From Cyanophora paradoxa CCMP329 (taxonomy: Eukaryota; Plantae; Glaucophyta), in NCBI GenBank assembly GCA_004431415.1, contig QPMI01000338.1, forward strand, positions 1 to 54,258: 54,258 bases of DNA, given 5' to 3'. The notes beneath the pieces were generated by a model that saw only the letters and a program-made list of their open reading frames with translations, did no database searches and was not told where the DNA came from. Shown piece after piece: positions 1 through 54,258 of the stretch. Positions within the stretch are counted from its first letter, which is position 1. Each line of letters begins with the position of its first letter. Made by a program: the position numbers and the translations under genes.

Positions 1-3000
1 GGCCCAGGTCCGTCAGCTCGGGCGCAGCGCGGGGCGGGGGAGCCGACAGCGTCCCGCAGGTCTAGCGCGCGAGCTGGGGCGAGGCGGGCGGTGCGCGGGG
101 CTCGGTGGCGGCGTCACTTCCGGCCCAGGTCCGTCAGTCGGGCGCAGCGCGGGGCGCGGGGGGCCGACAGCGTCCCGCAGGTCTAGCGGCGCGAGCTGGG
201 GCGAGGCGGGCGGCGCGCGGGGGCTCGGCGACGGCGTTCACTTCCGGCCCAGGTCCGTCAGCTCGGGCGCAGCGCGGGGCGGCGGGAGGGCCGACAGCGT
301 CCCGCAGGTCTAGCGGCGCGGGCTGGGGCGAGGCGGGCGGCGCGCGGGGGCTCGGTGGCGGCTTCACTTCCGGCCCAGGTCCGTCAGCTCGGGCGCAGCG
401 CGGGGCGGCGGGAGGGCCGACAGCGTCCCGCAGGTCTAGCGGCGCGAGCTTGGGCGAGGCGGGCGGCGCGCGAGGGCTCGGCGGCGGCTTCACTCCCGGC
501 CCAGGTCCGTCAGCACGGGCGCAGCGCGGCGGCGGGAGGGCGACAGCGTCCCGCAGGTCTAGCGCGCGAGCTGGGGCGAGGCGGGCGGTGCGCGGGGGCT
601 CGGTGGCGGCGTCACTTCCGGCCCAGGTCCGTCAGCTCGGGCGCAGCGCGGGGGCGGGAGGGCCGACAGCGTCCCGCAGGTCTAGCGGCGCGAGCTGGGG
701 CGAGACGGGCGGCGCGCGGGGGCCCGCGGCGGCGTCACTGCGGGTCCGGGTCCGTAAGCGCGGTGCGGCGCCGGGCGGCGGTGAGGCCGACAGCGTCCCA
801 GCAGGTCTAGCGGCGCGGCTGGGGGAGGCGGGCGGTGCGCGGGGCTCGGTGCGGCGTCACTTCGCCCAGGTCCGTCAGCTCGGGCGCAGCGCGGGGGCGG
901 TGAGGCCGACAGCGTCCCGCAGGTCTAGCGGCGCGAGCTGGGGCGAGGCGGGCGGTGCGCGGGCTCGGTGGCGGCGTCACTTCCGGCCCAGGTCCGTCAG
1001 TTCGGCGCAGCGCGGGGCAGCAGGGGCCGACAGCGTCCCGCAGGTCTAGCGCGCGAGCTGGGCGAGGCGGGTGGGCAGGGGCACGGCGGCGGTTCACTTC
1101 CGGCCCAGGTCCGTCAGCTCGGGCGCAGCGCGGGGCGGCGGAGACCGACAGCGTCCCGCAGGTCTAGCGGCGCGAGCTGGGGCGAGGCGGGTGGCGCACG
1201 AGGGCTCGGCGGCGGCTTCACTTCCGGCCCAGGTCCGTCAGCTCGGGCGCAGCGCGGGGCGGCGGAGGGGCCGACATCGTCCCGCAGGTCTAGCGGCGCG
1301 AGCTGGGGCGAGGCGGGCGGCGCGCGGGGGCTCGGCGGCGGCGTCACTTCCGGCCCAGGTCCGTCAGCTTGGGCGCAGCGCGGGGCGGCGGGAGGGCCGA
1401 CCGCGTCCCGCAGGTCTAGCGGCGCGAGCTGGGGCGAGGCGGGCGGCGCGCTGGGGCACGGCGGCGGCTTCACTTCCGGCCCAGGTCCGTCAGCTCGGGC
1501 GCAGCGCGGGGCAGCAGGGGGGCCGACAGCGTCCCGCAGGTCTAGCGGCGCGAGCTGGGGCGAGGCGGGCGGCGCGCGGGGGCTCGGCGGCGGCTTGTCT
1601 TCAGGTCCAGGCCCGTCAAATCGGGCGCAGCGCGGGGCGGCAGTGAGGCCGACAGCGTCCCGCAGGTCTAGCGGCGCGAGCTGGGGCGAGGCGGGCGGCG
1701 CGCGGGGGCTCGGCGGCGGCTTGTCTTCAGGTCCAGGCCCGTCAAATCGGGCGCAGCGCGGGACGGCGGTGAGGCCGACAGCGTCCCGCAGGTCTAGCGG
1801 CGCGAGCTGGGGCGAGGCGGGCGGTGCGCGGGGGCTCGGTGGCGGCGTCACTTCCGGCCCAGGTCCGTCAGCTCGGGCGCAGCGCGGGGCAGCAGGGGGG
1901 CCGACAGCGTCCCGCAGGTCTAGCGGCGCGAGCTGGGGCGAGGCGGGCGGCGCGCGGGGGCTCGGCGACGGCTTCACTTCCGGCCAGGTCCGTCAGCTCG
2001 GGCGCAGCGCGGGCGGCGGGAGGCCGACAGCGTCCCGCAGGTCTAGCGGGGCGAGCTGGGGCGAGGCGGCGGCGCGCGGGGCTCGGTGGCGGCTTCACTT
2101 CCGGCCCAGGTCCGTCAGCTCGGGCGCAGCGCGGGGCGGCGGGAGGGCCGACAGCGTCCCGCAGTCTAGCGGCGCGAGCTTGGGCGAGGCGGGCGGCGCG
2201 CGAGGGCTCGGCGGCGGCTTCACTCCGGCCCAGGTCGTCAGCACGGGCGCAGCGCGGGGCGGCGGGAGGGCCGACAGCGTCCCGCAGGTCTAGCGGCGCG
2301 AGCTGGGCGAGGCGGGCGGCGCGCGGGGCTCGGCGGCGGCTTCACTTCCGCCCAGGTCCGTCAGCTCGGGCGCAGCGCGGGGCGGCGGGGGGCCGACATC
2401 GTCCCGCAGGTCTAGCGGCGCGAGCTGGGGCGAGGCGGGTGGCGCACGGGGGCACGGCGGCGGCTTGTCTTCAGGTCCAGGTCCGTCAAATCGGGCACAG
2501 CGCGGGGCAGCAGGGGGGCCGACAGCGTCCCGCAGGTCTAGCGGCGCGAGCTGGGGCGAGGCGGGCGGTGCGCGGGGGCTCGGTGGCGGCGTCACTTCCG
2601 GCCCAGGTCCGTCAGCTCGGGCGCAGCGCGGGGCGGCGGGAGGGCCGACAGCGTCCGCAGGTCTAGCGGCGCGAGCTGGGGCGAGGCGGTGGCGCACGAG
2701 GGCTCGGCGGCGGCTTCACTTCCGGCCCAGGTCCGTCAGCTCGGCGCAGCGCGGGCGGCGGAGGGGCCGACATCGTCCCGCAGGTCTAGCGGCGCGAGCT
2801 GGGGCGAGGCGGGCGGCGCGCGGGGCTCGGTGGCGGCGTCACTTCCGGCCCAGGTCCGTCAGCTCGGCGCAGCGCGGGGCGCGGAGGGCCGACCGCGTCC
2901 CGCAGGTCTAGCGGCGCGAGCTGGGGCGAGGCGGGCGGCGCGCGGGGGCTCGGTGGCGGCTTCACTTCCGGCCCAGGTCCGTCAGCTCGGGCGCAGCGCG

Positions 3001-5420
3001 GGGCGGCGGGAGGGCCGACAGCGTCCCGCAGGTCTAGCGGCGCGAGCTGGGGCGAGGCGGGCGGCGCGCGAGGGCTCGGCGGCGGCTTCACTCCCGGCCC
3101 AGGTCCGTCAGCACGGGCGCAGCGCGGGGCGGCGGGAGGGCCGACAGCGTCCCGCAGGTCTAGCGGCGCGAGCTGGGGCGAGGCGGGCGGCGCGCGGGGG
3201 CTCGGCGGCGGCTTCACTTCCGGCCCAGGTCCGTCAGCTCGGGCGCAGCGCGGGGCGGCGGGGGGGCCGACAGCGTCCCGCAGGTCTAGCGGCGCGAGCT
3301 GGGGCGAGGCGGGTGGCGCACGGGGGCACGGCGGCGGCTTGTCTTCAGGTCCAGGTCCGTCAAATCGGGCGCAGCGCGGGGCGGCGGTGAGGCCGACAGC
3401 GTCCCGCAGGTCTAGCGGCGCGAGCTGGGGCGAGGCGGGCGGTGCGCGGGGGCTCGGTGGCGGCGTCACTTCCGGCCCAGGTCCGTCAGCTCGGGCGCAG
3501 CGCGGGGCGGCGGGAGGGCCGACAGCGTCCCGCAGGTCTAGCGGCGCGAGCTGGGGCGAGGCGGGTGGCGCACGAGGGCTCGGCGGCGGCTTCACTTCCG
3601 GCCCAGGTCCGTCAGCTCGGGTGCAGCGCGGGGCGGCGGAGGGGCCGACATCGTCCCGCAGGTCTAGCGGCGCGAGCTGGGGCGAGGCGGGCGGCGCGCG
3701 GGGGCTCGGTGGCGGCGTCACTTCCGGCCCAGGTCCGTCAGCTCGGGCGCAGCGCGGGGCGGGGAGGCCGACCGCGTCCCGCAGGTCTAGCGCGCGAGCT
3801 GGGGCGAGGCGGGCGCGCGCGGGGGCTCGGTGGCGGCTTCACTTCCGGCCAGGTCCGTCAGCTCGGGCGCAGCGCGGGGCAGCAGGGGGGCCGACAGCGT
3901 CCCGCAGGTCTAGCGGCGCGAGCTGGGGCGAGGCGGGCGGCGCGCGGGGGCTCGGCGGCGGCTTGTCTTCAGGTCCAGGCCCGTCAAATCGGGCGCAGCG
4001 CGGGGCGGCGGTGAGGCCGACAGCGTCCCGCAGGTCTAGCGGCGCGAGCTGGGGCGAGGCGGGCGGTGCACGGGGCTCGGTGGCGGCGTCACTTCCGGCC
4101 CAGGTCCGTCAGCTCGGCGCAGCGCGGGCAGCAGGGGGCCGACAGCGTCCCGCAGGTCTAGCGGCGCGAGCTGGGGCGAGGCGGGCGGCGCGCGGGGCTC
4201 GGTGCGGCGTCACTTCCGGCCCAGGTCCGTCAGCTCGGGCGCAGCGCGGGGCGGCGGGAGGGCCGACAGCGTCCCGCAGGTCTAGCGGCGCGAGCTGGGG
4301 CGAGGCGGGCGGCGCGCTGGGGCACGGCGGCGGCTTCACTTCCGACCCAGGTCCGTCAGTTCGGGCGCAGCGCGGGGCAGCAGGGGGGCCGACAGCGTCC
4401 CGCAGGTCTAGCGGCGCGAGCTGGGGCGAGGCGGGCGGTGCGCGGGGGCTCGGTGGCGGCGTCACTTCCGGCCCAGGTCCGTCAGCTCGGGCGCAGCGCG
4501 GGGCAGCAGGGGGGCCGACAGCGTCCCGAAGGTCTAGCGGCGCGAGCTGGGGCGAGGCGGGTGGCGCACGGGGGCACGGCGGCGGCTTCACTTCCGGCCC
4601 AGGTCCGTCAGCTCGGGCGCAGCGCGGGGCGGCGGGAGGGCCGACAGCGTCCCGCAGGTCTAGCGGCGCGAGCTGGGGCGAGGCGGGTGGCGCACGGGGG
4701 CACGGCGGCGGCTTCACTTCCGGCCCAGGTCCGTCAACTCGGGCGCAGCGCGGGGTGGCGGAGGGGCCGACATCGTCCCGCAGGTCTAGCGGCGCGAGCT
4801 GGGGCGAGGCGGGCGGCGCGCGGGGGCTCGGTGGCGGCGTCACTTCCGGCCCAAGGCCGTCAGCTCGGGCGCAGCGCGGGGCGGCGGGAGGGCCGACAGC
4901 GTCCCGCAGGTCTAGCGGCGCGAGCTGGGCGAGGCGGGTGGCGCACGAGGGCTCGGCGGCGGCTTCACTTCCGGCCAGGTCCGTCAGCTCGGGCGCAGCG
5001 CGGGGCGCGGAGGGCCGACATCGTCCCGCAGGTCTAGCGGCGCGAGCTGGGCGAGGCGGGCGGCGCGCGGGGGCTCGGTGGCGGCGTCACTTCCGGCCCA
5101 GGTCCGTCAGCTCGGGCGCAGCGCGGGGCGGCGGGAGGCCGACCGCGTCCCGCAGGTCTAGCGGCGCGAGCTGGGGCGAGGCGGGCGGCGCGCTGGGGCA
5201 CGGCGGCGGCTTCACTTCCGGCCCAGGTCCGTCAGTTCGGGCGCAGCGCGGGGCAGCAGGGGGGCCGACAGCGTCCCGCAGGTCTAGCGGCGCGAGCTGG
5301 GGCGAGGCGGGCGGCGCGCGGGGGCTCGGCGGCGGCCTCATCTCAGGTCCGGGTCCGTTAGCACGGGCACAGCGCGGGGCGGTGGGAGGGCCGACAGCGT
5401 CCTGCAGGTCGCATGGCGCG
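1..5420. repeat. Tandem repeat, 126-bp unit, about 43 copies, continuing beyond the left edge of the window
   Basis: The motif GCAGGTCTAGC recurs with a period of 126 (CTAG at 1290 and 1416). Several unit variants are interspersed. The repeat degenerates into unique sequence at about 5340-5440. Confidence 0.97.
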
Positions 5421-5890
5421 GTGGGAGGCAAGGCGCGCGGAGTGGTCATGCTCGAGGGCCCCCACATTTGCGTGCGGCCGCAAGCAAGGAGGGCAGCGAT
5501 AGCTCCAAGAGCAATGAGAAGGGGACTGGCCATGGGTAGAAGGGGGATGAGGGGAAGGTGCAGGACGGGATGCGCAGCAGCAGGTTGAATGTGCCACAAG
5601 AGGGCGGCGATGATGGTGAGGAGCTTGGGGGAGTAGTGTGGGTACGGGGCTTTCTTTAAGGGGCCACGGGGGGATATAGTGTCTAGAGCAGTTTGTAGGG
5701 CGTGGCCTGCTAAAGCAGAAACGGTCACTATCGAAATAAATTCTAGGGTTCTGGAGGATGGCCTAGAAGAAGGAGGAAAGGCAGGGTAAACGGTGCAGCC
5801 AGCACAGCCGGGGCCAGGCCCGGTCATCTGAGACATAGAGTGCATGCAGGAGATCAGCCCCGAGCTGCCATAGTGCACAGGAAAGCACAT
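1..5890 (-). CDS. Pro-rich protein with a 42-aa tandem repeat (LDLRDAVGPPAAPRCARADGPGPEVKPPPSPRAPPASPQLAP) preceded by hydrophobic segments; C-terminus lies outside the window
   Basis: The unique ORF 5087-5890 reads in frame into the repeat. Unit variants are mostly synonymous in this frame. Frame breaks coincide with small indels in G/C-rich runs and may be sequencing errors. Confidence 0.6.
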
Positions 5891-8800
5891 GCCATTCGGC
5901 CGCTAGGAAGGCCGGGAAAATAATAGAAAATTCAAGGAGACGGGGTGCGAGAAGGAGAGCAAAGTCGGCGAGGCGGGTCCAAGCGAACGCTGCCCGGCGG
6001 CGTGCCAAAGGGACAAGGCTGGGGAGGGCGAGGGAGGTCGGAGGGGAGGACAGGGCAGGTAAGGAGTTGAAGAAGAGCAGGGCCGGACGAGTCAAGAAAC
6101 CGCCGGCGGCGCCGGGAGAGGAGTGCGAGCAGAAGGATCCCGGCAGCTGGCGGGGGGAGGGGCAGAGGGGTAGGAGGAGGCGGGGGCGGGGGGAGGGAGA
6201 AGGGTGGGAGGGGGGGAGCAGTTGCTCGGGGTGTCCTAAGAGGAGGGGCGGGGGGAGGGCTGGTCGAGGGGGCCGGGTACGAGGGATCAATGAGCCATAG
6301 TGGGGATACGGGAACCGCTGCAATAACGAAGCGGAGGGCGTCGATAAGGTGAGGGGCAGTTGTAAGGGGAGGGAGGGCAAGGAGACAGTGAAGGGAGAGG
6401 ATAAGGAGGGGGGCCCCGCGGTAAGGGCCTCCACATCGACGCCCGCGGGCTCGTCGCGCATGCTGGGCTTGCCGGCGGGCGCGAATGAGGAGGGGACGGT
6501 GGGCGCTGGGAGCGGGATCGGGAAAAACAAGGTGGCGAAGGAAGCGAGCCGACAGCAGGAGGAGAAGCAGCGAGGGGAGGGCGAGGAAGGCGGGGGAGAG
6601 CTGAAGATAAGACGGGGCCTGATAGAAGGGGGAAGAAAGAGGCGGGAGAGGCGGGGAGAGGGGCGGTGCCCTAGGGGTAGTCCACAAGGAAAGAGGGGGT
6701 GGGTCAGGGGGGGCCGAGAGAGGAGGCGACTCCGCGAAGGACACTGCTGAGGGGGTCCAAGGGGGGGAAAGGAGAGTTCTATGTAAGAGCCGGGCAATCA
6801 AGGGATGCAGGGGGGGGTACTCTGAGAGGCGGGGGGGTAACTGGAGGAGAAGTGAGAAAGGGAGTAACGAGAGGGCGAGGAGAAAGGAAAGAAGAAAAAG
6901 GAGAGAGAGGGCGGAGAGGGCGAGGAGCTCGGGGGTTGTGATATGGGGCAGGGGGGGGCACGAGCCGTGCAGGAAGGCATGAAGGGGGGAAATGGGGGCC
7001 GTACAGGAGGAAGGGGGGTCAGGGACTGCCGTTAACGGGCGTCGGCGCGGCTCAGGGGCGGGCTGGGGCGGGGCTCTCGGGCTGGGCGGCGGCGGGTGGC
7101 GTGGCCCTTGAGGCGCCGGGCGAGGAGGGGCGGGCGGGGTCGGGAAGGGAGCGGCCAGACGAGAGCGCGAATCGGACCGTGAGGCGGACACCCCGGGGCG
7201 GGGCAGGAGAGCTGGCGAGGGAGCTGGCCTGCGGAGCCATCGGGCGCGTCCTCACAGCTGCTGGGGGGGGTAAAGAGGGCCAGCTGTTCCGGAGGGCAAG
7301 AGCGGCTGCAACGTTGCGACGTGCCCGCGCCGTCGAGAAGGGAGGACGCGCGGGCAGGGGCGTCAGCGGGCGCAGGGTACGGGGGCGTACACGATTGGAC
7401 TGTGCAGGACGGAGGCCAGGTAGGGGGAGGTCGGGGCGGGAGGGCGTCGCAGCAGAAACCTGCAGCTCAGCCGGTAGGGGTGGGGGGGCGGGGGAGCTGA
7501 AGAAACGACGGAGGCGACGCGGATGACTCTTCCGCGAGGCCCGGGGCCGGCGAGGCGAGGGTCGGCTCTGATAGGGGGAGAAGGGCGAGCGCGGGAGCCA
7601 AGGAGTTGCACCAGCGCGGGCCGGGCAGGGGATAGGGCAGGAGCGGGGGCGGGAGCGGCGAAGGCGCCGGCGGGTGGACCTCGGCAGGGGCCGCCAGGGC
7701 CGGCGACGGCGGCAGAGAGCGGGGCCTAGCAGCGGGGCGGGGCGGCGAGGGGGGCGGAGTAGGCGCGGCGATCGGGGGCCCCGGCGGAGGCCCGGGGGTC
7801 CGGGTTCGACTTCGCGGGGAGCGAGCCCGGCGACATCGTCTAGGCGCCGGCGTCGTCGGACATAGCCCCGGACGCCGATTCCCATGGACAGGCTAAGTGC
7901 CGTGAGTATCCCCACAGCGGTCCAGCTGGGACTAGATAGGAGCCCGAGGATCTCAGAGGCGCAGACGGAGGGAGGGGAAGCCCAGGTGGTGGGTTCAGCT
8001 AGGGGCCCGAGGACCGGAGCGAGGCTGGCCGCCGGCGGGAGGAGGGCGAGGAAAAGAAAAGAAAACAGACCAAGAGTGGAGACACCATGCCGAAGACCCA
8101 GTTTCCTGCGAGGAAGGTGTGGCATGAGAGGGTCGAGGTGGGGAGGCGGGCGGCGTGGCGGGCGGCGTGCAGGCGGGCGGGAGCGCGCGCGCGGCGGAGA
8201 GCGAACAGCAGGGGGGCATCTTACCCCGGTGAGCCTTGCGGCCCCGGGGGATCGACGCGCGGGTTGCCTATCCTCGGAGAGCCGGGCCGCTCGACGACGG
8301 CGTGTGGCCCCGTGGTATCGGCGCAACGGAGGGGACCGGACGGATAGCCAAACCGCGCGACGACGGTGTAAGGCCCCGTTACATCGATCCGCTTGTGATT
8401 TGGGGAGGGGCTTATTCACGGATAGCCAAACCGCTCGACGGCGGTGTAAGGCCCCATGACTTCGGCCAGAGGACGGCATGCCTTTAGCGTCGGCAGCGAA
8501 CGCGGATGGCACGTCGTTCGAACGTCGGCCGCCCGCGCCCGCCACGCAGTGAAAGAGTGGTGATTTGAGAACTGCGGGGCGGGCGTGAGGCCCGGGCGGG
8601 TGGCGCGAACGACGCGCGAGGCGGGGTGATGTCCCTTCGCAAGGGCGCATCGCACGGGGGGTTCTGCAAGCAGAAGGAGCTTGTTCGGTCGGTCGCCGCC
8701 CGGCTCGAGTTCCGTCGCGGGCGGCGTTGGCTTCTTGGTGGTCGCTCGGCTCGAGAGTGAGCGCGGCTCCACATCGTTCGACTCCCTCTGCACCGCCGAG

Positions 8801-9055
8801 CTGCGACGCCGCTTGGATTGCGTCTTGTTGTTGGCGTTGCGTCGCGAGCCTTGTTTTCGGCTCCGGTGTGCTCGGGCGGTGTCCTCCAGCTCCGTTTGGT
8901 GCCGGGAGGCTGTTTATGCTGCTGGACGATGCGCTAGCATCGCCAGTTTCCCGTACGCGCAGGCCCTCGCGATGGCCTGGGTACATCGTTTTCCTATCTA
9001 TAGCTAGCGTCGAGCATGGGGGGAGGGCATGCATACCGGATCCCGAGAGATACAT
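5763..9055 (-). CDS. Overlapping long intronless Pro/Leu/Arg-rich ORFs (7052-9055, 5932-7191, 5763-6797), possibly the frameshifted N-terminal part of the repeat protein
   Basis: Long open frames with several hydrophobic stretches (LGLFSFLFLALL, WTAVGILTALSLSMGI, LLALSALSLLFLLSFLLALSLL). Strong G/A skew on the plus strand. No recognisable domain. Confidence 0.3.
8287..8457. repeat. Three degenerate copies of a ~28-bp motif, CCGC(T/G)CGACG(A/G)CGGYGTRWGGCCCC
   Basis: Copies at 8287, 8353 and 8431, spaced 66 and 78 bp. On the minus strand they read GALHRRRAVWLSV twice, plus one divergent copy. Confidence 0.75.
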
Positions 9056-9539
9056 CTAGCCCTTGTAGAGGCCTAGGCCTAGCAGGTCCGAATATACTCG
9101 GAAGTCCGAATCAATTGGGGCCCCCGGGTCCGGCGCCCAAATTAAATTAAAGGATACATTACTATATATATTGATCTCGAGTCCAGATCAATCGAAACGG
9201 TCGGGGTCCGGCCGCGCCGGGCCGGCCGCGCGGGCGCCCGCGGCCGCGGCCCAGCTGCAGCCGGGCCGGCCTGGGTCGGAATATATATATGTAGAGGAGA
9301 TATCGATGCATATGGGATCCCGCTCAACTTGGCAAGATCTAGAGAGAACGAAATCATGATCAGGCTGAAGGGGAGTCTATTACTAGTGGGGGGGCGGCGA
9401 GGGGGGGGTGGGGGGGGGGGGTAGCGATGAGGGTCCCAGTCAGAGTCGACGTCTCGGAGGTGGGCTGTGCGAACTTCGAATTCGGAAGTCGAATTTAAAG
9501 CAGTTCCCGCGAAATTTAAAAGCTGAGGCGCAAGCTAGA

Positions 9540-10792
9540 AGCCCATCCTTCAATCTGCAGCTGGCGCCGTGCTCGAGCTTGAGCCCTCGCGCTCCGCGGC
9601 GCACGTGGTGTTGCGGATGCAGCCGGCCTCGACGACGTCGTGTTGTGGGCCGGTGAAGGCGACGCCCACCGCGCAGCCCCTCACCACGCTCTCAATCATC
9701 TGAAAATGGGTCTGTCAGACTCTGGCGGCGCGCGTGTCGCAAGCGCGGGCCTGCCTGGACAACGCATGTACGGTGCTTGAAGCTCACGGCGTGATTGCAT
9801 GCGGATATTTCGCTCCTTCTGACTTCCACGGTCGCGCACGGCATATCGCAGACGATGCCGTGCTGCGGCCATGCGCGAGCTTCCGGTCAGCGGCGGGCGG
9901 AGCGGGCGGCGGACGGAGCGAGCGCCGGCGGACGCGCCTGCGGCCTGCAGTCGGTGATGCGGCAAGCGGTGAACGAGAGGGTGGACTGGACGGGCGCCGC
10001 GGCCTCCGCGTGCGTGTTCTCTGACGAGGTGACGCGCACTCCGACGGAGCCCCGCCCATTAATCACGCAATTGTCAAAGCGCCTGCAGCGTGTACGCGTA
10101 CATCAGCTTTGAAGTACGAGTTTTAAAGATTAGAGCGATAAGAGCGCGGAGAGGTGCCATCACCAGTTACAGCCGCTGCCCTTGAAAACCATGCTGCCGC
10201 GCAGCTCCAAGTTCACGAACGTCACCCTCGCCTGCCGCAGAGCGCGCATGATCAGAATCGAATTTGGGTCAGATCTAGAATTTCAAAAGCGCCTTCAAGC
10301 TCGAAGAGCATCTAAAGATGCGCACAGAATTTCCAGTGGCGAGGATGAGAACGCGCGAAGGGGAGTCGGGCTGCAAAATGGTCTGTTTCTCCGAATCGCC
10401 GACGATCGTGAGGGTGCATGCAGTCGACGTCAGATGCCATGATGCCTACGCGCGCCCCGCCGGCCGCACCGCAAATTTCAGGCCGCGTGCGCATGAATTC
10501 AACAGCGTATACGGGCCCGGCTAAATCGCACCTGCAGCGTCGTGCGGCCGCCGGGCTTGGAAAGATGTGCAATCCCTACGAGAGGCGGATCTCGATATTC
10601 TCGCAGCGGTCGCGTTTCGCGCGCTTCCAGGCCTGCGGGGACTTTAAGATTGGCTTTGTGCGCGCGCCGCGGCGCGCGCCTCGAGGCTCGAGCTCGCGAA
10701 GAATCGAAAACGGGTCGCGGCGCCCCGCGCACACGCACGCGCACCGCGGCGATGGTATGAAATCTCGAATTTGCGCCGACGAAGAACGTCAT
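9540..10792 (-). pseudogene. 5' half of beta-helix/BTB gene, copy 1 (BTB part missing)
   Basis: Exons include MTFFVGANSRFHTIAA, ARVTFVNLELRGSMVFKGSGCNW, RFDNCVINGRGSVGVRVTS...STLSFTACRITDC and HGIVCDMPCATVEVRRSEISACNHAVSF. Near-identical to 20200-21020. Homology stops at about 9540. Confidence 0.7.
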
Positions 10793-10927
10793 CGCGGATC
10801 GTGCGGTGCACCGACGGTCCCTGCATGAGGAGCTCGCCGGAATGATTCGATCGAATTTCGCGCGAATTTCGTCTGGGATTTTTGAGGGCCTAGGGATCAA
10901 GAGGCTCGCGGATCAAATCCCGGGCAA

Positions 10928-11041
10928 GTCCTCGTAGCTCAAAGGTTAGAGCGCATGGATCCGGGTCGTTTAATTCCTGCTTCCGAGCGGGCTTGAACTG
11001 GGTCGGTCCAGAAGGTCCAGGTTCGACTCCTGGCGAGGACA
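10928..11041 (+). ncRNA. tRNA-like Pol III RNA, type A, copy 1 (extended hairpin in place of the anticodon arm)
   Basis: Acceptor stem GTCCTCG/CGAGGAC plus A; D-arm GCTC-AAAGGTTA-GAGC; T-arm CCAGG-TTCGACT-CCTGG; A and B boxes; TTTT downstream; 58-nt central segment. Confidence 0.75.
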
Positions 11042-12449
11042 GTTTTCGCGGCTTCCACTCCCGGCCGGGCCGAATTCGCGCTTTCGCAATTTCACGAAAT
11101 TTTCTCAACTTCACGAGGTTTCGCCCCCGCCGCGGCGCCTCCGGCGGCGCACATGTGTCTGGCTGCACATGCGCATGCATATATATAGGCCACAGATTTA
11201 GATCGGACTCCGCGGCCGGGACTTCGAAGTGTAGTGAATATATTAATGAGAGCGCAACTCGAAATTCTCGAAATTCGCAGACTTCTGGCCCCAGCTAATG
11301 CCATGATGCACGCCTCTACAGCTATTGCCGAGTTGTGCCGGCCACCGCCATAACCGGCGCAAAGCTTTGCTAGGCCCTAAGCCAAGTACTACGGTAAGGC
11401 CTCCTAGCCGCGTAGTAGCTAGGCCTCCAGATTTGATCTCCGCCCCCGAGTGCCGAAGCGCGCTCGGCGGGCCGCCCAGCCTGGCAGGCCTTGCAACTGC
11501 GTGCGCGCTCCCCAGCCCCGCCCTCGGTGCACGTGCCTCGCCGAAACGCTCGTGTTGGCAAGACTTGGGCCGATGATTTTTCGCGGGGTCCGAGTTCGAG
11601 CGGCTCACCGTGGCCAAATCTTCGATTTCGCGAATTCGCCAAGCCAAGAAGATACGTATACCTGCATGCCTATCCGACAAGTGCCCCATCTGGACCCCAT
11701 CTGGGTGACTCAGTGAGGGAGCTAGCACAAGAGTTAAATCCTTCGGAACTTAATCTTAAGCTCAAGCATTTCCCTCGGGAAGGGGAGAAGGGAGCGGGGT
11801 GCCTTAAAATGTCTAAAAGGCTATAGCGCTATTAGGAAAAATATTGCTATATATAAGTTGCCTCGTCCGATTCCTCCGATGCGCTCTCTGATCATGACGA
11901 TCTCCTCTCAAATTGCTCCCCCTGCGCCCTGGCATTGCTGCGGATCTCCTGGTTGTCACTGAGTACTTAGATTTGTTATGTTTTGATTGCAGTTTCAAAG
12001 TTTCACTCTAGATATGTGCGAATTGCACTCTCTTGGTCCCAGGCTATCGCGCTTAAAAGGGGGCTCTAACGGTCTGGGGCTCTAAAAGGGGGGGGGGGGG
12101 GGGCCGGGGGGGGGTGGTACTGTGATTCGAGCCGGCCGCGGGTTTGGCCAGTTTGTGAGCATTCAAAAAATGGAGGGAGAGCAGATCCATTCGGCAAGCT
12201 TAAGGGGCTGAGGCTGGGGCTCGAGGAGCGTTTGTAGCGAGGAGGTTTTTGATAAGGTCGAGCCGCTAATTCTGCCGAATTCTGCCGAATTGATGGATAC
12301 TCTCGCACCGCATCCGCGCGATAGCGAACATCAAATATGTTTTTAAAGGCGCCCTATCACAACTTAAAAAATGCGTCACTTCGGCGCCATTCGCTTTCCC
12401 CAAGAATTCAATGATTGCATTGCATTCGCATCATGACCGTACACATGTA

Positions 12450-15400
12450 TCACATCTCAGCGCCTACGCCGATGCCGCTTCTGCGCATGCACGAGCTGAG
12501 GCGGCATCGGTAGCACGACTGCCGAGCCGCGAGGGCACGGGTGAGTTCGACAGCAAGTTGAGGGTGGGAGCTGAAAAGGGCTGGGAACTGCTCGCTGCTG
12601 ACTGCTGCCTTGAAATTGGACATCTCGACGGCGCAGCGTAGCGCCAGCGCCCGCAGGCGCCCGTCGCCCAGCTGGTCTGCCAAGACGAGCGCCTCGATTG
12701 CCACACCGGCCTGGCGGAGCGTGAGAGCCGTGCGAGACTGGGCGGGGCGGCGATGGTCGGAGGGCGCACTGGGAGAGAGCCGTAGTGGTCGAGGCTCTTG
12801 AGGATGCATTCGAGGAATGAGGAAGCCCCGAAGTAATGGGCCGCTCGTATGACCTCTAGGCAAGCCCGGGCCTCGGCCCTGTCTGCATTGCAGGATCTTG
12901 CGTCGCCCCGCGCTTCAAAGCCTCGCGGCGCGAAGTCAGTTGACGGCATTCAAATTTATTCCACGGAATTCGAATACATATATTTACATCAAGGAAGAAA
13001 ATTAAATTCGTTTGCTCGGATAGGTACGGCCAGTAATTATATAAGGAATGGGGCTGCCCAGGGCCCTCCCCACGCTCCGCTGTTTCCAGCGACTCGCGAT
13101 CGGCCGAACCGTATGCCCCCCCCTTCCCCCCCCCCCCCCAAATATATTTATATTAGAGAAGCTCGCGCACGCAAATTGTCACGCCACGTCTTCGAGTAGG
13201 GTACCCGCAGCCCGCCCGTGTAGCAGAACCAGAGAAATGAACGGAACGTGTCGGCGCTGAACCCGTGCACCTGCCGCCGAGGCCGCGGGAGTCAGGGTAC
13301 AGGGCCAGGCGGTGCAGGGGCTCACACACATCGATGACACGGCTCTGGGACTCCAGCATGCCGGAGGAGAGCGATGCGCGAAAATAGTCGCCTTGTGCCT
13401 GTGCGGTATTCGGGAGGTTACGATCTAATCCTGGAAAGGGGGCTCAGGGAGGGGGCCGAGGCAAGAGATCTAGAGAGGGCGCGGGACAAGGTCGCGCGCA
13501 CAAAAAGGACGGATGAATCGACCCGGAAATCCACAGGCTCCAGGGGGTCAGGGCATCCGAATGTAGAGCCAGGCGACTCTGGGGCGGAGTTTGCAATCGA
13601 GAATGTGCAGAATTTATATAAATATTAGCTATGAAATGATATTACACGGGGTCCTCAGCGGACCGGGTGGCGGGTGGACACGCAAGGTCACGTCGGCGGG
13701 AGGGCACTCGGACGGGTTGCGATCGGGGACGGCACAGCTGCCGGAGGGGAACCCCTCGAAAAGGGCGGCCTGCGCGAAGCACAGTGAGGCCGCTGCAAGG
13801 CGGTACGCGGGATGCACGTGGAGGGTACAAGTTGGGACTCGGGGAGGGCATCGCTCGCGTCGCTCGTCGGATGCTGGGCCGCTTGCAATTGCAGCGGGTG
13901 CCGGGGCCCCTGCGCGGACGTCGCATGGCCGGGCACTCGTAGCTACGAGCTTTGTGCTTATAATTAAGGCGCACCACGGGCTCGCTCAACGGCGGCACCG
14001 GTGCTTGCCACGGCCTCGGAATTCCGTCCTGTGGGGGATCCGGGAGGAATAGGGGGATATCAAAGGTCGCAACGCCTCTAAGTCAAGAAGGGCGGGGGAC
14101 AAATTAAAACATGTACGTACGTCGTTGTTGGTGTATTCAATATTCTCAAGGGAATACATTCGCCAGGCTTTCTTGCAGGAAGCAAAGCTGCAGGGAAGGC
14201 CGAGTCAGCCTTCTACCAGTTGAATTTCCAATACATGTTTAACCTTGACGCCCAGCCCAACGCTATCGCTAGCGCTAGCTATTTAATTTCTATAGCCCAT
14301 CCTTCAATCTGCATGCGCAGCTAGCAGCTGGCGCCGTGCTCGAGCTTGAGCCCAACTCTAACTTAGTAACTTCGAGGGCTGCAGCCCCGGCCACGCCGGT
14401 GGAGCCCCTCACGCTCCACGGCGCACGTGGTGTTGTGGATGCAGCCGTCCTTGACGATGTCGCGTTCTGGGCCGGTGAAAGCGATGCCCACCGCGCAGCC
14501 CCGCACCACGCTCTCAATCATCTGAAAAGGGGTCTGTCAGACGCCGGCGGCGCGCGTCGCGAGCGTGGGCCCGCCTGGACAACGCATGTACGGTGCTTGA
14601 AGCTCACGGCGTGATTGCATGCGGATATTTCGCTCCTTCTGACTTCCACGGTCGCGCACGGCATATCGCAGACGATGCCGTGCTGCGGCCATGCGCGAGC
14701 TTCCGGTCAGCGGCGGGCGGAGCGGGCGGCGGACGGAGCGAGCGCCGGTGGGCGCGCCTGCGGCCTGCAGTCGGTGATGCGGCAAGCGGTGAACGAGAGG
14801 GTGGACTGGACGGGCGCCGCGGCCTCCGCGTGCGTGTTCTCTGACGAGGTGACGCGCACTCCGACGGAGCCCCGCCCATTAATCACGCAATTGTCAAAGC
14901 GCCTGCAGCGTGTACGCGTACATCAGCTTTGAAGTACGAGTTTTAAAGATTAGAGCGATAAGAGCGCGGAGAGGTGCCATCACCAGTTACAGCCGCTGCC
15001 CTTGAAAACCATGCTGCCGCGCAGCTCCAAGTTCACGAACGTCACCCTCGCCTGCCGCAGAGCGCGCGTATGATCAGAATCGAATTTGGGTCAGATCTAG
15101 AATTTGAGAAGCGCCTTCAAGCTCGAAGAGCATCTAAAGATGCGCACAGAATTTCCAGTGGCGAGGATGAGAACGCGCGAAGGGGAGTCGGGCTGCAAAA
15201 TGGTCGGGTTCTCCGAATCACCTACGATCGTGAGGGTGCATCCAGACGTCTGCGCAGCCGCGCGGCGCCGCGGGGCCGAGAAGGTGATGATCAGGGCGCC
15301 CGTGCATGTATATATATGACTCATCTGCGTCCGGATAGAAAGTAGCCGCACCTGCAGAATCGTGCGGCTGGGAAAGACGTGCAAGCCCGACGAGAGGCGG

Positions 15401-15601
15401 ATCTCGATTGTTTTGCAGCGGTCTTGCTTTGCGCGGTTCCAGGCCTGCGGGCGCCTTCAGCTTGGCTTTGCGCGCCTTGAGCTCGCGAAGGATCGAAAAC
15501 GGGTCGCGGCGCCCCGGGGAGCCCCACTCACACGCACGCGCGCGCACCGCATCGATCGTCTTAAATTCCGAATTCGCGCCGACGGCGTATACGTAGTTCA
15601 T
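12450..15601 (-). CDS. Parallel beta-helix (pectin lyase-like) + BTB/POZ (+BACK-like) protein, copy 2, multi-exon
   Basis: Starts MNYVYAVGANSEFKTIDA. BTB motifs: SECPPADVTLRV, DYFRASLSSGMLESQSRVIDV, FSADTFRSFLWFCYTGGL. C-terminal VAIEALVLADQLGDGRLRALALRC...SHPQLAVEL. Intactness not fully verified. Confidence 0.72.
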
Positions 15602-15757
15602 CGCGGATCGTACAGTCGCTGAGAAGCTCGTCGCGGTCGGGACGACCGAGGACGCCCGCGCGGCTCGCCGAATCCGGAATGAGCTGATCGAATTTCGCGC
15701 GAATTTCGTCGGGGCGGCTGATTTGGTTAAGAAGGCCGCGGATCAAATTCTGGGCAA

Positions 15758-15870
15758 GTCCTCGTAGCTCAAAGGTTAGAGCGCATGAACCGGCTGCTCA
15801 TTCCCCCCACTCGAGTGGTGGTTGAACCAGTTCGGCGCAGACGATCCAGGTTCGACTCCTGGCGAGGACA
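15758..15870 (+). ncRNA. tRNA-like Pol III RNA, type B, copy 2
   Basis: Acceptor, D and T arms identical to copy 1. Different central hairpin (CCGGCTG...CCAC-TCGA-GTGG...CAGTTCGG). TTTTT terminator. Confidence 0.75.
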
Positions 15871-18256
15871 GTTTTTGCGGCTTCCACTCCCGGCGGGGCC
15901 CGGCGCCCATTTCACTCGCTTGCAAAATTGCGATGAAACTTCTCTAAATCTGACCGCCTTTCCGCGCCTACCAACTTCGAAAATTCGCGTGTCCGAAATC
16001 GTCAGGCCGCCGCGCCAGAAAACGATTTCCGCAAGCGTTATTTGTTGATCGAAAGTAGAGGAATTTCGGAGTCGATTTCGCAAGAATTTTGCAGGGTTTT
16101 GCAGCGCCACCCCGGGGCCCGTAGCGTGGCACGGCGCCCTGCGGCCTCTGGCCCCCAGGCCGCCAACCGCAACGGACCAGAATTCGGAGTGATGAGGGAG
16201 CATCTTTGTGCGCGTCAGCGAGCAGCTCCCTCAATGAAGTGGGCGCTAGGCCAGGGGGCAGGCTGCAGATTTCAAACTGATCATGAACTTGGTGACGGCC
16301 GATCGCGAGACTTTCGCGGGGAAACCCTAGGCCTGGCCCTTTCCCTCAGCACTAGAACTAGACTATAGCTAGTATGCCCAGGCCTGGCCAGGATGTATGA
16401 CCGATACAGCGGCTCTCAATAGTAGGGGAATTTCGGAGCGGATTTCCGAAGTTCGCAAGTGTTTCGCAGGGTTTCGCAAGGTTTCGCCCGGCGGCCACCG
16501 TGCCGCTTGCAGCGCGACGCGGCGCGCTGTACCTGTACCCAGGCCCAGGCCCAGGCCCTGTACCCCTGTAGCAGCCGTCGTGCCTCCGGCAGGTGCACTG
16601 CGGCACGCCCCACGACCTTACAAACTGAGTCAGTTGCACCTGCACACGATCACAGATCGAGACGACCGTTGAATGTTATTAATGAGGTACTAATTATGAG
16701 GAATTCAGACCGTCATTACTACGGATCTTCTAGATGTCATCGAGTACTTAGATTGTGATACTAGTGGCCCGGCCGCGATTTTCGCGCCGGGGGTGCAATG
16801 GGGGAACCGGGATCTAATGAAAGAGGCCTAGTCACTGAGTTGCACGCACATGCGCAGAGTCCTCCCCTCGGGGTTGCGCTGCTCGGCTGCGGGCAGCGGC
16901 GCACGCGGTACTGCGGTATAAGCTCGCCGAGAGAGAGTCGATTTCGGCGGCGTGCTGAGCGCAGCAAGAGAGCACGGTCTGGATGGCCGGGCGTGCTCGA
17001 GCTCGGCTGCGATCAGCGGCGCAGCTAGGCAGCGGCGCAAGCGGTTTTGCGGTGCAAGCTCAAGCACGAGTGCCGGTCAGCGTGCTCGGCTGCGGGCCGG
17101 GCAGCGGCGCGCGCTCGGTAGGCGGTGCTGCGGTGCAAGCTTGATGCAGTGAGAAGTAGTCCAGCTGCAGGCGGCACGGGTACCGTACGGCGTACGCGGC
17201 GCAGTGTGAGGAAGCGGAAATCTAGAGGAGACAGCTAGGGAGAAGTGGTTCCATGCAGAACCGCGCAAGGAAGAGCCCGGAGTGAGAGAGAAGTTGGTTT
17301 TCCCCTCGAAAACCACTTTCGAAAGTCGAGGGCTGACCGGTTCACCGAGCCAATCAGAACGCGAATAACCATCATTTTTTTCTGGTGTTGCATACTGGAC
17401 CTCGCAAACGGCCTCATAGAAAAAGTTTGGCTGAAGCGAGGGAACGGGAAGCAACTTGGCAAGCTGGGAGAAGCCCTTCGGTCTTCGTCCCCCCTTGCAA
17501 TTAACTATGATACTATGATATGTGAGAATATTAATTGCATTCTCTTGGTCCCGGCTATAGAGCCTCGGAGTCCGGCTGTTGAACTCCGTCAGGCTCTCAT
17601 AGTCTGTCAGTCTCTCACCGAAATGTAGTATGCTATATGAAATGTACCCCCTTGATTTATTGCGCAATCGAGAACTCGCCGCACAAGTCCAGAGCTGGGC
17701 AGAAATCGTAGAAATCGTAGCTTGTCACATGTACAGTGAGCAATTGGCGCAGAAGCAAGCAATTGCAAGGCTGAAATCACTTTCAAGTGCATTCCAGACC
17801 AGACCAGAACAAGGATAATTGCACTTCCGCGCAAAGGCCTCGCTGTGCAAAAGTCAACTCTCTCTTCAGCCCTCGACAGCTGCAGTGCAAGCTTTAAGGC
17901 AGCTCAAACCCCTCCCACGTCCCAGGCCCTCCCCCCTCCCGTACCCCCGAATTGCAACTGCCCTTTGCGGAACTTGAACGCTGGAGCGATAAGCTTAAAA
18001 CACCGGCCGGGCGCACTGCTAACGTTGACTCGGCTGACCGTCGGACTCGCCGCGAAGCTGGCCGAGTCCTCTTCGAATTCGTATGGCCGTAGCTGTAGGA
18101 ACCTCTCGCACCGTATCCGCGCGATAGCGAACATCAGATATGTTTTTAAAGGCGCACTATCACAAACTAAATGCGTCACTTCGCGATCCTCGCCATTCGC
18201 TCCCCCCAAGAATTGCATTGCATTTGCATCGAGAGACCTGAGGGTATACACGTGTA

Positions 18257-21200
18257 TCACATCTCAGCGCCTACGCCGGAGCTTAGGCCACGGCATTTGT
18301 AGCACGACGGCCGAGCCGCGAGGGCACGGGTGAGCTCGGCAGCGAGCTGAGGATGGGAGCTGACAAGGGCCGGGAACTGCTCGCTGCTGACTGCTGCCTT
18401 GAAATTGGACATCTCGACGGCGCAGCGTAGCGCCAGCGCCCGCAGGCGCCCGTCGCCCAGCTGGTCTGCCAAGACGAGCGCCTCGATTGCCACACCGGCC
18501 TGGCGGAGCGTGAGAGCCGTGCGAGACTGGGCGGGGCGGCGATGGTCGGAGGGCGCACTGGGAGAGAGCCGTAGTGGTCGAGGCTCTTGAGGATGCATTC
18601 GAGGAATGAGGAAGCCCCGAAGTAATGGGCCGCTCGTATGACCTCTAGGCAAGCCCGGGCCTCGGCCCTGTCTGCATTGCAGGATCTTGCGTCGCCCCGC
18701 GCTTCAAAGCCTCGCGGCGCGAAGTCAGTTGACGGCATTCAAATCTATTCCACGGAATTCGAATACATATATTTACATCAAGGAAGAAAATTAAATTCGT
18801 TTGCTCGGATAGGTACGGCCAGTAATTATATAAGGAATGGGGCTGCCCAGGGCCCTCCCCACGCTCCGCTGTTTCCAGCGACTCGCGATCGGCCGAACCG
18901 TATGCCCCCCCCCTCCTTCCCCCCCCCCCCCCCCCCCCCCCCAAATATATTTATATTAGAGAAGCTCGCGCACGCAAATTGTCACGCCACGTCTTCGAGT
19001 AGGGTACCCGCAGCCCGCCCGTGTAGCAGAACCAGAGAAATGAACGGAACGTGTCGGCGCTGAACCCGTGCACCTGCCGCCGAGGCCGCGGGAGTCAGGG
19101 TACAGGGCCAGGCGGTGCAGGGGCTCACACACATCGATGACACGGCTCTGGGACTCCAGCATGCCGGAGGAGAGCGATGCGCGAAAATAGTCGCCTTGTG
19201 CCTGTGCGGTATTCGGGAGGTTACGATCTAATCCTGGAAAGGGGCTCAGGGAGGGGGCCGAGGCAAGAGATCTAGAGAGGGCGCGGGACAAGGTCGCGCG
19301 CACAAAAAGGACGGATGAATCGACCCGGAAATCCACAGGCTCCAGGGGGTCAGGGCATCCGAATGTAGAGCCAGGCGACTCTGGGCGGAGTTTGCAATCG
19401 AGAATGTGCAGAATTTATATAAATATTAGCTATGAAATGATATTACACGGGGTCCTCAGCGGACCGGGTGGCGGGTGGACACGCAAGGTCACGTCGGCGG
19501 GAGGGCACTCGGACGGGTTGCGATCGGGGACGGCACAGCTGCCGGAGGGGAACCCCTCGAAAAGGGCGGCCTGCGCGAAGCACAGTGAGGCCGCTGCAAG
19601 GCGGTACGCGGGATGCACGTGGAGGGTACAAGTTGGGACTCGGGGAGTGCATCGCTCGCGCCGCTCGTCGGATGCTGGGCCGCTTGCAATTGCAGCGGGT
19701 GCCGGGGCCCCTGCGCGGACGTCGCATGGCCGGGCACTCGTAGCTACGAGCTTTGTGCTTATAATAAGGCGCACCACGGGCTCGCTCAACGGCGGCACCG
19801 GTGCTTGCCACGGCCTCGGAATTCCGTCCTGTGGGGGATCCGGGAGGAATAGGGGGGTATCAGAGGTCGCAACGCCTCTAATTATAAGTCGAGAAGGGCG
19901 GGTTGAGACCATGGTCACGTTGTCAGTGTAGACAAAACCGGGGCCGGCCTCCGACAATTGTAGCACTTGTTTGCAGGACGCAAAGCTGTACGAAAGGCCG
20001 AGTCAGCCTTTTACGGCCGACGCCCAGCTCAAGGCTAGTGTTAGCTTTAGCACATCGTTCTATTTGGCGCCGAGCTCGAGCTTGCGATTGAGCCCAGCTC
20101 TATATCTATGAGGCCTTCTACTGATTGAAGTTTCAGTAAATGTTTAATCTTGACGCCCAGCCCAACGCTATATATAGCTGGCTACCCCGGTATTTCTATA
20201 GCCCATCCTTCAATCTGCAGCTGGCGCCGTGCTCGAGCTTGAGCCCTCGCGCTCCGCGGCGCACGTGGTGTTGCGGATGCAGCCGGCCTCGACGACGTCG
20301 TGTTGTGGGCCGGTGAAGGCGACGCCCACCGCGCAGCCCCTCACCACGCTCTCAATCATCTGAAAATGGGTCTGTCAGACTCTGGCGGCGCGCGTGTCGC
20401 AAGCGCGGGCCTGCCTGGACAACGCATGTACGGTGCTTGAAGCTCACGGCGTGATTGCATGCGGATATTTCGCTCCTTCTGACTTCCACGGTCGCGCACG
20501 GCATATCGCAGACGATGCCGTGCTGCGGCCATGCGCGAGCTTCCGGTCAGCGGCGGGCGGAGCGGGCGGCGGACGGAGCGAGCGCCGGCGGACGCGCCTG
20601 CGGCCTGCAGTCGGTGATGCGGCAAGCGGTGAACGAGAGGGTGGACTGGACGGGCGCCGCGGCCTCCGCGTGCGTGTTCTCTGACGAGGTGACGCGCACT
20701 CCGACGGAGCCCCGCCCATTAATCACGCAATTGTCAAAGCGCCTGCAGCGTGTACGCGTACATCAGCTTTGAAGTACGAGTTTTAAAGATTAGAGCGATA
20801 AGAGCGCGGAGAGGTGCCATCACCAGTTACAGCCGCTGCCCTTGAAAACCATGCTGCCGCGCAGCTCCAAGTTCACGAACGTCACCCTCGCCTGCCGCAG
20901 AGCGCGCATGATCAGAATCGAATTTGGGTCAGATCTAGAATTTCAAAAGCGCCTTCAAGCTCGAAGAGCATCTAAAGATGCGCACAGAATTTCCAGTGGC
21001 GAGGATGAGAACGCGCGAAGGGGACTCGGACAGCAAAATGGCCGGGCTCTCCGAATCACCTACGATCGTGAGGGGGGTGCATCCAGACGTCTGCGCGCGC
21101 CGCATGCGCAGCGCCAAAAGGCCGCGGCGTTCAGGGCGCCCACGCATGCCTCAGCTGCGTCCGGATTTGATCGAACCTTCAGGTACGTGCGGCTGGGAAA

Positions 21201-21426
21201 GACGTGCAAGCCCGACGAGAGGCGGATCTCGATTGTTTTGCAGCGGTCTTGCTTTGCGCGGTTCCAGGCCTGCGGGCGCCTTCAGCTTGGCTTTGCGCGC
21301 CTTGAGCTCGCGAAGGATCGAAAACGGGTCGCGGCGCCCCGGGGAGCCCCACTCACACGCACGCGCGCGCACCGCATCGATCGTCTTAAATTCCGAATTC
21401 GCGCCGACGACGTATACGTAGTTCAT
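18257..21426 (-). CDS. Parallel beta-helix + BTB/POZ protein, copy 3, multi-exon
   Basis: Starts MNYVYVVGANSEFKTIDA. The BTB region is near-identical to copy 2 (18290-19880 vs 12500-14080). The middle exons are near-identical to copy 1. Confidence 0.72.
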
Positions 21427-21576
21427 CGCGGATCTTACATGCAGTCGCTGAGAAGATCGTCGCGATCGGGCCGACGCCCGCGCTCGCCGAATTCTGAATG
21501 AGCTGATCGAATTTCGCGCGAATTTCGTCGGGGCGGCTGACTGGGGTATGAAGGCCGCGGATCAAATTCTGGGCAA

Positions 21577-21689
21577 GTCCTCGTAGCTCAAAGGTTAGAG
21601 CGCATGAACCGGCTGCTCATTCCCCCCACTCGAGTGGTGGTTGAACCAGTTCGGCGCAGACGATCCAGGTTCGACTCCTGGCGAGGACA
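21577..21689 (+). ncRNA. tRNA-like Pol III RNA, type B, copy 3
   Basis: Identical to 15758-15870. Confidence 0.75.
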
Positions 21690-22859
21690 GTTTTTGCGGC
21701 TTCCACTCCCGGCGGGGCCCGGCGCCCATTTCACTCGCTTGCAAAATTGCGATGAAACTTCTCTAATCTGACCGCCTTCGAAATGTCGCGCATCCGATCG
21801 CGGAATGTTCAGACCGCCGAGCCAAGAACTCGGAAGATTTCAGAAAGCGTGATTTGCCAAGTTGTTGATCAAAAGTAGAGGAATTTCGGAACGGATTTCC
21901 GAAGTTCGCCAAGGGTTTTGCAGGGTTTCGCAGCGCCACCGTGTCACGATCGCAACGGACCAAAGTTCGGAGTCATTGAGTGATGAGGGAGCATCGTTGT
22001 GCGCATCAACGAGCAGCTCCCTCAATGAAGTGTGCGCTAGGCTAGGAAGGGGGCGGGCCGCAGATTTCAAACTGATCATGAACTTGGTGACGGCCGATCG
22101 CGAGACTCTGAGACTTTCGAGGGGAAATCCTGGCCCTTTCCCTCAACACTAGAACTAGCCTATAGCTAGTATGCCCAGGCCTGGCCAGGATATATGCGGC
22201 GGGCGGGGCCACTTCAGTGCTCGGCGTACGGTTGGATCTGCTTGGCGCGGTGCCAGGCCTCAGGGCCTGGCATGGGCGCCCTGCGACGCGCGGCCCGCGC
22301 GCGGCCGGCCGTTGGCCCCGTGCATCGCCGGGGCGCCCGCCCGGATGGCCCGCGGCCGGAGGCCCTCAGGGCCTCTAATTATGAATTCTGAACGGCTAGC
22401 CTAGTAGGGACAGGGGGAGTAGGGGGGAGTAGCCCTTCCCGCGTGAGCGTGGGGAAAACTATTGCTATAGCTATATATAATTAATGCAAATCTAAAAAAT
22501 CGACTCCTCGTCCGAGGCGCTCTACTCGGCCAAATGACGAACCTCGAGCTCCGGATCCTGCAGCTGGTCATGACGATCTCCTCTCAAACTCTCTCTAGAT
22601 CTCTCCCCCCCTGCGCCCTGGATCCCGCGCCCAAGGCCTAGCTATAGACGGCGCCATTCTCAGTACCTGGTCCGACGGTCCCGGGGCCCCCTCCTGCCCT
22701 CCCCCAGTCTGACAGTCTCAGTACCTGACACTGCCCCGGACTCAGTGACTCGGGACCCCGGCCCGACACCCCTATCATACCGCATCGCTGTTCACTGTTC
22801 ACTGAGTCAGTGCTGCGGCAGTACTACCACAAGGCAAGGTTTGCGAGGGCGAAATTGAC

Positions 22860-22950
22860 TAGAGGGTGGACTGGACGGGCACAGCGGCCTCCGCGCACTG
22901 CGGGACTCCAACGAGGCCCTGCCCATTCATCACACAACTGTCAAAGCTTG
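22860..22950 (-). pseudogene. Isolated remnant of one beta-helix exon (trace of a further copy)
   Basis: AGAGGGTGGACTGGACGGGC...GCCCATTCATCACACAACTGTCAAAGC aligns, with a deletion, to 9977-10080. Confidence 0.6.
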
Positions 22951-23036
22951 GAGTATTGGATTATTTCTGGAGTTTCGGTATTTCCAATTGGTATTTGGTA
23001 TTTGGTATTTGAGCATATATCACTACGTATACCACA

Positions 23037-26000
23037 TCAACTGTGGCATTTGGAGCACGATCGGGAGGCAAGCTCCGCGAAGGCGCCGAGGAGCTCGAAG
23101 GCGAGCTCGGGGTGGGAGCCGAGGAGGTCCCGGGACTGCCTGCTGTGGGCTGCCGCCTTGCTGTTGCGTCCCTCGATGGCGCGGCAAAGCGCCAGCGCCC
23201 GCAGGGTCCGGTCGCCCAGCTGGTCTGCCAAGACGAGCGCCTCGATCGCCACGCCGGCCTGGGGGAGCGTGAGAGCCGTGCGAGACTGGGCGGGGCGGCG
23301 ATGGCTGGAGGGCGCGCTGGGAGAGAGCCGTTCCGGTCAAGGCTCTTGAGAATGCGCCCGAGCAATGGAGAAACGCCAAAATAACTGGCCGCCCGTAAAG
23401 CCTCGAGGCGGGCCCGGGCCTCGGCGGCCCTGTCCCAAGATCCTGTGATGCCCCGCGGCGCAAGTCAGTAACCGGTATCTTGGTCAGTCAGTTCGGAATC
23501 AAGCTAAAGCTCGCGCGCAGGGCCGGACCCGCGTCCCTGGAGCGGGAGCAGACTCTAATTATACAAGATACGAAGGCGCACCTACATTGTCACGCCACGT
23601 CTCCGAGTAAGGTACCCGCAGCTCGTCTGTGTAGCAGAACCAGAGGACAGAACGAAACGTGTCGACGCTGAATCCGTGCACCTGTTGGGAGTCAGGGTAC
23701 AGGAACGGGCGGGGCAGGGGTTCACGCGCATCGATGACGCGGCTGTGGGACTCGCGCATCCCCGAGGCGAACACTGCGCGAAAATATTCGCTTTCGGCCT
23801 GCGGGGGATCCGGATTCGGAAGGTCACGATCTGATCCGGGAAAAGGAAGATCTAGAGGATATTCAGAGAGAGGGCGGGGGGCAGGTGCGCACAGAAAGGA
23901 CGGAGGAATCGACCAGGAAATCCACGGGCTCCGGGGGCTCAGGGCATCCAAATGCGGAGGCGGGCGACGCTGGAAGGGAGTATAAAATTGAGGCGGAAGG
24001 CCCGCCGGCAGCGTAGCGGATGTAAAATTCAAAGAAACGCAGATATAAGGTTATATAATAAGCTTAAAAGGGGCCTTCGCGTTCGTTGCTCAGCGGACCG
24101 GTCGGGGGGTGGACACGCAAGATCACGTCGGCGGGAGGGCACTCAGCTGCGGATGGGTCGCAAAATGACTCGCGATCGGGGACGCCACAGCTTCTGAATG
24201 GGACTCCCTCAACGAGGGCGATCTGCGGGGGGCTAAGTGAGACTGAGTGTGCGGGGTTAGGGGGCCCGGGATGTGATGCTACAAATTTGAGGTCAGGGAG
24301 GGTTTGCAGCGGGTACTGGGGCCCCTGCGTGGCGCGGCGAAGCGCCAGCGCCCGCAGGGTCCGGTCGCCCAGCTGGTCTGCCAAGACGAGCGCCTCGATC
24401 GCCACACCGGCCTGGCGGAGCGTGAGAGCCGTGCGAGACTGGGCGGGGCGGCGATGGCCGGAGGGCGCACTGGGAGAGAGCCGTAGTGTTCGAGGCTTTC
24501 GAGAATGCGCCCGAGCAATGAAGAAACGCCAAAGGAATACGCCGCCCGTATAGCTTCGAGGTAGGCCCGGGCCCCGGCCGCCCTAGGCCTGTCCCCAGAT
24601 CCTGTGAAGCCCCGCGGCGCGACGTCAGTTACCGGTATTTTGTTGGTTATATCATTATATTTTAATTAGTCACTTAATTATGAGGTAAAAAGCTAAAGCT
24701 CGCGCACAGGACCCGCGTCACTGGCGCGGGAGCAGACTCTAAGTTCCGGAGGCGCACCTACATTGTCACGCCACGTCTCCGAGTAAGGTACCCGCAGTCC
24801 GTAGGTGTAGCAGAACCAGAGGACAGAACGAAACGTGTCGACGCTGAATCCGTGCACCTGTTGGGAGTCAGGGTACAGGAACGGGCGGGGCAGGGGTTCA
24901 CGCGCATCGATGACGCGGCTGTGGGACTCGCGCATCCCCGAGGCGAACACTGCGCGAAAATATTCGCTTTCGGCCTGCGGGGGATCCGGATTCGGAAGGT
25001 CACGATCTGATCCGGGAAAAGGAAGATCTAGAGGATATTCAGAGAGAGGGCGGGGGGCAGGTGCGCACAGAAAGGACGGAGGAATCGACCAGGAAATCCA
25101 CGGGCTCCGGGGGCTCAGGGCATCCAAATGCGGAGGCGGGCGACGCTGGAAGGGAGTATAAAATTGAGGCGGAAGGCCCGCCGGCAGCGTAGCGGATGTA
25201 AAATTCAAAGAAACGCAGATATAAGGTTATATAATAAGCTTAAAAGGGGCCTTCGCGTTCGTTGCTCAGCGGACCGGTCGGGGGGTGGACACGCAAGATC
25301 ACGTCGGCGGGAGGGCACTCGGATGGGTCGCAATTGAAGACGCCACAACTGCCCGAGGGGCTCCCCTCAATGAGGGCGACCTGTGCATGCGGATATACAG
25401 TGAGACTGCTGCAAGGATCACGTAGTATGCGGGGTGAGGGGGCCCCGGGGTGGGAAGATACAAGTTCGAGCTCGGGGTCGGAGAGGGCTGGGCTCTGGCC
25501 GCCCGTTGGATGCTCCTGGGGCGCTGGTAGCGGATGCTGGGGGCCCTGCGCGGGTGTTCACGCGGCGTAAGAGGTATAGCTTCGAGTTGAAACCCCAAAA
25601 TTTACCACGGAGACAGTCATGAGCCTCGCCATTCCGGATCCGTCCTGCGGAGATCCGGGAATATAAATATTAGGCTGCGAAGCTTAAGCCGAGCAGGGCA
25701 GAGATCGAGATAGAGGAAAAGGGCAATATAATGCAGACGTCGTTGTCAGTGTAGACAAAACCAGGGCTTCTCTCCGAAATTCGTAGCGCGTTATTGCAGG
25801 ACAAAAAGCTGCAGAGAAGGGGGGGTCAGCGTTCTACGGATTGAAATCGCCCAATTAACGCCCAGCCCAGGGTGGAGTTTGATTGGAATAAATTCTGAGC
25901 AGCAAGCTAACGAATAAATTGTTTAAGCCCAGGCTTGAACTTTAAAGGCTGCTGCTCCGCGGCGCACGTGTTGTTGCGGACGCAGCCGGCCTCGACGACG

Positions 26001-27264
26001 TCCTTTCGCGGGCCGGTGAAGGCGATGCCCACCGCGCAGCCCCGCACCACGCTTGCAGTCATCTGAGGAGGGCCGGGGTCTGTTAGACGCCGGCGGCGCG
26101 CGCGTGTCGTGAGCGCGGGCCTGCCTGGACAACGCATGTACGGTGCTTGAAGCTCACGGCGTGGTTGCAGGCGGATAATTCGCTCCTTCTGACGTCCACG
26201 GTCGTGCCCGGCAAGTTGCAGACGATGCCGTGCTGCGGCCGTGTGCGAGCTTCCGGTCAACGGGGGCGGAGCAGGCGGCGGACGGGGGGAGCGCCGGCCG
26301 CGATGGGCGTACCTGAGGCCTGCAGTTGACGATGCGGCAAGCGTCGAACGAGAGGGTGGACTGGACGGGCGTCACGCCGGCGCCCACCGCGCGCGTGGTC
26401 TTTGACGAGGCAACGAGCACTCCAACGGAGCCCTGCATACGCAGCCCATTAATCGCACAATTCTCATAACACCAGCACAGCGTGCATGCACCTTCAGCTT
26501 GGCTTTGAAGGAGCTCTCCGAAGGAGCGCGTGCGCTTGCAAGCGCTGCATCTATCACACAGTTCGCAAAGCGCCTGCGCCGTGTGAGCGTACATCAGCTT
26601 CGAATATACGCGAAATCCGACTTTAGCAGAGAAAAGCGACTCGGCGATAAGCGCGCGGAGCGGTGCCATTACCAAGCACAGCGGCGGCCCATGAGAACCG
26701 TGCTTCCACGCAGCTCCAAGTTCGCGAATGTCACCGTCGCCTGCGCTCATGATCGGATCGCCGGAGTCGAAGTCGCGCCAAATGTCGAAAAGCGCTTGAA
26801 GGTCTAAAGCCTGAAGAGCATGCAAGAATGCGCACGGAGTCCCCATGGACGAGGAACAGTGCGCGGGAAGGCGACTGGGACTGCAAAATGGTCTGTTTCT
26901 CCGAATCGCCGACGACCGTGAGGGTGCAGTCAGATGCCTACGTATACGCGCGCCCGCGCCGCCGCGCCGCAGATCTCAGGCCGCGTGCGCATGAATTCAG
27001 CTGCGTACGGGCCGGGTTGAATCGCACCTGCAGCTTCGTGCGGCTTGGAAAGACGTGCAGTCCCGATGAGAGGCGGATCTCGATATTGTCGCAGCGGTCG
27101 CGTTTCGCGCGCTTCCAGGCCTGCAGGGACCTTTAGCTTGGCTTTGCGTGCGCGCCGCGGCGCCTACAGCTTGCGAAGGATCGGAAACGGATCGCCACAC
27201 GCACGCGCACCGCAGCGATGGTCTGAAATCTCGAATCGTAGCCGACGACGTACGTATTCTTCAT
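23037..27264 (-). CDS. Parallel beta-helix protein with a tandemly duplicated BTB module, copy 4, multi-exon
   Basis: Exons MKNTYVVGYDSRFQTIAA|AWKRAKRDRCDNIEIRLSSGLHVFPSRTKLQ|ASDCTLTVVGDSEKQTILQ. The motifs SEYFRAVFASGMRESHSRVID and FSVDTFRSVLWFCYT occur twice, 1176 bp apart. Confidence 0.65.
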
Positions 27265-27419
27265 CGCAGCTCACGCAGTCCGCCGTCCGCCGATGGTCGC
27301 TGTGGAGCGCGGGGGGGCGGCTGAACGACCGCAGCGCGCCGGAATGAGCGGATCGAATTCGAATTTCGCGCGAATTTCGCCTGGAAACCTCGGAATTTCG
27401 AGGGCCTATAGCTAGGGGT

Positions 27420-28331
27420 TCAAGAGGCTCGCGGATCGAATTCCGGGCAAGTCCTCGTAGCTCAAAGGTTAGAGCGCATGGATCCGGGTCGTTTAATTCC
27501 TGCTTTGCATGGTGGGGTTGAATTGGGCCGGTCCAGAAGGTCCGGGTTCGACTCCTGGCGAGGACAGTTTTCGCGGCTTCCACTCCCGGCCGGGCCGAAT
27601 TCGCGTTTTCGCAATTTCACGAAATTTTCTCAACTTCACGAGGTTTCGCCCCCGCCGCGGCGCCTCCGGCGGCGCACATGTGTCTGGCTGCACATGCGCA
27701 TGCATATATATAGGCCACAGATTTAGATCGGACTCCGCGGCCGGGACTTCGAAGTGTAGTGACTATATTAATGAGAGCGCAACTCGAAATTCTCGAAATT
27801 CGCAGACTTCTGGCCCCAGCTAATGCCCGGCCATGATGCACGCCTCTACAGCTATTGCCGAGTTGTGCCGGCCACCGCCATGACCGGCGCAAAGCTTTGC
27901 TAGGCCCTAAGCCAAGTACTACGGTAAGGCCTCCTAGCTAGGCCTCTAGATTTGATCTCCGCCCCCGAGTGCCGAAGCGCGCTCGGCGGGCCGCCCAGCC
28001 TGGCAGGCCTTGCAACTGCGTGCGCGCTCCCCAGCCCCGCCCTCGGTGCACGTGCCTCGCCGAAACTCTCGTGTTGGCAAGACTTGGGCCGATGATTTTT
28101 CTCGGGGTCCGAGTTCGAGCGGCTCACCGTGGCCAAATTCGATTTCGCGAATTCGCCAAGCCAAGAAGATACGTATACCTGCATGCCTATCCGAGAAGTG
28201 CCCCATCTGGACCCCATCTGGGTGACTCAGTGAGGGAGCTAGCACAAGAGTTAAATCCTTCGGAACTTAATCTTAAGCTCAAGCATTTCCCTCGGGAAGG
28301 GGAGAAGGGAGCGGGGTGCCTTAAAATGTCT
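27420..28331. repeat. Segmental duplicate of about 10895-11815
   Basis: Near-identical sequence from CAAGAGGCTCGCGGATC to GCCTTAAAATGTCTAA. Confidence 0.9.
27451..27566 (+). ncRNA. tRNA-like Pol III RNA, type A, copy 4
   Basis: Same body as copy 1. A T-stem A>G change keeps a G-U pair. The apex of the central hairpin differs but can still pair. TTTT downstream. Confidence 0.75.
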
Positions 28332-28603
28332 AACAGGGGAGAAGGGGGAGTGCGCTTGACAATTAACGCTAGCGCACCGGGGAACGCCTCTGTGAGAGCT
28401 TGCTATTCCCAGCCTGGCCATGGCAGCTTTGCCGCGTGCGTCGAGAGTCACTGAGTTGAGCACGAGCGATCAAGCATAAGGGCGAACAAGTCTTTTCTTA
28501 TTGAATTGAAATATACAGCATGATTATATTAAGATTAAGTCCATAACATATCTAGCCGCTCGCGGGCCGGCCGGGGCAGCCGGATGGGGGTTTACGTACG
28601 GAG

Positions 28604-28646
<43 letters not shown>

Positions 28647-28653
28647 CGGCCCG

Positions 28654-28965
28654 CCCCAATCGCTGCGCATTGCCGTGATCCTTGCCCCAGACGCGCGCGA
28701 CACGGCCGCACGCGTACGGGAGCGGGTCCTCCCCCAATCGCTGCGCATTGCCGTGATCCTTGCCCCAGACGCGCGCGACACGGCCGCACGCGTACGGGAG
28801 CGGGTCCTCCCCCAATCGCTGCGCATTGCCGTGATCCTTGCCCCAGACGCGCGCGACACGGCCGCACGCGTACGGGAGCGGGTCCTCCCCCAATCGCTGC
28901 GCATTGCCGTGATCCTTGCCCCAGACGCGCGCGACACGGCCGCACGCGTACGGGAGCGGGTCCTC
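28654..28965. repeat. Four perfect tandem copies of a 78-bp unit, preceded by a 42-nt poly-G run (28605-28646)
   Basis: CCCCAATCGCTGCGCATTGCCGTGATCC...ACGCGTACGGGAGCGGGTCCTC; the AAT falls at 28658, 28736, 28814 and 28892. Confidence 0.95.
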
Positions 28966-29199
28966 CGCCGCTCCTTCAAATTCCCCCCTCGCCGATTAGA
29001 TATATATCCGAGGAATCATTTGAATTCTGAAGGAAGTGCACGCATATATAGATCTAAATCCGTAGAGCTCGAGGAATCGATCCGAAATCCGAATTCGCAA
29101 TTTCGAAGAAAGGCGGCAAGCCTTCCAGAGACGCTGCAAGTTCGCAGCGCCGCTGCAAGTGCGCAGCGCCGTTTTTGCACAAGATACGATATCGCGGGC

Positions 29200-30330
29200 T
29201 GACCTCCCGCGCTTAATGATCAAGACTCGGAATCGGCGATTCGACGAGCCCGGCGCAGAGCCGCCTAATTCAAATGTCGCGGGACGCCGATGAACCGTCC
29301 GTGCGCTCGACATCTCTGCAGTTGTCGGCTGCGCAATTTTCGCTCGGAGTTTTAATTTGCGTGCTTTTTGCGCAGGCTGATTTTCAGACGTGGGCGCGCT
29401 TCGCAAGAAGCCTAGAGCAGTTGCCGAATTCGGATCCGTCGCAGGACGCAAGCGCGTCAGAATCGCGGACTCCGAAAAGCTCGAAATTAATTTCGCGCGA
29501 TTTTTCCGCAGCAACGCCCTTTGGCACGAGAACTTGGAGCACGTTGCCTGAGGGCTGGTCCGCGTGGCTGGCGGGTGGCCATGGCCCGCCCCCTGAGAGC
29601 CGCCGAGATATTGGAGCTGGTGCCGATGCTGCGCGTACGGTGATCTGAGTCGAGGTTTGATTGAAATCACTTTAATTTTATTGATTCGGTCCGGATTGCG
29701 CAGATGGCCAGGGGAGAGACGGGCGCCGTGGATGTCCGCATGGCTGAGCTCGACGTCGCCTCCGACCCTGCAAAGGTGCGCCGCGCGCTTGCGAATGTTG
29801 GTCAGAAGCTTCGCCCTCCCATTTTAAAACCTGTACATATGTGTTCGCGCCGCGAATCTGACTGCTATCTGCAGGTGGACGCCCTCCTCCGACTCCCTGT
29901 GGACAAGCTGCTTCAAATTCCCGCGCCGTCGATCCCCGACTCCGGGGAAGCGGCTCCCGAGGTATGTATCCGAAAGCGAATCGACGCATTGAAAATTGAA
30001 GGTTAGGGTCTTTCTTCGGATTTCTCACACTTCATCATAGGCCGAGACCATGCGCACGGGCCGCGCGGCAGCGGGACTCGCCGCCCGCGTCGGCCTGCAT
30101 TCGGCGTCGGCGACCCTGGCGGATGTCATGGAGGCTGCCTGCGAGGAGATCGACAAGCGGATCGCGAAGGCATAGGCTTCGAGGCGGCCTGCGAGGAGAT
30201 CGACGGGCGAATCGCGAAGGCAAATTAATTCCTGTCGCGGCGGCGACTGGGGAGACTGCCAGCTTTACCATTCCTCTCCCTGCAATTTTGATATCCATTC
30301 CGAAGTTCGCCGCTCGAGCCATATCATAGT
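29200..30330 (+). CDS. Uncharacterised multi-exon gene, paralog A (boundaries approximate)
   Basis: Exons bounded by ag/gt: MARGETGAVDVRMAELDVASDPAK|VDALLRLPVDKLLQIP. Similar to paralog B at both nucleotide and peptide level. Confidence 0.4.
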
Positions 30331-31189
30331 ATGTACAGTTTTTCTGGGCGTCGATATCGATGCCAAGCGGTTGGGGAAGGATACAATGGCATGAAACGGG
30401 CGGGCGAGCTGAACTGTTCATGAGAAGCCTACGGCCCGAATAAGTTGTTGAATAGAGATTGAGGGGCCCTGCGGCCTTTGTATAATTAGAGGGCTCTTCT
30501 GCAGCTGAACAGTATATTAGATCTAGATCTCTTCTCAGAGTCTTGCACGTTAGATCCGATTATCCCTTCCGAGTTCTGTGTGCATGATCTAGCTATTTAT
30601 AGCTTACTCTCCTGGCCCAGTGGATGATCTCCGATGATCATGATCCGATGATCTCTTCTGGATTCGTCCTATATTTATATCCTATACGAATACGATAATT
30701 TAGACTAAAGCTAGCTAACTAGGATCCGATGATCGATATATAGTAAAATTTAGACTACGTATACGGAATAATCATTGAAGAGTGTAAAAAAGAAGGAGAA
30801 AGCTTTTTGAGGAGCTTTGCCATTCAATGATTCAATGACGAAAACCTATATGTCCCCTTTCCTCCTTTTAAAATAATGATGTGTGTGTCGGGCAGTCGAC
30901 GTCATGATCACAGGACTTTTTTCGTCGCCAGACCGTCGGACTTTCGCGGCCGCCAGAAGCCGCCCGCCGCACGACTCAGCTTCAGATCTAGAGTTCTGCG
31001 CTGCAGCGCGGACGAAAACGCTCGAGCATCTTCGAGCTCGGCTTCTCGCTTCCGAAGTTCGAGTTCGTCCTTTCTTGGCGAGCTTAAGCCTTTGAAGGGA
31101 TCGATATCGCCGGAATTAACGCCGCGTGCAAGTGCGCAAGAATTACATTTAATGCGCCGCTTTCGCACAAAACGCGATGTAGGGGGCTG

Positions 31190-32130
31190 ATCATGACCTC
31201 CCGTGCTTAATCGACGATTTGCGCTCGATGAGTCCTGACACGGAGTCGCCAGATTCGATCCGCCAGGCTGATTTGCAGTTGTGGGCGTGGGTGCCAAATT
31301 CGTCGTAGCGTGCCCGTGCGTCAAAATCGCGGACTCGAGAGCTCGAAACTTATTTCGCGCGCTTTTTCGCGCAGGAATGGATGAGGAGTATTTGAATGCC
31401 GTGAAGTCCGAGTGTGCGGAGCTGCGGAATGATAAGGCTGAATTCCATGCTACGGTGCCTTGATTCGGATACTATATATATATAACGTACACTGTTTACG
31501 AAACCCGTTTAAATTGATCGGGTCGGGCTCGTCGGCTCGCTCAGTTGGGGGAGATGAACGCCGTCAGGATCCGAATGGCTGAGCTCCAAATGGCCGACTA
31601 CCTCGCCTCGGTCAGAACCTCAGCCCCCGGATCCGAATTCGCGCCTGAGCGCGCCGGGCCGCGAATTAATTCGAATCCTGCTGCGCTCGGCAGGTGAAGA
31701 AATCAACTATTGACACCCTGCTCCGAGTCCCCCCGGCCGCGCTCAAAGACTACTTCTCCAAATACGAGAAAGATGATGCGGTATGACTATGGACCCGTAC
31801 GCAAATTGAGGCCAAGGCGAAGCCTTAAATTTAAACTTGAAAGGTCCTTGACCTCGTCTCCGGGCTCCTCGAGGCGTCCGGCGAGGAGATCGAGAGGGCG
31901 ACGGCGGAGTTAGCGGCCACGCCAGATTCTGAGTCTGTACAGGCCAAGTTCGTAGCCGCTCTGCGCTTCACGGCCGCGGCATCGGAGGCTTTTTCTGCTG
32001 TTTTCGCTGAATGGACTGCTCGGAAGAAACGCGAGCTGAACATCAATGGGGCCGGCGGGCCCGGTGGCAGCAACGCTAGCGACAACTACAGCGGCGGCGT
32101 CTAGCACTGTCAGGCCCTGCACCTGAGGAG
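31190..32130 (+). CDS. Uncharacterised multi-exon gene or pseudogene, paralog B (boundaries approximate)
   Basis: Exons LGEMNAVRIRMAELQMADYLAS|VKKSTIDTLLRVP with matching intron positions. Shares 5' (TGACCTCCCGYGCTTAAT) and 3' (GATGCCAARCGGTT) sequence with paralog A. Confidence 0.38.
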
Positions 32131-32739
32131 AAGCTTTCCCTCTTTAGCTTTCTGTCTTCGGCTTTCTGTCTTTCAACCCCAGACCGTACATATGTATACG
32201 TATACCTGCAAGCTGATGCCAAACGGTTTGGGTGGAATAACACTGTGACACGGGATTAAACGGTGGTGAGAGCAAATATTGATTATAATTAAACGTGCGA
32301 AATCTGAAAGTCTTATAATTATTTGCTTCGAATTCCAGTCCTGCACGTCAGTCCTCCAACTACTCATTCATTCACCAAGAACTTGACGCAGAAATTAGAG
32401 GCTGAGGCTGCAGCCGCTGAGCAGCTGCGCTTGCGATCGATACGGAGAGGAGCGTCGGCCGCCGCGGGCGGCCCGGCGGGGTTATGAAGGCAGGGTCGGC
32501 CGTGCTGTGGAAGATGCCATCTGAGAATTCGAACAACATAAAGCCACATTTATATATAGAAAATTAGAACAGGAATTCCGAATCGATACATCGATCTGGC
32601 CATGGAAATGCAAACACTGTACATGTGCGAGGCAAACTGGAGACGCTATCTGCAGCTGGGATCCGGATCCGGAGACACATAAAGCTACTTCAAATGAATT
32701 AGAAACAGAACGAGCTTCGCGATCGCTGGCACCGCCTAA

Positions 32740-33036
32740 TTAATTAGGTCGAAGGAGACCTGCGTGTGGGGGAGGCTCAGTCGGAGCGCCTCGCGCGCCG
32801 CGTCGTCGAGGGCGGCGACCGCGGCCTTTGCCGGAAGCGGCGGGAGACGTGGCTGAGCTGCACGAGCTCGTCGAAGTACTGAAATGTGAGACGCCGTGAC
32901 GGCGGGAGCAGGATTCCAACAGAATCGGCGCGAATTCCGGGCAGCTGAACTCCGACGCTTCTCCGATGATGCGGGTGACGAGGTCGTCGGGGAGAGCGTC
33001 GAACGGGCTGCCGCCGGCCGCCATTGCCGCCGCCAC
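32740..33036 (-). CDS. F-box-domain protein N-terminus (downstream exons unclear; may be a fragment)
   Basis: MAAGGSPFDALPDDLVTRII matches the F-box start consensus LPxElLxxI. Confidence 0.55.
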   Translation of the reverse strand: MAAAMAAGGSPFDALPDDLVTRIIGEASEFSCPEFAPILLESCSRRHGVSHFSTSTSSCSSATSPAASGKGRGRRPRRRGARGAPTEPPPHAGLLRPN

Positions 33037-34027
33037 GCTCGAGCTCGCCGACAGATCAAAAGGCTGTGTAGCTGCGCAGAGGAAGATCAGTCGGCGGCGG
33101 CAGCGGCCATGGCCAGGTATCAGGCATGTGCAGGAAAGCGCGTGCAGGCATGTTGCAATTGTACTACGGTATGCGCACTCTGCAGCTGCAGCTGGCCGTG
33201 CACGTGGCCATGACCAGATCTAGGTGAAGTGGCGCAGCCAGATGAAGACGCGTCTAGATCTGCAGGGCCGTTAGCGAGAGTAGACTAGAGGCTGTGGCCG
33301 GTAATTCACCAAAAAAAAATAGCGAGAGCGCTAGCGCAACATTACCGTACGGGTGCAGCTGCTCACCAGCTGTCCGCGGGGTACATGAGGCACTGCAGCT
33401 GGCCGCGGCACCGCGGACGTCGACGGCGCTGGCGGCGCGGGCGCGGGCGCCGCGGCCGCGGCCGCGGCCGGCGCGGCTGCGGGCGCGGGTTCTCCCGCCC
33501 CTTCGGCTGCCACCGCGGACGTCGACGGCGGTGCGGGCGCCGGCGCCGCGGTCGACGTCGGCGCGGACGTCGGCGACGGTGCGGGCGCGGCCGCGGGTTA
33601 ACGTTCTCCCGTGGCTGCCCTCGCCCGCTTCGCCGCGCGCTCGCGAGCCATCTGCGACTCGCCTGCGCAGACCTGCGACTCGCGTCAACCGCGTGCGTGC
33701 GGGACGACTTAGCTTCGGCGCGCCAGCGCCGGCACGGCGCCGGCGCGCCACGTGCACGGGCCGGGCCGGGGCCCGGGCCCGGGCCGGCGCGGCCCGCGGG
33801 GCGCCGGCGCCGGCCAAAACGCGCGCGCACCTGCGCCGGAGCGATCGCCGCGCTCGCTCGGTATGCAGACTGACTGCCAGCAACGTGCACGTCGTCGCTC
33901 CGGTGCAGCCGTCGTGCCGCTGGACTGCGTCCCGGCGAGCTCGCGAGCCACCTGCTTTCGCGCTCGCTTGCCGAGCGTCGGAACCGCTTCCGAATCTCCT
34001 TTAACGTCGCCGGAACGCTAGCCGCCG

Positions 34028-36876
34028 ATGCGGATGGGCCGCAGGAAGAGCAGCAGCCTGCCAGTCCAACCTTTGGGGGTACCGCGCACTCTCGCGCCCG
34101 CTCCTTGATGAAGCCCCCCGACGCGTGAGACCGCTTCCTACGCGCACGGCGGCACTGGGGATGCTTGCGGAGCCGCTGCAGGCCCGGGCGGTCTCGTTCC
34201 TGTCCTCGATCCGGCTCGGCACGACCCCGCCCTCGTCGCCCGACGAGTCCAAGCAGCTCGCCAATGTCGTCGCGCCCACCGGCATCGCAGCCAGCGGGTG
34301 CACGATGCCGCAGCGGTCCGCCCGGGCTGCGCTCGGCGCTCACTGCCCGCGCAGCTCCGGGGCCCACGGCGCCGCCCCGTCGCGTTCGGCGTCGCTCGCG
34401 GAGGCGGAGGGGATCGACTCTCTGACGCGGCGGCGCCTGGAGGTCGCGCGGGCGTTCCTCTCCTCCATCCAGCTCACGCATAGTGCGCCCGCCGAGGGCC
34501 AGCCCGCCGGGGCCGCGGTGCGCCCGCCGGCGCCCTCCGAACGCTTCTCCCCTGCGGCCGACCGCTCTCCGCTCAGGGCGAGGACCTGCGCTCCACGCCC
34601 GTCCCCGGCCCCGAAGGCGAGCCGCCGGCCTCCCGAGCGCCCGGCGCCGCCTCTCCGCTCTGCGCTGACGGCGCTTGCAGATGCGGAGGGCGGCGAGGCG
34701 GGGCCGGGGCAGCCGCTCAGCCCCGAGATGGAGGTGCCGGCGCCTGCGCGCGCCGCCCCGCCCCGCCCCTCGACCGACCCGCCGCCCGCGCAGCCGCTCT
34801 TCCAGTCGACCGCCGAGAAGATCGGTCCCTGGATCAGGCGAGCGCGCCGCGGCGCCGCGCCGCTGCGCCCTCCCGCCGGCCCGCCTGACGCGCCCGGCGG
34901 CCGCAGGAAGCGCGAGCCGCTCATGTGGGCGCTCCTCCGCCAGGGCTGCCGCATCTTCGTGTCCCCCTCCAAGGCGCGCCCGTACCCCCTCCCCGCGGCC
35001 CCGCGCCGCCCTCACGACGCGCGGCGCGCAGGGGTCCCTCCCGGTGCTGGGGTACAGCGTCCTTCGGTACGACCCCGAGGAGGAGGAGAAGCGGCTGCGG
35101 CGGCAGGCGAGCCCATACCCCCCCGCGCCCGATCGGCTCTGCACTGTACCCCGCTGACGTCCGTCCCGTCCCGCAGAGCGCGACGCTGTACGTGTCCCAG
35201 AACACGCAGCTCATCGGAAAGCGCGCCGTACCCCTCTTGCCCCCCGCCAGCCGCCCCGCGGTACCCCTGAGGCCGGGGGCGGGGCCAGGGAGGGGGACAT
35301 GGAGTCGTCGCTGTCGGGCGCGAGCCTCGCGAAGCGCAAGTCGAACAAGGCGAGCGCCCCGCCGCCCCCGCCGCCGCCGCTGCCGGGATTCGAACCGGGG
35401 CCGCGCAGGGTGTCTCGTTCGGGTTCCTTCTGAAGTCGAGCTGGACCCCGTGCGCCCCGCCCCCGCCCCTCCGCCCCCCCGCCCCGCCGCAGCCGCCGAG
35501 TCGGGCGGGGCGCAGGAGGCGGCGGCTGCGGCGGGGGCCGGAGGCGGAGGGGGAGGGGGAGGACGAGGCGGAGGAGGACGGGGCCGGCGAGGGCGAGGGC
35601 GAGGGCGAGGGCGAGGGCTACGGCGACGCCGACGCGGACGCGGACGGTACCCCCGCCCCGCCCGGTCCCCGCCACATCCCCTCCCCTGAAGCCTTCCCTG
35701 TACCCCGCAGAGAAGGGGGAGGTGGAGGAGGCGGGGGAGGAGGGGGCGGGGGCGGGGGGGAGGAGTACGACGCCCTCTTCCTCGACGACCCCGAGATCCG
35801 CTCCGGCGCGGCCCGCTTTCCGCCTCGAATTCGATCCCGAATTTGATCCGAGGCGCCCCCGCCCCGCCCGCAGGCAAGCACCGGACGGTGATGAACCTCC
35901 CCGGGTTCATGGTGCGCGAGCGAGTACCTCCCGCTCGCAGTCCTGGACCTCGTACCCCGGGCTCATGCCGTACCCCCCGCAGGAGAGCATCATACCCTAC
36001 GTGCGCCCGAAGGACCTTCGTGGCGAGCTCAACCGCCAGGTCCGACATCGCCGTACCCCCTCCAAGGGCCCTTGTACCCCCGCTGACTTCTACCCCCAGT
36101 TCGCCTCGAAGCACTCCTGGCTGCCTCCCGCCATGACCCTGTCGAAGGCGCGCCGTACCCCTCCCCGACCCCGTACCCCCCTCCCCCCGAGCCCCCCTAC
36201 CTCCACAGATCCGCAACCTGAAGCTCGACCTCGTCCGAATCCTCATCGACTGCGTGCGCCCGTACCCCGCGCCCCGGCCCCGTCGCCTCGTACCCCCCTC
36301 CCGAAACCTGTACCCCCGGCCCGCAGGACATGGACGTCACGACGCTCGCGCTCGCTATCGTCTACTTCGAGAAGCTCGTCCTGAAGGTGCCGGGGGGTAC
36401 AGGTCCCTCGGCGCCCCGCCTGATGATCCCCCGCCCTGTACCCCCAGAACCTCGTCTCGAAGCCGAACCGGCGGCTGCTGGCGGACATCTGCTTCCTCCT
36501 CGCGATGAAGTTCAGCGAGCCCAAGTACCCCGCCTGCGCCCCCGCCTTCTTCGAGGTCCCCGTACCCCCCCCTGGCCCCCGCCCCCGCAGTCCCTCACGC
36601 CGGGACCCCCCCCCCCTCCTCGCAGGCGGTGAGCGACGTGCACGGGATCCCGAAGAAGGACCTCCTCCGCTCCGAGTGGGCCGTCTTCGTCGACCTCAAC
36701 TTCAGGCGGGCCCCTTCCCCCTCGCCCCTAGGCCTCGTACCCAGGGCGTTGCTGAGCGGGGCTCGGGCAGTCTGCACGCGCCGGTGCGGCACGTGATGCC
36801 GCACTTCCACCGCCTCTCCGCCCTCGCCGCCATCGACACCCGCCCCTACCATGACCCCGCCCCACCCACCCCTTGA
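34028..36876 (+). CDS. CABLES: CABLES-like (CDK5 and ABL1 enzyme substrate) cyclin-box protein, multi-exon
   Basis: Spliced C-terminus YDALFLDDPEIRS|GKHRTVMNLPGFM|ESIIPYVRPKDLRGELNRQ|FASKHSWLPPAMTLSK|IRNLKLDL...TLALAIVYFEKLVLK|NLVSKPNRRLLADICFLLAMKF...SEWAVFVDLNFSL. N-terminal AVSFLSSIRL motif. Confidence 0.9.
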
Positions 36877-37761
36877 CCCCGGCCCGCGCCCGCGCCGCTC
36901 TCTCCCACGCCCCGCGCCTTCATAACCTCCCTTCGTGCCGTCCCCTGCCTCTCCCGCTCCTCCCCCGCGGCCCCCGAGAACCCGGCGGTCCTGCAGCCGC
37001 CGGCCCTGCCCCTGCCCCCCTCTTGCGCCCTGCCCTGCCCTTGCGAACGGGGCGCCGCCGTTATTGCTAGAGCTATAGAGCTAGCGCTCGCCTCCCCACC
37101 CCGGCGACCCTGCCGGCCGGCCAGAATTCGAAACCGCGGACTCGGGAATCGAAAAGCACTGCCAGGCGCGGCTGAAATCATTTGCCAGTATATTCTTTGC
37201 TCTGCCCGGCGGTCTGCGATTGAACTGCGCATATGCACGCAAGCAAATAACGTATAAGAATTAAATCCGCATACTGCGACGGGCTCAACATTCTTGGAAA
37301 GACAGATAGATAGCAGAGAGGTGTCTGAGTCCGAATCTCTAGGGAAGCTGAATGACTAATAAGCTAAATATTGAATCGGTACATGGATCGAAAGCTGAAC
37401 AGGCTATTTACAATAAGGAAGCGAAATTGTAATAAAGCGTACGTAGATTGGCCGAGAGATGAGGTAAAATTAAAATTGAGTCGAAATAATAAAGCGTACA
37501 TTTACATCGTGAGGGAGTGAAATTTTGATTAAAGTTACAACTGCAGCTGGTGCTCGAGACGATACCGAACAGCTGGTTTCTGGATTGAAACAGCTTGCAA
37601 TTGGAATTGGCATGTACGTATACGCAATGAAAATAGATTTCAAACACTGATGCTGAAGAGTAGAATTAAGATCATTCGAGAAATCATAAATGCTGCCCTG
37701 GACGAGACTACCGACGAGCTTTAAATCTACACGTTCGAAGCGACGTCGACGGCGGCGAGCG

Positions 37762-40700
37762 TTACAAGGCGGCGGAGACGGTGGCCTTCCTGACGAGGCT
37801 CTGCCGGATCGAGTCGACGCTTGCGATCACGTCCGACGGGATCATAAGCAGCTGCGGTCGAGGTCGCGATCGCGAGAAGCGCCCAGTTAGACATGTACAT
37901 GCGTGGCGAGCGGACTCGAAGCCGGCGATGGCGACGCGCGCGGGACCGGGCGCACCAGGAGGGTCGTGCGCCGCGCGTCGTCCCGAACCGACGTGATCGT
38001 CGTGCGAAACGCCGCGCTGCGCAAGAAAGAAACCGTAAAAATCAAAAGAAGAAGGGCACGGGTACCCCGGTAGACGGTAAACAATAAAGGCACATTAAAG
38101 GCAGAAACGGCCTTCAAGGCACATTAAAGTGGCGGGGCGCACAGGTAGCAGAAGGCGACGACGGCGACGACGATCCCGAGCATCGTCTTCTGCAGCCGGA
38201 GGTACTCCGCCAGCGTCTGCCCGCGCGCGTCAGACGCGTACGTACATAGAATATTCTCGGCCCAAGCTAATATAAGCTAGCCAGGCCCAAATTCTAAAAA
38301 GCCTCGCGAGCCTTGAGGGCCTCGTGCTCGAGATTCGCTTAGCTTAGCTTAGCTTATTCTCCTTAGATTTGCTTAGCTTATAATTAGCTTAGCTTCCTTT
38401 TCCAGAACAGAAAGAAAAGGCTAAGCTCGCCTGCAGGGCCTCGTGCTCGAGGAGGTTGTTCGCCTCGGCGAGCTTCTCCTCCAGGCTCGTCTCCGCCGCA
38501 TGCAGGAGCGCCTGCGGTCGCGAGGGAGCCTCATGGTCAACGGAACGGCTTATATATATGGTGACGCATAATCAATTTTCTTCTAAGGATTACAGGGGTC
38601 TCGCGGTCGCGGTCGCGGTCGGTCGCGAGGGGGTCTCGCAATCACCGCAACGGCTCATATATGTCACCGCATGATCAGTTTTGGCTCTAAAGATGAAAGA
38701 TTGTCTGGAAGCTATAATTATAATTATAAGAAGGGAGGGGTGCGCGTGCAAGTGCGACTAAATATATGCACCTTGAAGTGGGAGTTGCTTGGGGTCAGGA
38801 ACCTCTTTGGCGACCGCGCCAGCGAGCGGGCCAGCTGATAACGCGTACCTAACGTGAGATTCGCCGAATACACAGGTCTAGATGTGGAGCTCGAGATCAA
38901 CGCCGCGCGCGCTCACGGACCTCGACGTAGTAGGTGAGATACCGCGAGAGGCCGTTGCCGTGCTTCACCGCCCGGCACTTCTCCGGCTCCTGCGCATGCG
39001 AAACGATTTCGCAATTGTAAGTAATTCTGAAAGCGCGAAGGCGAAACGGGGCGAGCGCGCGGGCGGACATCGATGCAGGGGACCCCGAAGAGGAGAACGT
39101 CCATCTCCTTCGAGCGGCCCGCCATCCCGGGCAGGCCCTCGGCCGGGTCCGCTGCGCATTCGAACGTCGGCGCCATCAGATTTCGACGTCTCGTTCGTTC
39201 GTCGGGAACCCGGGATTTAGATATCCCATTAAAATAGCAAGACTGTCTACTGCACAGTCGATCGGGGCGCACAGAAGGCTAATTAATATTTATAAACTAG
39301 GTGTATCATGCACATCCTGATTACGATTAAGATTAAGATACACCGTTAACGTTGCTAGGTACTGCATATATAATTGGCGGGGGCGCACAGAAGCTGAGGC
39401 CGCGGTGCGCGTGGAAGAGGCGCTCCGTAACTTCCTCGAAGTCATGCAGGTCCTCTTTGAAGTCCTCCTCTGATCACGAGATCCGAGGTGGGTTCATCAG
39501 AAGGCGAATATTTCGCTCTGAGCGCTTGCGCGTGCGCGTGGGCGGGCCGGCCCGGCCGGACGCACCGTTTGCGTGTTGGGCCCCGAAGACGCCCGAGCGC
39601 GCGACGATCAGCTCCTGCGCCTCGTACGCCACCTGAGCGCCGGCGCCGCGCGCGCGGACAAGTCAGGTACGCCTGCCTCTGCCAAAAAGCAGAGGCGCAC
39701 GTAGCGGGCGAGGCTCTTGCGGAGGCCGCCGGCGTCGCGCTCGTCGGTGAAGTGCTCGCAGGTGCCCGCCCCCACGTACGCAGTCACGAACCACGCGAAG
39801 AACTGCGCGCGCGCGCCGCGGCCGCGACCGCGGCGTGCCGCTCAGCAGCCGCTGGGATCGACACCATGGCCATCCGCGCGCCCCGAGCTGCGATTACGCA
39901 CGATGGCGAAGAGGGCGACGAAGGCGGCGACGTAGCGGATGTTCATGAGGGTGAGCGAGCTCCGGCCCTGCGTTAACGTTGGGAATTCGGACGCGAGGGC
40001 GAATTTCAGGCGAATTTCAGCCGAACGGACCTTGACGAAGATGCGGTGGAGCTTGCGGGCCTTGATCGCCTCCTCGCGCCCCAGGCCGGCCCCCGGCCCG
40101 ACGCCGACGCCGTCGCCGCCCTTGAGCTTCAGCAGCTCCTCCTCCTCCTCCTTCGCCAGCGCCGCCGCCTTGCCGCCCGCCGCCGCCGCAGCGGCTGCCT
40201 TTCCGTGCGTCTGCTCGGCATCTTCACGCTCAGTATTTTGTCGCCCTCGAAATTGTTCGGATCGAATTGGAGCTTGCAATTGCCGCACCTGCGCCTCCTC
40301 GCCAAAGAGAGAGTCGTCGTCGTCGAAGTCCTCGTCGTCGTCATCTTCCGCCCCGCGGCCCTCGCGCCCTGCACCGGATACAAGCTAAGCCATGCACTGT
40401 ATCAGCTCGCGATCGGAGCGCGGGCCCGCACCCTTGCCCATGAGGCCGTGGACGAGGTTCCGCGGGATATCGAAGAAGAGGCGGAGCATGTCCTCCTTCT
40501 CCTTCTCCACCGCCTTGATCTTCGGCCTGAATTCAAACACACAGACGATCAGCTGAATCGCATGCGAAGACAGATTAATTTTGAAGCTGATGAGAACAAA
40601 CCGAAAGAAGAAGACAGCGAGGACGAAGCAAATGACGGTGTTCGTGCAGAAGATGGTGATGAGGAAGGCCCTGGGGAAGGGCGCCCGTGCGATTAATCGT

Positions 40701-43700
40701 CGAATTGCAAGGCGGGCGAACGGATCCGGAGATCTAGAAGACTGCCAAACGCGCGCGGCGCCGGCGGACCGGATGGTGGCGAAGGAGGCGGCGGCGGTGT
40801 GGCCCTCGAGCTTCGTCTCGTGCACGAGCGCCTCGTAGATCTCTTCCAGGTCCTTCGACCTGTCCGTAAAAGAGAATATATTCGAGTCGCGAGTCGCGGT
40901 GCAAGTGCAATTCATCGAATGCTCGCACATCATGTAGAAGTCGTTGTTGGTTTCGGGGTCCGGGAACTCGTGGCGAAAAGCGGCCGCGGACGGATACTGC
41001 ATCAGCTTGCGCGCCGAGTCGATCGTCTGTCGTGATTTGCGCACGGCGCACGCACATCAGTTCGCCTTGACGTTACAACCAAAATCTTAAGCCTGTAATC
41101 TTAATCAACCTTAATCTATAATATTATAAGAGCGCACGTGGAAAATGGCGTCGTAGACGATGGTCTCCTCCTCCCGCAGCTCGGGGTGCTCGACGCCGTA
41201 CTCGCCCTCCCTCGCGAGGCTCCTCAGCTTGACCAGGTCGCCTGTGTTCACGTCGCCCAGCTCCAGGTGGTTTTTCTGAGACGCCGAATATGTGTGTATG
41301 TGAGATTGGGTAAATCAAACGTTTGAGAGAAGTACTGAAAGCGGACCTCGAGGGCGTCGACGTACTTGTGGATGGCGGCTCTGGCGCGCTCCTCGAGCGT
41401 GCCGTCGGGATCGAAGGCGGGCAGGCCGGCGATGGAGAACATGCGCCCGTAGAAGGCGATGCTGACGGAGAGGAAGCGGCGGGAGCCGGAGAGGCCGACG
41501 CGGGTGACGCCCTTCTCGTACACGTGCAGGAGGCTGTCCATAGCGACGTAGCACGCGACCGCCTGCTCGACAAGTTCAACTAGGCCGCGGCTTCGATTTC
41601 AAATGATTCTTTAATTTAATTAGCGCGCCATGGCGACGAGGACGACGACGACGACGCGGATCGTGAGCTGCATGCGCTGGATCGACGCGTTCTCGCCCGC
41701 GTTGGCCGCCACGCGGCGCTTCAGCCGGTCCCTGGGAATATCGATATCAATGGCATCAGCGATCAAACCGCAACGCGAAATTTGGAAACGATTGATGCGA
41801 AAACCGCGCACAGCTTGCGGACGAACTTGGCCGCTTTCGCAGTGCCGCCGTCCGAGCGCTTATCGTCTTCGTGATCTCCTAAGACGCCGTCGTCAAAGCT
41901 GTGGCGGCCCCGGCTGCCGAGGCGGCCCTGAATGCTGCCATGCCTTTGGCCGCTGCGCGGGCCGCTCGACTTGAAACCGGCCGCGGCGCTGGCGCCGCCC
42001 TCCTCGTCCTCCGACGCCGCCCGGGCGCTGCTAGCGCTTGCCAAAGAGCCCGTGTCCTTTGCCTTTGTCTTGGCGGGGGCGACGAACGCCTTGTCCAGTT
42101 GCACGCTCTTCTTGCGGCCGGGCCCGGCGAGGCTCAGCTGGCCGTGTGGCCGCGGCTTTCCTTCGTCGTCCCCGCCGCGCGCCGCCGGCCGCGGCGGCTG
42201 CTCGCGATCGTTTGCCTCGAGCCAGGCCGACGCCTTGTTGACCGAGGCGCTCTTGGCCATGGAGAACGCGCGCTTGGCCGTTGCCCACGCCTTCCTCTCC
42301 GGCTCGTGTTCGCGATCGCTGTCGACGTCGCGAGCGCTCTCCTCCGGGATGGCCGCCGGCACGCTGTAGGCAGCGCCGAACTCGGAAGGCGAGACTGCCG
42401 TCGATGCGCCTGTGTCCGCGCCTGCGTCTGCGCCTGCGGCATCTGGCGACGGCGCCGGCTGCGCGAGCTCCGCTTCCGATTGCAGCGGCAGCATAGACGT
42501 GATCGTCACGCGGTAGAAGCTCGAGGCGGCTGCGGCTGCGGCGCCGGCTTCGACGCGGTTGACGTTGCTGCCGGCGCCGGTGGTCCTGTCGGAGCGAGGC
42601 GTCCTCGTGAATGCGACGAGCGCCTCGACCGGCGAGGCCGCGTTCTGCACGCCCACGCGCGTGTGCCCGTTAGACCGCATTTTAAAATCTCTAGACGGTT
42701 GGGACGGACCCGAACGACGACGTGCATGCTGCGGCCCTGGCCCTCGGCGGCCAGCTCGAGGGCGAACGAGGGCAGGAAGTCGGCCAGCGACATCCCCTTC
42801 AGCTTCTCCTCGCTGACCCCGAGCACGGCCGACGCCTGTGCACGCGCACGCGCCGCCGTTCGATTTAAATTGCTTGAGATCCAAATTGCCAGGGGATTTG
42901 ATTTGATGAAAACGTTGTCACCTGCCAATCTGCCTCGGCGATCTCCAGGGCTTCGTCAACGACGATGGATGCCTCTATCATCTGCACACGATCGCGAGGA
43001 CTCAGAGCGCTGTAATAATACAAGAAAGATATGAATACAGGGCTATCTCGGCAGCCAATGCCATCTCCGAGACAGGTGTTTGCTTGCCTTAATGCTCGCG
43101 CGGCCGACGGAAGAGCGGCGGGGGGCGAACGTGTGCTCGAAGCCACTCGCCGCGGGTGCGATTCCAATCGCCGCGACGGGCGAGCCGGATGCCGGGTCAT
43201 GCACATTCGAATTCGGGTCTAGGCCCGCGACGTCCGCAAGGACGACCGGCCCCGGAAGTGCTGTATGCTCGCTCTCGCGGCCGCGATCGGAGGAAGCCGG
43301 CGCGGCAGCGGGTACATCGACGGCGTTGGCTGCGGCGCAAGCGGGACTCGCGTTGGCGGGCTTGAAGTGGAACGGGGAGCTTCAGCTTGAATCCGAACAA
43401 AAGGAAGCATCGCACCGGCTGCGATTCTGGCGGCAGTGAAGGAGCTACCGAAAGATATCGACCGCTGCAAGTAAGCAGCAAAGCCGCCGAGTCAGCGGAA
43501 GAACCGGATCGACTCGAACAGAATCAATTTTTCGAGCTCACAGCGGCTGGCTTGGCGTGGCCCGAGCCCGAGCCTGAGCCTTGCAGGGCGCCCGGGATCG
43601 CGATGGCCACCGCTGCGACAAATTATAAGTCAAATATCAAAGGTAGCGAACTCGAAGAACGGCATGTATTCTCAGCGCCGCGCCTTTTTTCGAAGTCGAA

Positions 43701-46700
43701 GTCATGCTGCTGCTCTTTGCCAGCAGCAGAGGCGAGGGGACTGCGCCGGGGAGAGGCCGGTCGAACGCGCGCGCAGGGCATATAAAAATGTTTTTGTTGA
43801 TAATAGACTTATAACCGTTTAAAATGATGTATTAATGATTCCATTGATTGTTTCATTTCTGTTCATAAGCGGCAGCTCCGAGGCTCAGCCGCTCGAGCTC
43901 GCACCGGCTGCGTCGGTCGGAGGCTGCGAGGCATCCCCGGCCCCCGAGCGCGCGGTCGCGGCGCCCGCGTCCCAGCCGCTCGCCCCGTCGACGTCCTCCC
44001 CATCCGAGTCCATCGCCTCTTGCTGCCGGTCCATATGCATTCCGCATCAGAACAGCCACAGCGGATCCGCAAATCCAATTAAATAGACGCACATCGAGGA
44101 GTTTCGACTGGCCCTTCTGCTGTGCCGTGATTGTCTCTTCAAACTCGTCTGAGTTCGAAAGCAAGAGTAAATAACAACACAGCTTTTTATGTACAGCTTA
44201 ACAATGTTTCTCGAACCGGCGGCGTCGTAGAGGTCTGCGGCGGCTGCCTCGTCCCTCAAGACCTCCTCGTGGAACTTACCTGCGAAAGGGAGGGCCGGAT
44301 TGGCGGGGCCGATATCGATCGTGGGAGCTTCTGATTGCAGAGATGAGACAGTACCGTAGGACCGCAGGATGCTGCAGATAGAGCGGCGTCTTAGACCGAA
44401 GAAGGGAAGGGAGAAACGAATTAATCCAGAGTTTTACCGCGGGTTGTTCGGGTGCTGCGCGATGAGCGCCTGGTAGTGCGCCTGCTCCTGAAGTCAATAT
44501 AATCGCAAGCCAAACGAACGAAAACTTAACGATTTCCTAGATTGATATTCGCGGAGAAAGCGCGGGCCTGGGCGCGGGTCTCGTTGTGGTCGATTCGGGC
44601 GACTGCCTCCTCGAGGCGGGCGAGCGTCACGTCCTCGGAGAGCAGCAGCGACCAGAACCTACAGGCGCGCGCGCAGAGCAGGTGTCAGGTTTGTGTAACT
44701 TCGGTCGGTATTTGGATTGCGAATTGGGGCGGACTTGCGGAAGGCGCGGACGCTGTGCTTGTGGAAGCGCTTGGCGCCCGACATGTTCTTCTGGAACTCG
44801 AGGTGCATGATCAGGCTCCTGCGCGGCGGATCTGTAAAAAGGAGCAACAGCGGCAGACAGCTCTTAATTATCTCAGCTCCCAACAAAGTTTCTTCGAATT
44901 CGCACTCGCTGGAGTCGCCGCCGTGCTTCGCGGAGGAGAGCGACTGCGTCTCCTGGAGGCGGTCCTGGTCCGCCCGGAAGATCCGGAAGTGCATGTCCTG
45001 CAGCAAACGTGAATATTAGATCTAAACGTAGAGCGCGTCGCCGGCTCGGAATGAAGCTGGAATGGACGGTCGGGCGTACCAAGAAGGGATCGAACTTGAG
45101 AGCTTCGTTGAACCAGAAGTTGCCTGCGTGCGCGCGTGAGAATGAACGCAAAACGGCTTCCCGATCAGATGAAGAAGGCCGGACCGAGGTGCTTGTTCTC
45201 GTTGAAGGACAGGAGGAAGGCCCCGTAGGAGATGCGGACGGCGGCGGAGTAGGGGAAGCGCTGCAGGCCCCGCTGGAAGATCTGCTCCGCCATGTCCAGC
45301 GCCCGCGGGCTCTGGTCCTCGAGCAGAAACCGCGTCGCCACCTGCGCGCACATCGCGCCGGAATGAGAGAGCGCCGAACATTTCGAGGAATCGCTTTTAG
45401 AATACCTCGACATGCCAGGCGCGCTCCATCGAGAGTCCGTACGCGCGGCCCGTGCAGAGGCGGCGGTGGTAGTGGCGCCCGGCCCACCAGTACCCGAGGG
45501 CCCCCGCGGGGAGAATCCCGGCGATAAGGGCGCCGTAGAAGAGCCCGGGGCTGCTTGTCTCCTTCATTGCGTGGTGGAACTCGCCCTCCAGGAACTGCGA
45601 AATTTTTAAAGCATTAGCTTACACGAACACGGAATTCACGAATACGATCGGCTCGCCATGAAGAAGACGATCCATAGGAAGGAGCAGTACAACGCGATCC
45701 GCAGCTGGTTCATCCAGAGCCTTCGAAGTTCCAAACAGAACGGTCGGTGCTGTCAGTCGACGACGGCGATGGCGACATCGATTGCAATCGCGCGAGAGAT
45801 CCAAGCACCGGTAGAAAGGGTAGAAGGCGACGACGGTCCAGAGGGCGATGGCAACCGCGCCGATCGCCAGCAGACCCGTCATCGTCTGCCAACACACATC
45901 AGTCAAATTCAGGCCGAAGGCGTGAATAGAGAAGAAGTCTAATCGAAACGACAGAAGTATTTATAATTATATCAGCCCGGAAACGGCACGCGCACCTGGT
46001 TGATGTCCGTGTAGCAGAGGATGTTCTGGACGATGAACTGAGCCGTCAAGTTGCCCTGCGCGCACCGAGCGAATCGCCATGTCAGCCATGGCTACGAAAT
46101 TAACGCTAACGCTCGATGAGGTCGCGTTCATGATCAGTTCGCCGCTCCAATATGCGTGCTAAGGCGGTCGAGCGCGGGCACCAGCTCGCTGCGGGACTGG
46201 CAGCGCCCGGCCATGGTGTTCTTGTCGTACGGGTCGCTGCACGACGCGGCTCGTGATCAGCAGCTTGTCACCTAGAGATCTAGACAAGTTAAGGCGTCCA
46301 TTCGGCACCTTTCGTAGAAGAAAAGCCTGCGGAGGGCACCAGCGGTAACGTTAGCGTTGCGTGCAGCAGGTTGAACAGAAAGATAAGACCAGCTTCGAAT
46401 TCGAATCCGACGTCTATACATTCAGAAATTAAACAGGCGGGCGCACGCGTAGCAGTAGCTGAGGACGAGGAAGGCGAACAGGGTCGCCGACGTGATCGCG
46501 AGGATGCCGACGTGGTACCTGCGCGCCGGCGCCGATCTCAGCGAATTCGAAGTCAAATTCCGCGCGCGGGAGTTGAGTTTTGTTGCTTGATTTGCAGCTG
46601 ATAAGGAGGGGCCATGCAAATGGCCGGGCGCACCCGTCCCAGCACATGACCTCGCTCGGAAAGCTGCCGAACGGAATGAAAGAGTCAGCTGAAGATCTAG

Positions 46701-48327
46701 AGTCACTGCGGCATTACAGGCTGGGGGGGGGGGGGGGGAGGGAGGGGCCGGGGGGAGGGGGGTTAAGGATTGGTGGGTGAGAGGGGGGGGGGGGGGGGGG
46801 GGGGGGCGGTAGCCGCGGCTGGGACGAGGGGTTTGGGGCCTGGACCTGTAATGCGGCGTCGTCCCCGCGCTGGGGGACCTACAATCGAACGGCTCCAGCA
46901 GCACCACCACTGGAACTGAGCGTCAGCCGCGGCCGCAGGCGTTCGAGAAAACGCTCAAAGGAAAGAGCAATGACGTCGACGCACAGAAAGGGATGTATCT
47001 AGACGCCAAGAAAACAGGTCAGCGGCGAGTGGGGGAGTGCAGTATTCTCGAGCACTGATCATGAATGCCGCGCACAGTGCGTTTGGAAAAACGTGTGCGA
47101 ACATTCGAAGGTAGGTCAGGGGGAACTTGAACCGAAAGCTGCGAGCGGGCGGATCCGAACGTTAACGGCGCAGCGCTCAGATGCATGCGCCCAATTTAAA
47201 GCCGGTGGGGGATCCGGACGGAGCCGTCGGACCTGTGTGTCGCGAAGGCGTATCTGCGCGCGCGCACCCGCGTGTAATGTCATAATTGCACGCAGTGGGG
47301 CGGCGAATTCGAAGCGGAACTGCCGTACCCAACGTAGGCGGCGTCGACGACGGCGACCCAGACGGCGGCGACGACGCAGCCCCAGAGGATCATGAAGCTG
47401 CCGCGAGGGCGTCGTCAAGAATATACGACGCCCTTGTTCTCATTTAAAGTCTCGGCGCGACCCGCCTCTTTAAATTTGAGTTCTTATTCAAAGAGGGCGC
47501 GGCGGGTCGCGTCGAGATCTAGAGCGCACCGACCCCAGGTCCACCACTGCCCGTCGAATCGGAACCAGTCGTGAAAGAACTGCCCCAAGCCCTGGAAGAC
47601 GGTCAGCGCAGGCCTGCCAGGCTGGGCCGGGCCGGGATTACGCAGACCGTGAAGGGCCCCCCCCACGGAACCGGGTCGCCGTTCACTCCCGGCAGGCCCC
47701 AGAACCTGATCGGCTTCGGATCAAGAACCGACCGGAGGCCTTGCGGCCAGGCCTATCGGCAGGCCGGGGCCGCGCGCACATCATGGCCAGGGGCATGAGG
47801 AGCGTGAAGAAGGCCTGGACCGCGAGGTCGAAGACCTGCCACCGCTTCGACCGGCTCGTGTCCTGCCGAAGCCGAACGTCAACGGTCCGGCCACGGGCGA
47901 CTTGGCCGCTGGCCGAAGCCGCGGGCGAGGCCCTTGTTATAAGCTTAAGGTTAATATAGCTAACTTAGTCATTATAATAAAGCCTTTCTATGCAGGATCC
48001 AGAGACGAGGCCGGCGCCCCCGGGCCCTCGCATATAGCCAGAGTCCGGCTTCGAATTCCAGATCACGCACTTTGATGGCGACCTTACCAAGTTGACCGGC
48101 GCGGGGCGTCAGTGAGCGGGAAGGCCCAGGTCTAGGTCTCCAGCACGCGTATACGTACGCGCGCGCACCAGCGCGATTCCGAAGACGGTCGTGCGGACGG
48201 ACTCCAGAGCGACGCGGACCTCGCCGGCGGCGCCGGCGGCCTCCCCGCGGGTCGAGGCCCAGGAGCTCGCCTGCGAGCCGCCGTGGGCCGAGCTTCCGTC
48301 CCCGCCTCCTCTCTTCGGGCGCGCCAT
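37762..48327 (-). CDS. Large multi-pass membrane protein of the tiny macrocysts TmcB/TmcC-like family with a PAS-like domain, many exons
   Basis: N-terminal transmembrane exons (FMILWGCVVAAVWVAVVDAAYVG). TPR-like AEQIFQRGLQRFPYSAAVRISYGAFL. PAS-like ASAVLGVSEEKLKGMSLADFLP. FRPKIKAVEKEKEDMLRLFFDIPR. C-terminal RRTTLL|LLMIPSDVI...SAAL*. Confidence 0.8.
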
Positions 48328-50214
48328 GACGGAGCCCCCGCGTGCAGAGCACAGGGAGCAGCAGGAGACAGCTGCAGCTGAGGGTTAAATATATGGCCTT
48401 CAGAATCGAGAGTCCAGATGCGAGGGCGCCGAAGCGCTAGCTAGCGCTGTAGCCTGTAGCCGCTCGTCGACCGCCGCGGCCGGCCGGCCAATTTGCAAAC
48501 GCGTTTTGATGATCCTAGCGAAACTCTTCTGCTGCGCATGCGTAAGTGGAAGCTAGCTATAGGCTAGCTATAGCATCGGCGCCGTCACCGTACCGTGCCG
48601 CAGTGCGCGACCCGCGGCTGCGCACCGGGCTGCGCCGCCAGCCATGGCAGTGCACTGTGCAGGCTGCAGCCTGCAGGCTGCAGCTGCCCCCTCCGAGGCT
48701 CCGGCCGCGGGCGCCAGCCTTCAGGCCGGCTGAGGCGGCATGGAGCCGCTGAGGTAAGGCAAGGGCGCATCAGATGATCGGAGGGCAGACGGAGGCGGCC
48801 ACTGCCGGCCAGACGGATTCGGAGACTCGACGGCCCGGGATCGGAGAGATGCCGGCGTGACGTCGACGGCGGCCGACGCGTACGCCGTGACGGCGGCGTC
48901 ACCGGCCCGTCACGGGGTGACGGGGACGGATGAACTTACTTTGAGTTTTTTTTATGCAGATTCAACGGTCGACATCACGACGACACTGTGACATGCAGGC
49001 TGATGCAGCAATGCAGCAGCATGCTGGCATGATGCTGCATGCAGCCTGATGCAGGATTCAGCAGCAGGAACTTTGCCAGGAAGTACTAGTTTCGCAAGAA
49101 TCTGGAGATTGCAATTGGAATCGCAAGTTTCGCAACTTACTGGTATACTATGAAGTCTATGCCATGATCATCGGATGATACATGTACTATGATGATGATG
49201 TACAGTACTACTAGGCTGGTGCGTACTAGTAGCCTTAACTACTGTTCTTAAGTCAGGATTCCTACCCGGTGACCGGTAGCCTCTTATAATTAGGAACGAA
49301 CAAGGAACGAACGGCCCGCGGCCCGCGGCGCCCCGGCGGCCCGCGGCCCGCGGCGCGGGCCCGGGCCCGCGGCTTAGCGGCGGCTACCGTAGTACCCGGT
49401 TTAAATTTAGGTTCATGAAGCGGGGCCGGGGCCGCCGGGCGGCCGCGGTCGTCACGCGTACAGCGTCGACGATCGACGTCGGCGCCGGCCCGGCGAAGGC
49501 GGTCACACCACTGACACGGCCGCGGCGACTCGGCGAGGCGCCCTACCTATGGCCTGCAGCTCAGCGGGTGGTATGCCTAGGCGGCTGCAGGCTGCAGCGG
49601 CACTGCGGCAGCGTTCTTGCCAAGTTGGGGCAAGTTGGGGCCCGCGCAGGCCTGCGGCGCCCTCCCGCCAGGGCCGCCACACGTGCACATACTATGATAC
49701 GGCCCTGATAAGGCGCATGCGCAGCGCAGGCCTAGCTAGCTAGCTTAAATCTCCTTCCGATCGAAGCTCGCCGAGTCGGAAGCGGCGGCGGCCACGTGCA
49801 CGTGCACGCCGGCGGCGGCTTTCAAGCTTGCACGAGTCGCACATGGGATAGTTTCCCGTCGCGCGAGACATCGTCAGGGTCATCGATTGCGCGCGCGTAG
49901 TTCTATATCCCGGCCGAATTTCGAATGGATCCCGGCCGCGGGCAAAGATAATACATGGTTCAAATTGTCTCCCAGTCTACACATGCCTAAACTGCCTCTG
50001 CACTGAAACGAAACGGAATTCGAATGCGGTCCAATGTGTCCTACCTTAACTCTGACTGAGCGGCCGGGCGCGGCGAGCGAGCAAGCTTCGAACGAAGCGA
50101 ACAAACGACGACGAACGGGAGCGGACGGCCGGGGCTGCACAGGGCCGGGGGAGGGGAGAAGGAGAAGAAGAGAAGGAGGAGGAGCCGAGCCAAGGCAAGC
50201 TAGACTGCGGCGGC

Positions 50215-52154
50215 CTACGCGCCGATGTTGAGCCAGTCGCGCGGGGTACGGGTGACCTTGAGCAGCTCCGCCTCGCGCGAGCCGGCCGCCGGCTCGTGGT
50301 CGTACTCCCACCGGGCGGTGAGGGGCATGGACATCAGGATCGACTCGGTGCGGCCGCCGGTGCGGAGGCCGAACTGCGTGCCGCGGTCGTACACAAGGTT
50401 GTACTCGACGTAGCGCCCGCGCCGGATCTGCTGCCACTCCTTCTCCGCCTCCGTGAAGGGCTGGTCCTTCCGCTTCTCGACGAGGGGGATGTAGGCCGGG
50501 ATCAGCGCGTCGGCGCAGTCCTTCTGGAAGGCCATGATCGCCTCCTGGTCCCGGTCGTTCCCTGCGCCCACGAGGCTCAGCGGGGGGTACGGGAGCGCGT
50601 GTGACTTGGGGGGGGGGGGGGAATACGGTAGGGCGGGGGAGGGGAGGAACGTAGGGCGGGAGGGGATACGGTAGGACGGGGGTACGGGAGGGTTGGGGGG
50701 GGGGGTACGGGCGCACAGTCATCGAAGAAGATGCCGCCGACGCCGCGGGTCTCGCCGCGGTGCTTGATGAGGAAGTACTCGTCGCACCACTTCTTGTACT
50801 TGGGGTACAGCGCCTTGTCGTGCTTGTCGCAGGCGTCCTTGTGCACCTGGTGGAAGTGGATCGCGTCCTCCTCGTACAGGTACGAGGGCGTCAGGTCCGC
50901 GCCGCCGCCGTACCACCTGCGCGCGCCCCGCCCCGCCCCGTCAGCTCGACCCGACAGAGGGCCGGCGGCGGCGGCGGCAGCGCGGAGCCGACGCACCAGA
51001 TCTTGGGCACGCCGTCCTTGCCGCCGATCTCGAAGTAGCGATAGTTGAAGTGCATCGTCGGCGCGTGCGGGTTCCACGGGTGCTGCGGCCCCCGCGCCTT
51101 CAGCCGCGCGGAGGGAGGGCGCGAGCGCGCGGGCGGGCGGGCGCGGGCGTGGGCGCACGTTGACGGAGCTAACGCCGCAGGCGAAGAAGGGGACCTCGCC
51201 CGAGGGCCTCTCGACGGGGGCGCCGGTGCCCGGCATGCGGACGGACTGCGCCGCCTGCACGAAGGCCTCCGGGCCGAAGCTGCCGTGCACGCACGAGACC
51301 GCCACGCCGCTCTTCTCGAACACCTGTCCCCGCGCGCGGCCCGCGCGTCGGCGCGGGCGGGGCGGGGCGGGGCGGGCGGGCGGGCGCGCACGTTGCCGCC
51401 CTGCTTGACCATCGTCACGCCGCCGCCGCCGGTCTTGCGGTCCCACGCGTCAACGCGGAAGTCGCCGGAGCCGTCGATCTCCTCGAACGCGGACACGATG
51501 TTGTGCTGCATCCTGCGGGCGCGGGCGGGCCGGCGGCTAAGTCTCGCGCGCGGCTGCGGCTGCTCGCGCGCACGCGTACGCACGAGAGATAGAGGAGCTC
51601 GGCCTTGCGCTTGAGCGGGTCCTCGTTGCAGGGGTGGTCCGCCGGGCGCTCCTTGCCGACCTCTGTGGGCGAAGACGCGAGCAGTGAGTCACGGAGCCGC
51701 GGGCGGCCGCGCGGATGGCCGAAGCGAAGAAGAGAAGCGCGTACGAGTGATTTCGGTGCGGCCACTCTTGAACTTGGTGTCCGCGGCGGCAACCGCGCGA
51801 ACACCGAAGGACGGGGCGACAACCCGCTTGGCCCGAGCGCCACGAACGCGGGCACCAACGAACTCTGCGAGGCGCGTACGTGAGCCGAGGACGCTCCACG
51901 CATCGCGTACGCGATATCTGACGAAATCTGACGAACCCGAGGAAGACGCCGCCGCGGCGAAGCGGGCGGGCTTCGACGAGATGCGAGCGTTGAGGGGCTG
52001 AGCCTGGGGACGTTCGCTTCAGGGCAGGCGAGGAGGATAGAATCGCGCAAGGCGGTTCGGGAGAACGAACCGGAGCCGCGCTGGACGCGGTGACGGGAGC
52101 GGCGGAGCCCGCGCGGGGCAGAGCCGCGAGGGTCGCGAAGGCGGGAGAGGCCAT
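50215..52154 (-). CDS. hemF: Oxygen-dependent coproporphyrinogen III oxidase, plastid-targeted, multi-exon
   Basis: [90 protein letters not shown]. Ser/Ala/Arg-rich transit peptide. Confidence 0.97.
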
Positions 52155-52330
52155 GGTGCTAGCTAGCTGCTGGGCTTCGAACTGACGTGCCCGACAAGTG
52201 CTGGCGTGGCCGCCGAGCCGGAATATCTGACCGTCGATTCTGGGATCGCCCTGTACCCCCCAGTTAGGTGGACGTCAAGGCCTCCGCCCTTCAGTTTGCA
52301 GGGCTACTCGACCTCGGGACGACTACAGCA
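52155..52330. promoter_or_regulatory. 176-bp bidirectional promoter/UTR region
   Basis: Lies between the divergent ATGs at 52154 and 52331. Contains TGACGT at 52183-52188 (+) and 52272-52277 (-), AATATCT at 52222 and GTAC at 52253. Confidence 0.7.
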
Positions 52331-54258
52331 ATGAGCTGCTTCGCCTCCCCCATCCCCATCGTCGGCGGGGCTCGTCCCAGCACTGCGGCCCAGCTGCAGC
52401 CGGCCCGTTCGTCGTTCTTCGGAACCTCTCGGCCTGCAGCGAAGGCAGCCCGCCAGACTCGTTCGCGCGCGTTCGAGGTGAACGCCGTCGCTGTCCCGCC
52501 CCAGAAGGAGCCCAAGTTCGAGGTGCTCCGTGATGGCGTCAAGAAGCCGGGTGCGCGATGCCTCGGCGGCATCGATCAAATCCCATCTAGATTCATCGGA
52601 TGTCCCCTTTTTCAAAGACAGCAGCGCGCGCTGTCGGCCAGCTGTGCCAGTTTGCCTCCTTAACGGCCACGGCACGCGGCGCACTCGCTCCCCCGCCCGC
52701 GCGCGTCCGGGGCGTCTCGTGCCGCCATAAGATAAGATCTTCGTGCACGTGCGATTTGATGCAGTGCAAGGGTCCCCCGCCGGGGCGGCCACGCAATCAT
52801 GTGGGCGTGCCGACGCTAATATCTGCCCATCCGCAGCCGCGGAGAGCATCCTGACCCCCCGCTTCTACACCACGGACTTCGACGCGCTTGAGAACGTGAG
52901 TCTATCCTATTCCGCTTGCCTCTCATCGCTGCGCTTCGAACGTGATTTGAGCATGCCGCCGCAGCTGGACATCTCGTTCAACCTCGAGGAGATTGAGGCG
53001 ATCAACCAGGAGTTCAAGAACGACTACAACCGTGACCACTTCGTCCGCGATGAGTCGTTCTCGTCGAAGGACTGGGATGACATCAAGGGCGACACCCGTG
53101 CGCCGCCGCCGCCGCCGCCGCGCCGCCGCCGCAGGGGCCGACGCGTGCGGCAGGCCGCGTGTTCATCGAGTTCCTGGAGCGGTCGTGCACGGCGGAGTTC
53201 TCGGGGTTCCTGCTGTACAAGGAGATCGCGCGGCGGATCAAGCACAAGAACCCCGTGCTCGCGGAGTCGATGGAGCTGATGGCGCGCGACGAGGCCCGCC
53301 ACGCGGGGTTCATTAATAAGGCGCTGTCGGACTTCAACCTCCAGCTCGACCTCGGCTTCCTGACGAAGAACCGCTCCGTCCGCCCGCCCCGCACGTGCAC
53401 GCGTGCTTCGCCTCTGACGCCTCGGGCGCGCAGTACACGTACTTCGAGCCCAAGTTCATCCTCTACGCCACCTACCTCTCCGAGAAGATCGGCTACTGGC
53501 GCTACATCAAGATCATGCGGGTCCGCCGCCGCGCTTGAGCTGCCTCCGCCCGCACCCGCCCGCGCACCGCCTGAGACGCCGCTTCCGCGTGCGCAGCACA
53601 TGCAGGCGAACCCTGAGTGCATGGTGCGCAGGGAGCCCGCGCGCCGGCCGGCTCGCAGCCCCCGCACGCGCGCGGGCGGCCGCTGACGCGCGCCCCGCCC
53701 GCGCCCGCTGCCGCGCAGGTGTACCCGATCTTCAAGTACTTCGAGGAGTGGTGCCAGGACGAGAACCGCCACGGCGACTTCCTCGACGCCCTCCTCCGCT
53801 CCAACCCCCAGGTCCCCACCCGCCGCCCCGCAGCCCCGCGCCCCGCCGCCGCGCTCGCTCTCCGCTGCTGCGCCCGCCGCTGACGCCGCGCTCCGCTCCG
53901 CTCGAACGCGCAGTGGCTGAACGGCGTCCAGGCGCGCCTCTGGTGCCGCTTCTTCCTCCTCTCCGTCTTCGCCACCATGTACCTCAACGACTGTGCGCCC
54001 GTACCCCCCTCCCGCGCGCATCCCGTACCCTCCTCCCGCTCACTCCCGCCGCAGGGCAGCGGCGCGAGTTCTACGAGGCGATCGGCATCGACGCGCGCAG
54101 CTACGACCGCGAGGTGATCGTCGAGACGAACCGCACCTCGGCGCGCATCTTCCCCGTCGTCCTCGACCTCAACGAGAACTTCTGGAAGTACATGGACGAG
54201 GTACCCCCCTCTTCCCCCCCCCTCTTCCCCCCCGGGCGGCAGAGATTTGATCTGACGC
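52331..54258 (+). CDS. acsF: Mg-protoporphyrin IX monomethyl ester oxidative cyclase (AcsF/CHL27/CRD1), plastid-targeted, 3' end outside the window
   Basis: [72 protein letters not shown] (two di-iron D/ExxH motifs). Transit peptide MSCFASP...SSFFG...AFEVNA. Confidence 0.98.

Follow-up and report, generated by a model that had tools for sequence, protein, structure and literature searches.

A possible family of tRNA-Arg-derived, tRNA-shaped RNA genes with a variable anticodon-arm hairpin in a tandem array of Cyanophora paradoxa

In vault RNA and other type-2 RNA polymerase III (Pol III) non-coding RNAs, the A and B boxes are internal, the termini pair, the middle varies, and a T run serves as terminator. 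Engineered tRNA scaffolds are a laboratory design in which a cargo hairpin extends the anticodon stem. Four loci of the glaucophyte Cyanophora paradoxa, located in the 54,258-nt stretch of DNA that was analysed here (the window), resemble both. They share the internal boxes, pairing ends, variable middle, and T run with the type-2 RNAs, from which they differ in having a full tRNA cloverleaf body and a discriminator; a literature search connected no vault protein with Cyanophora. Their predicted shape, a tRNA body with a long anticodon-arm hairpin, is that of the engineered scaffolds, which are laboratory-made, whereas the loci would be a putative natural counterpart.

Like tRNA-derived SINEs, the loci have a Pol III promoter in a tRNA-like head and occur in several copies. 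A SINE head was among the alternatives named in the original prediction, and it is contradicted by the terminator, which is positioned 1 nt past the discriminator, directly behind the acceptor stem, and by the lack of a SINE body or tail. The copies come from a tandem segmental repeat that includes a protein gene, the homology upstream of them reaches this neighboring gene, and no target-site duplications were seen at the copies. The loci also resemble the 'tRNA-like sequences' of PlantRNA 2.0, which are pseudogenes or highly divergent tRNAs, in being detected by tRNA models while having no usable anticodon arm as encoded. They differ from these entries in that old paralogues share a body much better conserved than the sequence around it, an observation that speaks against simple decay. 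Known non-canonical tRNA introns are inserted away from position 37/38, their removal restores the cloverleaf, and the insert pairs with the exon, and these features recur here. Unlike such introns, the loci are without a stable bulge-helix-bulge, and two of the four copies are not rescuable. Position 42/43 is absent from the insertion positions given in a review, and glaucophytes have been reported to contain canonical introns only, whereas the insert described here is a candidate non-canonical intron.

The four copies are located on the plus strand, exactly at the predicted positions, and contain three different centres, that of copies 2 and 3 being the same. The loci and their parts are:

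10928..11041, plus strand: type A, copy 1; 114 nt, probably derived from tRNA-Arg(CCG); Rfam tRNA match of 47.4 bits
10970..11010, plus strand: insert of copy 1; 41 nt between tRNA nt 42 and 43, candidate non-canonical intron
15758..15870, plus strand: type B, copy 2; 113 nt, common body, decayed anticodon arm (U33 lost); Rfam tRNA match of 43.6 bits
21577..21689, plus strand: type B, copy 3; sequence identical to copy 2 (15758-15870)
27451..27566, plus strand: type A, copy 4; 116 nt, G.U pair in the T stem, apical loop unlike that of copy 1; Rfam match of 44.1 bits
27493..27535, plus strand: insert of copy 4; 43 nt between tRNA nt 42 and 43, candidate non-canonical intron
T runs: T4 at 11043-11046, T5 at 15872-15876, T5 at 21691-21695, T4 at 27568-27571

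All four copies have a 7-bp acceptor stem, a 4-bp D stem, and a T arm with a UUCGACU loop, as had been predicted. The features that define membership among tRNAs, a D arm with G18 and G19, a UUCRA T loop, and a discriminator, are present. In each copy, the A box is present, the B box is perfect, and the T4 or T5 run follows one base past the discriminator. This terminator is conserved in the four copies, and no T4 run occurs inside the gene. The body is constant except that copy 4 has an A>G change in its T stem, where an A-U pair becomes G.U and the pairing is kept. The Rfam model RF00005 matched all four copies over its full extent (model positions 1-71) with 43.6-47.4 bits, above the gathering threshold of 29 bits, and with an insertion of 47-55 nt; around two of the copies, a search to E = 10 returned no vault, Y, or other family match. 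With default settings, ARAGORN called no tRNA at the loci as encoded, and their primary fold has no 5-bp stem with a free anticodon loop of 7 nt. In its intron mode, the program forced Arg(ccg), Phe(gaa), and Pro(ggg), which are mutually inconsistent, have distorted arms, and were not taken as evidence.

For type A, the proposed replacement of tRNA positions 27-43 is incorrect. By natural numbering, nt 27-42 of type A form a contiguous canonical arm (stem 27-31/39-42, U33, CCG at 34-36, and G37), and the extra sequence is placed 3′ of nt 42. Across the copies, the anticodon stem has an insert of 41-57 nt on its 3′ side, which folds back and pairs with the anticodon stem-loop. At minimum energy, type A folds with CCG buried in a long helix; for copy 1, this fold is a cloverleaf with a long arm (-48.8 kcal/mol, z -3.1). 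In-silico deletion of 10970-11010 or 27493-27535 yields a canonical 73-nt tRNA-Arg(CCG) with a 5-bp stem, U33, CCG, G37, and a 5-nt variable loop. The joined 73-nt product was assessed in silico with ARAGORN and ViennaRNA, and that of copy 1 was accepted by ARAGORN without its intron mode. The earlier statement that no intron removal restores the arm holds for type B and fails for type A, for which a 73-nt product with a normal anticodon, named beforehand as evidence against the predicted class, was obtained in silico only.

The exact 19-nt sequence of the T loop and acceptor 3′ end was found in 68 bacterial genome stretches, and each of the 56 bacterial genes with this end that ARAGORN typed is a tRNA-Arg. 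The A20 identity base is absent from the tRNA-Arg-like body. An origin from tRNA-Arg(CCG) is well supported because type A follows tRNA numbering and becomes a canonical tRNA once 41 or 43 nt are removed; judged from sequence, the four loci would be paralogues of a single gene with this descent, and they do not appear to be anticodon-less by design. What stands of the proposed tRNA-scaffold RNA is a tRNA-bodied, Pol III-type gene with a constrained body and a varying centre; its anticodon-free origin is at odds with the Arg-type body.

The main rival of an unspliced product holds that type A contains a non-canonical intron. Type A would then be a working tRNA-Arg(CCG), from which a 42/43 intron of 41-43 nt is excised to give a 73-nt tRNA reading CGG, and type B would be dead or diverted. 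The canonical cloverleaf and Arg-type body that emerge from the deletion favor this possibility, as an Arg solution by deletion is available in only 0.5% of shuffled centres. G37 is the base expected in CGG-reading tRNAs, and the unpaired U33 and A28 retained in type A are better explained by continued decoding. The insert pairs with the anticodon, like genuine tRNA introns. The putative cut sites follow base 2 of a 3-nt stretch behind GGUC, and the two GGUC sequences can pair; paired GGUC with 3-nt stretches matches the core geometry of a bulge-helix-bulge (PMC4090602). Red algae and nucleomorphs provide a precedent for non-canonical introns, the means of splicing being not known for some of them. 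However, the core has no flanking helices, and forcing this bare 3-4-3 core of 4 bp at 42/43 costs 17-18 kcal/mol over the minimum and destroys the cloverleaf. An equal core is given by 3.8% of arbitrary junctions in the sequence, and no 3-4-3 bulge-helix-bulge with at least one flanking helix was found at the 42/43 junction. The putative splice sites are hidden within the minimum-energy helix, A at 32 and G at 38 are unusual, and the introns that a curated survey lists for Cyanophora paradoxa are all canonical and belong to three isoacceptor families. Type B, which retains the body without the ability to decode, would require a second explanation. We consider splicing of type A rather unlikely.

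Other splicing solutions were rejected. A canonical 37/38 intron had no solution in any copy when all single deletions were enumerated. Many chance matches, none of them conserved between the types, resulted from scans for bulge-helix-bulge motifs that combine bulges of 2-4 nt with flanking helices. A symmetric 4-4-4 motif with identical GUCG bulges in type A exceeds the minimum by 8.6 kcal/mol and is missing in type B. No usable bulge-helix-bulge splice motif was found in the loci.

In type B, the enumeration of all single deletions yielded no canonical anticodon arm; U33 is lost, and the type is not rescuable as a decoder. The prediction that each centre forms a long stem was borne out for type A (z -2.8 and -3.25, the latter in copy 4), and not for type B (z -0.6), the hairpin of which has no greater stability than shuffled sequences, a result that is hard to reconcile with a hairpin displayed for a function. 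Covariation in the arm is limited to one double-sided compensatory pair, 6-7 pairs are broken in type B, and the comparison of 2-3 independent lineages has no statistical power. An internal direct repeat in the centre, considered as a trace of duplication or of a target site, was not significant (p 0.14-0.33). Apical loops were considered as alternative anticodons (UCC, UUG, and CAU after a common CUGCU) and rejected, as the supporting stems are absent. The 12-13-mers of the centre, taken as guides, had no target in the rest of the window except one chance 13-mer.

The tRNA-like loci are in register in the array, one per ~5.8-kb tandem unit. A beta-helix/BACK-domain gene was duplicated together with the locus in the opposite orientation, and the annotated start codon of this divergent gene is ~0.7 kb from each locus. 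Evolution of the array is concerted and mosaic: the B copies are identical across kilobases, and the A copies have ~99% identity downstream and far lower identity upstream. At least one more paralogue is present elsewhere in the genome, with an identical 23-nt 5′ body, a different centre, and a type-B-like 3′ part. Its joints have single-copy depth, and it is also linked to the homologous upstream region. A metagenome scan with a 19-mer from the D arm returned at least 120 loci; among the matches listed, all are ordinary tRNAs (Met, His, Ile, Val, and others by ARAGORN), and none is a family member from another species. A protein-word search through an antisense open reading frame crossing the gene gave no match, and no contigs encoding the neighboring beta-helix/BACK gene model were on record.

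Several short elements around the gene are conserved:

10898..10927, plus strand: conserved leader ending in CAA; 6/30 positions differ between A and B, and sequence farther upstream is barely alignable
15728-15757, 21547-21576, 27421-27450: leader equivalents of copies 2, 3, and 4
11042..11071, plus strand: trailer; T run and ~30 conserved nt with a GC-rich palindrome, present behind every copy
10853..10871, no strand assigned: invariant, near-palindromic 19-mer with a TTTCGCGC core, located 50-72 nt upstream of each copy
15690-15708, 21509-21527, 27361-27379: further sites of the 19-mer

In copy 1, the CAA is at 10925-10927, just before the gene. Homology between A and B stops past the ~30-nt trailer. 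The 19-mer has 8 matches over the two strands versus 0.02 expected by chance.

The body of copy 1 differs from that of type B at 2 of 60 positions, 45 and 47, both structurally free and both in the 3′ body (2/30, versus 0/30 for the 5′ body). A44, G46, U48, and every stem are kept between A and B, and ~25 of the constrained positions are outside the A and B boxes. Flanks were compared over 30-35 nt on each side, 65 positions in total, beyond which they are unalignable, and 13 of the 65 differ. The centres have 16-18 identities per 25 columns, in line with the predicted greater divergence of the centre. This gradient, from 2/60 in the body to 13/65 in the flanks and about one third in the centre, points to selection on RNA shape. 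Since the type B body is kept although no deletion restores its anticodon arm, the constraint would be independent of decoding; type B shows that the anticodon arm is dispensable for whatever holds the body constant. The apparent constraint could be inflated by concerted evolution in the array.

The conserved flanks bear on another explanation, in which the RNA product is irrelevant and the disabled tRNA genes are kept as DNA elements, for example as a TFIIIC/Pol III boundary or a part of a bidirectional beta-helix/BACK promoter. It would account for the intact A and B boxes, for the constant presence of one copy per unit at ~0.7 kb from the start codon of the divergent gene, for the conservation of the leader, post-terminator trailer, and upstream 19-mer, and for the position of the extra paralogue, again beside the homologous upstream region. 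The invariant acceptor strands, the 3′ strand of the D stem, the ends of the T stem, the restriction of variation to 45 and 47, and the pairing-preserving change are left unexplained, and we regard a DNA element as improbable.

Little credence is also given to a neutral relic, that is, an insertion-broken tRNA-Arg pseudogene whose halves stay similar through gene conversion, with other array copies or canonical tRNA-Arg genes as donors. The mosaic concerted evolution of the array agrees with it, and oddly inserted eukaryotic tRNA genes are commonly judged pseudogenes in the literature. However, conversion would have to hit two ~30-nt halves separately while sparing the centre, positions 45 and 47, and flanks of 80% identity, and conversion from a canonical gene would delete the insert.

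We tentatively propose that the product is an unspliced, non-decoding, tRNA-shaped Pol III RNA. Its transcription would start at the conserved CAA, be driven by the internal A and B boxes, and stop at the T4/T5 run; RNA-labelled runs, all of them contigs, gave almost no coverage of the loci. The ends may be trimmed by RNase P and tRNase Z, since the acceptor stem, discriminator, D arm, T arm, and bases of tertiary contacts are all kept. The predicted RNA is a tRNA body of L shape set on an arm of ~25 bp, the helix of which hides the CCG triplet. The resemblance of type A to an interrupted tRNA-Arg(CCG) could be due to the hairpin pairing, which would protect most of the old anticodon arm. In the weakest step of this scheme, the RNA would stay unspliced and not decode, the acceptor/elbow half would be active, for instance by presenting a mimic of tRNA to a tRNA-binding factor, and the arm would be a tolerated or variable appendage. 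A little more guardedly, we speculate that the loci represent a glaucophyte family of non-decoding, tRNA-Arg-derived, L-shaped Pol III RNAs with a strictly selected acceptor/elbow and a former anticodon arm turned into a fast-changing hairpin, a natural 'tRNA scaffold' travelling with the beta-helix/BACK family.

Whether the RNA is spliced or not, the loci indicate that constraint can be strong on entries filed as 'tRNA-like' or pseudogene. If type A is spliced, it would contain the first non-canonical tRNA intron of a glaucophyte. Such an intron, which would lack a bulge-helix-bulge motif, would bear on the origin and timing of such introns in Archaeplastida and on substrate recognition by the eukaryotic splicing endonuclease. 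If the product is neither spliced nor a non-decoding RNA, the loci would be an instructive case of a disrupted tRNA gene preserved in a concertedly evolving array. If it is unspliced, the loci would represent a natural tRNA body selected for its shape without decoding, and would open a way to study what tRNA-like RNAs do outside translation in an early-branching alga.

The original prediction placed four tRNA-like genes between positions 10928 and 27566 of the plus strand, and they are found at exactly these coordinates. Each gene matches the full length of the Rfam tRNA model with 43.6–47.4 bits, above the gathering score of 29, and the alignment contains an insertion of 47 or 55 nt at the anticodon region.

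tRNA-like genes matching the Rfam tRNA model
10928–11041, plus strand, copy 1, type A
15758–15870, plus strand, copy 2, type B
21577–21689, plus strand, copy 3, type B
27451–27566, plus strand, copy 4, type A

The predicted acceptor, D and T arms, A and B boxes, and terminator are present in all four copies. The acceptor stem of 7 bp is followed by discriminator A, the 4-bp D stem is accompanied by G18 and G19, and the T arm carries the loop UUCGACU. The B box is perfect and the A box near-consensus. CAA directly precedes each gene, and a T-run (T4 in type A, T5 in type B) starts one base past the discriminator. Copies 2 and 3 have the same sequence. Copies 1 and 4 differ in the apical loop, by two transitions on the 3′ side of the anticodon-arm hairpin (the arm) that leave its pairing intact, and by a single A>G in the T stem, likewise without loss of pairing; within type A, the latter is the only change in the body (the acceptor, D and T-arm halves), as had been claimed.

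The region at ~9.5–28.3 kb (9540–28331) is a tandem mosaic repeat with units of ~5.8 kb, each of which carries one tRNA-like gene. Units 2 and 3 hardly differ between ~18.5 kb and the tRNA-like gene, and the type A copies share ~99% identity over 500 nt downstream, but only 50–90% upstream. The mosaic structure of the units suggests that gene conversion or unequal crossing-over is still at work. Each unit contains a divergent minus-strand gene with weak, below-cutoff signals of a right-handed beta-helix and a BPM/SPOP-type BACK domain; the sole database protein found for it comes from EukProt and bears a 'tig...' identifier. The annotated fragment and the tRNA-like gene are arranged head to head, with ~0.7 kb between the start codon of the former and the latter. 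An invariant near-palindromic 19-mer, GAATTTCGCGCGAATTTCG, is positioned 50–72 nt upstream of every tRNA-like gene, and could be part of the candidate promoter of the beta-helix/BACK gene. Its core, TTTCGCGC, resembles an E2F-type site.

Positions of the 19-mer, one per copy
10853–10871, copy 1
15690–15708, copy 2
21509–21527, copy 3
27361–27379, copy 4

Conservation between types A and B extends beyond the Pol III terminator, to a block of ~30 nt past the T-run (11042–11071 and equivalents) that contains a GC-rich palindrome, after which the homology ends abruptly. Elsewhere in the window, whose C. paradoxa DNA has a G+C content of 64%, 126-nt (42-codon) repeats with ~80% G+C form a long array within a long ORF (1–5890), and 78-nt repeats form a short tandem array just beyond the last unit (28562–29029). 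The region 50215–54258 contains exons of a coproporphyrinogen oxidase-like gene on the minus strand, head to head with those of an aerobic Mg-protoporphyrin monomethyl ester cyclase-like gene on the plus strand.

The loci are real, but the key negative claim, that they form an anticodon-less scaffold from which no intron removal yields a canonical anticodon arm, is wrong for type A. ARAGORN in default mode found no tRNA at the loci, and its three intron-mode calls were forced and mutually inconsistent. We enumerated all single deletions leaving a 17-nt anticodon arm and a 4–6-nt variable loop. In type A, one of these deletions leaves an arm with five pairs, U33, and a position-37 purine, and none at 37/38, the canonical intron site, works in any copy. 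Type B is not rescued by any single deletion, and there the claim stands. By plain counting from the D stem, positions 27–42, thought to have been replaced, are retained in type A: nucleotides 27–31 are CAUGG, the anticodon loop is A-U-CCG-G-G, and nucleotides 39–42 are UCGU. The extra sequence (the insert) is situated between positions 42 and 43, and is followed by a G pairing with C27, a 5-nt variable loop, and the T arm.

Inserts between positions 42 and 43 in type A
10970–11010, plus strand, copy 1, 41 nt
27493–27535, plus strand, copy 4, 43 nt

Type A with the insert removed in silico is a 73-nt cloverleaf that ARAGORN, without intron mode, identifies as tRNA-Arg(CCG). Among 20,000 shuffles of the centre (the variable middle of the gene), 2.8% permit any such deletion solution and 0.49% give an arginine anticodon. 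The exact 19-nt T-loop/acceptor 3′ end is present in 68 bacterial genome stretches (L121–L188), many of them from Planctomycetota and a few from Gammaproteobacteria, Paceibacteria and others. All 56 genes typed by ARAGORN are tRNA-Arg (GCG, CCG or CCT), and several also match most of the rest of the body. The identity of the 3′ ends may stem from deep conservation of a body of Arg type, or from a bacterial or organellar source of the gene. G37 after G36 is expected for a reader of CGG codons. Because the type A deletion solution, the independent match of the body to tRNA-Arg, and G37 agree, descent of the four-copy family from a tRNA-Arg(CCG) gene is well supported. In type B, which contains an insert homologous to that of type A, U33 and several stem bases have been lost.

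The insert of type A pairs with the anticodon stem-loop, and therefore the minimum-energy fold is a normal tRNA body on an arm of ~23–25 bp. Folded alone, the type A centres have z-scores of -2.8 and -3.25, whereas the type B centre (z -0.6) folds no better than shuffles, so the long stem predicted for every centre is retained for type A only. Both putative cut sites of type A follow the second base of a 3-nt stretch 3′ of GGUC, and the two GGUC motifs can pair with each other, fitting the core of the bulge-helix-bulge (BHB) geometry (PMC4090602). No flanking helices for this core were found at the 42/43 junction, forcing it costs 17–18 kcal/mol and breaks the cloverleaf, and 3.8% of arbitrary junctions in the sequence yield such a core. 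A symmetric 4-4-4 look-alike was rejected, as it lies 8.6 kcal/mol above the minimum and is missing from type B. In a curated survey, tRNA introns of C. paradoxa are only canonical and belong to three isoacceptor families; red algae and nucleomorphs also have non-canonical ones, some of them spliced by an unknown mechanism, and in Chondrus crispus the junction has been assayed by RT-PCR and circular RT-PCR. Given the weak core, the survey and these precedents, splicing of the insert is possible but unsupported. We regard it as rather unlikely that type A represents a tRNA-Arg(CCG) gene interrupted by a non-canonical, non-BHB intron, with type B as its diverted paralogue.

Contigs from two DNA runs and two RNA-labelled runs were compared with window positions 9950–15949. 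Matches at 10531–10550, 10930–10952, and from 15839 onward identify a fifth paralogue elsewhere in the genome, with an identical 23-nt 5′ body, another centre starting UCCUCGAAUUGAAAAAAAGCGG, a type-B-like 3′ part, and an upstream region related to that of the window copies. Its contig has single-copy depth in both DNA runs, and the genome thus contains at least five copies and a fourth centre. SINE-like dispersal was rejected, as the fifth copy is again tied to the neighbouring gene family. In one RNA-labelled run, a low-depth contig stretches from ~650 nt upstream into the fifth centre, and may represent DNA carry-over or a long transcript. RNA-contig cover of the four window loci is essentially nil, which is uninformative for a short structured Pol III RNA. 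No relatives in other species were among the matches listed in sequence and protein-word searches.

The arm pairing has no statistical support from the three distinct sequences in the window, which contain one double-sided compensatory pair and eight one-sided changes, with 6–7 pairs broken in type B. The three centres share an unchanged UUGAA on the 3′ side of the arm (10994–10998, 15822–15826, 27519–27523), although the sequence that it pairs with is not the same in types A and B; the centre of the fifth copy contains UUGAA as well.

The paralogy of types A and B is old: they can scarcely be aligned past ~35 nt downstream or in some stretches of the upstream spacer.

Differences between copy 1 and type B
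Leader, 30 nt: 6/30
Gene nucleotides 1–30: 0/30
Centre: about one third of columns
Last 30 nt of gene: 2/30 (positions 45 and 47)
Trailer, 35 nt: 7/35

The centre is more diverged than the flanks, as had been noted, in a comparison of two to three independent lineages. A44, G46 and U48 are kept in the 3′ body. In tRNAs, positions 44, 46 and 48 take part in tertiary contacts, and 45 and 47 are free. The loci could be a relic whose halves are kept alike by gene conversion, but conversion would have to act separately on two ~30-nt halves and skip the centre and flanks, which disfavors its simple form and makes this explanation improbable. We give similarly little credence to a DNA-level element serving the neighbouring gene, since ~25 constrained body positions fall outside the A and B boxes, which argues for selection on a folded RNA and not on a protein-binding DNA site. 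We tentatively consider the loci to encode an unspliced, non-decoding, tRNA-shaped Pol III RNA. Type B, which is unable to decode, keeps the same body as type A, and this argues for RNA-level constraint on the body independent of decoding.
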